The translations under genes were made by a program, and so were the position numbers. Positions 1-64,000 of a stretch of 64,000 nt of DNA are shown here, piece after piece. The stretch's first letter is position 1. Every line of letters starts with the position of its first letter. The DNA comes from Vulcanimicrobiaceae bacterium. GTDB lineage: Bacteria > Acidobacteriota > Terriglobia > Acidiferrales > UBA7541. The stretch spans positions 5,600 through 69,599 of the forward strand of contig DATJRU010000158.1 of assembly GCA_035504455.1 (NCBI GenBank), written 5' to 3'. Below the pieces are notes generated by a model. That model did no database searches and was not told the DNA's origin. It worked only from the letters and a program-made list of their open reading frames with translations.

Positions 1-364
1 GATCTTCGACGCCGTTGTCGACCAACAGCGGATCCGAATGAAGCCGCTCCGCGCGGTACTTGTCCCTTTTCGCGAGTGCCTCCGGCTTGTACGGAATCGC
101 GCCTCCTTCGACGACGCCTACTCCCGCAGGCTCGGCCAGGTAGACCCCGACGAGCTTGGGGTAGGGAGCCGGCTGCGCTCCGTGTTCCTCGATGTCCCAA
201 TTCGCGGTGTTCATCGTCTGCCAGATGCCGCTCAAGTCTGGCTGGCCGTATGTATTCGGCTTGGCTCGATAGGCGACGGCGGATTGAACGCCCGCCGCCC
301 CGCCGAAGAGGACAGCAGCCAGCGAGACAATTCCAAGCGACTTTGCAAGACCGGTTCGTTTCAT
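1..364 (-). CDS. hypothetical secreted protein, N-terminal part only (gene runs off the left edge)
   Basis: Not in the ORF track because it is open at the window edge. My minus-strand translation from the ATG at 364-362 gives MKRTGLAKSLGIVSLAAVLFGGAAGVQSAVAYRAKPNTYGQPDLSGIWQTMN..., which has a signal-peptide-like start. It shares a GxPD(L/I)xG(I/V)WQ motif with the 872-2173 product. Confidence 0.5.
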   Translation of the reverse strand, partial: MKRTGLAKSLGIVSLAAVLFGGAAGVQSAVAYRAKPNTYGQPDLSGIWQTMNTANWDIEEHGAQPAPYPKLVGVYLAEPAGVGVVEGGAIPYKPEALAKRDKYRAERLHSDPLLVDNGVED

Positions 365-395
365 GGACGCCATTCTTAGGGTCGGTCCGGGATTA

Positions 396-830
396 TCATT
401 TCTCAGACGGATCCTTGCCATCCTTCGGAGCTCCCGTGCCGGAGGAACCGACGAAGAGCGTTCGTCCATCGGGATAGGTGATCGAGCGCGCGTTCGCCCG
501 ATATGCGACGCCCTTGGCGAGGAAGCCTTCGACGACAACGGCCGTGCCGGGCTTCAGGTAATCCTTCGTAAATCCGCGACGAATCAAGGCACCCGGGCCT
601 CCTCCTTCAAACGCCCAGTGCTGGACTTGCCCGTCAGGGCCCTTGGCGTCGACGAAAATCCAGGAATGCGGGTTCGTCCATTCCAGGCGAACGATCACTC
701 CCTGGACCTTGACCGGCTTGGTTGCGTCGAACTCCGCGGCAAAAGCGTGATGGGCTCGCGCCGGCATACTGCTCACTAACGTCGCAGCCGCGAATGCAAT
801 CCATGTGAGGAGCGCTCGACTTGTTCTCAT
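396..830 (-). CDS. small secreted protein, DUF6152-like
   Basis: From ORF 396..875. The internal Met at 830 gives a signal peptide MRTSRALLTWIAFAAATLVSSMPARA, followed by HHAFAAEFD. The family name is from memory of this N-terminal motif and is not verified. Confidence 0.55.
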   Translation of the reverse strand: MRTSRALLTWIAFAAATLVSSMPARAHHAFAAEFDATKPVKVQGVIVRLEWTNPHSWIFVDAKGPDGQVQHWAFEGGGPGALIRRGFTKDYLKPGTAVVVEGFLAKGVAYRANARSITYPDGRTLFVGSSGTGAPKDGKDPSEK

Positions 831-871
831 AAAAGGGCCCTTTCGTGATTTCGCATCGCTCGAGGCTCGCG

Positions 872-2173
872 TCATTTTGCGGAGCCCGAGCTATTTTTCG
901 CGGCATCTTGCTTTGCCGCGGCCATTGCCTGTTTTTTCAGTTGCTCGAACCGCGGCTTGCGCTCGTCCACGGAATCTTCTCCGTTCTGCAGCGAGTTCTC
1001 CTCGTCCGCGCGCGCGTTTGCCAGCGAATTCGCTAAATCCTTCGGGTCCTCCTGGCAGATCGTGGTGACGCCGGCGTAGGAATCGCTTTTGCGCAGGACG
1101 TGCCGCACCGTGTAAGGCTCAACGTAAACCGCCGGATCGTCGATCGTGTATTCGTATTCGAGCGTGTCGGCGTCGATCCGCGTGAATCGCTCGGTTACGT
1201 CGAGGGTCTCGCCGGACCCCGGGTACATCGCGCCGCCGTAATTTGGTATTACGGGCGAGCCGAAGGTGATGTTCCGGATGTCGACGACCAGCGTATTGCC
1301 TTCCCAATGGCCGCGCGCGTCGCCCAACCACTCGCGAATCTCGGAGCCGAGATGCGGCTTGCCATCCAACGGAACGATGCGGTATTCGGGCTTTTCTCCC
1401 AGAACGAACGCCACGTAGCCGGGCGACTGAATGATTTCCCTCACCGGACCGGAAGAGGCGTTCGTGCCGTAGCCGTCGCCGAGTTCCACGTCCTCTCCGA
1501 AGCCTGGATCGGGCCTTCCGGGTGACGTAGCGCTCGCGCCGCCGAATCCCATGCCCCAGTTCGTCACCTCGGCCTCGGTGACTGGAGCGATGCAGCGGGT
1601 GTTGAGATTCATGTCGTCGGGAGTGTCGGTCTCGCCGTGGCCTTTCGTGGCCGCTTCTCGCGCTTCCCAATACTGGATTTGTTGCGTCGTCCATGCGGGC
1701 AGGCGGCCGTTGTCCGGATCGATGATGGCGGAGGTGTACTTCGAGATGTGCGGCGTCGCTTCGGTATCGGAATATTCGAAGATCGCGTTGTAATTCGGCA
1801 CGGCGCGGAAACCCTCGTGCTCTACTTTGCCGGCGGCGACGAGGGCGCGTTTTTCCTTGCCTTTGGCTTCGGCCTTGGCGACTCTGTCCGCGATCTCGGC
1901 ATCGGTGTAGAACTTTTTATTCACGCCGAGGGGACGCTCGAGCGGCACCGTCTCGAAGCCCTGCCAGACGCCCTCGATATCGGGGTCGCCCCACTTGGTG
2001 CGCGGCTGCGTCCACGCCTTGCGCGCTGCGTGGGCGTGAGCTGCGGGCGGCTTTTGGGCATTCGTTTGAGCGCGCGACGACGCCGGCGCGAAAAGAATCG
2101 CGCAGCAGACAATGAAGGGGAGGGCGGCGGTTAGGCCGGGACCGCGACGCGGTCCGAGGAGTCGGGCGTTCAC
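872..2173 (-). CDS. hypothetical secreted protein
   Basis: From ORF 872..2341. A hydrophobic signal-like segment LTAALPFIVCCAILFAPASSRAQ follows a GTG at 2173, and the ORF's upstream extension looks non-coding. The start is uncertain. It abuts the 396-830 gene (872 vs 875 in the raw ORFs). Confidence 0.55.
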   Translation of the reverse strand: MNARLLGPRRGPGLTAALPFIVCCAILFAPASSRAQTNAQKPPAAHAHAARKAWTQPRTKWGDPDIEGVWQGFETVPLERPLGVNKKFYTDAEIADRVAKAEAKGKEKRALVAAGKVEHEGFRAVPNYNAIFEYSDTEATPHISKYTSAIIDPDNGRLPAWTTQQIQYWEAREAATKGHGETDTPDDMNLNTRCIAPVTEAEVTNWGMGFGGASATSPGRPDPGFGEDVELGDGYGTNASSGPVREIIQSPGYVAFVLGEKPEYRIVPLDGKPHLGSEIREWLGDARGHWEGNTLVVDIRNITFGSPVIPNYGGAMYPGSGETLDVTERFTRIDADTLEYEYTIDDPAVYVEPYTVRHVLRKSDSYAGVTTICQEDPKDLANSLANARADEENSLQNGEDSVDERKPRFEQLKKQAMAAAKQDAAKNSSGSAK

Positions 2174-2397
2174 CAGTGCATTCGGCACGTCCTTCGCACT
2201 GGCGCGCGCGCCTCGAAATGGTGCTGTGGGATTTCCGGCTGGCAAGACGAGAAGCTGACTCGGAGTGCGTCGGCGGCAAAAGCAAAACGCTGCGAGTCCC
2301 GAGCCCCAAGTCTCATAAGGGCGCCAGACTAAGTGCAGCACGAGTTTTTGTCAAGTTCGCCGGCTCATTTTCGAATCGATCGTCTTCCGCCCGCCGC

Positions 2398-3564
2398 CTA
2401 GAAGAGCGGAAGGCCAGTGAGGATTCTCCCGACGAAATCGCGAAGGTGATCGGCGGTGGGCGCCATCACGAAGCCGGCTCTCGCATCGCGGAACAGGCGT
2501 TCGATCGGGAATTGGCGCGAAAAGGCCGCCCCGCCGCAAGCCTTCATCGCAAGATCCGTAACGTCGATCGCGGCTTCGATCGACGCGAGCCGCGTCTGCA
2601 GCACGAAAAGCTCCGTCGCGTCGGACGGGCTTTCGATTTGGCCGAGCGCGCTCTGCAGCAAAGCACGCGCCTGCTCGGTCCGGAGACTCATTTCGGCCAA
2701 GCGCGCGCGCAGCGTCGGCAGGTCGCGAAGTCCACTGCTGGTGTGCGCAAAACTCGTTCGGCGAAAATGTTCGGCGGTTGCCGATGTCGCGGCGCGGCAT
2801 AGTCCATTGGCCATCGCGGCCGTGCCGATGGCGAACCACGGCAGCACCACGAAGTGCATGGCGGTCGCGCCCTCGCCGAGCGGCGTAAGCAGGTCGCCCT
2901 CGGCAACATGAGCTTGCTCGAATATTACGGCTGCGGAGTCGTTTCCTCGCAGGCCGAGGCCGTCGAAGTTGCCCTCGACCCGCACGCCCGGATTCGTGCA
3001 GTCGATCAAGTAGAGCGCCGACTCCAGCGGAGAAGCGGCCCCTGGCTTTTGCGAGCTGGCGACGTAGGAATCCGCGTGGCGCGCGGAAGTGACCCAGGAC
3101 TTCTGCGCGGATGCCGCGAAGCCTCCGGAGTTTTGCGTCAGCGTCGAGACCGGCGCCCAGAATTGCGAACGCGAGCCACGCTCGGAAAATGCAAGCGTCG
3201 TCAGGTGCTTGCCCGCGGCGATTTGCCGCAGCACGTCGTCTTTTCGCTTGAACGTGCTCGAGGCCGCGATCGCCTGCGCGGCCGCAACGTGCATCACGAA
3301 GACCATGGCGGCCGAGCTGCAGCCTTGCGCGATCTCTTCGACCACTGCGGCGAATTGGCGCGGCCCCTGGCCCGCCCCGCCGAATTCCTTCGCAACGCAC
3401 AGGCCGAGGAAACCTGCCTCGGCGAGCGCGGCCATGCTTTCCTTCGGAAACCGCGCGTTGGCATCCACGTCGGCCGCATGCGCGTTCAACACATCCGCTC
3501 TGATAGCAGCCGCGCGATTGCGAAGATCCGTTTCGCTCGCCGGAACAGCTTGGGTTGCAGGCAT
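2398..3564 (-). CDS. acyl-CoA dehydrogenase family protein
   Basis: 388 aa. N-terminal FPKESMAALAEAGFLGLCVAKEFGGAG, and the overall length and layout, are typical of ACAD-fold flavoproteins. Confidence 0.8.
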   Translation of the reverse strand: MPATQAVPASETDLRNRAAAIRADVLNAHAADVDANARFPKESMAALAEAGFLGLCVAKEFGGAGQGPRQFAAVVEEIAQGCSSAAMVFVMHVAAAQAIAASSTFKRKDDVLRQIAAGKHLTTLAFSERGSRSQFWAPVSTLTQNSGGFAASAQKSWVTSARHADSYVASSQKPGAASPLESALYLIDCTNPGVRVEGNFDGLGLRGNDSAAVIFEQAHVAEGDLLTPLGEGATAMHFVVLPWFAIGTAAMANGLCRAATSATAEHFRRTSFAHTSSGLRDLPTLRARLAEMSLRTEQARALLQSALGQIESPSDATELFVLQTRLASIEAAIDVTDLAMKACGGAAFSRQFPIERLFRDARAGFVMAPTADHLRDFVGRILTGLPLF

Positions 3565-3704
3565 CCGCGTTCTCCTTTGCGTGGGTTAGGTGTTTAGCAG
3601 AATGCGAGCGCGCGAGGCAAGTCGTACAACGCTCTCTTCTGAGGGACACAAATGCAGCTGCTTGTCGGGCAGCATGTTGAATGGAGTTTCTGCGGAGGAA
3701 GTTA

Positions 3705-3778
3705 TGGAGCGGGCGATGGGAATCGAACCCACGTCCGAAGCTTGGGAAGCTTCTATTCTGCCATTGAACTACGCCCGC
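3705..3778 (-). tRNA. tRNA-Gly (anticodon CCC)
   Basis: The reverse complement reads GCGGGCGTAGTTCAATGGCAGAATAGAAGCTTCCCAAGCTTCGGACGTGGGTTCGATTCCCATCGCCCGCTCCA. It is a 74-nt cloverleaf with anticodon loop TTCCCAA, T-loop GGTTCGATTCC and an encoded CCA. Confidence 0.9.
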
Positions 3779-4158
3779 TCACGGTTGCAGCATCCTGAAT
3801 ATACACTACGGCGCGGCCGGCGTGAAGCTCGCCGGTCCTGCTGCGGCGCTCGCAAAAATCAGAAGCGCCCTATATTTTTTCGCATCTGCGATTCCCATAT
3901 GCAGCAAGAGAAAGGCCAAGACTCAGGCGAGGCCGCGTTCCCTCCTGAAAACGCGGCCTCGTGCCCCTTCGCCCCAGCGAATGGAGCCTTTCGTCCCCCG
4001 CACGCGTTCTCCGCCTCGATTGCGACGTCCATACAGCGCGGCAGCTTCAGGTTCTTGCGCGCCTTTACACTTCCTGACAATCGGCTGCAATTCGTCGAGC
4101 CCATCTCAAGCAAGGGCCCGGATGTTTGACGGGCCTATTTTGAGTGAGGAGGGTTCAC

Positions 4159-4737
4159 ATGACACGCTTCGGAATCATCACGATGGCGGTATTCGCGCTG
4201 GGCTTCACTGCGACGGCGCAAACATCCACGAGCGCCCAGGCGGGAACATCCACGCAGGTGCAGGCGAATTCGCCGGCAAACGCCTCGGCGAACGTTTCGC
4301 AGCAAAGTCAATTACAGGCGGGGGCCGGCAGGAACGGCGCGTCCGCTTCTTCAGCGACGGCGGCGCAGGGCTCTGTTTCCGCCAACGCTGCGGTGAGCAA
4401 GCCGAATATTCAGCCCGCCACGCAAGCAGTCTCGGCCACGAAGCAGAAGGCGCAGTCGGCGGCACACAGCACCGCCGGCGCAGCAGGTTCGGCGTTCGCT
4501 ACATCAACGAGCAAGGCCGCAAACCTCGGGGCCGAAGGCATGACGAGCGGGCAATCGGCGGTCACGCACGGAGTTGGTTCGACGCGTGGTGGTCTGGGTG
4601 GGTTCAGTTCCGGCGACCAGTTTGGTTCCGGCTTTTCCGGCGGCGCCGGCGGAACTGGGGCCAGTGGCTCTCTCGGCGGAGGACTGGATGCTGCAGGTTC
4701 GTCGCTTGGCGGGCATAGCGGGAGCCGTAGACGCTAA
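4159..4737 (+). CDS. low-complexity (Ser/Thr/Ala/Gly-rich) secreted protein
   Basis: From ORF 4144..4737. The ATG at 4159 is preceded by GGAGGG. Signal peptide MTRFGIITMAVFALGFTATAQ. The rest is STAGQ-rich and ends in GG-rich repeats. Confidence 0.6.
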   Translation: MTRFGIITMAVFALGFTATAQTSTSAQAGTSTQVQANSPANASANVSQQSQLQAGAGRNGASASSATAAQGSVSANAAVSKPNIQPATQAVSATKQKAQSAAHSTAGAAGSAFATSTSKAANLGAEGMTSGQSAVTHGVGSTRGGLGGFSSGDQFGSGFSGGAGGTGASGSLGGGLDAAGSSLGGHSGSRRR

Positions 4738-4834
4738 GAAACTAGCGAAGAAAGAGGCACCGGCCACGCGGCGCACGATTCGGAGCGCCGCGCGGCCAGC
4801 GTTTTTTCAGGCCGTGCCTCGAATGTGCCCTCGG

Positions 4835-5341
4835 CTACTTTATTTCGGGATAGTCGAGAAAATAGCGATGCAGGTCGGCCACCGTCATTTGGCCCTTGCG
4901 GACTCGGATCGCAGTGGGATTCGCGCCTCCGGATAAGGTAACCCAAACCGTGTCGCCGGCGCGCAGATCAGAGAGCTTGAGCGGTTTGCCGTTCTCGTCG
5001 AGGTACTGAGTCTTCGGTGTGGTGTTCAGCAACTCGGTGACTTCGTCCGGCCGCTTCAGCAGGATCTCGGCCTTCTGTTGATCGAGCGACGCAATGATGA
5101 AGAACTGCTCGCCCTTTTCGGTGGTCTTGGCGGTTTCCACTTTCGTGCTTGCCGGGACCTGCGGCGCAGCCTGCGGGTGCATGCCCATCTGGCCGTGTGG
5201 GCGCATCGCCCCGGGGGCGCCTGGCGGGGGCGTCTGGGCCTGAGCGCGCGCAATGATCGGGCAGGACGCGCCGAGCAGCAAAGCGAAAGCCGAAGCTGCC
5301 AGCCACGATGCGCACGCGGAGATTTTGTGGATGCTATTCAT
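4835..5341 (-). CDS. hypothetical secreted protein, translationally coupled to the upstream permease gene
   Basis: From ORF 4835..5533. The internal start MNSIHKISACASWLAASAFALLLGASCPIIARAQ is signal-like. Its ATG overlaps the permease stop as ATGAATAG (5334-5341). Confidence 0.6.
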   Translation of the reverse strand: MNSIHKISACASWLAASAFALLLGASCPIIARAQAQTPPPGAPGAMRPHGQMGMHPQAAPQVPASTKVETAKTTEKGEQFFIIASLDQQKAEILLKRPDEVTELLNTTPKTQYLDENGKPLKLSDLRAGDTVWVTLSGGANPTAIRVRKGQMTVADLHRYFLDYPEIK

Positions 5342-6551
5342 ATCGAAGAGCCTCGATGGGGTCGAGCCGGGCAGCCCGGCGCGCCGGATAATAGCCGAAC
5401 ACAATGCCAACGCCGGCGGAGAACACGACGGCGACGACGACGGACAGCAGGGAAACAACAGTGGTCCAGTGCAACACGTTTGAGATGATCGCCGAGGCGA
5501 CCATTCCCAGCACGATGCCCGCGATCCCGCCAAGCGAGCTCAACACCAGCGCCTCGCTCAGAAACTGCGCCTGCACGTCTTCTTCAGTCGCGCCGACGGC
5601 CATGCGGACGCCGATCTCGCGGGTCCGCTCGGTGACGGAGACGAGCATGATATTCATGATGCCGATTCCGCCCACCAGGAGCGAAATCGACGCGATGCTG
5701 CCGAGGAGCAGCGTCATCACCAGAGAAGTAGCTTCGGCGGCTTGCGCCATTTCGTTCGGGCTGCGGATGATGAAGTCGTCGTCCTCGGTCGGGCGCAGAT
5801 GGTGCCGTTGGCGGAGAAGGGAAGAGATGCTGGTCTGGACCTGCCCCATCGCTTGCTGCGACGTGATTCCGACCATGATCATCTGCAGCCAGCTGATTCC
5901 TGAAATCTTCTTCTGCACGGTGGTGTAGGGCATGATCATCATGTCGTCCTGATCCTGCCCGTTGGAGTTTTGCCCTTTCGAGATCAGCACTCCGAGAACG
6001 CGGAAAGGCAGATTCTGCACGCGGATCATCTGGCCCACGGGATCCTGGTCGCCGAAGAGTTGCTGCGCGACGGTACTGCCGAGCACGCAGACGTTGGCGG
6101 CCATGTCGACGTCCCGCTCGGCGAACATGCTCCCTTGCGCGACGGGCCAGTTGCGAATCTGCGTGATGTCCGCGGAAGTTCCGTTGGCTCGCGTGAGCCA
6201 GTTCTGGTTGCCGTTCACGACCTGCACGGAGGCGCCGACGATGGGAGAAATCATGGTGACGTTCGGCACGTGCTGGAGGATCGCGTCGGCGTCGTCATTC
6301 ACCAGCGTCTTCGTCGCGCCGTTGCCCATGCGCACCCCGCCGGTATTCACGCTGCCGGCGAAGACCATGATGATGTTGTCGCCCAGAGACTGAATCTGCT
6401 GCTGCACCTGAGCGGTCGCGCCCTGGCCGATCGCCACGGTGCAAATCACGGCGCCGACGCCGATGATGATGCCGAGCATCGTCAGGATCGTTCGCAGCTT
6501 GTTTCGCGCGAGCGCCCGGAGCGCCACACGAATGACTTCTCTCGGGTTCAT
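5334..6551 (-). CDS. ABC transporter permease, MacB/FtsX type
   Basis: 405 aa. N-terminus MNPREVIRVALRALARNKLRTILTMLGIIIGVGAV, followed by a large periplasmic domain and a C-terminal FtsX-like 3-TM block ending ARRAARLDPIEALRYE. Confidence 0.85.
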   Translation of the reverse strand: MNPREVIRVALRALARNKLRTILTMLGIIIGVGAVICTVAIGQGATAQVQQQIQSLGDNIIMVFAGSVNTGGVRMGNGATKTLVNDDADAILQHVPNVTMISPIVGASVQVVNGNQNWLTRANGTSADITQIRNWPVAQGSMFAERDVDMAANVCVLGSTVAQQLFGDQDPVGQMIRVQNLPFRVLGVLISKGQNSNGQDQDDMMIMPYTTVQKKISGISWLQMIMVGITSQQAMGQVQTSISSLLRQRHHLRPTEDDDFIIRSPNEMAQAAEATSLVMTLLLGSIASISLLVGGIGIMNIMLVSVTERTREIGVRMAVGATEEDVQAQFLSEALVLSSLGGIAGIVLGMVASAIISNVLHWTTVVSLLSVVVAVVFSAGVGIVFGYYPARRAARLDPIEALRYE

Positions 6552-6605
6552 GTCCGCACCTCGTAACGCATTCGCACGTCCGTGCTAAGAGCCTACTCGC
6601 CGGGC

Positions 6606-7949
6606 TTACCGCGGCGGCCCGCCGCCTCCGCCGAAGCCGGGCGGCCGGACGTTGCCGTTCGCCGTGCCCTTCGCCTGCTCGGCGATCACGAGAGCATCAC
6701 CCTCGTGAAGATCTCCTTGGACGAGCTGCGTATTGTTGTAATCGGTGATGCCGACCTGGATGGGAACCGGGATCAACTGCTTCTTGTCGGGCCCAAGTTT
6801 CCACACCACCTGCCATCCGCCAAGGTGGGTCGAAGAGGCCTCGCGCGAGATGTTGTATTGCTTGTAGAGAGCCTGAATTTCTTTTGAGGGCAGCGCCGGC
6901 TTGAACGTGAGAGCCGGATTCGGAATTAGGAGCGCGTTCTGCGCATGCCCCGTCGGAATCGTGACGTAGGCGGTTTCACCGGGCAGCAGCTTTTCGTCCG
7001 GGTTGCTGAAGTCGATGATCGTGTTGTAGGTGACCACGTTCTGTACGGTTGTCGGATTCAGGCGTACGGTGCTCACGCGGCCGTGGAAAAGATCGGTCGG
7101 AAAAGCGTCCACCTGAAAGGTTACGGGAGCGCCGACTTTAATGTTGCCCGTGTCCGATTCGTCGGTTGCCGCGTAGACCTGCATCCGAGTGAGGTCCTGC
7201 GCAACGGTGAAAACCTGCGGCGCCTGCAGGGTTGCGGCCACGGATTGGCCGACGTCGACGTTGCGCGCGACCACGGTGCCATCGATCGGGGAAATAATGG
7301 TCGTGTACTTCAGACTTGTCTCGGCAGCTTTCAGTGCGCCTTCCATCGAGGTGACTTGCGTCCTCGCCTGCGCGAGCGTGGCCTTCGCTTGATCCAGCTC
7401 AGCCTGTGCGGAGGCTACATCCGCTTGTGCCTGCCCGAGGGTTGATTGCGTCAGCTCATTCGAGTCAGCGGAGACGATGCCAGAGGTATAGAGGTCCTGC
7501 GAACGCTTTGCGGTCGCCTGTTCGTACTTGACGTTGGCCAGCACCTTCTCCAGGGCGGCTTCGTCCACCTGGACGTTGGCGGCCAGGGTGACGAGATTTG
7601 CCTGGGCGTTTTCCAGGTTGCCCCGGGCTTGCGTCACCTGCGCTTCGTAGATCGCCGGATCGAGCTGAGCCAGCACCTGGCCGCTGTGCACCCGGGTGTT
7701 GTAGTCAGCGAAGATGTACTCGACCGTCCCGGATACGTAGGAGCCAACCGGCACGGTGGTGAGAGCGTTGATCGTCCCCGTGGCCTGCACGCTGGCGGTG
7801 ATATTGCCCATACGGACTTCGGACGTCGTAAACTTCGGATCGTTCGAATGGCTCCTGACGTACGCCCAGCCGGCGATCACCACAACCAGAACAGCCGCAC
7901 CGATCAGGTACAGCTTTTTGTGCTGTTGGTAAGATTCTTTTAGCGACAT
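6606..7949 (-). CDS. efflux RND/HlyD-family periplasmic adaptor (MacA-like)
   Basis: From ORF 6606..8108. The Met at 7949 (MSLKESYQQHKKLYLIGAAVLVVVIAG) is preceded by GAGG. Membrane anchor, long coiled-coil hairpin (QVTQARGNLENAQANL...) and beta-barrel regions. Confidence 0.8.
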   Translation of the reverse strand: MSLKESYQQHKKLYLIGAAVLVVVIAGWAYVRSHSNDPKFTTSEVRMGNITASVQATGTINALTTVPVGSYVSGTVEYIFADYNTRVHSGQVLAQLDPAIYEAQVTQARGNLENAQANLVTLAANVQVDEAALEKVLANVKYEQATAKRSQDLYTSGIVSADSNELTQSTLGQAQADVASAQAELDQAKATLAQARTQVTSMEGALKAAETSLKYTTIISPIDGTVVARNVDVGQSVAATLQAPQVFTVAQDLTRMQVYAATDESDTGNIKVGAPVTFQVDAFPTDLFHGRVSTVRLNPTTVQNVVTYNTIIDFSNPDEKLLPGETAYVTIPTGHAQNALLIPNPALTFKPALPSKEIQALYKQYNISREASSTHLGGWQVVWKLGPDKKQLIPVPIQVGITDYNNTQLVQGDLHEGDALVIAEQAKGTANGNVRPPGFGGGGGPPR

Positions 7950-8147
7950 TAACCTCTGCCTTCGGGGTTGGCGGCTGCAACCTAGCGGAAACCTGTCTAG
8001 CTTGTTCGACCCGCCTTGCGAACCATCACAGTTAAAGACGCATGGCCGGCCCAATTGGTTTCTCGCCTTAGGCTTGGACATGATCGCCGAACCGGCGACC
8101 GGAGCCAAGCCATGTTAGAGTGAGCGCTCGACTCTCAAGGAGGGGAA

Positions 8148-9602
8148 GTGGCGTATCGCGATCTGCGGGACTTTGTGCGCAAGCTGGAAAAAGCGGGCGA
8201 ACTCAAGCGCGTTTCGGCCGAAGTGGACCCCGTGCTGGAAATCACGGAGATTTCCGACCGTACGGTGAAGCGCGGCGGACCTGCCTTGTTGTTCGAGCGC
8301 CCCAAGGGATCGCGGTTTGCGGCGGTCACCAATTTAGTCGGTTCGGAGCGCCGCATGAACATGGCGCTGGAGGTCGATTCTTTAGACGAGGTCGCCGAGC
8401 GAATCTCGTCAATCCTGGATATGCAATCACCCCAGGGCATTCTCGACAAAGTGAAAATGCTGCCCAAGCTTGCCGAACTCGGGTCGGTTTTCCCAAAATT
8501 AGTGCGCAGCGGCGAATGCCAGGAAGTCGTTCGGACGGAAGGCTTCTCCCTGCTCGATTTTCCCATTCTGCAGTGCTGGCCCCAGGACGGCGGCCGCTAC
8601 ATCACCTGGCCCATGGTGATCACCAAGAATCCCGAGACGGGCAAGCGCAACGTAGGCTGCTACCGGATGCAGGTCTTCGATTCACGGACCACCGGCATGC
8701 ACTGGCAGACCCAGAAGCATGGCGCCGAGCACTATCGCAGCGCGCTCGCGAAAAATAAGGGAGGCAAGCTGGAAGTTGCCGTGGCGATCGGCGCCGATCC
8801 GGCCACCTGCCTGGGCGGCATCTTGCCTGTCCCGCCCGATATGGACGAGTTCATGTTTTCAGGCTTCTTGCGGCGCGAGCCGGTCGAACTGGTGGCCTGC
8901 AAGACGGTCGATCTCGAGGTTCCGGCCAATGCCGAGATCGTTCTCGAAGGCTACGTCGAACTGGGCGAAACGCGCATGGAAGGCCCTTTCGGTGACCATA
9001 CCGGCTTTTATTCCCTGGAGGGGCAGTATCCGGTTTTCCACATCCAGTGCATTACCCACCGCAAGGACCCTCTCTACCTCACCACGATTGTCGGCCCGCC
9101 TCCCCAGGAGGACTACTTCATCGGCCACGCCATCGAGCGGGTATTCCTGCCGGTCATGAAGATGCAGCACCCGGAGATCGTCGACGTGGCCATGCCGGCC
9201 GAGGGAATCTTCCAGAACCTGATGATCGTTTCCATCCGCAAGAGCTATCCAGGCCACGCCCGCAAAACGATGAACGCGATTTGGTCTCTCGGCCAGGCAA
9301 TGTTCACGAAAGTCGTCGTGATTGTCGACCACGACGTGAATGTGCAGGACCCCGGCGAAGTCGTATGGAAAGCGCTCTGTGCGATTGACCCGGAGCGCGA
9401 CATCCAATTCGTGATCGGACCTGTCGACACGCTCGATCATGCGGCTCGCCGTCAGGACTACGGCTCGAAAATGGGAATCGACGCCACGCGCAAGTGGCCC
9501 GAGGAAGGCTACACGGGGCGCTGGCCCGACGAAATCAAAATGGATTCTGCGACGAAGAAACGCATCGACGATCTGTGGGAGAAGTTGAAGCTCGATCGCT
9601 AG
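8148..9602 (+). CDS. ubiD: UbiD-family (prenyl-FMN dependent) decarboxylase
   Basis: 484 aa. GTG start after AGGAGG. MAYRDLRDFVRKLEKAGELKRVSAEVDPVLEITEI and the full length are typical of UbiD / menaquinone-biosynthesis decarboxylases. Confidence 0.85.
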   Translation: MAYRDLRDFVRKLEKAGELKRVSAEVDPVLEITEISDRTVKRGGPALLFERPKGSRFAAVTNLVGSERRMNMALEVDSLDEVAERISSILDMQSPQGILDKVKMLPKLAELGSVFPKLVRSGECQEVVRTEGFSLLDFPILQCWPQDGGRYITWPMVITKNPETGKRNVGCYRMQVFDSRTTGMHWQTQKHGAEHYRSALAKNKGGKLEVAVAIGADPATCLGGILPVPPDMDEFMFSGFLRREPVELVACKTVDLEVPANAEIVLEGYVELGETRMEGPFGDHTGFYSLEGQYPVFHIQCITHRKDPLYLTTIVGPPPQEDYFIGHAIERVFLPVMKMQHPEIVDVAMPAEGIFQNLMIVSIRKSYPGHARKTMNAIWSLGQAMFTKVVVIVDHDVNVQDPGEVVWKALCAIDPERDIQFVIGPVDTLDHAARRQDYGSKMGIDATRKWPEEGYTGRWPDEIKMDSATKKRIDDLWEKLKLDR

Positions 9603-9787
9603 TTTTCGCTTCCTTCCTGCGCAAGAACCGCCCCACCAGAACAAAAGGCAAAGGCGAATCCGCCCCCGGAACGCCCGTTCCGGTGCGGCAACAGTAAACC
9701 TCAGGCGAACCCCTTCCGGACGTAACCGGGTCCCTACCTGTACTTTGGGCGGGGTTTTACCAGAAGCACAAACTCGAAACATGTTGA

Positions 9788-9816
9788 TTGACAGTCTGTG
9801 TCGCGGGATGTGATAA
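9788..9816 (+). promoter_or_regulatory. candidate sigma70-type promoter upstream of pilM
   Basis: TTGACA (9788-9793), a 17-nt spacer, then TGATAA (9811-9816). It lies about 170 nt upstream of the pilM start. This is a pattern match only. Confidence 0.3.
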
Positions 9817-9986
9817 ACGGTCCACGGGGAGCGTACCGGTTCTATTAGTACTGAGGCTCATTCCGGGGTGTGGCAAGGCCGCGAGGCCGGGGCGAAAGAC
9901 AAACAAAGGTTCAGACGAACGCGTAGCAAAGGTGATGCGGATTCGTCCTGCGAGTTGGGACGAACTGAGGAGTGAGGGGCCGCACG

Positions 9987-11039
9987 ATGTTCAATCTGGG
10001 GAAAACGAAGTCGCTAATCGGCCTGGATATCGGATCGAGTTCCGTAAAGGCCGTCGAGCTGAAAAAAGCGAAAGACGGTTACGAGCTGGTCAGTTTCGGT
10101 CTTGAACCCTTGGCACAAGACACGGTCGTGGACGGCGCCATCATGGACGCCCCGTCGGTCGCCGAGAAGATCATCTCCATCTTCGACACGCAGAAGATCA
10201 AGACCAAGGACGTAGCCACTTCCGTTTCGGGGCACTCGGTGATCGTCAAGCGGGTCAGCATGCCGCTGATGACCGAGGAAGAGCTCTACGACCGGATCCA
10301 AGCGGAAGCGAGCCAGCACATTCCCTTCGACATCGCCGACGTCAACCTGAGCTATCAGCTTCTCGAGGCGACCGAGAACCAGATGGATGTCCTGCTGGTC
10401 GCCGTGAAGAAAGACAAGATTCTGAATCACACGAACGTCCTGGCTCAGGCTGGGAAGACGCCGGTCGTGGTCGACATCGACGCCTTCGCCCTTCAAAACG
10501 CCTTCGAGGTGAACTACGAGCCCGATCCCTCGCAGGTGGTGGCGCTTCTGAACGTGGGCGCGAGCGTGATGAACATCAATATCATCCGCGGCTGGACGCC
10601 CCTCTTCACGCGCGACGTATCGGTGGGCGGCAATCAGTACACCGACGCCCTGCAGAAAGAGCTGGACCTCAGCTTCGAGGACGCCGAGAAGCTCAAGATG
10701 GGCGGCACGCACGCGGGTGTGAGCGAGGATCAGCGGACCTCGATTCTGCGCTCCGTCTCCGACATCTTGATTCTCGAAATTCAGAAGACGTTCGACTTCT
10801 TCCGCGCGACGGCCAGCGGCGAGAATATCCGCCGCATCGTAGTCGCCGGAGGAACGGCGCGAGTGCCCGGCCTGCTCGACCTGCTGAAGGAAGAGTTCGC
10901 GATGCCGGTCGAGGAACTGTATCCCTTCCGAAAAGTCAGCATCAATCCCGCGCGTCACGATGAGAACCAGCTTCGCGAGTTGGCCCCGCGCCTGGCCATC
11001 GCGATGGGTTTGGCGCTGAGGAGTTTTGACACGCCATGA
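9987..11039 (+). CDS. pilM: type IV pilus assembly ATPase-like protein PilM
   Basis: From ORF 9972..11039. Start at MFNLGKTKSLIGLDIGSSSVKAVEL, the actin-like fold signature of PilM. First gene of the pilMNOPQ order. Confidence 0.9.
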   Translation: MFNLGKTKSLIGLDIGSSSVKAVELKKAKDGYELVSFGLEPLAQDTVVDGAIMDAPSVAEKIISIFDTQKIKTKDVATSVSGHSVIVKRVSMPLMTEEELYDRIQAEASQHIPFDIADVNLSYQLLEATENQMDVLLVAVKKDKILNHTNVLAQAGKTPVVVDIDAFALQNAFEVNYEPDPSQVVALLNVGASVMNINIIRGWTPLFTRDVSVGGNQYTDALQKELDLSFEDAEKLKMGGTHAGVSEDQRTSILRSVSDILILEIQKTFDFFRATASGENIRRIVVAGGTARVPGLLDLLKEEFAMPVEELYPFRKVSINPARHDENQLRELAPRLAIAMGLALRSFDTP

Positions 11040-11674
11040 TCCGGATCAACTTACTAGGTCAGGTTCGTCCCAAGGCCGCCAAGCAGACGGTTCCGCTCGA
11101 GGCGACCGTACAGATCATCCTTTTCGGCGCGGCCGTCGCTGTGGCGGCGATTGTGCTTTTCATCGTTTACATGTCGCAGAACAAGCAGCTCGAACAGACC
11201 AACGCCCGCATCCGCGACCTGGAATCCGAGAAGGCCAGCTTGCAGCAGATCAAGGCGCAGGTCGACGCCTTCGAGAGCCAGAAGGCCATTCTGCAGCAGC
11301 GCATCGACGTGATCGAAACGCTGCAGAAGAATCGCAGCGGCGCTCAGGATTTGCTTCAGATGGTTGCGAATACCGTGGTCCGCGTGGATGCGCTCTGGCT
11401 GACCTCGATCAACCGGACGGGCGATTCGCTCGACATCGAGGGTGAGGCCGGATCGATCAACGCCGTGGCGAACTTCATTACCGAGCTGAAGCGAAGCGGC
11501 TACTTCACCAACGTCGAGATCAAGAACGCGAAGGAAAACGACATTCGTCCGGCGGTCGAAACATACCAGTTTTCGATGTCCGTCTCGATCGCGCCGCAAA
11601 GCACCACGCCCACAACTCAAGCAACGGGAGCTACGCAGCCGCCGCCCCCGCCCGCGCCCAAGGGAAGGAGCTAG
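11036..11674 (+). CDS. pilN: type IV pilus assembly protein PilN
   Basis: MIRINLL start, a single TM and a coiled coil. The ATGA overlap with the pilM stop indicates coupling. Confidence 0.85.
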   Translation: MIRINLLGQVRPKAAKQTVPLEATVQIILFGAAVAVAAIVLFIVYMSQNKQLEQTNARIRDLESEKASLQQIKAQVDAFESQKAILQQRIDVIETLQKNRSGAQDLLQMVANTVVRVDALWLTSINRTGDSLDIEGEAGSINAVANFITELKRSGYFTNVEIKNAKENDIRPAVETYQFSMSVSIAPQSTTPTTQATGATQPPPPPAPKGRS

Positions 11675-11677
11675 TCC

Positions 11678-12313
11678 ATGGCAACGAGTTTCCGAGACTG
11701 GCCCTGGCCTCTGCAAGCCCTTGCGTCCGTGGCGCTCGCAGTCGTGTTGATCCTGGCGGGACTTTATATTCCCGGTCTGCCGCTCGCGAATGTTCGCGAT
11801 CAGCTCGAGGCGGCTCAGGCCAAGCTCAAGCCTCTTGAAAGCGAAGTCGAGAGCCTTCGCGTTTACAAGCAGCGCAGGGCCGAACTGCAAACCGAGATGG
11901 ACGCGCTTCAGAAGCAGCTTGCAACGCTGCAGACGATCGTCCCCGAAGACAAGCAGACGGACGAGTTCATCCTGATGGTGCAGCGCGCGGCTTTGAGTTC
12001 GGGCGTTTCGATTCGGGCGCTGACGGCGCAGCCGGTGGCGCAGAAGCCGTACTACTTCGAGATGCCGTTCGTAGTCGAAGCGGACGGCCCCTACTACTCG
12101 GTGCTCGATTTCTTCTCCAAGCTGGGGCGCCTCTCGCGAATCATCAACGTGGGCGACCTGAAACTCACGGCGATCGGAGAGAACAACAGCGGGAACACCA
12201 GGTTCCGTGTTGTGCCCGGCACGTCGGTATCGGGGTCGTTCACGATCACGACATTCTTCACCAACTCCGCTCAAGCGGCTCCGGCGGCGAAGAGTACTTC
12301 GGCAAGGCGATAG
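11678..12313 (+). CDS. pilO: type IV pilus assembly protein PilO
   Basis: 211 aa. N-terminal TM, coiled coil and ferredoxin-like C-terminus. Positioned between pilN and pilP. Confidence 0.8.
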   Translation: MATSFRDWPWPLQALASVALAVVLILAGLYIPGLPLANVRDQLEAAQAKLKPLESEVESLRVYKQRRAELQTEMDALQKQLATLQTIVPEDKQTDEFILMVQRAALSSGVSIRALTAQPVAQKPYYFEMPFVVEADGPYYSVLDFFSKLGRLSRIINVGDLKLTAIGENNSGNTRFRVVPGTSVSGSFTITTFFTNSAQAAPAAKSTSARR

Positions 12314-12323
12314 GGCGGGAACG

Positions 12324-12881
12324 ATGAGACTTGCAAAGGCAACCGCGAACCTGATGGCAGTGCTGGCAGTTTCCTTGTGCCTGGGCTCCGGCGTATGGGC
12401 GCAAGGCAAGCCGGCAAAGAAAGCGAAGGCAGGCCACAAGGGGGGCGGGGCGGCGGCTGCAAAGCCGGCGGCTCCTCCGCCAGCGGCAGCGCCTGCGCCC
12501 GCTGCTCCGGACGCTTCGGCGCCGGATGGTGACAAGGACAAGATTGCGGCTGTCGGCAAGCGCGACCCGTTTGTCCCGCTCGTGACGGATAAGAAGGACA
12601 CGGGCGCGGAGCACCTGCCGCCAGGCAAGGCTGGAATTGTGATCGCCTCGGTGCGAGTCGACGGAACCGTGAAGTCCGGCAACGGAATGATTGCAGTGGT
12701 TTCGAACCCCGACCAGCGCGTTTATTTCATCCGCGAGGGGGATCAGCTGTACGACGGCGATGTGGAGAAGATCAGTTTGGACGGCGTCACCTTCAAGGAA
12801 AATTCCAAAGATGCATTCGGCAAGCCGGTCGAACGAATCGTGACGAAGCGAATCTTCGCGAGTGCAGGAGAGCAGCAATGA
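12324..12881 (+). CDS. pilP: PilP-like pilus assembly lipoprotein
   Basis: From ORF 12207..12881. The Met at 12324 gives MRLAKATANLMAVLAVSLCLGSG (lipobox-like). An Ala/Pro-rich linker is followed by RDPFVPLV and a beta domain. The call rests on position and motifs. Confidence 0.7.
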   Translation: MRLAKATANLMAVLAVSLCLGSGVWAQGKPAKKAKAGHKGGGAAAAKPAAPPPAAAPAPAAPDASAPDGDKDKIAAVGKRDPFVPLVTDKKDTGAEHLPPGKAGIVIASVRVDGTVKSGNGMIAVVSNPDQRVYFIREGDQLYDGDVEKISLDGVTFKENSKDAFGKPVERIVTKRIFASAGEQQ

Positions 12882-15262
12882 GGATCATGTGGCGGGGATG
12901 GGGGCTCGGTGCGCTAATCGCGGCCGGTCTAGTTCTTTCGAATGGAATGCCGGCCGTGGCAGCAGACGCGCCGGTGGTCCACGTGAAGGCGGAGGTGAAG
13001 GACGGCGCCGTGAGCTTGCAAGCCGAAGCCAACGGGCCGTTCGAGTACACCACCTATCGCCCGAGCGCGAGCCTCTATGTGCTCGACCTCAGCGGTGTGT
13101 CCGCTGGAGACTCGGCGGGCGCGCGCGTCGTGCCTTCCGATCTCGTGAAGAGCTATCGCGTGACGACCTATACGGCGGGCACGAAGCCGGTCGTCCGCGT
13201 GGAAGTTCTGATGGCGCAGGGACTCGATCCGCAAATCGAGCGCAAAGATGCGCAGGATCTCACGCTCCTCGTGGCGGGCACTCCCAGCGCCGCGCGCCCC
13301 GCGGCTGCCCCGGCTCCGGCTTCAGCGCCGACGATCGCACCCATCGCGGCCAGGGCCGTTAGCCCCGCGCCTGCTCCTGAGGCGTCTCCTTCGATTCGCC
13401 AGATTCACCTGACCCAGGATGCCGGCCGCACCGAAGTGAATATTTCCGGATCGGGCTCGCTCACGTACCATGCGATGCGGCTGCACAATCCCGACAGGCT
13501 CGTTCTGGATTTTGCCGGAGCGCGTCTGAAGACTTCCGAAAATCACCTGGCGAGCAATCTGGACCCGGTTCGCGAGATTCGTCTCGCGCAGTTCACGCCC
13601 GAGGTTTCGCGCGTTGTGATCGACCTTCGGCAACCGGTTGGCTACGAAATCACGCGCAACGGCGACACCGTAAGCGTGTCCTTTGCATCGGCGAATGTTT
13701 CTTCTAACCCGGGATCGAACTCATCGGAACAGCCCGCGGGCGTCGTCACCACGAAAGCAGCGCCAGCGGTGCCTGTTTCGGAGCCCCGAGAGGTTTCGGC
13801 TGCAAAGCCTGCGGACGTTCCGTCGCCCGCAACCGCTTTGCCGGTTTCCCTGACAGCGCCTTCGGCTGCATTGGCCACACCGACTACCGAATCGTTTCCA
13901 GCGCCGGCAGCCCGTCCGGCTTCCACCACTCCGGCAGCCGGCCCGGCGGCTCCAGATGCCGCACAGGGACCCACCGCGACGGCCAAGTTCTCGGGTGAGC
14001 CCATTTCCGTCAACTTGAAGGACGTCGACTTGCGCGATTTCTTCCGCCTGATCCACGAGATCAGCGGCTTGAACGTAGTCCTCGATCCCAACGTGAAGGG
14101 CACTCTCACGATCGTGCTCGATGATGTGCCATGGGATCAGGCGCTCGATATCGTCCTCAAGAACAACGACCTCGATAAGCAGCTCGACGGCAATGTGCTG
14201 CGCATCGCCACAAAGGCGACTTTGCAGAAAGAGGCGGAAGAAAGCCGCGATCTCGCTAAGGCCCAGGCCGAAGCCGCGGACGTGGTGACGACGACCCGCG
14301 TGCTGAGCTACGCCAAGGCGACCGATCTTTCGACCACTCTCAAGAAGTTCCTTTCGTCGCGCGGCGACATCATCGCCGACGATCGTTCCAACACGCTCAT
14401 CATTCGCGATATTCCGAGCACCCTTCCGGTGCTCGACAACCTGATTCGCCAGCTCGACCGCAAATCGCAGCAGGTGGAGATCGAAGCCCGCGTCGTCGAA
14501 GCGAGCCGTTCCTTCTCGCGCGAGATCGGCAGCCAGTTCGGAATCTCCGCGGCCGGCGGCAATCCGGTGAGCTTCTTGAGCGGCGCAAGTTCGGTGGGAA
14601 CCAGCCCGATCATCCACTTCCCCCCGATTCCGCCGGTGATTGTGTCCACCGGAAGTTCCGGGACCACAACGCCGACTTCGGGTTCGATTCCTCTGAACTC
14701 GAATTTGCCCGCGGCCACGCCGACCAGCGGCTTCTCGTACTCCTTCGGCACGAACAATTTCGCGCTCGACTTGATCATCACGGCCGCCGAAGAGAAGGGC
14801 GTCGGCAAGTTGCTCTCAAAGCCCAAAGTCATCACGCAGAACAACGAGAAGGCGACCGTGAAACAGGGAACCAAGATTCCCGTTCAGACGATCGTCAACA
14901 ACACGGTATCGGTTCAATTCGTGGACGCCGTGCTCGAACTCGACGTCACCCCTCAGATCACGTCTGAGGGCACGGTTTACATGGATGTGACGGTCGAGAA
15001 CGACCAGATCGACCAGTCGATTCCGCGTGTTGAGGGCATTCCCGCTATCGATACGCAGTCGGCCGAGACTAAGGTGACCGTCAACGACGGCGCAACGGTC
15101 GTGATCGGCGGCATCATCGTCACCACTCAGAGGACGGATATTCAGCAGGTTCCGCTGTTCGGGAGCGTGCCGGTCCTCGGAAACCTCTTCAAGCACACGA
15201 CGGTTAGCTCCACGTCTTCGGAGCTGCTGTTCTTCCTGACGCCTCGGATTCTCCCGAGCTAA
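12878..15262 (+). CDS. pilQ: type IV pilus secretin PilQ with N-terminal AMIN domains
   Basis: 794 aa. ATGA overlap with pilP. The C-terminal secretin block reads KLLSKPKVITQNNEKATVKQG...VPLFGSVPVLGNLFK. Confidence 0.9.
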   Translation: MRIMWRGWGLGALIAAGLVLSNGMPAVAADAPVVHVKAEVKDGAVSLQAEANGPFEYTTYRPSASLYVLDLSGVSAGDSAGARVVPSDLVKSYRVTTYTAGTKPVVRVEVLMAQGLDPQIERKDAQDLTLLVAGTPSAARPAAAPAPASAPTIAPIAARAVSPAPAPEASPSIRQIHLTQDAGRTEVNISGSGSLTYHAMRLHNPDRLVLDFAGARLKTSENHLASNLDPVREIRLAQFTPEVSRVVIDLRQPVGYEITRNGDTVSVSFASANVSSNPGSNSSEQPAGVVTTKAAPAVPVSEPREVSAAKPADVPSPATALPVSLTAPSAALATPTTESFPAPAARPASTTPAAGPAAPDAAQGPTATAKFSGEPISVNLKDVDLRDFFRLIHEISGLNVVLDPNVKGTLTIVLDDVPWDQALDIVLKNNDLDKQLDGNVLRIATKATLQKEAEESRDLAKAQAEAADVVTTTRVLSYAKATDLSTTLKKFLSSRGDIIADDRSNTLIIRDIPSTLPVLDNLIRQLDRKSQQVEIEARVVEASRSFSREIGSQFGISAAGGNPVSFLSGASSVGTSPIIHFPPIPPVIVSTGSSGTTTPTSGSIPLNSNLPAATPTSGFSYSFGTNNFALDLIITAAEEKGVGKLLSKPKVITQNNEKATVKQGTKIPVQTIVNNTVSVQFVDAVLELDVTPQITSEGTVYMDVTVENDQIDQSIPRVEGIPAIDTQSAETKVTVNDGATVVIGGIIVTTQRTDIQQVPLFGSVPVLGNLFKHTTVSSTSSELLFFLTPRILPS

Positions 15263-15301
15263 GCTCGGTCGGGAAATTCGAGAGGAGATCGGCTGCCTGA
15301 C

Positions 15302-16417
15302 GTGGCCGCGAAATCGGCAAAGCAGAGTTCCGGCCGGAGCGGGTTCGACGCACGAATGAACCGGCTCCGGCTTTCTTTTTCCGGAATCGGCGTCGACTCG
15401 TTTCTCGTCTCCCACCTGCCCAACATCCAGTATCTCTGCGGGTTCACCGGTAGCGCCGGGCTGCTCCTCGTGGGCGACTCGCAAGCGACCCTCTTTACCG
15501 ACAGCCGCTATACCTTCCAGGCCCGGCAGGAAGTGTTCGGCGCGCGCGTCTACATCGCGAAGCAGGGCCTTCTGCGGGCCTTGGGCGACGCACTGAGGGC
15601 GGGGCGACGGCGGCACGCCGTGGCCTACGAGACCGGCCACATGACCGTCGCGCAGAAACAGGCGATCGACGCGATCGTCCGCGGAAGGGTGCGTTGGGCC
15701 AACGGTGAAAGCGCTGTAGAGAAACTCCGCGCCATCAAGGATGAGGGTGAACTCGCGCGCATGCGTTCCGCAGCGCAGCTCATCAGCGACGTCTTCTGCA
15801 AGGCGCTTCCCAAGATCCGCGCGGGCGTGTCCGAACTCGACCTCGCGGCCGAGATCGAATACGGCATCAAGCGCGCGGGAGGCTCCGGCACATCGTTTGA
15901 GACGATCGTCGCCTCCGGTCCGCGCTCGGCATGGGCCCATGCGCGGCCCACCGCGAAGCTGCTTGGCAAAAGCGAATTGGTCGTCCTCGACCAGGGTGCT
16001 ATACTGCGAAATTACTGCAGCGATATGACGCGCACCGTCTTCGTGGGGCGCGCGTCCAGTCGCGTCAGGCGAATGTATCAGGCGGTCTTGCAAGCCCAGG
16101 AAGCGGCCAAGCAGGCGATTCGACCGGGTGTCAAGGCAGGGGACGTGGATCGCGCGGCCCGCCAGACCCTGAAGAAATTCGACTTGGATCGCTACTTCAC
16201 GCACAGCACAGGCCATGGACTCGGCATCGAAGTGCACGAGATGCCTCGCCTCGGCAAGGGCGAAGAGACGGTGCTTCAGGAAGGAATGGTTGTGACAGTC
16301 GAGCCGGGCGTTTATTTGGAAGGGAATGGCGGTATCCGCATCGAAGACGACGTGGTCGTCACGGCCCAGGGCGCCGTGGATCTGACCACGGCTCCGCGGG
16401 ATTTCCTCGAACTCTAA
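15302..16417 (+). CDS. M24-family Xaa-Pro aminopeptidase
   Basis: Creatinase-like N-domain plus pita-bread domain, with HSTGHGLGIEVHE and GGIRIEDDVVVT. The start may instead be the Met at 15356 (MNRLRLSF). Confidence 0.85.
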   Translation: MAAKSAKQSSGRSGFDARMNRLRLSFSGIGVDSFLVSHLPNIQYLCGFTGSAGLLLVGDSQATLFTDSRYTFQARQEVFGARVYIAKQGLLRALGDALRAGRRRHAVAYETGHMTVAQKQAIDAIVRGRVRWANGESAVEKLRAIKDEGELARMRSAAQLISDVFCKALPKIRAGVSELDLAAEIEYGIKRAGGSGTSFETIVASGPRSAWAHARPTAKLLGKSELVVLDQGAILRNYCSDMTRTVFVGRASSRVRRMYQAVLQAQEAAKQAIRPGVKAGDVDRAARQTLKKFDLDRYFTHSTGHGLGIEVHEMPRLGKGEETVLQEGMVVTVEPGVYLEGNGGIRIEDDVVVTAQGAVDLTTAPRDFLEL

Positions 16418-16951
16418 ATGGCGAAAAAATCGAAATCTCAGCCCGGCTCGGGTGCGCACTCTGAGGGCGTCGACCTGAGCGAACTCAAGCGGCTTCTCGC
16501 GTTCATGGAAGAAAGCGGACTCGAGGAGTTTGAATACGAGCGCGAGGGGCTGCACATCCGCCTCAAGAAGGCCTCCGCGAGGCCTGCAGCCGCGCCGGTT
16601 GCCGCTGCAGCGCCATTGGAAGCGGCTGCGAGCGCCCCGCCGCCCGCGCCTGCGCCCGTGGTCGCCCACGAAGCGCCGAAGCCGGCTGCCGCCGCGGCGA
16701 ACGTGCATCTGGTGAAATCCCCGATCGTGGGAACCTTTTACGCCGCGCCCAGCCCGGAGGCGGATGCTTTCGTTTCGGTGGGAACGCGCGTGGAAGCGGG
16801 CCAGACGCTTTGCATCATCGAAGCTATGAAGCTCATGAACGAGATCGAATCCGACGTCGCGGGCGAAGTCGTCCAGATTCTGGTCGAAAACGGTCACCCG
16901 GTCGAATACGGCGAGGCGCTCTTCGGCATTCGCACGCAGGGCAAGAAATAG
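16418..16951 (+). CDS. accB: acetyl-CoA carboxylase biotin carboxyl carrier protein
   Basis: Ala/Pro linker and biotinyl domain with [15 protein letters not shown]. Sits immediately upstream of accC. Confidence 0.9.
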
Positions 16952-17007
16952 CCGGCTCAACGCGGCGAGCTGAAGGCGGCCCGCCGGTCAGTTCCCGCAC
17001 CTGACAC

Positions 17008-18357
<1,350 letters not shown>

Positions 18358-18358
18358 C

Positions 18359-19003
18359 TTGGGTGAGCGATTGTTCCCGCCGCTCTACGCCATCCTCGAT
18401 CCCTCTTTCACGCCAATGCCGCCGGTCGAATTCGCCGGCAAGCTCGCCGATGCCGGAGTCGAGCTGATTCAACTGCGCGACAAGCGTGGGACAGCGCGAA
18501 AGATCCACGCGGAGGCCACTGAGCTCGTCGGCCAACTCTCCGCAAAAGGCATCCGCGTGATCGTCAACGATCGCCCGGACATCGCCGCGATGGTCGGCGC
18601 GGGTGGCGTTCATGTCGGCCAGGAAGACTTGCCGGTGGAAGACGCTCGCCGCATCTGTGGACCCTCGCGCTGGGTGGGGATTTCGACACACAATCTCGAT
18701 CAATTTCGCGAAGCCATAGCCACTTCGGCGGATTATATTGCCGTGGGGCCCATCTTCCCGACGGCCGCAAAAGAGAATCCGGATCCCGTCGTAGGAATCG
18801 ATTTCGTGCGTGCCGTGCGCCGTTTGACGCCCAAGCCGATCGTGGCAATCGGCGGCATCACGGTCGAGTCCGCCGCGGATGTTTTTCGCGCGGGCGCCGA
18901 CTCGGTTGCCGTGATCCGAGATCTGCTGTCGGCTCACGATCCCGCAGCCCGCGCTAGCGCGTATCTCGAAATCGCGCGGCGCATCCGTCGGCAAGGCTCG
19001 TGA
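18359..19003 (+). CDS. thiE: thiamine-phosphate synthase
   Basis: 214 aa TIM-barrel protein with LYAILD, IQLRDK, VHVGQEDL and IAIGGI motifs. TTG start 1 nt after the accC stop. Confidence 0.85.
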   Translation: MGERLFPPLYAILDPSFTPMPPVEFAGKLADAGVELIQLRDKRGTARKIHAEATELVGQLSAKGIRVIVNDRPDIAAMVGAGGVHVGQEDLPVEDARRICGPSRWVGISTHNLDQFREAIATSADYIAVGPIFPTAAKENPDPVVGIDFVRAVRRLTPKPIVAIGGITVESAADVFRAGADSVAVIRDLLSAHDPAARASAYLEIARRIRRQGS

Positions 19004-19049
19004 CGCAGAGGGAAGGGAAGGCCGCTCGGGGCGCGAATACCCAAGTGTA

Positions 19050-20591
19050 ATGGCGACTCAGCCGCACACACCTGATACGGCAAACGCTCGGCCTTCCGCC
19101 GAGCTCGTCAAAGGCCTCGGCCTTTTCGACTCGACCATGATCGTCATGGGGTCGATGATCGGCTCGGGCGTTTTCATCGTCTCCGCGGACATCGCTCACC
19201 AGGTACAGAGCCCCGGCCTGCTGCTTGCCGTCTGGCTGGCGTCGGGCGTCATGACGCTCATCGCCGCCCTCAGCTACGGCGAGCTGGCCGGCGCGATGCC
19301 TCACGCGGGCGGCCAATACGTCTACCTGCGCGAATCGCTCGGCGAAATCTGGGGCTTCCTCTATGGCTGGACGATGCTGCTCGTGATCCAGACCGCCACG
19401 ATCGCCGCCGTCGCGATTGCCTTCGCGAAATTCACCGGCGTGCTCGCCCCGTGGTTTTCTCCCGAGCGATGGCTCTGGAAGATCGGCACCTTCGGACCTT
19501 GGCGCCTGTGGTTCGGAGAGCTTGGCCCGTACAACGTCGGCCTCAACAGGCAGAATTTCCTCGCGATTCTCTCGATCGTCTTGCTCACCTGGATCAACAC
19601 GCGCGGCCTGCGGCTCGGCAAGATCGTGCAGAACATTTTCACGGTGACCAAAACCGGCGCGCTAGCCGTGCTGGTAATCCTCGGTTTTTGGTTCACGACC
19701 GTCGTCGCCCGCGCGGCGAATTTCACGAATTTCTGGCGCAACGCCGGTTGGCACACGCTGCACTCGTATCCGCCGGATAATCCCACGTGGATGGTCACCA
19801 CCGTCACGCTCATGGGCGTCGCCATGGTCGGATCGCTCTTCTCGATGGACGCCTGGAACAACGTCACCTTCACCGCCGCGGAAGTGAAGAATCCCGGACG
19901 CAATCTCCCGCTTTCTTTGGCGCTCGGGACCGGCTTCGTGGTGTTGCTCTACACGCTCGCGAACCTGGCTTACCTGCGCGTCCTGCCGATCACCGGCGAC
20001 CCCCACGGCGCGACGCCGCTCGCCCGCGGCATCGAGTTTGCCGCCGATGGGCGCGTCGCCACGGCGGTCACCCAGGTGATTTTCGGCCCGGCCGGCGCGA
20101 TCCTGATGGCCCTCGCCATCCTCATCTCGACCTTCGGCTGCAACAACGGCCTGATCCTCTCCGGCGCTCGCATTTACTATGCGATGTCCAAGGACGGCCT
20201 GTTTTTCCGGTCGGTCGGCACCGTGAATCGCCATCATGTGCCGGCGGTTGCCCTTGTCGTGCAGTGCGTTTGGGCTTCGATTCTGTGCCTCTCGGGGACT
20301 TACGGGCAGTTGCTCGACTTCCTGATCTTCGCCGAACTGATTTTCTATATCCTTACGCTGCTCGGCTTGTACGTCCTGCGCGCCAAGCGCCCCGACCTGC
20401 CGCGTCCTTACCGCGCCCTGGGCTATCCCGTCCTGCCGGCCCTCTATTTCGTGATGGCAATATTCCTAGAAATCCAACTCTTGCGCTATAAACCACAGTA
20501 CACTTGGCCGGGGCTGATTATCGTTCTGCTGGGGCTGCCCGTGTACGCCCTGTGGGCTCGGCTGGGCAGGCGGCCCGTCAAGTCGTCGTAG
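19050..20591 (+). CDS. APC-superfamily amino acid permease
   Basis: 513 aa, about 12 TM. GLFDSTMIVMGSMIGSGVF and LSYGELAGAMPHAGGQYVYL are typical APC signatures. Confidence 0.85.
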   Translation: MATQPHTPDTANARPSAELVKGLGLFDSTMIVMGSMIGSGVFIVSADIAHQVQSPGLLLAVWLASGVMTLIAALSYGELAGAMPHAGGQYVYLRESLGEIWGFLYGWTMLLVIQTATIAAVAIAFAKFTGVLAPWFSPERWLWKIGTFGPWRLWFGELGPYNVGLNRQNFLAILSIVLLTWINTRGLRLGKIVQNIFTVTKTGALAVLVILGFWFTTVVARAANFTNFWRNAGWHTLHSYPPDNPTWMVTTVTLMGVAMVGSLFSMDAWNNVTFTAAEVKNPGRNLPLSLALGTGFVVLLYTLANLAYLRVLPITGDPHGATPLARGIEFAADGRVATAVTQVIFGPAGAILMALAILISTFGCNNGLILSGARIYYAMSKDGLFFRSVGTVNRHHVPAVALVVQCVWASILCLSGTYGQLLDFLIFAELIFYILTLLGLYVLRAKRPDLPRPYRALGYPVLPALYFVMAIFLEIQLLRYKPQYTWPGLIIVLLGLPVYALWARLGRRPVKSS

Positions 20592-20680
20592 CGCAAGCCT
20601 GAAGAGCAAGGAACAATCTGGCGTCACAACGCGCGGACCCTTCGCGCGTCCGCGTCCGACTCTTGGGAGGAAAACCTCGA

Positions 20681-22279
20681 ATGGGTAGTCGACTGCTGGC
20701 AAAGAAGCCGATGGATTGGCTCCTGAACGAGGCGGACGAAGCCGGAGAGCACACACTAAAAAGAACGCTCGGCCCCGTGTCCCTCACCGCTCTGGGAGTG
20801 GGGGCGATCATCGGCGCCGGCATATTCGTCCTTTCCGGCCTTGGGGCCCATTACGCCGGCCCCGGCTTGATGCTTTCCTTCGTTATTTCGGGACTCGGCT
20901 GCGCCTTTGCGGGACTTTGCTATGCCGAGTTCGCTGCGCTGATCCCGCTTGCCGGTTCGGCATATACATATGCGTATGCGGCGCTCGGCGAAATCTTCGC
21001 CTGGATCATCGGATGGGATCTAACGCTCGAATACGCGATGGGCGCGAGCACCGTGTCTTCGGGTTGGTCCAACCACTTCATCGAGTTCCTGAATATCTTC
21101 GGACTCCGGATGCCTTTGTGGCTCGCGTACGATCACTGGACCGCCTTGTCAAAAGCCGAGGAAATCGTCTCGCGTCAAATGACCCACGCTGCATTCCCTA
21201 GCCTCGTCGAAAGCAGCCAGGCCTTCATCACGAAGGCGACTGAAATTATGGGCCAGCAGTCCCCAGAGCTGATCCAGCGCGCCCACGACCTTGTTGCCGC
21301 GCCTCACCTTTTCGGGTTTGAGATCGGTTTCAACCTGCCCGCGTTTCTGATCGCCGTGCTGATAACTGTCATTCTGGTAATCGGGATTCGCGAGAGCGCC
21401 ACGTTCAACTCTTTGATCGTCATCGTAAAAGTGGCGGTTGTCCTGTTTGTGATTGCCCTCGGTATGCATTACGTAGACCGGGCGAACTGGGGACACGATT
21501 GGGCGACATTCGCGCCGAAAGGGTTTTCGGGAATCGGGGCGGGAGCCGCGTACATCTTTTTCGCCTATATCGGCTTCGACGCCGTCTCGACGACGGCCCA
21601 GGAATCCAAGAATCCACAGCGGGATTTACCCATCGGCATTATCGCTTCACTGATCGCTTGTACCGTCCTCTACATTCTGGTCGCAGCCGTGCTGACGGGA
21701 ATGGTGCCATGGAAGGCCGTGAACATCGAGGCGCCTCTCGCCGTGGCTTTTCTCGATCGTGGCTTGGTGAAAGCCTCGGACGTGATTACTCTCGGCGCGC
21801 TCGCCGGCCTGACGAGCGTGATGCTCGTGATGCTGCTGGGGCAGACGCGAGTTCTCTACTCGATGGCGAACGATGGGCTTTTGCCGAGGAAATTCTTTGC
21901 GGCCGTCCACCCTCGCTTTCGCACCCCTTACAAGAATACGATCCTTGTCGGGCTCCTTGCGGCGGTCGTCGGGAGTGTCACTCCGATTGAAATTATCGGC
22001 GACATGGTGAACATCGGGACGCTATTTGCATTCATTATTGTCTGCGTCTCGGTCATGGTGCTCCGGCGCACGAACCCCGATCAGCCTCGGCCTTTTCGAA
22101 CACCCTGGGTGCCTGTTGTGCCGATCCTCGGAATCATCGTGAACGGGTATATGGTCTACAAGCTGGGCATCTGGAACTGGGTGCGTTTATTCGGCTGGTT
22201 GATCATCGGACTGGTTGTTTATTTCAGCTACAGCCGCCATCATAGTCGAGTCCAGAGGGGGGAACGGAAAATCGTGTGA
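20681..22279 (+). CDS. APC-superfamily (cationic amino acid transporter-like) permease
   Basis: From ORF 20663..22279. The ATG at 20681 follows GGGAGGA. LTALGVGAIIGAGIFVLSG and CYAEFAALIPLAGSAYTYAY are present, and the protein has about 14 TM. Confidence 0.85.
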   Translation: MGSRLLAKKPMDWLLNEADEAGEHTLKRTLGPVSLTALGVGAIIGAGIFVLSGLGAHYAGPGLMLSFVISGLGCAFAGLCYAEFAALIPLAGSAYTYAYAALGEIFAWIIGWDLTLEYAMGASTVSSGWSNHFIEFLNIFGLRMPLWLAYDHWTALSKAEEIVSRQMTHAAFPSLVESSQAFITKATEIMGQQSPELIQRAHDLVAAPHLFGFEIGFNLPAFLIAVLITVILVIGIRESATFNSLIVIVKVAVVLFVIALGMHYVDRANWGHDWATFAPKGFSGIGAGAAYIFFAYIGFDAVSTTAQESKNPQRDLPIGIIASLIACTVLYILVAAVLTGMVPWKAVNIEAPLAVAFLDRGLVKASDVITLGALAGLTSVMLVMLLGQTRVLYSMANDGLLPRKFFAAVHPRFRTPYKNTILVGLLAAVVGSVTPIEIIGDMVNIGTLFAFIIVCVSVMVLRRTNPDQPRPFRTPWVPVVPILGIIVNGYMVYKLGIWNWVRLFGWLIIGLVVYFSYSRHHSRVQRGERKIV

Positions 22280-22346
22280 CCCGAGCAAAGCGCCCTCACA
22301 CGCGAATCTCTGGCCTCTCGTCTACCGCCATGGGGGCTACTCCTAG

Positions 22347-24371
22347 GTGACCCCAATCTCCATCCGCCGATTCGCAGTCTTGTTCCGCCACATGACGCTG
22401 CTCGATCGTGTCTCGGCGGCGATCCTCCTTCTCTACGGGCTCGTCTATAGCGTGAACCGCTCGTCGGGACGCACGCTCCCTCTCTCTTCGCTCCTCGGTT
22501 TTTTCGGCGTGGCCGCCGCCGCGTATCTGCTCGTTCGGCTGATTCTCTTCATCCGCGCTCGCGGGATGTGGGCGCTGCGCAATCGCTTGATCGTCGCCTA
22601 TTTCTTCATGGCCGTGGCGCCGGTCGTCCTTCTTTTCGCGATGGTGGTCGTTGCGGCCTATCTCCTCGAGCTTCAGATCGGCGCGCATCTCCTTCGCGAC
22701 GATCTCGAAAGCCGAAGCGCCGTCATTGCCGCCGACACGGACACCATCGCCGCGGCCCTCACCCGCGAACCCGGTTTGAAGCCCGACCAGCCGGTCGCTC
22801 CGAATTCGGCAGCGATTGTGGATCCGATCCTGTTGCGTCCCGAAATCGCCAAAATCATCGCGGCTGCTCAGGCGGAAACTCCTGGTCTCCGCGTCGTCCT
22901 GAACCACGGCCAGCAGGTCGTGCGCGAAACACACGGCAAGCAGTTTTCCGGCCTCGCGGAATTCCGCAATCAGCTCTGGTTTGCTTCCGCCGAAAGCATT
23001 CCGGTGCCCGGCGGTCACGCAACCCTGCTCTCGGTGGCTCCGATCACCCCAAGCGTCTTGGATAGCCTCCCGTCGAAACTCGGCCCGATCGGCCTCACGC
23101 TGCTCGAGGCTGCGCCCGCTTCGTCGACGGGCGGCATCACTCTCGACGGCACGCACTACGATTTCGGCGAACAGATTGCCAGCGACAAGCGCGTGCTGGC
23201 CCCCGCGAGCCATCCCTTCGACCTTCACATCGATGGCTACGCCACGCTCGAAGCGGTGCGCGCCGATTTAGGCCCCGACAACGTGGAAGACCTGCCCGTC
23301 TTCGCCCACTTCTCCCTCCGTCTCTCGGAGGTGAATCGCGACCTTCTCACTTCCGTTGGCGCACTCGGGTCGTTTCTCGTTTCGGTGCTCGAAATTGTGG
23401 CCGCCGTCTTCCTTCTGCTCGAGATTGCCGCTCTGGCCGTGGGCATCATGCTGACGCGCACCATAACCGGTTCGGTCGCCGGGCTCTACGAAGCCACGCT
23501 CCATGTCCGCCGCGGCGACTTCAGCCATCGCATCCAGATTCGCCAGAAAGACCAGCTCGGCGCGCTCGGCGACTCGTTCAACGAGATGACCAGCTCGATC
23601 TCCGAGCTGATCGAGGAGCAGCGCCAGAAACAGCGCCTCGAGCACGAAGTGACCATCGCGCACGAGGTCCAGCAGCAGCTCTTTCCCAGAGTTTTCCCCA
23701 CGGCGCCAGGGCTCGAACTCGCCGCCATTTGCCGTCCGGCCCGCGTTGTCAGCGGCGACTACTACGACTTCATCCAGCTTGGGCCTAACCGCGTCGGAAT
23801 CGCCGTAGCCGACATCAGCGGCAAGGGAATCTATGCCGCGCTTCTCATGGCCAGCCTCCAGGCGGCGTTGCGCAGCATCGCGACTTCCGACGGCAGCGGC
23901 TGCACCGCCGAGGTGATCTCGCGGGTGAACACCCATCTCTTCGTCAATACGTCCGACGATCGCTACGCCACGCTGTTTTACGCCATCTACGACGCCGGGG
24001 CGAGAACGCTCACCTACACCAATGCCGGCCATCTCGCGCCGCTGCTCGTCTGCCCCGGCGCCGGCGATCAGGTGCAGCAGCTCGAGCAGGGCGGCACGGT
24101 CGTGGGTCTTTTTGAAAACCCCGGCTACACGGAAAGGACCGTGCAAGTCGCGCCCGGCAGCCTGCTGATCGTTTTCAGCGATGGCATCACGGAGCCGGAA
24201 AATGTCTACGGCGAGGAATTCGGAATGCAGCGTCTCAAAGCCGAGGTCCTGCGCCACAAAGACGCGCCGGTAAACCGCCTCGCCGACGACCTGGTCTCGG
24301 CTGCCGAACAGTGGGCCGGTTCGCCCGAGCAGGCCGACGATATGACCGTCGTTGTCGCGCGGATGAATTAG
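22347..24371 (+). CDS. membrane-bound HAMP-domain PP2C/SpoIIE-family serine phosphatase (RsbU-like)
   Basis: 674 aa. N-terminal TMs, a HAMP-like segment (RGDFSHRIQIRQKDQLGALGDSFNEMTSSI) and a PP2C block (VSGDYYDF...VADISGKGI...TNAGH...SDGITE...DDMTVVV). Confidence 0.85.
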   Translation: MTPISIRRFAVLFRHMTLLDRVSAAILLLYGLVYSVNRSSGRTLPLSSLLGFFGVAAAAYLLVRLILFIRARGMWALRNRLIVAYFFMAVAPVVLLFAMVVVAAYLLELQIGAHLLRDDLESRSAVIAADTDTIAAALTREPGLKPDQPVAPNSAAIVDPILLRPEIAKIIAAAQAETPGLRVVLNHGQQVVRETHGKQFSGLAEFRNQLWFASAESIPVPGGHATLLSVAPITPSVLDSLPSKLGPIGLTLLEAAPASSTGGITLDGTHYDFGEQIASDKRVLAPASHPFDLHIDGYATLEAVRADLGPDNVEDLPVFAHFSLRLSEVNRDLLTSVGALGSFLVSVLEIVAAVFLLLEIAALAVGIMLTRTITGSVAGLYEATLHVRRGDFSHRIQIRQKDQLGALGDSFNEMTSSISELIEEQRQKQRLEHEVTIAHEVQQQLFPRVFPTAPGLELAAICRPARVVSGDYYDFIQLGPNRVGIAVADISGKGIYAALLMASLQAALRSIATSDGSGCTAEVISRVNTHLFVNTSDDRYATLFYAIYDAGARTLTYTNAGHLAPLLVCPGAGDQVQQLEQGGTVVGLFENPGYTERTVQVAPGSLLIVFSDGITEPENVYGEEFGMQRLKAEVLRHKDAPVNRLADDLVSAAEQWAGSPEQADDMTVVVARMN

Positions 24372-24450
24372 GCGCTGGTTGCGGCCATTTGTTTATACTG
24401 AAGTCTCGCACCGGTTCCATGCACCTTCCCGTGCGATGTGAACATCAGCC

Positions 24451-26052
24451 ATGAAAATTCTCACAGCCGCCGAAATGAGGGAAGTCGACCGCCTCACCAC
24501 GAAACAACACGGTGTTCCAAGCCTCACCCTCATGGAAAACGCGGGGAAGAGCGTTGCGGATTTCATCGCAGCGCGATTCCCGGATTTCAAGCGGCGCCCG
24601 ATTGTAGTTCTTTGCGGCAAAGGAAATAACGGCGGTGATGGTTTTGTCGCCGCGCGCCACCTGCTGAAAATGGGCGCGAACGTCCGGGCGTATCTCGTGG
24701 GCGATCCGCGCGAAGTAAAGGGTGACGCCGCGACGAATCTGAACCGCTGGAAAAAAGCGCAAGGCAAGCTTTTCGTCGATCGCCCCGGGAAGCCTGCCGT
24801 TCCCGCTGAATTTCCGCCCGATGCGATCATCGTCGACGCGCTGCTCGGCACCGGCATCCGCGGCGCAGTCCAAGGCCGTCTCGCCGAAGAGATTGCAGCA
24901 GCGAATCGCCACCATCCCGGCTGCAACGTCGTCGCGATCGACATTCCATCGGGATTGGACGCGGATACTGGTGACGCTCCGGGCCCGGTCGTCGTCGCCG
25001 ATTACACGGTCACGTTCACCGCGCCGAAGCCCGGCCTCCTGCTCGGCGCCGGCCCTGGGCACGTGGGCGAGCTTCTCGTTCGCCATATCGGCTCGCCGTA
25101 CGATTTGATCGACGAAATAGGGAAAGGAAATCTGCGCTGGAGCGAGCCTGCCGAATTCGCCCGCTTCGCGAATCCGCGCAAACCTGAGGGCCACAAGGGC
25201 GATTACGGCCACGCCCTCATCGTCGCCGGATCGGTCGGCAAAACGGGTGCGGCCGTGCTCGCGTCCTGGGCAGCTTTACGCGCGGGCGCGGGCCTCGTCA
25301 CCGTGGCCACGCCCGAGCCGGCGCTACCCACTGTCGCCGCGCACACGCCCGAGGTGATGACCGAGCCGCTCGCCGCCACACGCGCCGGCACCATCTCCGA
25401 ACACTCCCTGGAAGGTGATTTCTTCGCCACGCTGCTCAAGGGCAAGCGCGCGCTCGCCATCGGCCCCGGCCTCACGACCCAGCAGGAAACGCAATCCTTC
25501 GTCCGCGCCGTCTTGAAAGCCCAATCCGAGATCCCGATCGTCCTCGACGCCGACGGCCTCAACGCCTTCGCCGGCCGCGCCGCCGAGCTGAAAAACCGCA
25601 ACGGCTTCCTCGTCGTCACGCCGCACCCCGGTGAAATGGCCCGCCTCACGGGGCGCACCACCGCCGAGATTCAGTCCAATCGAATCGAAATCGCGCTGAA
25701 ATCCGCGGCCGCCTGGAACGCCGTCGTCGTCCTCAAAGGACATCACACCGTGGTCGCCGCCCCGGATGGCTCGGCCCACATCAACTCCACGGGGAATCCA
25801 GGCATGGGCACGGGCGGTACGGGAGACGTCCTCACCGGCATGCTCGCGGGCCTGATCGCGCAGTACGCGCACGGCGGGAACGCAGATGCAGACGCCTTCG
25901 CGCGCCTGCTGGCGTTCGGCGTCTACCTCCACGGGCTCGCCGGCGACATTGCCTACGCCGACCACAACAGCGCGCCGCTGATGGCCAGCGACCTCATCCG
26001 CGCAGTTCCTCGCGCCTACGCGCAGTTCTACGCCGAGTCCGCCCGTGTCTAA
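24451..26052 (+). CDS. nnr: bifunctional NAD(P)H-hydrate epimerase / ADP-dependent dehydratase
   Basis: 533 aa. YjeF_N domain (VLCGKGNNGGDGFVAARHL) plus carbohydrate-kinase-like C-domain (GTGGTGDVLTGMLAG). Confidence 0.9.
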   Translation: MKILTAAEMREVDRLTTKQHGVPSLTLMENAGKSVADFIAARFPDFKRRPIVVLCGKGNNGGDGFVAARHLLKMGANVRAYLVGDPREVKGDAATNLNRWKKAQGKLFVDRPGKPAVPAEFPPDAIIVDALLGTGIRGAVQGRLAEEIAAANRHHPGCNVVAIDIPSGLDADTGDAPGPVVVADYTVTFTAPKPGLLLGAGPGHVGELLVRHIGSPYDLIDEIGKGNLRWSEPAEFARFANPRKPEGHKGDYGHALIVAGSVGKTGAAVLASWAALRAGAGLVTVATPEPALPTVAAHTPEVMTEPLAATRAGTISEHSLEGDFFATLLKGKRALAIGPGLTTQQETQSFVRAVLKAQSEIPIVLDADGLNAFAGRAAELKNRNGFLVVTPHPGEMARLTGRTTAEIQSNRIEIALKSAAAWNAVVVLKGHHTVVAAPDGSAHINSTGNPGMGTGGTGDVLTGMLAGLIAQYAHGGNADADAFARLLAFGVYLHGLAGDIAYADHNSAPLMASDLIRAVPRAYAQFYAESARV

Positions 26053-26506
26053 GCGCGAAATCGTGACCCACTCCGCCGAGGAAACCATCGCGCGCGGCCG
26101 CGAATTGGCGGCTGCACTGAAACCGCCGGCTCTAATTCTTCTCTCGGGCGATCTCGGGGCGGGGAAGACCACTCTGACGAAGGGCATCGCCGGCGGCTTA
26201 GGCGCCGCCGACGAGGACGAAGTCACCAGCCCCACGTTCACGCTGGTCCACAAATACGATCGCGGCGTTCGCGTCTACCACGTCGATCTCTATCGCATCG
26301 GCGATTTCCACGACCTCGAAACGCTCGGCCTCGAGGACGTCTTCACCGAGCGCGCCATCGTGATTGTCGAATGGCCCGACCGCCTCACGCTGCGCACCGA
26401 TTGGCCGGCCGTGCGCATTCACCTAGAACACGTCGCCGAAGACCAGCGCCGCATCTCGATCGACGATCCCGCGGGAATCCTGCTCCCGCAACTCACCGCT
26501 CGCTAA
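26045..26506 (+). CDS. tsaE: tRNA t6A37 biosynthesis protein TsaE
   Basis: 153 aa with LSGDLGAGKTTLTKGI and SPTFTLVHKY. Overlaps the nnr stop by 8 nt. Confidence 0.9.
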   Translation: MSKREIVTHSAEETIARGRELAAALKPPALILLSGDLGAGKTTLTKGIAGGLGAADEDEVTSPTFTLVHKYDRGVRVYHVDLYRIGDFHDLETLGLEDVFTERAIVIVEWPDRLTLRTDWPAVRIHLEHVAEDQRRISIDDPAGILLPQLTAR

Positions 26507-27277
26507 CTACAGCCCCATAATGTGGAATCCGGCGTCGACGTAAATCACGTTCCCCGTCACGCCGCGCCCCAGATCGCTCCCCAGGAACACCGCCGTATCC
26601 GCCACTTCCGCGATGTCCGTATTCCGACGCAGCGGCGCGTGCTGCGCCACCACATCGAGCACCTTCGAAAAATCCTTAATCCCGCGTGCCGAAATCGTCT
26701 TGATCGGCCCGGCAGAAATCGCGTTCACGCGAATCTTGTTCGCGCCCAACTCGCTCGCCAGGTAACGCACCTCCGCTTCGAGCGCCGCCTTCGCCACGCC
26801 CATCATGTTGTAGTTCGTCACCACGCGCGTCGAACCCAGATACGTCAGCGTCATGATCGCGCCGCCGTCGGTCATCAGCGGCGAGAGCGCCTTGGAAATG
26901 GCGACCAGCGAGTACGCGCTCACGTCGAGCGCCAGCTGAAATCCCTCGCGCGAGGTATCGACGAACGGCCGGTTTAGATCCTCATGCTTCGCGGCGGCCA
27001 GGCTGTGCACCACCACGTCCAGCTTGTGCCCTTCCGCTTTCAGCGACTCCGCCATCCGGTCGATGTCCGACTGCTGCTGCACCTCGCACGCAAAAAAGCC
27101 CGTAGCTCCCAGTTCCTTGCCCAGCTCTTCGACCGTCACCTTCGCCCGCTCGTTCTGATACGTCAGAAGCAGCTTCGCCCCGTCGCGCACAAAGGCGTGG
27201 GCGATGGCGTAGGCGATGCTCCACTTATTCCAGACCCCCAGTACGATCGCTGTCTTACCTTCCAGTAGTTTAGGCAT
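26507..27277 (-). CDS. fabI: enoyl-ACP reductase (NADH) FabI
   Basis: From ORF 26507..27316. The Met at 27277 gives MPKLLEGKTAIVLGVWNKWSIAYAIA. An SDR fold with the SAGPIKT motif. Its stop abuts the tsaE stop (convergent genes, zero spacer). Confidence 0.9.
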   Translation of the reverse strand: MPKLLEGKTAIVLGVWNKWSIAYAIAHAFVRDGAKLLLTYQNERAKVTVEELGKELGATGFFACEVQQQSDIDRMAESLKAEGHKLDVVVHSLAAAKHEDLNRPFVDTSREGFQLALDVSAYSLVAISKALSPLMTDGGAIMTLTYLGSTRVVTNYNMMGVAKAALEAEVRYLASELGANKIRVNAISAGPIKTISARGIKDFSKVLDVVAQHAPLRRNTDIAEVADTAVFLGSDLGRGVTGNVIYVDAGFHIMGL

Positions 27278-27477
27278 GGCCCGACATTTTACCCGCAAAC
27301 CGAGCCCCGCGTGCATATCTTCGGCCCCAACCCCGCGCCCGGGAGCCCATCGGGCCTCGCTTGGGAGTAGTCCCCTCGGTACTTGGCGTTAACCGTTACG
27401 TCTCGCTTTATACCTCGCCATTGCTCCCGCTTTTTCCCTCGGCTAGATTGAAAGTTCATCTGCCCAGCGGGCTTCGG

Positions 27478-29988
27478 ATGACAGACACTCGCATCGTCAC
27501 ATCCTCGCCAACTGCCGGTCCGGCGCCGATCCGGCTGGAGCCGTACTCCGCCGAAATCCGCCTCACCAAGCTGGCCGTCGGCCTCGACAACATCCACTAT
27601 GACGTCTTCTTGAGCCCCAAGTTCGTCGAGCTTACGCGCAAATACCTGCTCGACCTGATCCGCCAGACCGTCAACATCAGCATGCTCTATCGCCAGGACT
27701 GGGAGCGCGAGCGCAAGCACCGCGCCGGGCAGCCCGAGCATGCCGCTTTCCGCAAAATCCTCACCGAAGTCCTCCAGCAATCGGTGACCCGCGCCAAATT
27801 CCAGCAGTCGATCGAGACCGACATCCTCCACCGGCTCGCCTTGCTGAAATTCATCGGTCAGGAGATCGGCAACCAGTTCTCCAGCATTCTCGTCGAGTGC
27901 AAGGATTACATTCGCGGCCGCGGCGAAGTCTTCGAGCATAGCGAGCAGGCGCACGTCCTGCGCGCCAAAATCTCCGAGCTCCAGACCGACCGTAAGAACG
28001 TGATTCGCGAGGTCGGCAGCACCCTGTGCCGCATCTGGCGCGAAGTCGAGGAGAACACGATCGCCAAGACCCGCCGCGCCCTTTTCGGCGAGGACTTCGG
28101 CGCAACCTACGAGCTCCTCCAGAATCGCCTCCTCTTCGCCGAAGGTGGCAACGACGATCGCCTGTTTCTCGAGCACTACGTCCTGCTCGGCAATTTCATC
28201 AACGACCCGGACCGCTTCGACATCTTCGACGCACTGCTCCTCGATTTCGTCCGCGAGTACGTCCTCTCGGGCGACAATTCCGAAGAACTCGCCAAGGCCC
28301 GCAAGGCCCACGAGCGCCTTCTCGAACAGGCCCGGCAGCTGCGCTCCGAGCTCGCGCGCTTGGAGCAAGAGCAGGAGGAAGTCGCCTCGCGCGCCGGCCA
28401 GGGCGAAGAAACTTTTCCGCGCCTCTTCAAGCGCAAGCAAACCGGCGGCACCGAGGCTCGCGCCGAGCTCGACGACATTCGCCGCAAGTCCGCGTCCCTC
28501 GAAAAAAATCTCGCCGACGTCGCTCCCCAGATCGAAGCCGCCAAGCAACGCCTGGACTTCCTCGCCGGCGAGCTCCAGAGCCGCCTGGGCGACTATTTGA
28601 ACGAGCCCGCCAACTCGCGGCGCCTTTTCGACGCCCAATTCGCGCAGTCCAGTTCCGGCGGCGAAGCCGCGGCCGAGGCCTGCGCTCGCATGCTCGAAGA
28701 ATGGATCCATCGCCTCGAGGAACGCGACTTGCTCGTTCATGTCCTCGCGGGCTACGAGCTTCGCAAAATCGCCACCGAATACTCGCCGCCGATCCACTTG
28801 CAGCAGATGAAGAAGGCGCTCGTCAATCGCGACGAGGCCAAGCGCGTCGAAACGATCCTCGAGCAATTTCCCGCGCGCAAAATCTCCATGAAGCGCCTCG
28901 ACGAATCCTCGCGCGCCATTCGCCGCCGCAGCCACGACGAGACGCTCGCCGTCGGCCTGCAGTTTGCCGAGGACCTGATGCGCCTCCGCCGCGACCGCCG
29001 CAATTACCAGCAGGTGGCCGCGTGCATGGAGCAGATCAACCTCGTCCGCTCCGAAAAATCGCGCGAGCTTTCGCGCGCCAACAAAAGCCTCTACGAATTC
29101 CTGCATCCCGATGAGGGCCAGCCCGCCGACGATCCCATCGTCAGTCACGTGGTGATCAAGGCCGACGTCCGCGGTTCGACCGGCATCACCAAGGACCTGC
29201 TCGCGCGCGGCATGAACCCCGCCTCGCATTTCAGCATGGCGCTGCACGAACCCGTGAAGCGCATGCTCGAGCATTACGGCGCAGCGAAGGTCTTCATCGA
29301 AGGCGACGCCATCATCCTCGCGATTTACGAGACGGAAGCGACCCGCGCCAGCCGCCGCGCCGTGGCCCGTGCCTGCGTCCTCTCGCGCGAAATTCTCGCG
29401 GTGACGCAGGCCTACAACGCACGCGCCAAGAGCGGCAATCTGCCGCCGCTCGAATTGGGCGTCGGCGTGGCGTTCCAGGATTCAGCGCCCTCGCTCTGGA
29501 TGGACGCCGACTCGAAGATCATGATCTCGCGCGCTCTCAATCTTTCCGACCGCCTCTCGAGCTGCTCGAAAATGGCCAAGCGCCTGTTTCAGGCCAATCC
29601 CGCGCCGTTCAACGTCTACCTGCTGCAAACGCTGATGGAAGATTCCGTCGCGGACGAAGGCGAAGAGCTGCTCGTGCGTTACAACCTCAATGGCATCGAG
29701 CTCAACGACGAAGGCTTCCAGAAGCTCAGCGCGGAAATCTCGCTCGCTCCCATGGCCGGCAATTTCCCGATGCCCTGGGGCAAGGAACGCGTCCAGCTCT
29801 TCTTCGGCGAAGTCCCGCTCGGCGAATCGCTCGAGCCCATCGTCATTCGCAAGGGCTACGTCCGCCAGCTATTGCCCGGCGCCAAAATCGGAGCGCAGGG
29901 CGCCCGCCCCTACTACGAAGTCTGCACCGACGCCAAGCTCCTCGAGCTCGCCCGCAAGCGCGGCGGCGCCCCACCGGCGAAACCCTGA
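27478..29988 (+). CDS. large coiled-coil protein with C-terminal class III nucleotidyl cyclase-like domain
   Basis: From ORF 27361..29988, with a probable start at MTDTRIV (27478). The C-terminal region VVIKADVRGSTGIT...KVFIEGDAIILAIYE...ELGVGVAFQ resembles the adenylate/guanylate cyclase catalytic fold. The N-terminal 550 aa has no domain I recognise. Confidence 0.55.
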   Translation: MTDTRIVTSSPTAGPAPIRLEPYSAEIRLTKLAVGLDNIHYDVFLSPKFVELTRKYLLDLIRQTVNISMLYRQDWERERKHRAGQPEHAAFRKILTEVLQQSVTRAKFQQSIETDILHRLALLKFIGQEIGNQFSSILVECKDYIRGRGEVFEHSEQAHVLRAKISELQTDRKNVIREVGSTLCRIWREVEENTIAKTRRALFGEDFGATYELLQNRLLFAEGGNDDRLFLEHYVLLGNFINDPDRFDIFDALLLDFVREYVLSGDNSEELAKARKAHERLLEQARQLRSELARLEQEQEEVASRAGQGEETFPRLFKRKQTGGTEARAELDDIRRKSASLEKNLADVAPQIEAAKQRLDFLAGELQSRLGDYLNEPANSRRLFDAQFAQSSSGGEAAAEACARMLEEWIHRLEERDLLVHVLAGYELRKIATEYSPPIHLQQMKKALVNRDEAKRVETILEQFPARKISMKRLDESSRAIRRRSHDETLAVGLQFAEDLMRLRRDRRNYQQVAACMEQINLVRSEKSRELSRANKSLYEFLHPDEGQPADDPIVSHVVIKADVRGSTGITKDLLARGMNPASHFSMALHEPVKRMLEHYGAAKVFIEGDAIILAIYETEATRASRRAVARACVLSREILAVTQAYNARAKSGNLPPLELGVGVAFQDSAPSLWMDADSKIMISRALNLSDRLSSCSKMAKRLFQANPAPFNVYLLQTLMEDSVADEGEELLVRYNLNGIELNDEGFQKLSAEISLAPMAGNFPMPWGKERVQLFFGEVPLGESLEPIVIRKGYVRQLLPGAKIGAQGARPYYEVCTDAKLLELARKRGGAPPAKP

Positions 29989-30023
29989 AGCGCGAACTTC
30001 CGCATTCGAAACTCGAAATTCGT

Positions 30024-30067
30024 GATCCGAATGTAGCGCCGCGGCTTTCAGCCCGGCATCGCGCTTC
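30024..30067. repeat. direct repeat copy 1 upstream of tRNA-Sec
   Basis: GATCCGAATGTAGCGCCGCGGCTTTCAGCCCGGCATCGCGCTTC recurs 140 bp downstream with a few substitutions. Confidence 0.8.
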
Positions 30068-30163
30068 TGAAATTGGAAGTTGGATTGTGAAATCGGGAAA
30101 TGTGAAATTCGCGCTGCGCCCCCAGACCCGCGCTTCGGTATAATCTCCCGCCGTCGGAATTAA

Positions 30164-30210
30164 GATCCGAATGTAGCGCCGCGGCTTTCAGTCTGGCATC
30201 CCGCTTCGGA
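30164..30210. repeat. direct repeat copy 2, immediately upstream of tRNA-Sec
   Basis: GATCCGAATGTAGCGCCGCGGCTTTCAGTCTGGCATCCCGCTTCGGA ends 8 nt before the tRNA-Sec 5' end. Confidence 0.8.
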
Positions 30211-30217
30211 TCGCATC

Positions 30218-30316
30218 GGAGGCGAAAGGGGTCCGGTGACCCTCGTGGCCTTCAAAGCCATTGATTCTGTCCTTCGCGGCCAGAATGGTGGGTTCGACTC
30301 CCACACGCTTCCGCCA
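30218..30316 (+). tRNA. selC: tRNA-Sec (anticodon TCA)
   Basis: 99 nt: GGAGGCGAAAGGGGTCCGGTGACCCTCGTGGCCTTCAAAGCCATTGATTCTGTCCTTCGCGGCCAGAATGGTGGGTTCGACTCCCACACGCTTCCGCCA. Features: long acceptor stem, 6-bp D stem GGGTC(C)/GACCC with a 4-nt loop, anticodon loop CTTCAAA, long variable arm, T arm GTGGG-TTCGACT-CCCAC. It closely parallels E. coli selC as I remember it. Confidence 0.85.
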
Positions 30317-30347
30317 ACCCCCCACCCCGCAGACCGAGCAACCTCTG

Positions 30348-30650
30348 TCAGGCGTGGACTGGCTCTCGGCGTTTGAGACGGGGCAGCGCTTCAATCGATT
30401 TCCCGGCTTTTTGCTGCGCGAGCCGCAGTTCGTAAAGGCTCTGGAGGTTGAGCCAGAACTGGGGGCTCGTCCCGAGGAAATGGCCGAGGCGTAGCGCTGT
30501 GTCGCCAGTGACAGCGCGAGTGCTGTTCAAAATCTGTGTGACGGGATTGGTAGGGACGCCGATTTTTCGAGCGAGTTCGGACGCACTCATATCGAGCACA
30601 TCGAGTTCCTCCGCCAGATGCTCTACTGGATGGATCGCCATTGCAGCCAT
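30348..30650 (-). CDS. higA: HigA-family (XRE HTH) antitoxin-like protein, no intact partner toxin seen
   Basis: 100 aa. HPVEHLAEELDVLDMSASELARKIGVPTNPVTQILNSTRAVTGDTALRLGHFLGTSPQFWLNLQSLYEL is the classic HigA/VapI layout. Confidence 0.8.
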   Translation of the reverse strand: MAAMAIHPVEHLAEELDVLDMSASELARKIGVPTNPVTQILNSTRAVTGDTALRLGHFLGTSPQFWLNLQSLYELRLAQQKAGKSIEALPRLKRREPVHA

Positions 30651-30968
30651 GATGTTCTCCTACAATATGCTCGCCTCGCGCGTTAGGCCGAGCGTACGCC
30701 TCGCGCGGATGCGAGCTCTGTCCGGCCCTCCGCAAAGTACGCCCTTGCGACGCACCGCTGGATATGGCAGCGTAAATGTGGGGGATTGTCGTGCTGGTCG
30801 CGAACGCTAACCCGTACGGGACGCCGGCGATGTGGCCGCGGCCAGCGACCAATGCACGAAGCATCCGCGACGGCCGGCCAGCATCAAACGATTTGCGGCC
30901 GTGCCGGGTGTGACGATCCGGCGCATGGGCCTCGCCGAGGCCTGGGAATCCGCCGCGAACCGCCGATT

Positions 30969-31045
30969 TCTAATCGACACTGCGTCGATTAGAATTGGCC
31001 GCAAATCGCTGAAACAAAAGGAAAGGCGCGCCGTCTAATCGACAC
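30969..31045. promoter_or_regulatory. operator-like palindrome plus repeated 12-mer upstream of the ypdA-like gene
   Basis: CTAATCGAC-acTGC-GTCGATTAG is a perfect 9-bp inverted repeat (30970-30992). The 12-mer TCTAATCGACAC occurs at 30969-30980 and again at 31034-31045. Confidence 0.4.
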
Positions 31046-31057
31046 ACCGACGAGACC

Positions 31058-32191
31058 TTGGCGAGGACGGAATTGAAGACGAATCAGGAGTCACGAATCA
31101 CGAATCACGAGTCGCGCGCGGCAGGTCACGAGTCACGTGCCGCAAGCCACGAATCGCAAGCCGCCGAATCGCGGCCCTACGACGTCCTCTGCATCGGCGC
31201 CGGCCCGACCGGCCTCGCCTGCGCGATCGAGGCCAAGCGCGCGGGCATGACCGCGCTCGTCATCGACAAGGGCTGCCTCTGCAATTCCCTCGAGCACTAT
31301 CCGACGAACATGCTCTTCTTCACCACGCCCGAGCGCATGGAAATCGGCGACCTCCCGATGACTACTGCCGGCGGCAAGCCCACCCGCGCAGAAGCCCTCA
31401 AATACTACCGACGCGCCGTCGAACACTACGGAGTCGACACGCGGCTTTACGAAACGGTAGGACAGATCGACGGCGAAGAAGGCAGGTTCGTTGTGCACAC
31501 CCGATCCGCGCGCGACGGTGCAAAGCACACGTACCGCGCGGGCAAGATCGTAATCGCCACCGGCTACTACGATTTGCCGAACTTTCTGGGCGTTCCCGGC
31601 GAGGAACTACCGAGCGTCTCGCACTACTACACGGACGCGCATCCGTATTGGAACCAGGACGTCGTTGTGGTCGGCGGCAAGAACTCTGCGGCTGAGGCCG
31701 CGCTCGATCTTTTTCGTGCGGGCGCCCGCGTCACGCTGATTCACCGCGACGCCGAGCTCGGCAAGAACCTCAAATTCTGGGTGAAGCCCGACATCGAGAA
31801 TCGCATTCGCGCCGGCGAGATCCAGGCGATCTTCAAGACGCACATCACACGGATCGAGCCGACGCAAGTCTGGGTGAAGAATTCCTCGAGCCAAGAGAAA
31901 GCGATTCCGGCCGTCCAGGTTTTCGCGATGACGGGCTATCACCCGGATTTTGAGTTCCTCGAGCGGCAGGGAATCAAGCTCGACCGGCAGACGCGTCGCC
32001 CGCAGTGCGACCCCGAGACCTTGGAAACCAACGTGCCCGGCATCTATGTCGCGGGCGTCGTTGTCGGCGGCCTGCAAACCGGCGACATCTTCATCGAAAA
32101 TGGCCGCTTTCACGGCCGCCAGATCGTCGCCGCCATGGCCGGCAAAGGACGCATTACCGAGGCGGCCCCCGTCGCGCCCCCCGGCGAATGA
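31058..32191 (+). CDS. ypdA: YpdA-family FAD-dependent (bacillithiol) disulfide reductase-like protein with repeat-encoded N-terminal extension
   Basis: YDVLCIGAGPTGLACAIEAKRAG, HYPTNMLFFTTPERMEIGD, ATGYYDLPN, VVGGKNSAAEAALDL and IFIENGRFHG match my memory of YpdA-type reductases. The only in-frame starts are the TTG codons at 31058 and 31073, so the HES-repeat leader appears to be translated. Confidence 0.75.
   Translation: MARTELKTNQESRITNHESRAAGHESRAASHESQAAESRPYDVLCIGAGPTGLACAIEAKRAGMTALVIDKGCLCNSLEHYPTNMLFFTTPERMEIGDLPMTTAGGKPTRAEALKYYRRAVEHYGVDTRLYETVGQIDGEEGRFVVHTRSARDGAKHTYRAGKIVIATGYYDLPNFLGVPGEELPSVSHYYTDAHPYWNQDVVVVGGKNSAAEAALDLFRAGARVTLIHRDAELGKNLKFWVKPDIENRIRAGEIQAIFKTHITRIEPTQVWVKNSSSQEKAIPAVQVFAMTGYHPDFEFLERQGIKLDRQTRRPQCDPETLETNVPGIYVAGVVVGGLQTGDIFIENGRFHGRQIVAAMAGKGRITEAAPVAPPGE
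31092..31168 (+). repeat. tandem repeats (2 x 7 nt CACGAAT, then 3 x 21 nt) inside the 5' end of the ypdA-like ORF
   Basis: CACGAAT occurs twice (31092-31105). Then come the 21-mers CACGAGTCGCGCGCGGCAGGT, CACGAGTCACGTGCCGCAAGC and CACGAATCGCAAGCCGCCGAA, in frame, encoding HESRAAG/HESRAAS/HESQAAE. Confidence 0.85.
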
Positions 32192-32238
32192 ATCATCGTC
32201 GCCGCCGTCGAAGATCTGTGGTCGGGCGCAGGCTCTTA

Positions 32239-32286
32239 GCGGATGCGCGAAGGACGACGGTTCTCGGATGGAAGTGTGAAGCTTTC
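32239..32286. repeat. dispersed GC-rich repeat, family member 1
   Basis: GCGGATGCGCGAAGGACGACGGTTCTCGGATGGAAGTGTGAAGCTTTC aligns with the copies at 38054-38100 and 38184-38230. Confidence 0.75.
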
Positions 32287-32524
32287 CTGTGCTGAAGGAA
32301 GTCGAAGGAGCCTCACGGAAAAGCGACCCGAAGCTTCGGCTTCAGCCGCGGGCTTTGGGCCTTAGGGGGTCGGACCTTCAGGTCCGACATTGAATGACCA
32401 GGCGGTGCCCGCTCCGCTGCGCAGCCTCACCGGCGGCATGGAGTGGTACAGGCCCAGCAACTGGCGCTCCGGAAATTGAAAACAAAAGCGCCGCAAAATT
32501 TGTTAAAGTAAGGGTCGACAGCCG

Positions 32525-33007
32525 ATGCCATCGATCGTAGGAGAAGTCGCCGAAACGTTCGTGACCCTCGTAAAGGGCTTCAGCGTAACTTTGCGCGCGA
32601 TGTTCAGCAAAACTACGACGGAGAACTTTCCTCAGACCGCGCCGACCGTCCAGCCCCGCTATCGCGGCATCCACGTCCTGCAGCGCGACGAAAACGGCTT
32701 GGAAAAGTGCGTAGGCTGCTTCCTGTGCGCTGCTGCTTGCCCCGCGAATTGCATCTACATTGAGGCCGCGGAGAATACCGAATCGCAGCGCATCTCCGCG
32801 GGCGAGCGCTACGCGAAAGCCTACAACATCGATTACTCGCGCTGCATCTTCTGCGGATATTGCGTCGAGGCTTGTCCCACTGACGCGATCACCCACGGCC
32901 ACAGCATCGAACTCGCCCCCTACGACATCAACGCCTTGATCTACCGCAAAGAACAACTCCTAGAACCGTGGCCCCCCCGCGGCGTCGCCGCCCCCAAGCC
33001 CAGCTAA
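32525..33007 (+). CDS. nuoI: NADH-quinone oxidoreductase subunit I (2x[4Fe-4S] ferredoxin-type)
   Basis: 160 aa. YRGIHVLQRDENGLEKCVGCFLCAAACPANCIYIE and YSRCIFCGYCVEACPTDAI. No other nuo genes are in the window. Confidence 0.85.
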   Translation: MPSIVGEVAETFVTLVKGFSVTLRAMFSKTTTENFPQTAPTVQPRYRGIHVLQRDENGLEKCVGCFLCAAACPANCIYIEAAENTESQRISAGERYAKAYNIDYSRCIFCGYCVEACPTDAITHGHSIELAPYDINALIYRKEQLLEPWPPRGVAAPKPS

Positions 33008-33239
33008 CCCGCCAAGCCGAAGTTCCGCATTCCGTTCTCGCCACTCGAACTCGCTCACACAAAAAACTTCCGGCGCGCGACTCGTTCCGTGAAACGCGGC
33101 GCGCCAACGCCGCCCCGCTGCATCCTCGCGTGGCCCCTCGCTATCGGCCTCCGCCCCCGCCACACACACCCCGTCCCAAGCCACTGCACCCGCTCCAGCT
33201 AGTCCTACCGCCCTTCTAATGAATAGCTTGTCCTCGGTT

Positions 33240-34330
33240 GGCCGTTCAATACTCCTTATTCGAAGTCCGCTTCACAAGGAGTCCTACTTGGGGGGCGAGT
33301 CATGAATTGCGTGAAAGAACTATGTTGTCTCGCCTGCGCGATAGGCGAATCGGTTTCACGGAGCTACATCGATAAGCCAAAGGTGCGTGGCCGACGCGCG
33401 CAGACGGCACTCAGACTCTCTTCTGGGGCGAGTCGAGAGTACGTCGTCATCCGACCAAACGTCCTTCGAGGGAAATCTGGAAGCTGACACGAATTCAGAA
33501 ACGTAGTTTGACAGCACGCGTCATTGGCTCAACGAGCTTTTCGCAGTCACGCAGCCGCGCACCGGTTCCCCTTTCAGTACGGGCGGGGAGTTTATTTGGC
33601 ACCAGAGAGTGTGACAGGCACTTCGCTGCTAACGAAGTGGAGATACATGCAGGCAATCGAAATCGTCGTTTGTGCCACCCTAATAGAACGAGCACACCCT
33701 GTGCTCCGAAAGTCGGGCCTGCTTTTGGACGGGTGCCGCGATATCCTTCGCGCCGTAGAGCCGCACAATTGTTCGCCCACCCCCAACCACAGCCTTGCTC
33801 AGTGCTCGAAGAATCTTCGCCCGCAATCTCGTTGTCGTAGCGCGATCCGAACACTTCAGTGTCCTCGGTTGCAGCAAAAACGAAGTTCAAATCATCTCGT
33901 CGTATTGCAACGTAACACTCGAACCGAACGAGGATCGCCATGCTTTTTCGCGCTTGATCCTGCGAAGAACTGCAAAACAGCGGCAACTAGAACATTTTGG
34001 CTTCTGGGTGCCGACACTGAACCGACAAGCGGAAGAATCCAACACCAACTTCCGCCTCGACCCAATGATCGACGACTGTGGACATCTTCCTTCGCTGGCT
34101 TGCGCTGTAGTTCATATGTGAAATTCGAAACGCTTCCGTACTCGGCTCTGAACAACCTGTGAGGTATTCGAGCGCACGACGACCGTCGCGCATGGGCTGC
34201 CTCCGTTGTTTTGCTGAACCCTGAGAGAGGGAAAGCGAAGTCGCGGGTACATAACTATAGCGACAATAATAGTAAATAGTACTTACATGGTACTGGACAG
34301 CGCGGCTGAACCTGTTGCGGTCGACGAATC
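33240..34330. other. AT-richer segment with no convincing ORFs (degraded gene or non-coding RNA locus, unresolved)
   Basis: Hand counts on several 60-nt lines give roughly half G+C, against clearly higher values in flanking genes. Only short overlapping ORFs appear in several frames. One 232-codon minus-strand frame (33495-34193) is open apart from a single TAG at 33987-33989. Confidence 0.4.
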
Positions 34331-34345
34331 AGGAGGTGCATTTCA

Positions 34346-34741
34346 ATGAGTCTGCGTCTGAAGTTGCGGATGGAAGCAGGGCACGGAATCGCGGTTCCAC
34401 CCGGGTGGCGCATGGCGTGGTACGAACCCCAGCGCCGGGTCGGAGTCTACTATCCGGCGCCCCTGCACTGGATAGTCCGTGTCTTACGTGAATCTGCGTA
34501 CCGCCTTCGCATTGCCATCCGCGCCCCTCGCATGGAACGCGCAAACTTGCTCGCGATGCATCGCGCCCATTGCGAACGCCAACGTCTCGCGGACGAATAC
34601 GCGCGCGGCTATCTCGCTGGCTGGCACGAATGCTTTCACACCTGCCTGGAAGCCGTCGAGCAAGAAATCTCACGTGCCGACAAGGTTTGGGACGTCGGCG
34701 ATCTGCTGGCAGGCACACCAAGATCCTCCGGGGACAACTGA
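34346..34741 (+). CDS. hypothetical protein (small, island-associated)
   Basis: 131 aa. ATG preceded by AGGAGG. An AT-rich upstream region carries the tandem AATAGTA AATAGTA and a short palindrome. No family recognised. Confidence 0.5.
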   Translation: MSLRLKLRMEAGHGIAVPPGWRMAWYEPQRRVGVYYPAPLHWIVRVLRESAYRLRIAIRAPRMERANLLAMHRAHCERQRLADEYARGYLAGWHECFHTCLEAVEQEISRADKVWDVGDLLAGTPRSSGDN

Positions 34742-34805
34742 CCGAACGTTCCGACCTTCCCCGTCCGGCCACTCGGCTCTTATCGGCGATTCCATGGGAG
34801 GTGCT

Positions 34806-35321
34806 ATGAAGCCTGTCGAGGTTTTTGACGCCTGCTACACCCGCTATCGCGGCCTGCGCGAGTGGCTAAAGGACTCCTCATCCTCGGTTCGGGCCCTCAA
34901 CCTCGATACGCCCTCCACCGGCTACCAATGGCGTCCGACGCGCGCCCGCGCCTGCGAATACGTCGCGGACTTTGAGCGCATCGGCCGTCACGCGCTACGG
35001 CGTCCCGAATGGAAGGGCCGTCTCAACCTCTTCCGCACCTACTTCGTCCAGGGCGTTGATTATCAGCAGTCCGTCAGACTCGTGGGAGTCTCGGAGGGCA
35101 CCTTTGATTACTGGTTTGCTCAGGTCAAGCGTACGCTCGGCAGAGAGTTTTCCCGCACAGGTCTTTTCCCGCCGGCTGACTATTTCCGATCTCGCGCGTC
35201 AGCGACGGCGGAACGGTATCTCCCGGCCTCTGTCGCGATCGCGGCTTCCTGCGAAGAGGCTCCTCAGCAGCGGGATCCCCAAATTGAACGGAACAGTTAC
35301 CAAGTTCTTCAGCAGGGTTGA
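34806..35321 (+). CDS. hypothetical regulator with sigma-70 region-4-like helix-turn-helix
   Basis: From ORF 34479..35321. The ATG at 34806 follows GGAGG (alternative start 34794). LNLFRTYFVQGVDYQQSVRLVGVSEGTFDYWFAQVKRTLGREF resembles region 4 / a phage-type HTH. The 3' end overlaps the convergent zinc-ribbon ORF. Confidence 0.45.
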   Translation: MKPVEVFDACYTRYRGLREWLKDSSSSVRALNLDTPSTGYQWRPTRARACEYVADFERIGRHALRRPEWKGRLNLFRTYFVQGVDYQQSVRLVGVSEGTFDYWFAQVKRTLGREFSRTGLFPPADYFRSRASATAERYLPASVAIAASCEEAPQQRDPQIERNSYQVLQQG

Positions 35322-35540
35322 TCGCCGCTCCTGCCTTTCCTGAACGGCGTCCGACTTGGCCTGCTTGGTCGCGACGACCGCGACAATGTATTTCAGGAAA
35401 TCGACGCCACACTTGTCACAAGTGCCTCCGTGCCGCTGTTCGTGTTTGCACGCGGGGCACGCATAGCGCAAGGTCGCGTGACACTTGCGGCAGAAGCGTG
35501 CGATATCGCGGACCTCGGCGCCGCACTTAGGGCAATCCAT
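35199..35540 (-). CDS. double zinc-ribbon protein with hydrophobic C-terminal tail
   Basis: MDCPKCGAEVRDIARFCRKCHATLRYACPACKHEQRHGGTCDKCG carries four CxxC pairs. The C-terminal end point is uncertain because of a 123-nt overlap with the + strand ORF. Confidence 0.55.
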   Translation of the reverse strand: MDCPKCGAEVRDIARFCRKCHATLRYACPACKHEQRHGGTCDKCGVDFLKYIVAVVATKQAKSDAVQERQERRSTLLKNLVTVPFNLGIPLLRSLFAGSRDRDRGREIPFRRR

Positions 35541-35671
35541 CCACTGATTTTAGCGTCGTTGTCGCGTCCAGCCGCTCAACGTAGGCGGGTTTGCGCCCAC
35601 ACGGTTACCCTGTACGGTTGGGCAGGGACATTGTCCGGCGGGCGGCCGTCACTCTCGCATTCAGCTCGAGC

Positions 35672-36658
35672 TTAACGCGCGAAGCGGATTCGCTGTTGCG
35701 CGAGCTTCTTGCTGGCGCTGGGGCCGCTGCAGGGTCTCCGCTTCGGGTCCGCCGGTCGCGGTGGAGCGGTCGCTGCTTTCGCTTGTGGCGGGGGCGCCAG
35801 CAGCCGCACCACGTGCCCGAGCCGTTCCTGCCGGTAAGGCTTCGCCATGCAGACGATCGCCCCAAGCGAATGTGCGTTCGCGTAATCGCTCGGATAAGCC
35901 GACCGGGTCATCAGCATCACCGGCACTGTCCGCAACCGCGGCGTCGCCTTCACGTGAGCGCACAGGTCGTATCCGGGCAGGTCGTCGCCCTCGATTTCCG
36001 CGATCAAGAGCGCGGGCGTATGCGCGTCTAGCACGTCGCGCGCCTCGCGCCCCGTTCCCACGGCAATCACGTCGTAGCCCTCGTTCTGTAGATAAGTCTT
36101 CAAGCACGCGCGCAACGCCGGGTCCGCGTCCATCACCAATACGAGAGGCCGAGTCGACCCTGCCGCCGGCACATAGTCTGTCCAGGTTGCTTTCTTCCCC
36201 AGCTTGTGTCCCCCGGAATCGACCATCTCCGCTTCCTTGCAGGCGCTGAACGCCACCGCCACGGCGCGGCGGCCGTCTCCCATGTCGCTTACGCGCGCCA
36301 CTAGGCCCATCTGTTCGGCCTGAATCGCCACCAGCGATTTGCTGTACGGGAACGTCACCGCCACTTCCATGCCAGCCTCAAACGCGCCTGCTGCGCTCGT
36401 GAAAAGGATTCCCGCGCGCGACACGTCCAGCGTCATCGAAATCTCATCGGGACCGTCTGTGGTGACGTCAAGCCTGCGCACGCGAACTGGCGCCGAAATC
36501 ATCGCGCGGCGGCGGCTGCGGCGCTCTCGCGCGGGCGCCTCTTGCCCGCTATTCCCGCTCGCGGAGTCGCCACTCGGCCCGTGGAAGCGCGGCTCGCCCT
36601 GTACCGCTCGGGCCTCGTCCGGCCGGTTCTCTGCGTTTGAATCGAACCGGTTACTCAT
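35672..36658 (-). CDS. PilZ domain + CheY-like receiver (Glu at phospho-acceptor position) protein, copy 1
   Basis: From ORF 35672..36832. The Met at 36658 (MSNRFDS) follows GAGGAGG. PilZ signatures RRSRRR...DVSRAG. Receiver LVLVMDAD...ALLIAEIEGDDLPGYDL...VMLMTRS...VCMAKP. Confidence 0.75.
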   Translation of the reverse strand: MSNRFDSNAENRPDEARAVQGEPRFHGPSGDSASGNSGQEAPARERRSRRRAMISAPVRVRRLDVTTDGPDEISMTLDVSRAGILFTSAAGAFEAGMEVAVTFPYSKSLVAIQAEQMGLVARVSDMGDGRRAVAVAFSACKEAEMVDSGGHKLGKKATWTDYVPAAGSTRPLVLVMDADPALRACLKTYLQNEGYDVIAVGTGREARDVLDAHTPALLIAEIEGDDLPGYDLCAHVKATPRLRTVPVMLMTRSAYPSDYANAHSLGAIVCMAKPYRQERLGHVVRLLAPPPQAKAATAPPRPADPKRRPCSGPSASKKLAQQRIRFAR

Positions 36659-36920
36659 GACCTTTCGAACCTCCTCAGAATGGCTGTCGATGAAAGCTAA
36701 AAGTAGCGGATTCCGCTGCATACACGCACTAGAAGGAAAGTCACATCTTGGGCAGTACCGTCGTGGGACTCGCCTTCGGTACTTTAGTACTCTGGGAATC
36801 GCTTTCGTCCGTCGGTAACTATTCCGAGCCATAGCTGGCCGGTCTTACCGCAGCGCGAATCCTGACGCGTCGAACACCTCAGCGCGTGGTGATTCCGCCG
36901 CCCCTTGGTTAGAATGAGCC

Positions 36921-37964
36921 ATGGGTTCCGTGGAAGCCGGCAAGTCCTATCGACTGTCAGTCCTCGACCTCTCCCCGGTACCCACGGGTTCCTCGAGCCG
37001 TGAGGCCCTCCAAAACACGCTTGATCTGGCGCGCTTTGCCGAGAATCTCGGCTACAATCGCTACTGGCTCGCCGAGCATCACAACACCCCTCTGATCGCC
37101 AGTTCCGCCCCCGAGGTCATGATCGGCCACGTTGCGGACGTCACTCGCCGCATTCGCGTCGGCTCGGGCGGCGTGATGCTGCCCAACCAGGCGCCCCTGC
37201 GCGTCGCTGAAAGCTTTCGCGTGCTCGAGGCGCTCCACCCAGGGCGCGTCGACCTCGGCATTGGCCGCGCGCCCGGTACCGACCCCATCACCACTCTCGC
37301 ACTCCGCCGCTCCCGCGAAGCCATGGGTGCCGACGATTTTCCCGTCCGCCTCGAAGAACTCCTCGGCTTCCTCGACGGCGAATTCCCCGAAAACCACCCC
37401 TTCCAGCGCATCCGCGCCATGCCGGACGACGTCCCCATGCCCGAAGTCTGGCTCCTCGGCACCAGCGACTTCTCAGCGCAACTGGCGGCCATGCTAGGCC
37501 TTCGTTACGCCTACGCCCACCACATCGTGCCCGAAAGCGCGCTTACGTCCCTCCGCATCTATCGCGAAAACTTCAAGCCGTCGGCGCATCTCGCTGCGCC
37601 CGAGGCCCTCTTGTGCATGTCGGTTCTCTGCGCCGACACCGACGCGCGCGCCGCCGAACTCGCCCGCCCCATGGAACTCACGCTCCTTCGCTTCCGGCAG
37701 GGACGAATGTCCCGCTTCCCGAGCGTCGCCGAAGCCACCGACTACCCTTACACGCCCGACGAGCGCTACATCATCGCCGCCAGCCGCGAGCGCTTCTTCG
37801 CCGGCTCCCCCGAGGCCGTCCGCAAGCACATCACCGCATTCGCCGACCGCGCCGGCGTCTCCGAAATCATGATCACCGCTATGACCCACGAACACGCGGA
37901 CCGCCGCCGCTCCTACGAACTCCTCGCCCAAGCCTTCTCGCCGCACCGTCAGGCTCCCGCCTAG
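36921..37964 (+). CDS. LLM-class (luciferase-like) flavin-dependent oxidoreductase
   Basis: 347 aa. YRLSVLDLSPVP...LARFAENLGYNRYWLAEHHN...GSGGVMLPNQAPLRVAE is typical of this family. Confidence 0.85.
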   Translation: MGSVEAGKSYRLSVLDLSPVPTGSSSREALQNTLDLARFAENLGYNRYWLAEHHNTPLIASSAPEVMIGHVADVTRRIRVGSGGVMLPNQAPLRVAESFRVLEALHPGRVDLGIGRAPGTDPITTLALRRSREAMGADDFPVRLEELLGFLDGEFPENHPFQRIRAMPDDVPMPEVWLLGTSDFSAQLAAMLGLRYAYAHHIVPESALTSLRIYRENFKPSAHLAAPEALLCMSVLCADTDARAAELARPMELTLLRFRQGRMSRFPSVAEATDYPYTPDERYIIAASRERFFAGSPEAVRKHITAFADRAGVSEIMITAMTHEHADRRRSYELLAQAFSPHRQAPA

Positions 37965-38013
37965 AACTTAAAAGCTGACTAGCAATTTCATAAATGCCCC
38001 TCAGGGGAGCGGA

Positions 38014-38270
38014 GCTTCAGAGTCTGTGTGGGAACGAAGCGCTCGGGTTCTTCGTGGATGCGCGAATGCGCGGCGGTTACCGGCGGAAGCGTAAGGCTTC
38101 CGAGTCTGTGTGAGAACGCAATTGGTTAGGTCGGTCGTGGGGTTAATTGAGGCCGCGGGTTTGCGTGCACGCACGGGGCCTGAGTGGATGCGCGAAGCGC
38201 GACGGTTTTCAGGTGGAAGCGTGAGGCTTCAGCCTCGCGGAGAATGCGACAAGAAATGGGGCTTTCAGCC
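38014..38270. repeat. cluster of degenerate tandem/dispersed GC-rich repeats
   Basis: GCTTC(A/C)GAGTCTGTGTG(G/A)GAACG occurs at 38014-38036 and 38096-38118. GTGGATGCGCGAA..CG.CGGTT..C.G..GGAAGCGT.AGGCTTC occurs at 38054-38100 and 38184-38230. GGCTTTCAGCC occurs at 38260-38270. Confidence 0.8.
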
Positions 38271-38331
38271 CCGGGGTCTCGCCTTAAGCACTGGTCGGCG
38301 GGAAAAAATCCTCACCCAGCAGCCGAACGGT

Positions 38332-38853
38332 CTAACTACTTGTATTGATCGTTACAATTTTGAAAACGCCGGATGCGAACTCCCTGAACCAGACCTCTCC
38401 GTCCCCAACCATAAATCCCTGCGGGTTAGAAAAAAGACATCGAGAGGATTTCTCGTCGAGGATTTTTGCTCTCACTTGCGCATTGATGATGTGCCCGTAT
38501 CGGGCCAGGAACGTCTTTCGATCACCAACATGCAGCTTCTCGCTCCGCATGTTCACTTCCAGCGGGTATAGAATCATCGACGCCACTTTCGCTCGATCGT
38601 TTACCTGAACCGCGGCCTTCAGTTTGGCGAGGAAATCTCTCGATTGCCGGGCGATTTCCGGTCCCATCCTATCGACGGTGTCACCTGGACAATCGGATTC
38701 TCTTCCGCCCTTCACTTGAGCGCGCGAGGAAAGGCTAAGGCAAGAGTCAGAATTAACATCCACGATTGTTTTCGGATTGTCGTTTTCCTTGGTCTTTACT
38801 CTTGAAATCAGGCGGGTGGCTCGCCCTTTGTGAACGACAGACTGACATTCCAT
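38332..38853 (-). CDS. hypothetical protein in an AT-richer islet
   Basis: The only long ORF here (173 aa). The true start may be the internal MGPEIARQSRDFLAKLK. No family recognised. Composition differs from the neighbours. Confidence 0.4.
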   Translation of the reverse strand: MECQSVVHKGRATRLISRVKTKENDNPKTIVDVNSDSCLSLSSRAQVKGGRESDCPGDTVDRMGPEIARQSRDFLAKLKAAVQVNDRAKVASMILYPLEVNMRSEKLHVGDRKTFLARYGHIINAQVRAKILDEKSSRCLFSNPQGFMVGDGEVWFREFASGVFKIVTINTSS

Positions 38854-39108
38854 TTCGTGCGCACGCGTTCACATTACACCTCGAGTCCATTCAAGCCGAG
38901 CAGAAGCCCGAGGGGTACCGCATCCCTTCGCTTCTCAGAAGGGTGCGCGAGGTAACGCCGCCTTTCGACGCGAGGCAGACCTTCGTGTCCTTTGAAACTG
39001 CGTCGCCCGTCCTTGTTGGACCAGAGCCACGGCTGGCGACGTTCAATTCAACTCGGCAGGGTGTCTCACCCGCGGTTTGTCAGTTGGGGTCCTGCGGTAT
39101 AATTCGAG

Positions 39109-39537
39109 CTACGCCGTAGCCGGCGAGCAAAACCGATCAAACGCCTGCGTCAAATCCTGCGCGATCGCCTGCGGGTCGCGGCTCTCGATATCGTGCCGTT
39201 CGAGCATGAACGCCACCTCCCCATCCCGCATCAGCGCGATCGACGGTGACGATGGCGCATACCCAGTAAAATAACTTCGCGCCTGTTCCGTAGCCTCGCG
39301 ATCCTGCCCGGCAAAAACCGTCAGCAGCACTTCCGGGCGCGCCGCATTCTTCAGCGCTCGTGCCACCGCGGGACGCGCCCGCCCAGCCGCGCATCCGCAC
39401 ACTGAATTCACCACCACGAGCGCCGTCCGCTTCTCGTTCTTCAGTGCGGCGTCCACTTCCTCAGGAGTCCGCAGTTCGCGGAATCCCACCCGCGTCAATT
39501 CCTCTCGCATGCCCTGTACCATGATGTCGGGAAACAT
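39109..39537 (-). CDS. bacilliredoxin (BrxA/BrxB, DUF1094 family)
   Basis: 142 aa. ELTRVGFRELRTPEEVDAAL...ALVVVNSVCGCAAGRARP carries the CGC active-site motif and has the length of YphP/YqiW-type bacilliredoxins. Confidence 0.8.
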   Translation of the reverse strand: MFPDIMVQGMREELTRVGFRELRTPEEVDAALKNEKRTALVVVNSVCGCAAGRARPAVARALKNAARPEVLLTVFAGQDREATEQARSYFTGYAPSSPSIALMRDGEVAFMLERHDIESRDPQAIAQDLTQAFDRFCSPATA

Positions 39538-39555
39538 CCGTCGCTCCTTCGCAGT

Positions 39556-39918
39556 CTAGGGTGTCGCGCGAAATTTGCTCAACGCCGCGCGCTCATCCGG
39601 CTGCACGTCGAAAATTGTGTAAAGTCGCGTGATCTGAATCACGTCGTGAACGCGCTTCGTCAGGCTGGCGATCTTCAATTCGCCGCCCGCCCCGCGCACC
39701 GTCGTGTACGTATTCACAAGCTCGCCCACGCCGGCGCTGTCGATGTATTGCACCTCGGCCAGGTTCAGCAAGATCTTGCGCTTTCCGCCTTCCACCAGCT
39801 CGCGCACCATCTTCCGCAGCGTCGCGCTGCCTTCTCCCAGCGTAATGTCTCCGGAAAAATCCAGCACGGACACATCTTCCACGTCGCGGCATGTCCCGAG
39901 TAGTCGCATTCGCTGCAA
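39556..39918 (-). CDS. STAS-domain anti-sigma-factor antagonist
   Basis: 120 aa. ILLNLAEVQYIDSAGVGELV is the SpoIIAA/RsbV-like phosphorylatable Ser context. Confidence 0.8.
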   Translation of the reverse strand: MQRMRLLGTCRDVEDVSVLDFSGDITLGEGSATLRKMVRELVEGGKRKILLNLAEVQYIDSAGVGELVNTYTTVRGAGGELKIASLTKRVHDVIQITRLYTIFDVQPDERAALSKFRATP

Positions 39919-40017
39919 CTATACATCAGAATTGCCTGCCACGCCGAAGCGTCTTTCCCGCGAAGGCGGACTTACGGCGCCGCAGCTTTCTCGCGCGCCG
40001 AGGCGGGTCGACGCGGG

Positions 40018-40527
40018 CTAGCCGCGCCGCAGATCGCCTTTGAGCGGAGGCGGGTCGCACCTCGGCCGCTGCTTCGCCGAAATCGACCGGATAATCAGTC
40101 GCCCTCGCCCCGATTTCGGCAGCGGCACCTTCCCTTGGGCCGCGGCCGCTCTCAGTAGCTCCTCCACCTCGCGCTTGGCCAGCGTGGCCGCACTCTTGAG
40201 CCGCAGGAAGCGGTTCTGATTTCCGCTCCCGAGCAGGAGCCTCTGCGGATCGGGCAGGGTGGCCCCGTAGTAGAAAGAAAGCCCAACGCCCTTCGCATTC
40301 GCTGCCAAGGACACGATGCAGTCCGACGGTCGCTCGCTACTGCAGTACCCGATCACGAAGAAATTGTAGTTGTCGTAGACCAATTCGTTCGCGGTAGGGA
40401 ACCGCTTCCGCAGTGCCCGCCGCACCGAACGTATCTGCCGGGCCATGGCTGGATCAAACTTCGCGATAAACCCGGCCAGTTGCTTCTCCGCAGATTCGCC
40501 CGACACAGGCTTTCCAGCTTTTCTCAC
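40018..40527 (-). CDS. DUF1801 (YdhG-like) domain protein
   Basis: 169 aa. FIAKFDPAMARQIRSVRRALRKRFPTANELVYDNYNFFVIGY...GVGLSFYYGATLPDP matches my memory of the pattern. Confidence 0.55.
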   Translation of the reverse strand: MRKAGKPVSGESAEKQLAGFIAKFDPAMARQIRSVRRALRKRFPTANELVYDNYNFFVIGYCSSERPSDCIVSLAANAKGVGLSFYYGATLPDPQRLLLGSGNQNRFLRLKSAATLAKREVEELLRAAAAQGKVPLPKSGRGRLIIRSISAKQRPRCDPPPLKGDLRRG

Positions 40528-40797
40528 TCAGGCCCCTCCCAAAACGCGCGAATCCTACCAATGCTCGTGCCACGGCGTCCAGCGCAGCCCTTAGAGCCTG
40601 GGTTGCACGGGAACGCCAATTGTGCTATGATTGTGTTGCTTTTGTTGCTCCTGTGATCCTCTCGACTCGCATTCGATAAACGCTGCCGGGCAAAATCCCC
40701 GACAGCTTTTTTTTTGCGCGGACGGCGGAGCCCCGGGGCACGAATAGCAATCCCGGCGGCTAATCGTCGCCCCATCAACAATCTAGGAGCAGCATCG

Positions 40798-41004
40798 GTG
40801 AGCAAAGAGCAAGGTACGGTCAAGTGGTTCAACGCGGCTAAGGGCTACGGGTTCATTCAGCGTCAGTCCGGCGAGGATGTCTTCGTCCACTTCTCGGCCA
40901 TCCAGGCCGAGGGGTACAAGAGCCTCAACGAAGGACAGGCTGTCGAATTCGAAGTCAAGCAGGGCCCGAAAGGCCTGCAGGCCGAGAACGTCGTCGGTCT
41001 ATAG
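40798..41004 (+). CDS. cspA: cold-shock protein (CspA family)
   Basis: GTG start after [21 protein letters not shown]...DVFVHFSAI contains the RNP1/RNP2 motifs. 68 aa. Confidence 0.9.
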
Positions 41005-41037
41005 TTCCGCTCCGCTTTGCACCAGGATTTGAGAATC

Positions 41038-41065
41038 GGGGCCGGCCACAATCCGGCCCTTGATT
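41038..41065 (+). terminator. candidate intrinsic terminator after csp
   Basis: GGGGCCGG-ccacaat-CCGGCCC stem followed by TTGATT. Confidence 0.45.
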
Positions 41066-41151
41066 CCCAGGCTTAGCCAATCAGTCCCAGCCGGGCGTTG
41101 TAAGCGTTGAGGTTATGCCGCATTCTTGTCTTTATACGGAGGGAGACCACA

Positions 41152-41364
41152 GTGCAGATTCTGTCCGAGGGCCAGACAATTCGCCACGAACAATATGGCG
41201 TTGGAACCGTCACCGAATCCAACACGGAACGCACCACGATCGACTTTGATGACCACGGCGTCAAGAAGTTCGTCACTTCCATCTGGGTTGCCGAGCTCGT
41301 CGGTGAGCCGCCCGCCGAACGCCCGACGCGCCGCCGCACCCGTCGCAAGACCGCCAAAAAGTAG
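41152..41364 (+). CDS. small hypothetical protein with basic C-terminal tail
   Basis: From ORF 41107..41364. GTG at 41152 after GGAGGGAG. VQILSEGQTIRHEQYGVGTVTE...RRRTRRKTAKK. Confidence 0.5.
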   Translation: MQILSEGQTIRHEQYGVGTVTESNTERTTIDFDDHGVKKFVTSIWVAELVGEPPAERPTRRRTRRKTAKK

Positions 41365-41383
41365 CCTGTAAGCCGTTTTAACG

Positions 41384-41425
41384 TCCCTTATCCGGCCAAA
41401 ATTGACCGGATAAGGGATTCTTGTT
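41384..41425. terminator. strong hairpin terminator, possibly bidirectional
   Basis: CCCTTATCCGG-ccaaaattga-CCGGATAAGGG is an 11-bp perfect stem, followed by ATTCTTGTTT. It lies between convergent genes. Confidence 0.65.
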
Positions 41426-41511
41426 TCCGGCCCTCTTTCTTCTCGTTTTTCTTCCGTTTTCCTCGGCCAATCGGCGCTTTTCTTGTCGGGGGGCTCGAGG
41501 ATTTCCTTATG

Positions 41512-42252
41512 TCAGGGATTCACGAGGTTGGCGCGAATCGCGAACCGCACCAGTTCGCTGAAGCTTCCGAAATTCATTTTGCGCATGATGTGATTGCGGT
41601 GGCTCTCCACGGTTCGCGTCGAAACGCTCAGCGCCGCCGCCACTTCCTTGTTGCTCTTTCCTTCCGCCAGCAACTGCACCACCTGCACCTCGCGCTCCGT
41701 CAGCGGCGTGCCCGGCACGGGCCCGGCGTCGGCTGCGGGGGGCGCGGGGCCTTCTACGAAGTTCTGCGTCATCGTCCGGGCCAAGGTGCTCGTGAAGAAG
41801 GGAAGGCGCCGCCGCGCGTGATCGACCGCCGCCAGCAACTCTGTATCCGCGTCGGACTTCAGCACGTATCCCAGGGCGCCTGCGCGCAACACTTCGCGCG
41901 CCAGTTCCTCGGAAAAATGCATCGAGAGTATCAGGATTTGGGTCGAAGGCACTTCCTGCCGAATCGCGCGCGCCGCGTCCAAGCCGTTCATTTCCGGCAA
42001 CGTCAAATCCATGATCACCAGGTCGGGCTTGTTCTTCTTGACGAATTCTACGGCTTGCACTCCCGTCGTAAGCTCGCCGCAAACTTCAATGCCCGACCGA
42101 TCGTCGAACAGCGCCCGCAGCCCCCGGCGAACCACCGGATGGTCGTCGACGATGACGACGCGATAGGTCCGGCCCGCCAGCCTGTCGCTTTCCGACGCGT
42201 CAAAGAGGCTGCGTCCCGGCAGACTTCGCTTTTCGTCTTTGTTGTTTTGCAT
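41512..42252 (-). CDS. NarL/FixJ-family response regulator (receiver + LuxR HTH)
   Basis: From ORF 41512..42372, Met at 42252. VVIVDDHPVVRRGL...DLVIMDLTLPEMNG...LTEREVQVVQLLAEGKSNKEVAAALSVSTRTVESHR. Confidence 0.9.
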   Translation of the reverse strand: MQNNKDEKRSLPGRSLFDASESDRLAGRTYRVVIVDDHPVVRRGLRALFDDRSGIEVCGELTTGVQAVEFVKKNKPDLVIMDLTLPEMNGLDAARAIRQEVPSTQILILSMHFSEELAREVLRAGALGYVLKSDADTELLAAVDHARRRLPFFTSTLARTMTQNFVEGPAPPAADAGPVPGTPLTEREVQVVQLLAEGKSNKEVAAALSVSTRTVESHRNHIMRKMNFGSFSELVRFAIRANLVNP

Positions 42253-44599
42253 CGCGGCCCTCGCTTTCGTCGGACTCCAGGATTGTGTCCTTTGCGTGCG
42301 CGGCGAGTGGCAAAGTCGCACGCAATGTAGTGCCTCGCCCAGGCGAACTCTCAAGCTCGAACGTGCCGCCAAGTTGTTCTACGCGCTCGCGCATCCCGGA
42401 GATGCCCACACCCAGCGGCGCGGTCTTGGTCAGAGCTTTACTGTCGACGCGGAGCCCGCGGCCTTCGTCGCGGACTTCGGCGGTAACTCTTCCGTGCGCG
42501 CGTACGACGCGGATCCACGCCCGGCGGCTGCCCGAATACCGGTGAACGTTCGTCAGCGCTTCTTGAATCATCCGGAAAAGCGTCGTCTCAATATCCTGAG
42601 ATTGCCGTCCCAGGCGCTCGTCTACTTCCAACGTCACTTCGATTCCGCTGCGGTCAGTGAAGCCGGTCACGTACCACCGCAATGCGGCGCCCAATCCGGC
42701 TTCATCGAGCAGCGGCGGGTGCATCAGGTAGGAAACGGTGCGCACTTCGCGGACGGCCGTTTCCGTGAGCTCGACAGCGGTTTTCCATAGTTGCTGGATC
42801 TTCTCTTCGTTCTGCGTGGCAGAATTTCTCAGGCGCGCCAGCGTCATCTTCAGAGCCGCGAGGCTCTGCCCAGCAGATTCATGCAAGGTGCGCGCCGTCT
42901 CGCGGCGCTCCTGGTCTCGTGTCCGCATCACTTCCTGGGAAAGTCGCCGGAGATCCTGCACTACGCGCCGTTGGTCCGTGATGTCCTGCACGACGCCTAT
43001 CGAGCCGATCGGCTGCCCCTCGGGGCCGATGATCGGAACCCCGCGCACGAAGTGGACTCGCGTACGGCCGTTGGGCCTGAGGAACCGCGCCATGTACACG
43101 AACGGCTTGCCGTTGCGCCAGCCCCGGTTCGCCAGGATGCGCGCCCGGCGGCGGTCGGCCGGATGGACGCAGCCCCAATACCACTCGCGGGTAAATTCCG
43201 AAGAGCAGTCGAGCCCGTAAATCCGGAGCAAGGACTTCGACAGGGTGGCCGTTTCAGTTTTGAGATCGAATTCCCAGCTTCCCAGGTTTGCCATGCGCTC
43301 GGCCTGAGCCAGCAGGGCTTCGTTTAGCCGAACGCGCTCTTCTTCGTGTCGCCGCTCGGTGATGTCCTGCGACATTCCCCGAATGCAGGTCACCTGGCCG
43401 GCCTCGTCCTTGATTGCCACCGCCCGCGAATGGAAAAGGCGCACCTTGCCTTTGACAGTGACGAAGCGCAATTCATTCTCGAGCGGCTTGCCGGTGGTCT
43501 CGATCGCCGTGAGATCCCGGACGGCGTCTTCTACGTCGTCGCGATGAATCACTTTGTGCGAGTCGTCGCGGGGAATGGGCTCGAAGCTAGGGTCGAAACC
43601 CAGCATGCGGTAAAACTGGGCCGACCAGGTGAGGCTCTTCGAACGAATGTCGTATTCCCAGCTGCCGAGGTCGGCGAGGCGTTCGGCTTCAGCCAACAGT
43701 GTTTCGCTGCGCCGCAGGCGCTCCTGGAACTGCTTCCTTTCAGAGATATCCTCGCTGAGTCCAACAACATGAGTGATCCTGCCGGTCTCATCCGTGACCG
43801 GCACGGCGCGGGTGTAGAAGGTCCTGATGCGGCCGTCCGGGAGGACAAAGCGCGCTTCGTGTTCCTGGTATTCGCCAACCCAGGCGGTGAGTCCGGGAAG
43901 CTTGGTGATTCGAGCGCGGTCTTCCGGATGGATCAACGAGCAAAATCGCTCAGGGGTCATCCGTGGGCCCTTAGAGTCTTGCCCGAGGAGGCGGTAGAGC
44001 TGGTCGGACCAGACGCCTTCGCCGGTCTCGACGTTAATTTCCCACCAGCCCATCTTTCCGATTTCCTGGGCCTTGGTGAGGAGCGCGTCGCTCTTGCGGA
44101 GAGTCTCGAGGCGCTTATTCTTCAAAGTCACATCGCGCCCATACAGGCAGGAAGTCGGCAGACTGGAACGCGCGTGGACGGTGGGCATCGCGCCCAGGGC
44201 AAACTGATGCAATCCATCGGGAAGCTCTACGGGGAACTCGACGGCCTCCCCAAATCGACCGGTGCCGCCGCGGCGAAGCCAATCCATCATTTGCGCGTAG
44301 GACTCAGGGGCGAGCACGTCCTTGATCGGACGGCCCAAGAGTCCGGTTCTAAGCTCGGCCGTAATGCCGACATTCGAGCTCCACATCGTTTCGATTTCGG
44401 CATGCGGGCCGAGAACGATTACGAAGTCGTGAAGAATTCTGAAGAGGTCCTCAAACTTGGTCTGGGTGAAAGTGAAAGAGGGTGTAGCTGCGCCATTCCC
44501 GTTGGCCGTGGAACCACGATCAGAATTGGTTGTGGGCAATAAACCGGAGCCCGTCACTGCCCTGAGACGCTCGTCCTGTGCCCCTGAATTCGAAGACAT
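42200..44599 (-). CDS. multi-PAS sensor histidine kinase (HisKA_3 / HATPase_c)
   Basis: 799 aa. Several PAS/PAC-like repeats (WEYDI..., WEFDL...), H-box ERRETARTLHESAGQSL, and an ATPase block with GVGISGMRERVEQLGG. Confidence 0.9.
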   Translation of the reverse strand: MSSNSGAQDERLRAVTGSGLLPTTNSDRGSTANGNGAATPSFTFTQTKFEDLFRILHDFVIVLGPHAEIETMWSSNVGITAELRTGLLGRPIKDVLAPESYAQMMDWLRRGGTGRFGEAVEFPVELPDGLHQFALGAMPTVHARSSLPTSCLYGRDVTLKNKRLETLRKSDALLTKAQEIGKMGWWEINVETGEGVWSDQLYRLLGQDSKGPRMTPERFCSLIHPEDRARITKLPGLTAWVGEYQEHEARFVLPDGRIRTFYTRAVPVTDETGRITHVVGLSEDISERKQFQERLRRSETLLAEAERLADLGSWEYDIRSKSLTWSAQFYRMLGFDPSFEPIPRDDSHKVIHRDDVEDAVRDLTAIETTGKPLENELRFVTVKGKVRLFHSRAVAIKDEAGQVTCIRGMSQDITERRHEEERVRLNEALLAQAERMANLGSWEFDLKTETATLSKSLLRIYGLDCSSEFTREWYWGCVHPADRRRARILANRGWRNGKPFVYMARFLRPNGRTRVHFVRGVPIIGPEGQPIGSIGVVQDITDQRRVVQDLRRLSQEVMRTRDQERRETARTLHESAGQSLAALKMTLARLRNSATQNEEKIQQLWKTAVELTETAVREVRTVSYLMHPPLLDEAGLGAALRWYVTGFTDRSGIEVTLEVDERLGRQSQDIETTLFRMIQEALTNVHRYSGSRRAWIRVVRAHGRVTAEVRDEGRGLRVDSKALTKTAPLGVGISGMRERVEQLGGTFELESSPGRGTTLRATLPLAAHAKDTILESDESEGRDAKQQRRKAKSAGTQPL

Positions 44600-45133
44600 A
44601 CTTCTCTGGGCCCTCCCACTCAGTAACTGACCCGACGCTCTTTCCTGAAGCGCCGAAGCCGCCGCCCAAGAACTGCCACGACGATCCTTGCGTTGCCGGG
44701 AATTTACTCTGGCGTTACGTGCGTGTCAAGGGTTGGGTGTGCCGGAAGAACACAATTACTACGTACGCGAGGCTTCCGTCCGCCGCAGGTCCAATTTGCG
44801 TATTGTTTCGAGTTGAAACGGAGCACGGGGAAGCATAGTTTGCGAGGCAATTCTGGAGGGGTAGTCGCATTAACGTTTCGCGTGCCGTTTTCCGATAGAT
44901 ATTCCGACGGGAAACGGAGCGCGCGCCCACCGGCTGGACTCGCGCGCAGCCAGACCTGCCCGCGGCTTGGACTGACTTTTCCAAGCAATCGCGTCGGGCA
45001 CTGGCTGCGTCTCTAGCCAGGTGAAATCGGGCTCGCAAGTCTTCCACAATTCTCGGCGACGACCGGCCGCTGTGCGCGTTGCCGATCCGAGTTGAATTTC
45101 CCGCCCCAAGAAAACGCCGTGTAGGAGAACGCT

Positions 45134-45613
45134 ATGCCCGGAACTGCACGAATTCTTTTTGCCGGCCCGCAGACTTCCGTAACCGACGAAGTCTTGGCTC
45201 GATTGAGCGCGCGCGGTTTTGGCGCGTACCGAACGGAACGGCTGAGTGACGCGCGCGATCTGCTCGCGGCCTTCCGGTTGGATGTCGCGCTCGCGACGGA
45301 ATCGCTGATCGATGGCTCGGGTTACGCGCTCTCGGACGCAATGCGCCGGCAAGCGGGAACGCTGATCGTCGGAGTACCGCTTTCGGAAAGCTGCCTGTGG
45401 CTGCCGGTCGTCGAGCGGGGCGTCGCCGTTCTCGGGAAGCGTGCCTTCAGTCCCGCGACGCTCGAACTGGAGCTCGGCCGATTCCTGGGGATCCGGGCTC
45501 TGGAAGAAAGGAAACCTCGCAGGGAGACCGCTCGCCTGAGCGACGGCCGGTTCGATTCCAACCGCACGGTCCGACTGACGATGCGGTACCACCACGACCA
45601 TACCCTCGACTGA
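45134..45613 (+). CDS. hypothetical protein, receiver-like fold suspected
   Basis: 159 aa. ARILFAGPQTS...LDVALATESLIDGSGYAL loosely resembles a degenerate receiver. Low certainty. Confidence 0.4.
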   Translation: MPGTARILFAGPQTSVTDEVLARLSARGFGAYRTERLSDARDLLAAFRLDVALATESLIDGSGYALSDAMRRQAGTLIVGVPLSESCLWLPVVERGVAVLGKRAFSPATLELELGRFLGIRALEERKPRRETARLSDGRFDSNRTVRLTMRYHHDHTLD

Positions 45614-45690
45614 GACAACACGTGAGGCACCGCACGGAACGTTTGCGAGGAGCATCTCCGATTACAAAGCCGGGCCACCGGTCACGCGAT

Positions 45691-46167
45691 ATGAAGAACC
45701 AGCTACCGGTCGCGGCGAAGTCCACAACTGAAAAGCATCGCGGACCCTTGCGCGAGTACGTGGCGCTGCACGATTTGACGGCGTGCCTTTTGGAAGCCTA
45801 CGACTGCGTTTCGCGGCGCGCCTACGAAAAATACGTCGAGCGCGGCGGCGAGCCAGGAAAAGAAATGGAGGACTGGCTGGCCGCGCAGCGGGAGCTGCTG
45901 CCGTCGTTGCCCACGAACGTAAAAGAAAGCGGCGACTTCGTTTATGCGCTGGCCAGCGTGCCTGGGACGGGCGCGGGCGAAATCGCGGTGGGCGTGGAAT
46001 CGCAGTGGCTGGTGATTCTGGTGGGATGGAGTCCGCTGGGCGATTCGACGACACATTCCTTCTGCGTGCTCGAATTGCCGGCGAAAGTGGATCCCACGCG
46101 ATCGATCGCAATCCTCTCCGACGGAATGCTCGCGATCCGGATGAAGAAGCTTTCGGCAAGAGCTTGA
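45691..46167 (+). CDS. DUF2934-like N-terminus fused to Hsp20/alpha-crystallin-like domain
   Basis: From ORF 45397..46167, Met at 45691. RRAYEKYVERGGEPGKEMEDWLAAQREL is the DUF2934 pattern. The C-terminal ALASVPGTGAGEIAVGVE...LELPAKVDPTRSIAILSDGMLAIRMKK is Hsp20-like. Confidence 0.55.
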   Translation: MKNQLPVAAKSTTEKHRGPLREYVALHDLTACLLEAYDCVSRRAYEKYVERGGEPGKEMEDWLAAQRELLPSLPTNVKESGDFVYALASVPGTGAGEIAVGVESQWLVILVGWSPLGDSTTHSFCVLELPAKVDPTRSIAILSDGMLAIRMKKLSARA

Positions 46168-46264
46168 TCGCTGCATCGATGTCCCGCCGCACGCTGGCGA
46201 GACTCCAGTACGGGCGAAGCAAGCCTTCATTGGCAAACGCAGCCGCGGGCCACCGGGCGCGGCC

Positions 46265-47041
46265 CTAGTCAGCGGACGAACGACGATAGATCTCCAGCCA
46301 AATGGCGAGACCGACAACAACGGAAAGAAGACTCGCGGCCTGAGCGTTCGTCAAACCGATGAAAGATCGCGGATTGATACGAATAAATTCGACTACAAAA
46401 CGGGCTACGCCCGTCAGCACGAGGTAGGCGGCAAAAACCAGGCCGCGACTCGCGGGCCGCTGGGGCAAGAGACGCGCGCCGATGCGCCAGAGAATCCAGG
46501 CGATAAGACAGGCGACGAAAAATTCGTAGATCGGCGTGGGCTGAACGCGCTGCGTGGTTGGAACGAGGCCGTGCGGGAAACTGATGCCCCACGGCAGGGA
46601 AGTCGGCTTACCGTAGTCGCCGTCTCCGGAAAGCAAGCAGCCGATGCGTCCGACCCCATAGCCGAGCGCAGCGGCGGGAGAACCGGCGTCCATCATCTCG
46701 AGCAGCGGAATTTTCTTCGATCGTGCGAGCCACACGAACGCGACGACGCCAGCAATCAATCCTCCAAACCATGCGAGCCCGTAACGGCTGAACAGCTCTC
46801 CGAGGGGATCGGCGAGAAGTTGCCGCGGCGTCTCCAGAACGTGATACAGCTTCGCGCCAACGATTCCCGCAAGGCAGGGAACGGCGATGAACATTTCGGC
46901 GAGCGGCGAGTCTTTGGGCGCAATACCGCGGCGAGCCATGTCCGCGCGCAGGACGTAGTAGGCGGCGACCATCGCCACGGCGACCATCAGGCCGAACGTA
47001 GGGATCGAGAACCATCCGAAGATATGGATGAAGGGATACAC
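46265..47041 (-). CDS. lgt: prolipoprotein diacylglyceryl transferase
   Basis: From ORF 46265..47167. GTG at 47041 gives (M)YPFIHIFGWFSIPTFGLMVAVAMV, with GGLIAG, GRIGCLLSGD and PTPIYEF motifs. Confidence 0.85.
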   Translation of the reverse strand: MYPFIHIFGWFSIPTFGLMVAVAMVAAYYVLRADMARRGIAPKDSPLAEMFIAVPCLAGIVGAKLYHVLETPRQLLADPLGELFSRYGLAWFGGLIAGVVAFVWLARSKKIPLLEMMDAGSPAAALGYGVGRIGCLLSGDGDYGKPTSLPWGISFPHGLVPTTQRVQPTPIYEFFVACLIAWILWRIGARLLPQRPASRGLVFAAYLVLTGVARFVVEFIRINPRSFIGLTNAQAASLLSVVVGLAIWLEIYRRSSAD

Positions 47042-47174
47042 GAGACGCCAATCTTTAACTCTTACCGTTCCACCGCAAAGTGTCAATCGCGTTGTGCGAG
47101 GTGACAGAGCCGGGAGATCGCGGTTGCCGGGGGAATAAGTTCGGATTAGACTCAGCGGCGGGTCCATTTATCGA

Positions 47175-48077
47175 ATGGTACATCTGAGCCTCCGGCGGGC
47201 CGTAATCGGACTGTGCGCGGTGCTGCTGGCCACGAACGTGGCCGCGACCGGACATGCCCGGCAGGCGTCGAATGCGGCGTCCGAGGTGACGTTCGCGCAG
47301 CTCATCGAGGCGGTCCGGGTGAGGGCCAAAGCCGCGGAGAGCACCACGGGAATGCGCGAGAGCTTCGCGGCCTTTTCAACTGCCCACCAACTGTCGCCAG
47401 CGAGCCTCCGCTACTCGGATTTTGTGGTGATACGCCTGCTGTTCGAAGCAACGAGGGACGCGGGCTTCTGGAACCTTCACTGGCAGATCACGAACCAGCC
47501 GCCCAATTCGGACAACATTTGGCGGCAGTGGCAGGGCGTGCAAAAGCCCTCGCCGCTCAGGCCTACGGCTTCGGCCGAGTGCGACGAGCTCTCGGCGCTC
47601 TACGCCTTTCTGGTCGAGCGGGCCGGAGTAAAAGGCGTCGGCTTGTTCTGGCCGTATGCAAATCATACGGTAGCGGTGTGGGTGGTACGGCCTACGGACC
47701 GGCCGGTCTTTCGCGTGGTGGTGCCGACGTCGCAGATTTTTCTGGATGAAACGGATTTCTTCGACACCAAGAAATTCAATCCGTGGAGCCAGAAGACGAT
47801 TTACGAGTACACGCGCCGGGACGTTCCGGACACGTTTGACCTGCCGAAGAGCCTGGTCGACTATTTCGTGCGACAGATGGACCGGTACGCCGGAGCGTCC
47901 GACGTGGCGCTGCAAAAGCTGCGATATCTGCGAGAAGGCGTGTTCCTGGACGCCTGGCCGCCGCACGAGGCGGCGCGTGTGGCGCACGAGTGGCTGGGCC
48001 ACCCGGGATTCACGTCCCCCGAGGACGCGAAGGCGGTACAGAACTTCGTGGACGACATGCACTCCGATTCTCAATGA
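47175..48077 (+). CDS. secreted hypothetical protein, possibly transglutaminase-like cysteine peptidase fold
   Basis: Signal-like N-terminus. SAECDELSALYAFLVERAGV...ANHTVAVW resembles a Cys...His core. The assignment is weak. Confidence 0.4.
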   Translation: MVHLSLRRAVIGLCAVLLATNVAATGHARQASNAASEVTFAQLIEAVRVRAKAAESTTGMRESFAAFSTAHQLSPASLRYSDFVVIRLLFEATRDAGFWNLHWQITNQPPNSDNIWRQWQGVQKPSPLRPTASAECDELSALYAFLVERAGVKGVGLFWPYANHTVAVWVVRPTDRPVFRVVVPTSQIFLDETDFFDTKKFNPWSQKTIYEYTRRDVPDTFDLPKSLVDYFVRQMDRYAGASDVALQKLRYLREGVFLDAWPPHEAARVAHEWLGHPGFTSPEDAKAVQNFVDDMHSDSQ

Positions 48078-48199
48078 GGAAGCCGCCACCCGCAGTACGC
48101 AGCACTTGAAACCGGACGACGAAGAGGTGCATCGTATACGCAGAGTTAGAGCGGCCCCCGTCCCGGCTGCCCTCCTAACCGGGACCGGAGGGTGCGTAT

Positions 48200-49411
48200 A
48201 TGATGCACTCCACACCAAACAGCCAACTGAGCAAAAATACAAGAGATAGTCTCGCTGGAAGGCCGGCGGCGCCCGCCGCACGTGGCTTGGCGCGGAACGG
48301 CTTCGCGCGAGGGCTGCTGGTGGCTGCCAGCGCTGTTGCGCTGGTGTTATGCCCTCAGGGCGCGTTTGCGCAGCACGGCGGAGGAGGCGGTCACGCAGGT
48401 GGCGGTGGTCATTTTGGCGGCGGCGGGCACTTCGGCGGCGGGGGCGGACACTACAGCGGGAGTTTCGGGGGGTCGCACGGACATGCGACTTCCGGGGCGC
48501 GCTCCGGTTTCGCGGGATCGGTCGCGCGGCCGAGCAGCGGTCCTATCACGGTTGTGCACGGGAGTGCGCCGGCAGGCTGGCACGGGGCGCCTCCATCGAG
48601 TACGCCGAGACCGGTAGGCACCGGCGGGTTTGTGGCGGGCGGAGCGCCTCCTACACCGCAGCACGTGACGATCGGTTTTCCTCCAGAGAGCGGGCATGGG
48701 ATGGTGAGCGCGGGCGGAGGAGTGACGACAGGTGCGGGCGCGGATGGGCGCTCGCCGATTGTGGGTACGCGCGGAGGCGAGGTACTGAGCTTTTCGGGAC
48801 AGGGGCATGAGATCTGGCAGAATTCGCCGCAGTCGCGATCGATCGAGGGACAGCGACCGCGGCCCGTGGGCCCACACCATTTCGGCGGGGGATTTTTCGG
48901 GCCGGGGTATGGGTACGGATATGGCTTTGGAGGATTTTATCCCTGGGGCTTTGGCTGGGGGCTGGGACTCGGATTTGGGTTCGACTGTGATTCGCTGTGG
49001 AATTTTGGCTGCGGGACATACGGATATCCGGGCTACGGTTACTACGGACCGTACGAACCGGGAGCCTATCTGTACTCCGGGAGCGGCGACGACAACGGGT
49101 CGGTGACGGATTCATCCGGGGACTACGGCGCTTATTCGAACTCGCCTTCGCCAGATGCAGGCTCCGGCTCCGGCGCGGCAGGCCCGAATACGGCGGCGAA
49201 CACTAGCGCGGTTATCTATCTGAACGACGGGACGAGCTTTGCGGTGACGGACTACTGGGTGTCGGATTACCAGTTGCACTACGTCGTCGACGGGGCGCGG
49301 GAGAACGTGATCGCCCTGGACCAGATCGACGTGCAGCGAACAGTGGATGAGAATGCGGCACGAGGGGTGAACTTCACGCTGCGGCCGGCGCCGGATTCGG
49401 AGCAAAGGTAG
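48200..49411 (+). CDS. secreted Gly/His/Tyr/Phe-rich low-complexity protein with ordered C-terminal domain
   Basis: Signal-like LLVAASAVALVLCPQGAFAQ, then GGGGHAGGGGHFGGGGHFGGGGGHY and GYGYGYGFGGFYPWGFGWGLGLGFGF. The C-terminal roughly 80 aa are non-repetitive. Confidence 0.6.
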   Translation: MMHSTPNSQLSKNTRDSLAGRPAAPAARGLARNGFARGLLVAASAVALVLCPQGAFAQHGGGGGHAGGGGHFGGGGHFGGGGGHYSGSFGGSHGHATSGARSGFAGSVARPSSGPITVVHGSAPAGWHGAPPSSTPRPVGTGGFVAGGAPPTPQHVTIGFPPESGHGMVSAGGGVTTGAGADGRSPIVGTRGGEVLSFSGQGHEIWQNSPQSRSIEGQRPRPVGPHHFGGGFFGPGYGYGYGFGGFYPWGFGWGLGLGFGFDCDSLWNFGCGTYGYPGYGYYGPYEPGAYLYSGSGDDNGSVTDSSGDYGAYSNSPSPDAGSGSGAAGPNTAANTSAVIYLNDGTSFAVTDYWVSDYQLHYVVDGARENVIALDQIDVQRTVDENAARGVNFTLRPAPDSEQR

Positions 49412-49462
49412 GGGAAGAAATGAAAATTACCTTGGACGATTTCGATATACACAAAAAAGCAC

Positions 49463-49491
49463 TTGACAGAAATAGTGACTTCGAGTACAAT
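49463..49491 (+). promoter_or_regulatory. consensus sigma70-type promoter at the left border of the phage-like block
   Basis: TTGACA (49463-49468), a 17-nt spacer, then TACAAT (49486-49491), in an AT-rich patch. About 300 nt upstream of the ATG at 49794. Confidence 0.5.
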
Positions 49492-49793
49492 TCGTTTCGT
49501 TATCCTCGAAAAGTGCGCAGACAGCAGTAACCTCCGAACGGCGTTTTTCCTGTAAGAAACTCAAGAGATGGAAGTTGAGCGCGTAATTGCGCTTCGCGCG
49601 CGCGAAGCAACCGCGGACGTGTGTTTGCACGGGCCGCGTGAGTTTTGCGCACGAGTTTCCGCTTGACGCACACCCTGGCCTGCGTCCGCGGGTGGGGGCG
49701 GTCTCTCCGATCCGCCCCCACGAAGATTCAGTCGAAGACCGCAGCGGCAGAGTTGCGGAGCACGTCGCACGATCATTTTCCCGGGAGAGATTC

Positions 49794-50162
49794 ATGCCGA
49801 ATTACAATGCGCAGGTACCGCCGTATTCGATTTTTCCGGGTGACGTGGCGCTCGCGTTCAACAGCGAAGCGCCGACCGCGGGGCAGGCGAGCCAGCAGTT
49901 CGCGCTGCCGAACTACGCGGGCATGCCCAACAACGGACGCACGATCGTGTGGCAGACGATGTATGGGACGTCGCCCTCGGCGATCAGCGTGTCGCTGCAG
50001 GAGGCGATGAACGACGTCGACGCGCAGTACGCGACGGTGGACACGTCGACGGCGACGGGAGGCGAGTCGCGGACGGTGACGAACGTGAGGGCGAACTTCG
50101 TGCGAGCGAAGGTTACGTCGATCACGGGCGGGGCCGGCGTGGTCGTACAGATTTTAGGGTAG
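49794..50162 (+). CDS. hypothetical protein (first gene of phage-like block)
   Basis: From ORF 49587..50162. ATG at 49794 after GGGAGAG. 122 aa, MPNYNAQVPPYSIFPGDVALAF... No family recognised. Confidence 0.55.
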   Translation: MPNYNAQVPPYSIFPGDVALAFNSEAPTAGQASQQFALPNYAGMPNNGRTIVWQTMYGTSPSAISVSLQEAMNDVDAQYATVDTSTATGGESRTVTNVRANFVRAKVTSITGGAGVVVQILG

Positions 50163-50200
50163 GGGAACCACCGCGGCACATGGGGTAGCATAGCCTCGGC

Positions 50201-50731
50201 ATGCGGAGAGGCTTTGCGGCGGCAGTGGCGATGATTGTTGCGGGTAGTGCGGTGGGACCGAGGCTGGCGCGAGGCGAGGCGACTCGGGAGGCGACGCGAG
50301 CGGAGGAGTCTTTGCAGGCGACCGCTGGGCCGGCAGGACAGAGTTCGCCGCAAAAGCCGACTGAGGGTCAGCCTGCGAGCCAAGGGCAGAGCGGGCAGGC
50401 GACTCCGGCGGCGGCGCACAGTCTCCACTTCGTCACCGTAAAATTCGATTACGACTTCGGGAAAACGCCGGCATGCTCGGCCAAGGTGAAAACGGCGTGC
50501 GTGGAAGAGTTTGTCGCGTACGACATTTCGGCGGGAGTGAAGAACCGGTCAAAGCTCTTCGAGATCGGCCTGCCAGCTAAGCCGATAGGGTTCGTGCCAG
50601 GGATCACCGGAAAAAGCCCGAAGAAGCTGGATTTCGAGTTGGGCAAGCACTGGATTTCGGTGGTCGCGCGGGAACCTGACGGGACCGAATCGAGACACAA
50701 GGCTTGCACGACCTGGATTGTGATTCAGTAG
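50201..50731 (+). CDS. hypothetical secreted protein
   Basis: 176 aa. Signal-like MRRGFAAAVAMIVAGSAVG, a Q/S/P-rich linker, then a beta-rich C-domain (HFVTVKFDYDFGK...). Confidence 0.55.
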   Translation: MRRGFAAAVAMIVAGSAVGPRLARGEATREATRAEESLQATAGPAGQSSPQKPTEGQPASQGQSGQATPAAAHSLHFVTVKFDYDFGKTPACSAKVKTACVEEFVAYDISAGVKNRSKLFEIGLPAKPIGFVPGITGKSPKKLDFELGKHWISVVAREPDGTESRHKACTTWIVIQ

Positions 50732-50806
50732 AGCGACTTCAGTTGGATTCGGACGACTAGGACTGCGGGCCTTCCTTTTCCTCGCTACAAGCTACGGCAA
50801 GACCGC

Positions 50807-51235
50807 ATGGCACGCTGCGTCAGCTTCGTTCAATCGCCGGAACACACGGCGGGATGGGGGCGATGCGAGCGGAGCGCGCGTGCGAGCGACATTTTATGCA
50901 CCGTCCATCGGGACGCGATCAATGGCGTCATGATGGGCATCCTCCATCACAGCGAACCCTACCATGTCAGCAAAAAGCAGATCGAAGAAGCGAGCCGGGA
51001 AGCGGGGACGCGGCGGCTTGCATTCGAAACGGCCCTCGCGGCGCTCAACGTCCCGGCGGGGCATGTCGTCCGGCCGGGCTACCGGCGGTTGCGGAGAATC
51101 CGAGCTAGAGCAAAACAAAAGCGGGAAGCACGACGCGCCAGGGACGGCGGACGCTCCGCCGGAAAAGAAGCGGCGGAAGCGGCTGCGGAAGCGCGTGCCG
51201 ATCGGCGAGGCACTGCGCAAGCAGGGGCTGGATGA
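50807..51235 (+). CDS. hypothetical Cys/His-containing protein; 3' end doubtful (see frameshift finding)
   Basis: ORF as given. The N-terminal roughly 95 aa look protein-like (CVSFVQSPEHTAGWGRCE...LCTVHRD). The tail is Arg/Ala-rich and overlaps a better-looking frame. Confidence 0.35.
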   Translation: MARCVSFVQSPEHTAGWGRCERSARASDILCTVHRDAINGVMMGILHHSEPYHVSKKQIEEASREAGTRRLAFETALAALNVPAGHVVRPGYRRLRRIRARAKQKREARRARDGGRSAGKEAAEAAAEARADRRGTAQAGAG

Positions 51236-51476
51236 GCACACGGTTGCGGAACGATACGCGAATGTTGTGTCGCGACTGGAGAAGAATCCTTCGAATGTGG
51301 GGAGCGGCGACAAGCTGCTAGTGGAAATTCTGAAGGAGTGCACGCGGCAGATTGAGGCGGCGCAGCCGGTGGGCGAGGGTGGAGTTCAGGTGCAGCTGGT
51401 TCATAACGTGGAGCGGCCGGCGCGCAAGGCGGCAACAGGAGTAGAAACGGACGAAGAGAAAAATGCTTGGCAGTGA
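51063..51476 (+). CDS. hypothetical protein upstream of terL (small-terminase position)
   Basis: Frame of ORF 50964..51476, first ATG at 51063. KKRRKRLRKRVPIGEALRKQGLDEHTVAERYANVVSRLEK. Its stop overlaps the terL GTG as GTGA. The function is inferred from position only. Confidence 0.4.
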   Translation: MSSGRATGGCGESELEQNKSGKHDAPGTADAPPEKKRRKRLRKRVPIGEALRKQGLDEHTVAERYANVVSRLEKNPSNVGSGDKLLVEILKECTRQIEAAQPVGEGGVQVQLVHNVERPARKAATGVETDEEKNAWQ

Positions 51477-53098
51477 AGCGGATCGCGCCTGGGAAGTTCA
51501 TCCGGGACACGGGGAAACTTATGGTGACGATCGCGTCGGGTCTCGAGCGGTGGGCGGCGGAGGGGCGGGCGCGAGTGGACCTGGGCTACCGGCCGTTTCC
51601 GAAGCAGCAGCAATTCCACGCGTCGGCGGCCAAGTACCGGCTGTTCGGCGGGGCGGCTGGGCCGGGAAAGACAAAGGCGCTGCTGATGGAGGCGATTCTG
51701 CAGGCGCACGAGCATCCGGGCGCGAACACGTTGCTTTTGCGGCGGACGTTTCCGGAGCTGGAGCAATCGCTGCTGCTCTACTTTCGGCGCGAGGTGCCGC
51801 GAGAGTTGTACAAGAGCTTTCACGACTCAAAACACGTGGTGACGTGGTGGAACGGGTCGACGACGCGATTCGGATATTGCCAGAACGAGAGCGACGTTTA
51901 CCAGTATCAGGGCGGGGAATTCCTTTTCATCGGCGTGGACGAGCTGACGATGTTCACGCTGCGCCAGTGGCAATTCCTAACGAGCCGCAACCGGTGCCCG
52001 GCGCCGGGGGCGTTTCCGTCGATGGCGGGCGCGACGAATCCGGGGAATATCGGGCACGCGTGGGTGAAGTCGCTGTGGATTGAACGGCAGCCGGCCGCAG
52101 GAATGGAACACCCGGAAGAGTATGACGCGAGCGATTATGAGTTTATTCCAGCGCGGGTTTGCGACAACCCGATTTACGCGCAGGACGAGAATTACCTGAA
52201 GACGCTGCGAGCGCTGCCGTCGCATTTGCGGCGAGCGTTCTTGGACGGCGACTGGGACGTATTCGCGGGGCAGTACTTCGACCGGTTCGATCCGGCGCGA
52301 CATGTGGCGCGCGCAGAAACGATCGACTGGAAGCCGTGGTGGCGGCGGTGGATTTCGGTCGACTGGGGATTCGAGCATCCGGCGGCGGTTTACTGGCACG
52401 CGGCGGTGCCGGGGATTGAGAACGGCGAGGGCGAGGCGAACCGCGTGGTGACATACCGCGAGTACGTGACGCATCGAACCCCACCGCGGGAACTGGCGCG
52501 GGAAATTATTGCGCGCAGCGTCGAGACGAGCGCGAAAGCGAAAAGAGATCGTTCGCGCTTCTACACTGGCGCTCCGGACGACGGCGTCGCGGAAACTGGC
52601 GGTGAGAGGGAAAAGATCGAAGCCGTCTATCTTTCGCCGGATGCGTTTGCGCGGAGGACGGACGAGGCGTCGATCGCCGAGCAGATGGGCGATGTTTTCG
52701 CGGCGGCGGGGCTGCCGCGTCCTGTGCCGGCGGACGACGACCGGGTGGGCGGCTGGATGCTGATGTACCAGATGCTCGATGCGGGGGAGTGGCTCCTCGC
52801 CGAGAATTGCATCGAGCTGATCCGAACGCTGCCGAATTTGATTCGCGACCCGGCGCGCGTGGAGGACGTCGAGAAGACGGATGGCGACGATGCGGCGGAT
52901 GCGGCGCGATACGGACTGAAGTCGAGGTACGCGGTACGTCGCAGCAGCGAACGGCGGATGCCGCTCGCAGACCGGTTGGCGGCGAGGACAGTGTCCGCCG
53001 ACCCGACGATTCGGGCGATCCAAGCGCGCAAGGCCGAGATCGAAGAGAGGCAGGGCGCGCGACCGGTTTCCTTCTTGCATCGACGGCGGTGGTGGTAG
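51473..53098 (+). CDS. terL: phage terminase large subunit
   Basis: Walker A FGGAAGPGKTKAL, Walker B FLFIGVDELTMF, nuclease-type WISVDWGFEHPAAVYWHA. Start taken at the GTG at 51473 (ORF track 51467). Confidence 0.85.
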   Translation: MKRIAPGKFIRDTGKLMVTIASGLERWAAEGRARVDLGYRPFPKQQQFHASAAKYRLFGGAAGPGKTKALLMEAILQAHEHPGANTLLLRRTFPELEQSLLLYFRREVPRELYKSFHDSKHVVTWWNGSTTRFGYCQNESDVYQYQGGEFLFIGVDELTMFTLRQWQFLTSRNRCPAPGAFPSMAGATNPGNIGHAWVKSLWIERQPAAGMEHPEEYDASDYEFIPARVCDNPIYAQDENYLKTLRALPSHLRRAFLDGDWDVFAGQYFDRFDPARHVARAETIDWKPWWRRWISVDWGFEHPAAVYWHAAVPGIENGEGEANRVVTYREYVTHRTPPRELAREIIARSVETSAKAKRDRSRFYTGAPDDGVAETGGEREKIEAVYLSPDAFARRTDEASIAEQMGDVFAAAGLPRPVPADDDRVGGWMLMYQMLDAGEWLLAENCIELIRTLPNLIRDPARVEDVEKTDGDDAADAARYGLKSRYAVRRSSERRMPLADRLAARTVSADPTIRAIQARKAEIEERQGARPVSFLHRRRWW

Positions 53099-53301
53099 CC
53101 ACGGAGTCACCGAGACACTGAGGATTTCGAATGTGCGCGCCGGCATCCCGCGGCTGAAGCCGGTTCTTTACGCACGTTTTCGCGAGGCCTGAAAGCCCGC
53201 TCTTCCAACAGTAGACCGTCGCGCATTCGCGCATCTACGAAGAGTTCACGCGCTTACGTTTTCGCGCGGACTCTGAAGATATGGTCCCCTAACGAGCGTT
53301 T

Positions 53302-53709
53302 ATGCGATGGCTTCTGGAGATTTGGCGGGGAATTGCGCCGCCCTGGCGCGCAGGTACGGCGGCTAGGGTTGAGGACGAGGCCGTGCGCCTGCGAGCGGAA
53401 ATTGACAGGCTGCGTGCGGAGAATCGCGCGCTGCTGAATTCGATTCTGGGAATTGCGGGTGTCCCACCGATTCCGGCGGACATCCCGACGAACTGCGCTG
53501 AACCCCCACTCAGTGCCCACCCCGCACCCCGGCCCGGTCCTGAAGCTCCCCCTTCGGGGCCGGGCGTCTCATCGGGGCGGGCGCCTGGAAGAGTGAGGCA
53601 AGCAGGCGGATCGCAGATAGCGGGGCCTTTACGAAAAAGGTCGTGGCAGCAGATCCGGAGGATGCTGGAGTTCGAGTCAGGGAAAAAGACAGTGGTTGGT
53701 GCCGAATGA
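53302..53709 (+). CDS. hypothetical protein (coiled-coil N-terminus, Pro-rich middle)
   Basis: 135 aa ORF with plausible codon usage. No family recognised. Confidence 0.4.
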   Translation: MRWLLEIWRGIAPPWRAGTAARVEDEAVRLRAEIDRLRAENRALLNSILGIAGVPPIPADIPTNCAEPPLSAHPAPRPGPEAPPSGPGVSSGRAPGRVRQAGGSQIAGPLRKRSWQQIRRMLEFESGKKTVVGAE

Positions 53710-53789
53710 CGGGCGGCCACGCGTGGCGTGACTTGTGACTCGTTGGCTCTTTGATTCGTAGTTACGGCGTGATTTTTCTGGAGGACACG

Positions 53790-54203
53790 ATGCCATTTAT
53801 TGGTGGGCGATATCACATTAACCCGGCGATGGGCGCGGCGCTCGAAGCGGCCCGAGAGGCGGAAGCCGCACTGCAGGCGCTGGAGCTGAGAGCTCAGGAG
53901 CAGCGCGCCTATGCCGATAACAGCGACTCCGATCGGGACGGCGACGTCGATCAGGCTGCCGCCGATTCAAAGCCGGGTACGGGGCCGGTGCATCGGGTGG
54001 AGATCGAAGCGGCTGAGGTGGTGCCATCTCATTCGGGGCGCGCCGCGCGAGGGTTCGTGGCCCGGGTTCATCGCTGCGGAGCGAACGGCGGGGGCACGGA
54101 GGCGATTCGAGGAGCTTCGACTTCGCCGCCGGAAACGCACGTATTTTCGGACCACCGCGACCTGGTCAGCTTTCTGGGCGACGAACTGGGCAAAGGGAAG
54201 TAG
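53790..54203 (+). CDS. hypothetical protein
   Basis: From ORF 53751..54203. ATG at 53790 after GGAGG. MPFIGGRYHINPAMGAALEAAREAE... Confidence 0.45.
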   Translation: MPFIGGRYHINPAMGAALEAAREAEAALQALELRAQEQRAYADNSDSDRDGDVDQAAADSKPGTGPVHRVEIEAAEVVPSHSGRAARGFVARVHRCGANGGGTEAIRGASTSPPETHVFSDHRDLVSFLGDELGKGK

Positions 54204-54225
54204 GTCGCCGCTTCTGCGCTCCCAC

Positions 54226-55272
54226 ATGGGAGGTTGCTGTCCTACAATGGCGGGCCAGGGAGCGCACTTGGGAGACTGGCAGTTTCCGCAGCAACCGCCC
54301 GGGCCGATCTACGGCGGGCGACGGCGTCGCGTGATCAACGTGAGCGGGCGGAGCCCGTGGCCGCGGTATCTGGCATGGGTGGTCGTGATCGTGGCGGCGT
54401 TGCTCGTGGCCCGGCTCGCGTGGCAAGGCTCGCGATATTTTTCGGAGCGACAGCAACCTGCTGCGAAGCGGGGAACGGCCGGGCCGAGCAGCGACGGAAG
54501 CAACCACGGACGCGTTTACGCGTCGTGGGAGCGGGACATGCTGCTCGCGATCAACCAAGGCGTTCAAGACGCCGGGGCGGGAAGAATGGACGCCGCGGAG
54601 GAGGATGTGGACCGGATGGCGTCGATGGCGACGGAAGGCCGTCTGGCATCACGGGCGGCACAGCCGGAGTTCTACGAGGTGTCGCTGGGCGGGCTCGACC
54701 GAATTCTTACGACGGCTTCTTCCGACGCCGACATGATGGATCACGTGACGCAGGCGCGAGTGGCGCTTGCGGAACTGCGATCGTCAGAAAATGACGCGGC
54801 AAACTCGGAGGCGACGAGCCAGGATGCGTCGCCGATTTCGACAAGCGGGAGGGCTGCGAAGCGAGACACGGCCAAAGTATCGATCGATGCGCCGCGGGAG
54901 CTCGCGGCGGACAGTCTGCTGGACCCTTCGACGCTCGGCGGGAAGCACCTGGACGCGACGTTTATGCCAGACACCGCGGAAGTACTGCTGCCGCCGGCGA
55001 CGCGGGCGTTCGCTGACAACGTGCGCGTGGAGAACCTAACGATCGAAGGAGCGGCACAGACGCTCGACGGAATTCATTGGCGGAACGTGACGTTCGTGGG
55101 GACGCATCTGCGCTATGAGAGCGGGGAATTGGATCTCGACGACGTGCGTTTCGTGAGTTGCAGGTTTGGGTTTCCGTCGGACGAGAGCGGCGCGCGGCTT
55201 GCGAATGCGATCGCGCTCGGGAAAACGTCGATCAAGATCGAGCACATCGAGACGCAGCCGACGACACCGTGA
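54226..55272 (+). CDS. membrane-anchored hypothetical protein with beta-helix/pentapeptide-like C-terminus
   Basis: From ORF 53911..55272, Met at 54226. One TM (YLAWVVVIVAALLVARLAW). C-terminus NVRVENLTIEGAAQTLDGIHWRNVTFVGTHLRYESGELDLDDVRFVSCRF. Confidence 0.45.
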   Translation: MGGCCPTMAGQGAHLGDWQFPQQPPGPIYGGRRRRVINVSGRSPWPRYLAWVVVIVAALLVARLAWQGSRYFSERQQPAAKRGTAGPSSDGSNHGRVYASWERDMLLAINQGVQDAGAGRMDAAEEDVDRMASMATEGRLASRAAQPEFYEVSLGGLDRILTTASSDADMMDHVTQARVALAELRSSENDAANSEATSQDASPISTSGRAAKRDTAKVSIDAPRELAADSLLDPSTLGGKHLDATFMPDTAEVLLPPATRAFADNVRVENLTIEGAAQTLDGIHWRNVTFVGTHLRYESGELDLDDVRFVSCRFGFPSDESGARLANAIALGKTSIKIEHIETQPTTP

Positions 55273-55566
55273 ACGCGGCCTTCGATCGTGACCAGGCAAA
55301 TTTCTGCAGTTTCGCGGATTCAGTTGGAATTCGCGGAGGGAGTCAATCGTCCCATACGGGACTGACTGATCTCCGATTGAGTACCCGGCACTTCGCTCCG
55401 CCTGCCTCGCAGGCAGGCAGGCTGCGTGCCGGGCTTGGTACAATCGCGCCTCCGGCGCTTTGCGAGTCGGCTCGATAACCGGACGTGAAGCGATTCGGCG
55501 CGTCGTTATCAGGCCGGTCGTATTTTCGACTATAGGTGAAACCGAACCCGCGACGGCGTAGCCGTG

Positions 55567-55797
55567 TCAGTGACGGCGACCGGCGCGAATCGCAAGGACG
55601 ATTACGAGGGCTCCTCCGGCGAGTGCAAAGGGCGAGAACAGAGCGGCGGCCGGGAAGTAGGGATTGAATGAGGGTCCCTCGACGATCGTCGCCACGCCTG
55701 TGACGATCATCATCACGCCGAGCAAGATCACGGCGAACTGCTGAAAACGATTGAGCCGCTTCGGCGGTGGTTGTTCTTCTTCCCTCAGTTCATCCAT
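55567..55797 (-). CDS. small two-TM membrane protein
   Basis: 76 aa with two hydrophobic spans. On the opposite strand to the phage genes. Confidence 0.4.
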   Translation of the reverse strand: MDELREEEQPPPKRLNRFQQFAVILLGVMMIVTGVATIVEGPSFNPYFPAAALFSPFALAGGALVIVLAIRAGRRH

Positions 55798-55843
55798 TCA
55801 GCCGCCACGATAGCAGAACGCGCACGCCACAAGCGAGAGACGA

Positions 55844-58297
55844 ATGTCCACAGAGACGCGAATTCCGAATGCTAATCCGGCGATTGTGCCGGTTGAAGGG
55901 CCGGTAGCCGCCAGTGCGGTGAAGAGGGATTCTTCAGCCGACGAAGACCAAAACCGTCGGCTTCAGGATGACGGCGCTGGCCGAGGGACGAGCAGTGACT
56001 CGGCGCGAGTGGAGACCAGTGCGAACCCGTATGGGCCTAACAACGAGCAACTGCCGGAGCGGTTGCAGGAAGCGCTGCGGCGGCTCGTGTTCCAGTTCTC
56101 GACCGAGTCGGAACTTTCGCGGCGGCAGGAAATCCGGCGAATCAAGCAGGCGCACCAATTCTGGCGCGGACTGCAATACCTGTGGTGGGACGAGCGCGAC
56201 CAGAACTGGCACCTGCCGTTCGAGCAGAAGCTGATGGACAACAGCTCGCTCGAGGACATGCCGCGATACGAATTCGTCACGAACATTTATCAGGCGTTCG
56301 GGCTTTCGATCATTTCGGTGCTGTCGCAGGATGTGCCGCGGGTGCGGTTTTTCCCTTCGTCGGCGCAGGCGGAGGAGGATGTGGCTGCGGCCAAGGCGGC
56401 GACGGAAGTGGCGCAGCTTGTCGAGCGGAACAATCGCATCGGGAATTTGATCGTGGACGAGGCGTTTCACCTGTGGACTGGCGGGAAGGTTGGGGCTTAC
56501 GTGCGGTTCGTGGTCGACGGGCAGCGATTCGGATTTCATCCCGAGACGGAGGTCGGGATGAGGGAAGTGAAGATCGGCAGCGACTCGTATGTTTGTCCAG
56601 AATGCGGGGGGGAGACGGAAGGAGGGGCGAGGGATGAGGGACGCGGGACGAGGGAAGGAAGGAATACGGCTGGCGGCCACGATGCGCAGCGCGTCGCGGC
56701 GACGTGCGCGCAGTGTGGGGCGTCGCTGAGTGAGGAGGATTTTGTTGCGGCGGAGACGGTGACGGTGCCGGCGGCGCAGACGCGGTTGCGCGTTGCAAAC
56801 GGCGAAGAAGTGGTGACGATTGCGGGCGGGCTCGAGCTGAAGACACCGCCTTGGGCGAATGAGATGCATGAGTATCCGTACCTGCAATGGAACATGGAGG
56901 TGCACCAGGCGCGACTGCGCGCTGCCTATCCGCACGCGGCGGACAAGATCGGACCGCCGGTGGCGACCTCGATGCAGGAGTACGAGCGGCTTGCGCGGCT
57001 GGCGCAATCGCAGGGTGGGCCGCTGACCGAGGGCGGCGACTTCAACATCAACCTGATTACATTCCAGCGGACGTGGCTACGGCCGTGGGCGTTTTTCGCG
57101 CTGGACGACAAGTCGCTGCGGGACGAATTGCTGCAGCTCTTTCCGGATGGCGCGTACGTGGCGTTTGCCGGGGACGCTTACTGCGAATCGCGAAACGAAA
57201 ACATGGACGACCACTGGCGGGTGCTGCATGCGCTGCCGGGAGATGGATCGAGCGGGCGGCCGGCGCTTGGAGATGTCCTGATCAGCGTGCAGGAGCGTTT
57301 CAATACACTTTCGAATTTGCAGATCGAGACCTACGAATACGGGATCCCGCCCATTTACGCGGACAGCGAAGTGCTCGATTTCGATTCGCTGCAAAACCAA
57401 ACCGCGGAACCCGGGGCACACTACCCGGCGCGCGCGAAGGCGGGTCAATCGTTGGCGGCAGGATTCTTTCAGCCGGAGCCGGCGCAGGTGCCTCCGGACT
57501 TGGCCGAACACGCCGCTAGCTTGATGGGGCCGATCGCGCAGTTCCTGACGGGAGCATTTCCGGCGCTTTTCGGCGGGGCGATGGCGAACAACGACACGGC
57601 CGCGGGATATTCGATGGCACGCGATCAGGCGATGGGGCGCATCGGGCTCGTGTGGCGGCGAATGAAGTTCTTCCATGCGGACGTGATGCTGCTGGCGGTC
57701 GATTGCTTCCGGCAAAACCGGCCGAACGACGTGGAGGTGACGCTGCTGGGCGCAGGGGCGGCGTTCGAATCGAAATGGATTCGACTGGCGGACTTGAAAG
57801 GCAACCTCTTCAGCTATCCGGAGACCGACGAGCAGTACCCGACGCTATGGTCGCAGCAGCGCGCGGTGATGATGCAGTTGCTCGCAAACCCCGATCCGCA
57901 GATCCAAGCCGTGCTCGGGCATCCGGAAAACATGGCACTGCTGAAACGGCTGATCGGGCTCGAGGAGTTCGTGATTCCGGACGAGGAATCGCGAACGAAG
58001 CAGTACCGAGAAATCGCCCAGATGGTAGGCGAAACGCCGGTGGTCCAACGGGACGATGCGACGGGCGTGGAGTTGCTGCTGCCGACGATCGTGCCGGACG
58101 AATTCGCGGACAACCATGCGGTGGAACTCGAGATTTGCATGCGATGGTTTTCGTCCGATGCAGGGCAGGTGGCGAAGATCGAAGCGCCGGCAGGATATGC
58201 GAACGTCCGGGCACATGCGATGTTTCACCGCGAGTACATGCTGAAACAGCAGCGAGAGGCACAACAGCAGGCAGCGGCGTTGACGCCGCCTCGGTAG
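55844..58297 (+). CDS. putative phage portal protein with an internal Cys4 zinc-ribbon insertion
   Basis: 817 aa, the largest ORF between terL and scaffold/capsid. Assigned by size and position only. CPECGG...CAQCG lies at about 56594-56716. Confidence 0.5.
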   Translation: MSTETRIPNANPAIVPVEGPVAASAVKRDSSADEDQNRRLQDDGAGRGTSSDSARVETSANPYGPNNEQLPERLQEALRRLVFQFSTESELSRRQEIRRIKQAHQFWRGLQYLWWDERDQNWHLPFEQKLMDNSSLEDMPRYEFVTNIYQAFGLSIISVLSQDVPRVRFFPSSAQAEEDVAAAKAATEVAQLVERNNRIGNLIVDEAFHLWTGGKVGAYVRFVVDGQRFGFHPETEVGMREVKIGSDSYVCPECGGETEGGARDEGRGTREGRNTAGGHDAQRVAATCAQCGASLSEEDFVAAETVTVPAAQTRLRVANGEEVVTIAGGLELKTPPWANEMHEYPYLQWNMEVHQARLRAAYPHAADKIGPPVATSMQEYERLARLAQSQGGPLTEGGDFNINLITFQRTWLRPWAFFALDDKSLRDELLQLFPDGAYVAFAGDAYCESRNENMDDHWRVLHALPGDGSSGRPALGDVLISVQERFNTLSNLQIETYEYGIPPIYADSEVLDFDSLQNQTAEPGAHYPARAKAGQSLAAGFFQPEPAQVPPDLAEHAASLMGPIAQFLTGAFPALFGGAMANNDTAAGYSMARDQAMGRIGLVWRRMKFFHADVMLLAVDCFRQNRPNDVEVTLLGAGAAFESKWIRLADLKGNLFSYPETDEQYPTLWSQQRAVMMQLLANPDPQIQAVLGHPENMALLKRLIGLEEFVIPDEESRTKQYREIAQMVGETPVVQRDDATGVELLLPTIVPDEFADNHAVELEICMRWFSSDAGQVAKIEAPAGYANVRAHAMFHREYMLKQQREAQQQAAALTPPR

Positions 58298-58497
58298 GTT
58301 TCGGCTGGGCCGAGAGGAAAGACGGCGAGGCAAGCCTTGCCGCGATGCGGCGGTGCCGAGACACCGCACTCTGGGGCGAGGAGATTATTGGGCATGCCGG
58401 GGAACGCTCACAGGCATACTTGTTGCGCGCTACGAACACCGTGGTTTTGGAGAGAGCGGGGGGCTGGGGCCCGCTCTCAGGTCCGGCGTACGACGGT

Positions 58498-59343
58498 CTA
58501 GAGGGTGCGGTCGACGCCGCCGGAGACGCGCGCGCCGTAAAAGCTCCTGGTGACCGGGGGCGGAGCGACGAGCCGGACGACGTGGGCGAGGCGCTCGGGC
58601 TGGAATGGCTTGGCCATGCACACGACGGCGCCCATCTGGTGGCTGGCGGTGTAGTCGGCGGGTTGGGCCGAGCGCGTGAGCAGGATGACCGGAACCCGCT
58701 GAAGGCGTTCGTTGCGCTTGACGATGGCGCAGAGGTCGTGGCCGGAGATTTCTTCCGACTCAACTTCGGCGATGAAAACGTCCGGAACGTTGCCGCGGAG
58801 AAATTCGAGGGCTTCGTTGGCGGTTTTCACGACGACGAGAGTGTAGCCGTCCTGGCTGAGGGTGTTGCGCATCATGTCCGCAACACGAGCGTCGGATTCC
58901 AGCGCAAGAACGACTGACTGACGCTGCTCCCTGGCGGGCCCACCTGAGCTGGCGTAGCCGCGCTTCCCGTCGCCGCCGGAGTCCACTTTTGCCTTCATGA
59001 ACTGGACGGCAATGGCGAATTTCCCTTCCTGCGGGCCGACGCGGACGATTTCAGCCGGCTGGGATTGATTGAGGGCGTTTGGGCCGGGAGAGTATGGAAA
59101 CGTGACGTCGAGCATTTGGCCCTCGGCGTAACCGGGGCGCGAGGCGATAAAAAAAAGGCCGTCCCGCGAGACGTCGATGGTGGTGCAGATTTCTTCCAGG
59201 CCTTCCGGAGAGTTCGTGGGCTGGATGCGGAGTTGAGCGCTGATCTTGGCGCGACGGCGCCGACGGCGTTCGATTCCATTGGGAGCCGGGCCGGATGATC
59301 CTGTGGTCTTGCCTTTTGCGGGGACGACGGTCGTCAAACTCAT
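58498..59343 (-). CDS. PilZ domain + CheY-like receiver (Glu at phospho-acceptor position) protein, copy 2
   Basis: 281 aa. RRRRRRAKISAQLRI...TIDVSRDG (PilZ RxxxR / DxSxxG). Receiver VVLALESD...DVFIAEVESEEISGHDL...VILLTRS...VCMAKP. Paralog of the 35672-36658 product. Confidence 0.75.
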   Translation of the reverse strand: MSLTTVVPAKGKTTGSSGPAPNGIERRRRRRAKISAQLRIQPTNSPEGLEEICTTIDVSRDGLFFIASRPGYAEGQMLDVTFPYSPGPNALNQSQPAEIVRVGPQEGKFAIAVQFMKAKVDSGGDGKRGYASSGGPAREQRQSVVLALESDARVADMMRNTLSQDGYTLVVVKTANEALEFLRGNVPDVFIAEVESEEISGHDLCAIVKRNERLQRVPVILLTRSAQPADYTASHQMGAVVCMAKPFQPERLAHVVRLVAPPPVTRSFYGARVSGGVDRTL

Positions 59344-59506
59344 TCACCACCTCAGAGGATTCACGGGGGCGACGCACCTAGGCTGTCGGGCTGGGCGTTG
59401 GGAGGGGTTCCCCGCTAAAGAGAGATTCGCAGAAGGCGGCGGCGAGGGAAATAGTACCTTGGTGCCAATCTGAATCGGGGTAGTTTGCGCGTAAACACGC
59501 GAGTGA

Positions 59507-60637
59507 TTGGAGGGTTTGTCGATGGCAGGGACGCAGACATTGGCGCACGAAAACGCAGCAGGCGCTTCGGCTGCGAAGCGTTCGGAGCCAAACAAGCCGG
59601 CCCGCGAGGCAGCGCGCAGGGCGGCAACTGACGATGAGATCCTGGGGATCGGGTCCGAGTCGACGGACGGGCCGGCCGCCGCGGCGACCGACTCCGATTC
59701 CGGTTCGCGGGGGCCAGGGGCGGAGGCTGAGGCGACAGGCGCTGCTCTCGAGCCGGAGAATCTTCGCGTGGCATTCGCTGAGAATCCCGAATTGCGCGAG
59801 GCGTGGCGGGACGCGCAGGCTTATCGTGAGGCGTTTGCGACACCGGATGAGGCCCGCGCGGCGACGGAACTGCTCGTGGATCTGAATCACATGGATGCGC
59901 TGTTTTTTTCGCGGCGTCCAGAGGACCATGCCGCGCTTGCCAGGAGCGTGGCGGAGCTCGATCCGACTGCGTTTGCGTCGCTTGCGAAGGCTATGGGCGA
60001 ATTGGCCACCGAGACGCAGAGGCACCGAGAGGATTTCGCGGCAGGGAAAGGCTCGGCACCGGAAACGGCGGGCGACCGTGGCGCGGCAGAATCGCCGTCG
60101 AGCACAACGGCCGTTACGACCGGCGCCAAGCCCCGAGCGGCGGAGGGCGCTACCGCCGCGCAGGAGGAGTTTTTTCACGCGACGAACGCTGCGGCGGTGC
60201 AGACCGTACTCGACTCGATCGAGGCACAAGTGGAACGGCTGCTGCCGGAAGGTGCGTCGAAGAACACGCGGAACCGCGTGGTGGGCGAGATTTATCGAGA
60301 GCTGGACAATACGCTGCGGTCCAATCGAGAGCTGGCGCGGCAGATGCGAGAGGCGTTCCGGTCGGGAGCGCTTGATGCCGAGCACCAGCGGGCGATTGTT
60401 TCGTTGATTGCGGGGCGCGCGCGGCAGGCGCTGCCGGGCGTGGCGAAGCGCGTGCTTAACGAATGGACCTCGACCGTGCTGGCGACACACACGGACCGGC
60501 GAGCACGCCAGCGCGCGGCAGAGGGGCGCGTCGACATCGCGGGATCCAATCGCACAGGAAGCGAGAACCGGAAACAGATGACGCCGCGCGACATCGACTA
60601 CGCGCGCATGTCGGACGCCGATATTCTGAATCTCTAG
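59507..60637 (+). CDS. putative scaffolding protein
   Basis: 376 aa, acidic, Ala/Glu/Arg-rich and helical-looking, immediately upstream of the capsid gene. Alternative start at 59522. Assigned by position only. Confidence 0.4.
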   Translation: MEGLSMAGTQTLAHENAAGASAAKRSEPNKPAREAARRAATDDEILGIGSESTDGPAAAATDSDSGSRGPGAEAEATGAALEPENLRVAFAENPELREAWRDAQAYREAFATPDEARAATELLVDLNHMDALFFSRRPEDHAALARSVAELDPTAFASLAKAMGELATETQRHREDFAAGKGSAPETAGDRGAAESPSSTTAVTTGAKPRAAEGATAAQEEFFHATNAAAVQTVLDSIEAQVERLLPEGASKNTRNRVVGEIYRELDNTLRSNRELARQMREAFRSGALDAEHQRAIVSLIAGRARQALPGVAKRVLNEWTSTVLATHTDRRARQRAAEGRVDIAGSNRTGSENRKQMTPRDIDYARMSDADILNL

Positions 60638-60759
60638 CAGATCCGCGACGCAATTTTCTACGCCTGTTTTCACGTCCGAGGAGGACATCCAGCAACAGAA
60701 ATCATTCGACGGTGCGATTGTGTGGTTAGCGCCGTCATTCCAAGGGGGAATTCAATCCA

Positions 60760-62034
60760 ATGGCACAGATGCAGAACGCCCAATCGGTTGCGCTGCAACT
60801 CGAGAAGGTGCGAGACAAACTTCCCTTGCTCTACGAGCGAGACGATATCCTGCTGACGATGATCCAGCAGCGCGGGGACGTGGAGCGCGTCAGCTCGCGC
60901 AACATGCGCCTTCCACTGCAGATTCGTCCGGGAGGCAAGGCGGGCCTGGCGAACATGGACGGCGGAGACCTCGGGCGCGGGTCGGGGACGATTTACGACG
61001 TGGCGCAGGTGACACCGGTGTTTTTCCGGCACGCGGTGGAAATCACGAAGCTGGTGGAATATGCATCGAACGCTCCCGAGAAGGCCATCGAGAACGCGGC
61101 CAAGCGAGAAGTGAAGAACGCAATGGTGCAGTTCCGGTCGTTTCTCGACAAGGTGATGCAGACGAACGGCAACGGCGTGCTTGGGACGATCAGCTCGATT
61201 ACGACGAGCGGGTTGCCCTCCGGTGTAGCGGCGCAGTTCACGATGGCGAAGCCGCCGGGGGCGCAGCTTTTCTACTACAACCAAACGATTCAGGTATACG
61301 ATCCGACGCTGACGACCAACCGGGGCTCGGCGAATATTTTGCTGGTCGATCCGTTTAATTCACTGATTCAGGTGGACGGGCTGCCGACGGGAACGAGCGC
61401 GAACGACCTGATCGTGCATGACGGACTCACCGGGGCACAGCCCGTTTCGCTCTTCGGCATTCTCTATCACCAGACGAACGCGACGACGGGTACTTGGCTC
61501 AACTTGAACCGGGCGACATATCCGGTGGAGCTGGCCACGCCGCGGGTTAACGGCAATAACTCCGCGATCACGCCTGGTGCTGTGCGGCTGGCTATCAACA
61601 AGGTGCGGAAGTCCTTGGGCACGAACCAGGTGAGCAAGCTGATCGCCTACACGTCGCTCGAACAGGAGCATCAGTGGGAGCAGCTCGGCGTCACAATTTC
61701 GCAAATCATCAAGGAAGGAGCAGGCGGACGCGCAAGCGATCTCGATCTGCTCTTCACGGGCGAAAAGTCGATGGCGGGAGTGCCGATCAAGTCGAGCATC
61801 AATGCGAATCAATCGCGGATCGACTTCCTCGATCTCTCGCACTGGGGCCGTGCCGTGATGCAGGACATCGACTTCTACGATGTCGGCGGGCAAACGGTGT
61901 TTCCGATTTACGGCGCAAGCGGCGGGCTGGCGTCGGCGTATATCTTCTACTTCGTCACGGGCTTCCAGGTTTGGAATGAGTCGCCGCGGTCGGGCGCCTA
62001 CATCGACAACCTGGCGATTCCGACCGGGTACTAG
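60760..62034 (+). CDS. putative major capsid protein
   Basis: 424 aa ORF following the scaffold-like gene. Its size and position are typical of a major head protein. No motif-level confirmation is possible here. Confidence 0.55.
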   Translation: MAQMQNAQSVALQLEKVRDKLPLLYERDDILLTMIQQRGDVERVSSRNMRLPLQIRPGGKAGLANMDGGDLGRGSGTIYDVAQVTPVFFRHAVEITKLVEYASNAPEKAIENAAKREVKNAMVQFRSFLDKVMQTNGNGVLGTISSITTSGLPSGVAAQFTMAKPPGAQLFYYNQTIQVYDPTLTTNRGSANILLVDPFNSLIQVDGLPTGTSANDLIVHDGLTGAQPVSLFGILYHQTNATTGTWLNLNRATYPVELATPRVNGNNSAITPGAVRLAINKVRKSLGTNQVSKLIAYTSLEQEHQWEQLGVTISQIIKEGAGGRASDLDLLFTGEKSMAGVPIKSSINANQSRIDFLDLSHWGRAVMQDIDFYDVGGQTVFPIYGASGGLASAYIFYFVTGFQVWNESPRSGAYIDNLAIPTGY

Positions 62035-62232
62035 CTTCTGACTTCGTAGCGGCGGCCTTCGGCGTGCTGGAGTCCGCCGCTGCGAAGCGAATCCCGAATT
62101 GCCGGCGGCAAGAGGGTATCTTGGCGTACGGCCCGGGAAGAGAGGCCATCAGCGTGGTTGACGCATGTCGCGGACAGGTCTAGTATCGCGGGAAGCAGGG
62201 AGTTCGCGGCAGAATCGGCGTTGGAGGTCACT

Positions 62233-62748
62233 ATGAAGATGCTCCTCGCGGTGGCGACTCTGTTTTTCGCAATGGCTTTGGGTGCTCCGGCGTCGCGCGC
62301 ACAGGATGACGCGGCCCTGGCCGATCCCGCACTGGTCGCAGAGGCCGCTACACCCGTACAGACGATCTCGGCCGCCGAAGTCCTGCGCATGATGCAGGAC
62401 AAAGATGCGAAGTTTGCACTTGTCGATACGCAGCCAGTGGACGGCTATGCGGATGGACACATTCCCGGAGCGATCAGCTATCCGTGGGCGATGCAGATCA
62501 AGTCTTTCCCCATCCCGCTGCCGCGCGACCGGGTACTGATCTTCTACGGCTCCTGCCCCAACGATACGAGCGACACCGTCAAGAAGCTTGCCGAGTTCGG
62601 CTACTTCAACGTGAAGGTGATGGACGGTGGCTGGTACAAGTGGCTGGAACTGAAGTATCCGAGGACCAATTCCGCGAAGGACTCTTCGCCGGACCTGTCG
62701 CAGCTGACGGGTTCGCGCGCCAGCAGCGCCAAGGCAGTTTCCCGATAA
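62233..62748 (+). CDS. secreted rhodanese-domain protein
   Basis: From ORF 62158..62748. ATG at 62233 after GGAGG. Signal peptide MKMLLAVATLFFAMALGAPASRAQ. FALVDTQPVDGYADGHIPGAISYP...VLIFYGSCPNDTS carries the rhodanese active-site Cys loop. Confidence 0.75.
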   Translation: MKMLLAVATLFFAMALGAPASRAQDDAALADPALVAEAATPVQTISAAEVLRMMQDKDAKFALVDTQPVDGYADGHIPGAISYPWAMQIKSFPIPLPRDRVLIFYGSCPNDTSDTVKKLAEFGYFNVKVMDGGWYKWLELKYPRTNSAKDSSPDLSQLTGSRASSAKAVSR

Positions 62749-62750
62749 AC

Positions 62751-63332
62751 CTAGTTTGCAGGCGGATGTTCGGCTTCAATTTTGGCGTAATTTAGGCGCA
62801 GCTGTTCCATAGGTGCGTCGGTGGATCCATTTGTGCCGCCGCCACGAATTGAGATGACGGTTGCGTCGGTCAACTTGTAGCGAGCGGTGGCCTCGCCACC
62901 ATTCGTAAGCACGATTTCGACTTCCCGGAAATGCTGGTGGCTGGTCATAGCGCCCAGCAGGCCTAAGGACGACATATCCCGGTCCTTGATGATGACAATC
63001 GGCGGGTGAACCGACTTGGCGTCTGTGGAAGTCGAACCGGCATTGGATTCTTTCGCGAGTTGGCTGATTTCTGACGCAGTCGGCAGAGTCACCTGGCGAA
63101 AGGGAATCCAGCCGAAATATGCGGGGTCGGTGGATTCGCCGGCCATTTGACGGCCGCTTGCAGTGACGACTCGCATGTAACCGTTGCCCTGGGCGTAAGC
63201 GGCGGCTCCGGAGAGCGATAACAGTACGGCCGCGAGTGGCAAGATACTGCGACAGGTCGCCACACGCCCCCTTCGAAGCCTGCTTGGCAGGCCCCCTACA
63301 AAGCAGACGCGGCGATTTCGGTTTCCGTGCAT
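62751..63332 (-). CDS. Hcp-fold (T6SS tube protein-like) protein with N-terminal signal peptide
   Basis: From ORF 62751..63632. ATG at 63332 after GGAGGA. ILPLAAVLLSLSGAAAYAQ, then YMRVVTASGRQMAGESTDPAYFGWIPF...IIKDRDMSSLGLLGAM...EQLRLNYAKIEAEH, which parallels the Hcp1 pattern as I remember it. Confidence 0.55.
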   Translation of the reverse strand: MHGNRNRRVCFVGGLPSRLRRGRVATCRSILPLAAVLLSLSGAAAYAQGNGYMRVVTASGRQMAGESTDPAYFGWIPFRQVTLPTASEISQLAKESNAGSTSTDAKSVHPPIVIIKDRDMSSLGLLGAMTSHQHFREVEIVLTNGGEATARYKLTDATVISIRGGGTNGSTDAPMEQLRLNYAKIEAEHPPAN

Positions 63333-63396
63333 CAGTTCCTCCGACGACTCAAGCTCCGGTGATTGTCCTACAGATCGAAGCGCGGGCCATTTTTTC

Positions 63397-63963
63397 GTGA
63401 TTCGAGTGACGCGAGAAACGCACGAGGCGCCGGCCTCCATCCAGCAACGACTGGCGAATGCCGGGGGATTCAACAGATACGGCGAGCCGAATTTTCGCGT
63501 GGTGTGGGGAGGCTCGCGGCTGACGTGGATCGGCGGGCGTTGGGTCGACCGGGACTGCAACGGCAACATTGTCCGAGAAACGATCGAACTTCGGCGCGCG
63601 CCCAAATATATTCCGCTGGAGCGTTGGCACATCGAGCGCTGGGTGCCACCGGAGTTCTACGGCGCGCCCGAGCGATGGTATGCGGACACGGTAGAGATCG
63701 AAGACGGTATTCGCATTCCAGCGCTGGGGCCGTATCCTTCGCGCGGCGAGTACGAACATTGCTTCACGCTCGCGGACGCAAACGGTGAGTTTATGATGCT
63801 GGACGGAGAGGCCTGCGACTGGGTGGTGCGAGCCGTTGAATGGTCGCGGAGCCAGTCGCGAGAAGCCAGGCGGGCCGCGCTTGGCGCGCGCGAATCGCGC
63901 CGCGAACGCAATTTCAATCGCGCGGCCGACGAAATTCTGGAAGATACGTGGTGTAGGTCTTAA
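63397..63963 (+). CDS. hypothetical phage-associated protein
   Basis: 188 aa. NRYGEPNFRVVWGGSRLTWIGGRW...HIERWVPPEFYGAPERW. No family name recalled. Confidence 0.5.
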   Translation: MIRVTRETHEAPASIQQRLANAGGFNRYGEPNFRVVWGGSRLTWIGGRWVDRDCNGNIVRETIELRRAPKYIPLERWHIERWVPPEFYGAPERWYADTVEIEDGIRIPALGPYPSRGEYEHCFTLADANGEFMMLDGEACDWVVRAVEWSRSQSREARRAALGARESRRERNFNRAADEILEDTWCRS

Positions 63964-64000
63964 AACCGATGCACCATCTCGAAAGGATCCCCCTTTGCAC

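Follow-up and report, generated by a model that had tools for sequence, protein, structure and literature searches.

Within the window, that is, the whole 64,000-nucleotide stretch of DNA analysed here, a phage-derived cluster of packaging and head genes contains on its opposite strand a gene for a 281-aa protein that combines a PilZ domain with a receiver-like domain (PilZ-REC). A minus-strand ORF of this length was claimed at 58498-59343 by the original prediction and is present there, and the broader claim of a PilZ and receiver gene lying antisense within a phage-derived head-gene cluster is likewise upheld. The gene order runs from a terminase upstream through an 817-aa portal-position gene, the antisense PilZ-REC gene and a scaffold-position gene to a capsid gene whose modelled product has the HK97 fold. 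The features of the locus are as follows.

35672-36658, minus strand: paralogous gene for a PilZ-like domain and a pseudo-receiver (40% identity; receiver match 3e-14)
46265-51476, no strand assigned: fixed left flank with lgt (46265-47167, minus strand), g300, g403, g191, g176 and g170 (Pfam LGT; synteny)
51467-53098, plus strand: terminase large subunit (phrog_979, 2e-41; Pfam Terminase_3)
53790-55272, plus strand: two conserved cluster genes of 137 aa and 341 aa (gene calls; syntenic in most loci)
55844-58297, plus strand: 817-aa portal-position protein (position, size, L210 homolog)
58498-59343, minus strand: PilZ-pseudo-receiver gene, 281 aa (ORF; Pfam PilZ and Response_reg)
58576-58911, minus strand: receiver-like domain, aa 145-256 (Pfam Response_reg; E193 at the acceptor position)
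58990-59271, minus strand: PilZ domain, aa 25-118 (Pfam; RxxxR at R27-R31, D57-x-S59-x-x-G62)
59344-59506, no strand assigned: divergent intergenic region between PilZ-REC and the scaffold-position gene (adjacency across species)
59451-59457, minus strand: invariant GTACTAT element, about 105 nt upstream of the PilZ-REC start codon
59507-60637, plus strand: scaffold-position gene, 371-376 aa (between the portal-position gene and the capsid gene)
60760-62034, plus strand: HK97-fold major capsid protein, as modelled (AF2 model, Foldseek)
62233-62748, plus strand: rhodanese gene, a variable "lodger" (Pfam Rhodanese, 1e-14)
62751-63335, minus strand: gene for an Hcp-like protein, a variable "lodger" (Pfam T6SS_HCP, 6.5e-15)
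63397-63963, plus strand: 188-aa conserved cluster gene (cluster synteny; L210 homolog)

The PilZ call is borne out by Pfam, in which the match to PF07238 scores 39.2 bits against a curated cutoff of 22.5 (E 9.4e-10). Both of the signatures that had been pointed out, RxxxR (R27-R31) and DVSRDG (D57-G62), are confirmed and are invariant in 118-120 of the 120 closest homologs; with these motifs intact, the domain should bind c-di-GMP. The claim of a CheY-like receiver stands only in part. The Response_reg profile is matched (PF00072, 55.7 bits, E 6.5e-15), as are 81 PDB receiver sequences at E<=0.001, but comparison with CheY places E193 at D57, S150 at D13 and E149 at D12, with T87 (T223) and K109 (K245) retained. 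The PDB alignments independently put E193 at the acceptor Asp. Glu occupies the phospho-acceptor position in 119 of 120 homologs and also in the chromosomal paralog, while the position of D12 is Glu and that of D13 is Ser, Pro or Ala among the homologs. The domain thus has the fold and profile of a canonical phospho-accepting receiver but not the acceptor Asp or the acidic pocket (D12, D13). Because the acceptor Asp is replaced by Glu and the metal-binding Asp13 by Ser or Pro, the usual phosphorylation appears to be ruled out, and the domain would act in output or interaction independently of phosphorylation; the acceptor-site Glu might imitate the phosphorylated state. The HVVRLxAPPP tail that follows the receiver domain is strictly conserved. 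The protein contains neither a DNA-binding nor an enzymatic domain, so that its output would have to be protein-protein contact.

More than 1,173 homologs of the 281-aa protein were found, the closest 120 of which share 58-100% identity. In the 70 species compared with the window, pN/pS of the gene is about 0.4 (pN 0.26, pS 0.63), and dN/dS is 0.23 after Jukes-Cantor correction. These sequences, more than 1,000 in number, define a large and conserved family of acidobacterial proteins that combine PilZ with a receiver carrying a natural Glu acceptor, and the family provides a natural test of a receiver fold driven by c-di-GMP instead of phosphorylation.

The ORF at 35672-36658 had been described as a close paralog of the same architecture that also lies beside phage-style genes. 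The C-terminal motif common to the 281-aa ORF and ORF 35672-36658/36832 is real, but pairwise alignment yields an identity of only 40% over 268 aa, so the relationship is not a close one. Its architecture is the same as far as the receiver match is concerned (3e-14), but its PilZ match of 18.8 bits falls under the Pfam cutoff of 22.5. Its neighbours are ordinary chromosomal genes, none of them phage, and encode a luciferase-like oxidoreductase, a Zn-ribbon protein, a NuoI-like ferredoxin and a pyridine-nucleotide oxidoreductase.

PilZ-REC and the scaffold-position gene lie side by side and point away from each other in about 60 of 70 species, at a distance of 140-500 bp, and this divergent arrangement is kept in about 85% of species although other junctions gain insertions. 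The sole invariant block within the otherwise variable intergenic region is GTACTAT, which is found in 75 of 79 near-clade loci (exactly the gene-bearing ones), in none of 61 far-clade loci, and upstream of PilZ-REC in 71 of 72 metagenomic orthologs. Where a 2-kb insertion parts PilZ-REC from the scaffold-position gene, GTACTAT remains on the PilZ-REC side. This distribution makes the element a candidate, and a probable one, for the core promoter or operator of the PilZ-REC gene. The region gave no Rfam match and no conserved RNA fold or consensus structure, and a c-di-GMP riboswitch or other structured leader upstream of PilZ-REC was rejected on these grounds. Sigma-54 and ECF readings of the conserved block were dismissed by eye (the -12 GC is absent and the spacing is wrong), and sigma-70 and terminator scans of the intergenic region stayed at chance level.

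The original prediction placed the gene between a portal gene and scaffold and capsid genes. The flanking ORFs do prove to be phage head genes, as judged from the terminase (TerL) and the HK97-fold capsid, but portal and scaffold are positional names, neither protein having a homology match of that kind. TerL (51467-53098) is 30-36% identical to annotated phage TerL and 39% identical to that of the phage-like contig L210. No family matches were obtained for the 137-aa and 341-aa cluster genes. The 817-aa protein, which is well conserved across species (79-91% identity, pN 0.10), is 34% identical over about 680 aa to the 767-aa portal-position protein of L210, which is without the CxxC...CxxC zinc-ribbon insert seen here at about aa 243-320. 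No portal match was found in Pfam, PHROGs, PDB sequences (profile search) or phage tblastn, nor with a more diverse profile and hhalign against the portals of the Arthrobacter phages with the closest TerL; in the hit lists of these searches, the zinc-ribbon insert alone was matched, to zinc fingers. Position, size and the homolog in the portal position of L210 make the gene at 55844-58297 a putative portal gene. The scaffold-position gene (59507-60637) is fast-evolving, with 46-79% identity, and has no family match in Pfam or PHROGs and no homolog at E<=0.01 in L210.

For the capsid protein (60760-62034), AF2 input of close homologs only (85-96% identity) gave a pLDDT of 38, and 86 diverse representatives gave a pLDDT of 90.4. 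The top Foldseek matches of the latter model in PDB and BFVD are all HK97-fold phage capsids with a probability of 1.0, the best BFVD match being the major capsid protein of Arthrobacter phage Jasmine (E 6e-27, TM 0.77-0.81). On the evidence of this model, the protein is an HK97-fold major capsid protein. In addition, phrog_14242 is matched by 31 of 86 capsid family members; no match was found by profile search against PDB sequences or by tblastn against isolate phages. The capsid is 92-98% identical in 80 species (pS 0.565, pN 0.039, pN/pS about 0.07).

Downstream of the capsid gene, the rhodanese gene is present in only 23 of 72 species loci and the Hcp-like gene in 18 of 72. Host genes are in fact scattered at several junctions of the cluster, including CN_hydrolase with agmatine deiminase, cytochrome c, rhodanese and Hcp. 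After the 188-aa gene, the cluster continues beyond the window with genes of 251 aa, 1631 aa and 238 aa; these three gave no informative matches, and together with the 188-aa gene they have homologs in the same order on L210.

In at least 207 acidobacterial species (Acidobacteriota, order Ca. Acidiferrales and relatives), the cluster occupies a single chromosomal site adjoining lgt. The left flank lgt-g403-g191-g176 is the same in every locus where that side is visible, and the order g176-g191-g403-lgt adjoins the cluster, intact or eroded, also in distant genomes. Upstream lie lgt, a PAS histidine kinase and several small flanking ORFs without a family match, and the left border yielded no integrase, replication or lysis gene with a family annotation. 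Synonymous sites are saturated: pS is 0.57-0.70 for all cluster genes versus 0.62 for lgt, and cluster genes combine a pS of about 0.6 with a pN of 0.04-0.26. The idea that the module travels with phage-derived DNA is contradicted by this fixed site and by a synonymous divergence much like that of lgt. Fixation of structural genes in the chromosome, vertical inheritance and purifying selection are the marks of a domesticated phage and are all found here, whereas the carrier of PilZ-REC does not have the character of a mobile or recently integrated temperate phage. The most fitting view of the head cluster is thus that of a domesticated or fossil phage element, possibly GTA-like, and not of a live prophage; the domesticated reading follows from the strong purifying selection in most species. 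No prior description of GTAs or domesticated prophages in Acidobacteria, or of PilZ genes in prophages, was found in searches of the literature, and the cluster strongly suggests itself as an undescribed domesticated phage element in one of the most abundant soil phyla. Many of these chromosomal loci are listed as viral contigs in IMG/VR (87 confirmed capsid-gene matches), and such labels inflate the counts of "Acidobacteria viruses" in peat and soil studies.

The arrangement of portal-position gene, PilZ-REC and scaffold-position gene is conserved, as the original prediction required: 68 of the clade's 72 species-representative genomes carry PilZ-REC, and so do 75 of 79 near-clade loci, without exception on the opposite strand. 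None of the 60 clusters of a more distant clade has the gene, and neither does the phage-like relative L210/L211, in which the module order is the same and all genes are co-directional and tightly packed. Because PilZ-REC is missing from L210/L211 and from these 60 more distant clusters, its sequence distribution identifies it as a later insertion in one clade only. An intact cluster without PilZ-REC is found in four near-clade species and in all far-clade loci. The converse situation also occurs. In 9 of 25 metagenomic ortholog loci, the terminase, portal and capsid genes are deleted or truncated and the scaffold gene is truncated or gone, and the PilZ-REC ORF is still full length with a pN/pS of 0.165. 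Sister strains that are 97-98% identical bear different deletion remnants of the cluster. These eroded loci are metagenome assemblies, in which mis-assembly could mimic deletion, and several independent contigs show the same or related junctions. Each of the 25 sampled orthologs has one or more cluster genes or remnants no more than 6 kb away, and the orthogroup was never seen off this site; such a tie to one site is predicted by inertia and also by a functional link.

Overall, these sequence comparisons suggest that the gene probably encodes a small cytoplasmic c-di-GMP adaptor serving the host and not the surrounding phage-derived genes, a reading that we favour with some reserve. The N-terminal PilZ domain would take the c-di-GMP signal, and the pseudo-receiver would give a phosphorylation-independent output via protein contact, as in CheY-type single-domain regulators and PixA of Myxococcus xanthus. 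The gene is apparently related to the chromosomal paralog and may have originated by duplication of that family. Together with its own promoter region, it would have landed in an ancient packaging and head cluster, between the gene in the portal position and the one in the scaffold position, when the cluster was already fixed next to lgt in Ca. Acidiferrales-type Acidobacteriota. It would now be an independent transcription unit kept for a host function in c-di-GMP signalling, and its place in the head cluster would be a historical accident, which persists because the flanking genes are themselves conserved. Of the roles originally offered, lysogenic-conversion cargo comes nearest in that the cargo would serve the host, but its carrier is a fixed fossil or domesticated element, not a lysogenic phage. 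The other role, a sensor coupling the second messenger to phage or defence behaviour, is unlikely in view of the purifying selection on intact copies where the head genes have been deleted, of the intact clusters without the gene, and of a PADLOC match that reflects generic receiver similarity only.

The alternative with the most to commend it is that the protein is a dedicated c-di-GMP-sensing regulator of a domesticated GTA-like particle and switches the assembly or expression of the head genes via its receiver-like domain. This could possibly occur by binding to the scaffold or portal protein, or by transcriptional interference, the gene being antisense to the head operon, and particle production would then be coupled to the biofilm or motility state. 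Such a regulator would accord with a position and orientation that 68 of 72 species share, the gene mostly facing away from the scaffold-position gene, with an orthogroup found only at this locus, and with a cluster that is under strong purifying selection and presumably functional. There is also a precedent in Rhodobacter capsulatus, in which the production of RcGTA is reported to be modulated by c-di-GMP levels (for example, PMC9143464, PMC9552610). However, the gene survives intact and under purifying selection where deletions have removed the terminase, portal, capsid and scaffold genes, intact clusters without it occur in four near-clade species and in all 60 far-clade loci, the protein is without a DNA-binding domain, and other, unrelated host genes lodge in the cluster too. 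We regard this alternative as unlikely, and a role of PilZ-REC in the control of particle production as possible but disfavoured. A compound version, for which we see a rather slim chance, is that the genes from the terminase to the 238-aa gene form an undescribed domesticated capsid system, c-di-GMP-gated via the PilZ-pseudo-receiver in the Ca. Acidiferrales clade, and that the gene has a cluster-independent role as well; this second role would explain the survival of PilZ-REC in eroded loci.

The suggestion that PilZ-REC is a moron, that is, lysogenic-conversion cargo of a host-hopping temperate phage that rewires motility or biofilm, has typical moron anatomy in its favour (opposite strand, own upstream element), as well as the listing of many of these loci as viral contigs in IMG/VR and a host pilMNOQ cluster at 9972-15262. 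It is nonetheless very improbable, considering the same chromosomal site across species (as seen from the visible left flanks), a saturated synonymous divergence equal to that of lgt, a left border in which no integrase, replication or lysis gene with a family annotation was detected, the housekeeping genes inserted inside the module, and the absence of the gene from the free-phage-like relative L210/L211. A role for the gene in an anti-phage defence or abortive-infection sensor is barely credible: defence genes often lodge in prophage remnants and PADLOC gives a weak match to PD-T4-6 (E 3e-6, receiver domain only), but this match reflects the general similarity of receiver domains, no effector (nuclease, TIR, pore) lies next to the gene, and the neighbours are structural phage genes or metabolic lodgers.

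A host adaptor of the proposed kind has its closest known counterpart in PixA, a protein of PilZ and receiver domains that binds c-di-GMP in vitro and acts on protein localisation and not on transcription (PMC8316039). Both have an N-terminal PilZ domain with RxxxR and DxSxxG, a C-terminal receiver and no output domain, the architecture being as in PMC8316039, and both are encoded by an orphan gene with no adjacent kinase. PixA, however, keeps the phosphorylatable Asp180 and the other phosphorylation residues, and its D180E variant is inactive (PMC8316039), whereas the present family, compared with PixA by its published description, has a Glu acceptor and Ser or Pro at the D13 position and is thus of the pseudo-receiver type; the phage-derived head-cluster context is also without a counterpart in PixA. 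In this respect, the family resembles atypical or pseudo-receivers such as FrzS, which have likewise given up phospho-acceptor chemistry and keep the receiver fold as an interaction module; the PDB sequence matches of the 281-aa protein include FrzS receiver structures. Unlike FrzS, the present protein has a PilZ fusion that would supply a small-molecule input in place of phosphorylation.

The cluster itself is comparable to RcGTA in that a phage-derived set of terminase, portal, scaffold and HK97 capsid genes has a fixed place in the chromosome, descends vertically throughout a large clade, is held by purifying selection and has disappeared from some lineages. Structural matches of the capsid model include the RcGTA capsid (6tb9), and at the sequence level no relation of the cluster to RcGTA genes was found. 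The two differ in that the present cluster is known from its genes alone, belongs to a different host phylum, and is interrupted by antisense and host genes; it also differs from GTAs in that conservation of the capsid far exceeds that of the flanking host lgt (92-98% versus 64-69% identity). Finally, PilZ-REC is like a prophage moron in being an extra opposite-strand gene with its own upstream element that lies between structural genes and is absent from related phage genomes. It is unlike a moron in that its carrier is not mobile, it was inserted after this carrier had become fixed in one host clade, and it persists where the structural genes around it have been lost.

The PilZ-receiver gene (PilZ-REC) appears, with a probability somewhat better than even, to encode a host c-di-GMP adaptor that has lodged in, and outlived, a fixed phage-derived gene cluster. 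The original prediction of a 281-aa minus-strand ORF of this type was right in substance: the ORF is confirmed, and Pfam recognizes a PilZ domain (aa 25-118, E 9.4e-10, over the curated cutoff) followed by a Response_reg domain (aa 145-256, E 6.5e-15). The surrounding acidobacterial chromosome segment (57-68% G+C) has the following features.

Features of the window (g188 is a cluster gene named by its length in aa)
9972-15262, pilM, pilN, pilO and secretin (pilQ) genes, confirmed; ordinary host genes
42200-44599, PAS-HisKA_3 histidine kinase, adjoined by a LuxR-type response regulator; ordinary host genes
51467-53098, plus strand, terminase large subunit (TerL); phrog_979, 2e-41; 30-36% identity over >80% of length to annotated phage TerL
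55844-58297, plus strand, portal-position protein, 817 aa; named from position and conservation only
58498-59343, minus strand, PilZ-REC
59507-60637, plus strand, scaffold-position protein, 376 aa; named from position and conservation only
60760-62034, plus strand, HK97-fold major capsid protein; AF2 model and Foldseek, phrog_14242
62233-62748, plus strand, rhodanese, between the capsid gene and g188; minority of species loci
62751-63335, minus strand, Hcp-like protein (Pfam T6SS_HCP), between the capsid gene and g188; minority of species loci

The head-gene neighborhood is supported for the capsid and the terminase, but the names portal and scaffold lack homology support. The AF2 model of the capsid reached pLDDT 38 with close homologs only and 90.4 with 86 diverse representatives; in the PDB it matches only capsids of phages (SU10, cyanophage A-1(L), Mic1) and that of RcGTA, with probability 1.0, its top BFVD match is the Arthrobacter phage Jasmine capsid (E 6e-27, TM 0.77-0.81), and 31 of the 86 family members match the phrog_14242 'major head protein'. 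No portal homology of the portal-position protein was found in Pfam, PHROGs, PDB sequences, phage tblastn, or hhalign against Arthrobacter-phage portals, and all homology tests of the scaffold-position protein, including Pfam, were negative. The portal-position protein contains a zinc-ribbon insert (aa ~243-320; C251, C254, C288, and C291 invariant), the sole part of it with a PDB match (zinc fingers).

A phage-like relative is represented by contigs L210 and L211 (48.5 and 50 kb, two samples, G+C 53.6%), which bear a distant capsid relative among co-directional, tightly packed genes in the order TerL, small genes, 767-, 277-, 437-, and 77-aa proteins, capsid, 242-, 261-, 406-, and 259-aa proteins, and a 1239-aa virion protein. 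The L210 homologs of the window's cluster genes run in the same order as in the window, with identities of 39% for TerL, 34% for the portal-position protein (without the zinc-ribbon insert in L210), 33% for the capsid, 29% for g188, 28% for g251, 36% for the N-terminus of a 1631-aa protein, and 32% for g238. These homologs in shared order trace the entire TerL-to-g238 stretch to the packaging and virion module of such a phage, and the L210/L211 layout, in which PilZ-REC is not present, is the ancestral one.

An ENA metagenome contig is identical to the window and reaches 22 kb beyond it. Judged from species-representative genomes with the capsid gene, at least 207 species of acidobacteria have the cluster at a single site in the chromosome; the best 80 of the 207 are without exception Acidobacteriota MAGs, most of them Ca. 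Acidiferrales (class Terriglobia), with closed chromosomes among them. Nearly all loci have the order TerL, g137, g341, portal, PilZ-REC (opposite strand), scaffold, capsid, a variable segment, g188, g251, the giant 1631-aa gene, and g238, and the left flank, g176-g191-g403-lgt, is present wherever visible. Identity to the window across loci is 92-98% for the capsid, 79-96% for g238, 71-90% for the portal-position protein, 63-94% for TerL, 50-81% for PilZ-REC, and 46-79% for the scaffold-position protein, and it is 64-69% for the flanking host gene lgt, which is thus less strongly conserved than the capsid. By Nei-Gojobori counts, pS is near saturation for every gene (0.57-0.70; lgt 0.62; capsid 0.565), and pN is 0.039 (capsid), 0.10 (portal-position gene), and 0.26 (PilZ-REC). 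With pS near saturation and pN low, the conservation of the cluster therefore reflects long-term purifying selection rather than recent transfer.

Host genes break into the cluster at several junctions: CN_hydrolase and agmatine deiminase genes, which in some genomes part the portal-position gene from PilZ-REC, a cytochrome c gene, and the rhodanese (23 of 72 species loci) and Hcp-like genes (18 of 72). By eye, the N-termini of the latter two proteins are hydrophobic and resemble signal peptides, which would be unusual for Hcp. The Hcp fold is that of phage tail tubes, and the Hcp-like gene may be a relic tail-tube gene. No gene at the left border of the cluster was assigned to an integrase, replication, or lysis family, and several small ORFs there match no family. 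A mobile prophage is argued against by the fixed flank, the interspersed host genes, and this lack of an annotated integrase, and the cluster bears the hallmarks of an element that is domesticated or fossil. The idea that the PilZ-receiver module travels with phage DNA likewise fails, given the fixed position beside g176-g191-g403-lgt, the near-saturated pS, and the absence of the gene from the phage-like relative.

In the near clade (capsid identity with the window 85% or more), PilZ-REC lies between the portal- and scaffold-position genes in 75 of 79 loci (68 of 72 in species-representative genomes only), on the opposite strand in every case, so that the predicted arrangement is kept far more widely than a reading of the window could reveal. 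It occurs at none of 60 far-clade loci (capsid 63-81% identical), where the cluster is otherwise the same. The PilZ-REC/scaffold intergenic region is variable save for one invariant block, whose plus-strand core is ATAGTAC (GTACTAT in the direction of PilZ-REC; 59451-59457), ~105 nt upstream of the PilZ-REC start codon. This motif is found in exactly the 75 gene-bearing near-clade loci and at none of 61 in the far clade, is usually the sole copy within 21 kb, keeps beside PilZ-REC where a 2-kb insertion parts the gene from scaffold, and precedes 71 of 72 metagenomic orthologs; the upstream region matches no Rfam family and shows no conserved RNA fold. PilZ-REC is an insertion confined to this clade and has a cis element of its own, which most simply would be an operator or the core promoter, with a TACTAT-like -10. 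Just one further exact copy of AATAGTAC occurs in the window (chance expectation 0.17), at 34275-34282, in an AT-rich stretch ~65 nt upstream of ORF 34346-34741 and 1 kb from the PilZ-REC paralog; it does not share the extended motif and may be a chance occurrence.

Reciprocally, metagenome contigs were scanned with the PilZ-REC alignment, and the 25 loci flanked by 6 kb to either side were examined. At least one cluster gene is present at all 25, and the orthogroup has therefore remained at one site. At nine (L242, L249, L256, L269, L243, L287, L247, L251, and L228) the cluster is eroded: TerL, portal, and capsid genes are missing or fragmentary, the scaffold-position gene is gone or cut to 133-203 aa, and the g176-g191-g403-lgt flank is kept. 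DNA comparisons reveal clean deletions, such as one of 5.6 kb in L251 relative to L239, and L247 and L251 are 97-98% identical yet retain different remnants. Related lineages underwent independent deletions of terminase, portal, capsid, and scaffold genes that spared PilZ-REC, a full-length ORF with its motifs in 9/9 eroded loci (pN/pS 0.165 at pS 0.53 among them). Since intact clusters without PilZ-REC also exist, gene and cluster are doubly dissociated: neither needs the other. A regulatory link between PilZ-REC and particle production would be an exciting outcome if true, but this dissociation speaks against it and we consider it unlikely.

The cluster itself, with terminase, portal-position, and capsid genes across hundreds of acidobacterial species, is the more remarkable object. 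The cluster (51467-63963 and beyond; 10611-17126 in locus L003) is a candidate for an undescribed domesticated, GTA-like element, and no description of it was found in the searchable literature. IMG/VR contains 87 contigs with a confirmed capsid-gene match and 38 that match the portal-position gene (L091-L203); these contigs are fragments of the cluster in the chromosome rather than genomes of free viruses, and their listing as viral inflates counts of 'Acidobacteria viruses'. Several 'MAG TPA_asm' records bear this clearly acidobacterial cluster under the names Baltobacteraceae, Dormiibacterota, Limnocylindrales, Binatia, Verrucomicrobiia, or Aquilonibacter, and their taxonomy is probably mislabelled. 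In locus L015 (14068-14620; capsid 98% identical) the giant gene is down to ~130 aa between g251 and g238; either the giant protein is dispensable or this cluster is beginning to erode. A single MAG (TC-S_metawrap_bin.120) has capsid genes on two contigs (L026 and L027), with 95% and 96% identity to that of the window; either its genome holds two copies or the bin mixes strains.

The paralog predicted to be close (ORF 35672-36832; public gene calls start it at 36658, giving 328 aa) does share the domain layout and the C-terminal GA(I/V)VCMAKP...HVVRL(L/V)APPP, a motif of the whole family, but it is merely 40% identical to PilZ-REC across 268 aa, and its PilZ match falls under the Pfam cutoff. 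Its acceptor position is Glu, as in PilZ-REC.

Among the 120 closest PilZ-REC homologs, the RxxxR and DxSxxG motifs are kept in 118-120, the CheY D57 position is Glu in 119, the D13 position is Ser, Pro, or Ala, the D12 position is Glu, and the T87 and K109 equivalents are retained; PDB alignments concur on the acceptor position. The acceptor Glu and altered D12/D13 positions make the domain a pseudo-receiver. A PADLOC search returned nothing specific. Among described proteins, the nearest in architecture is M. xanthus PixA, likewise PilZ plus receiver, which binds c-di-GMP in vitro and influences the polarity of motility (PMC8316039). However, PixA retains Asp180 (PMC8316039), whereas the PilZ-REC family has Glu at the acceptor position.
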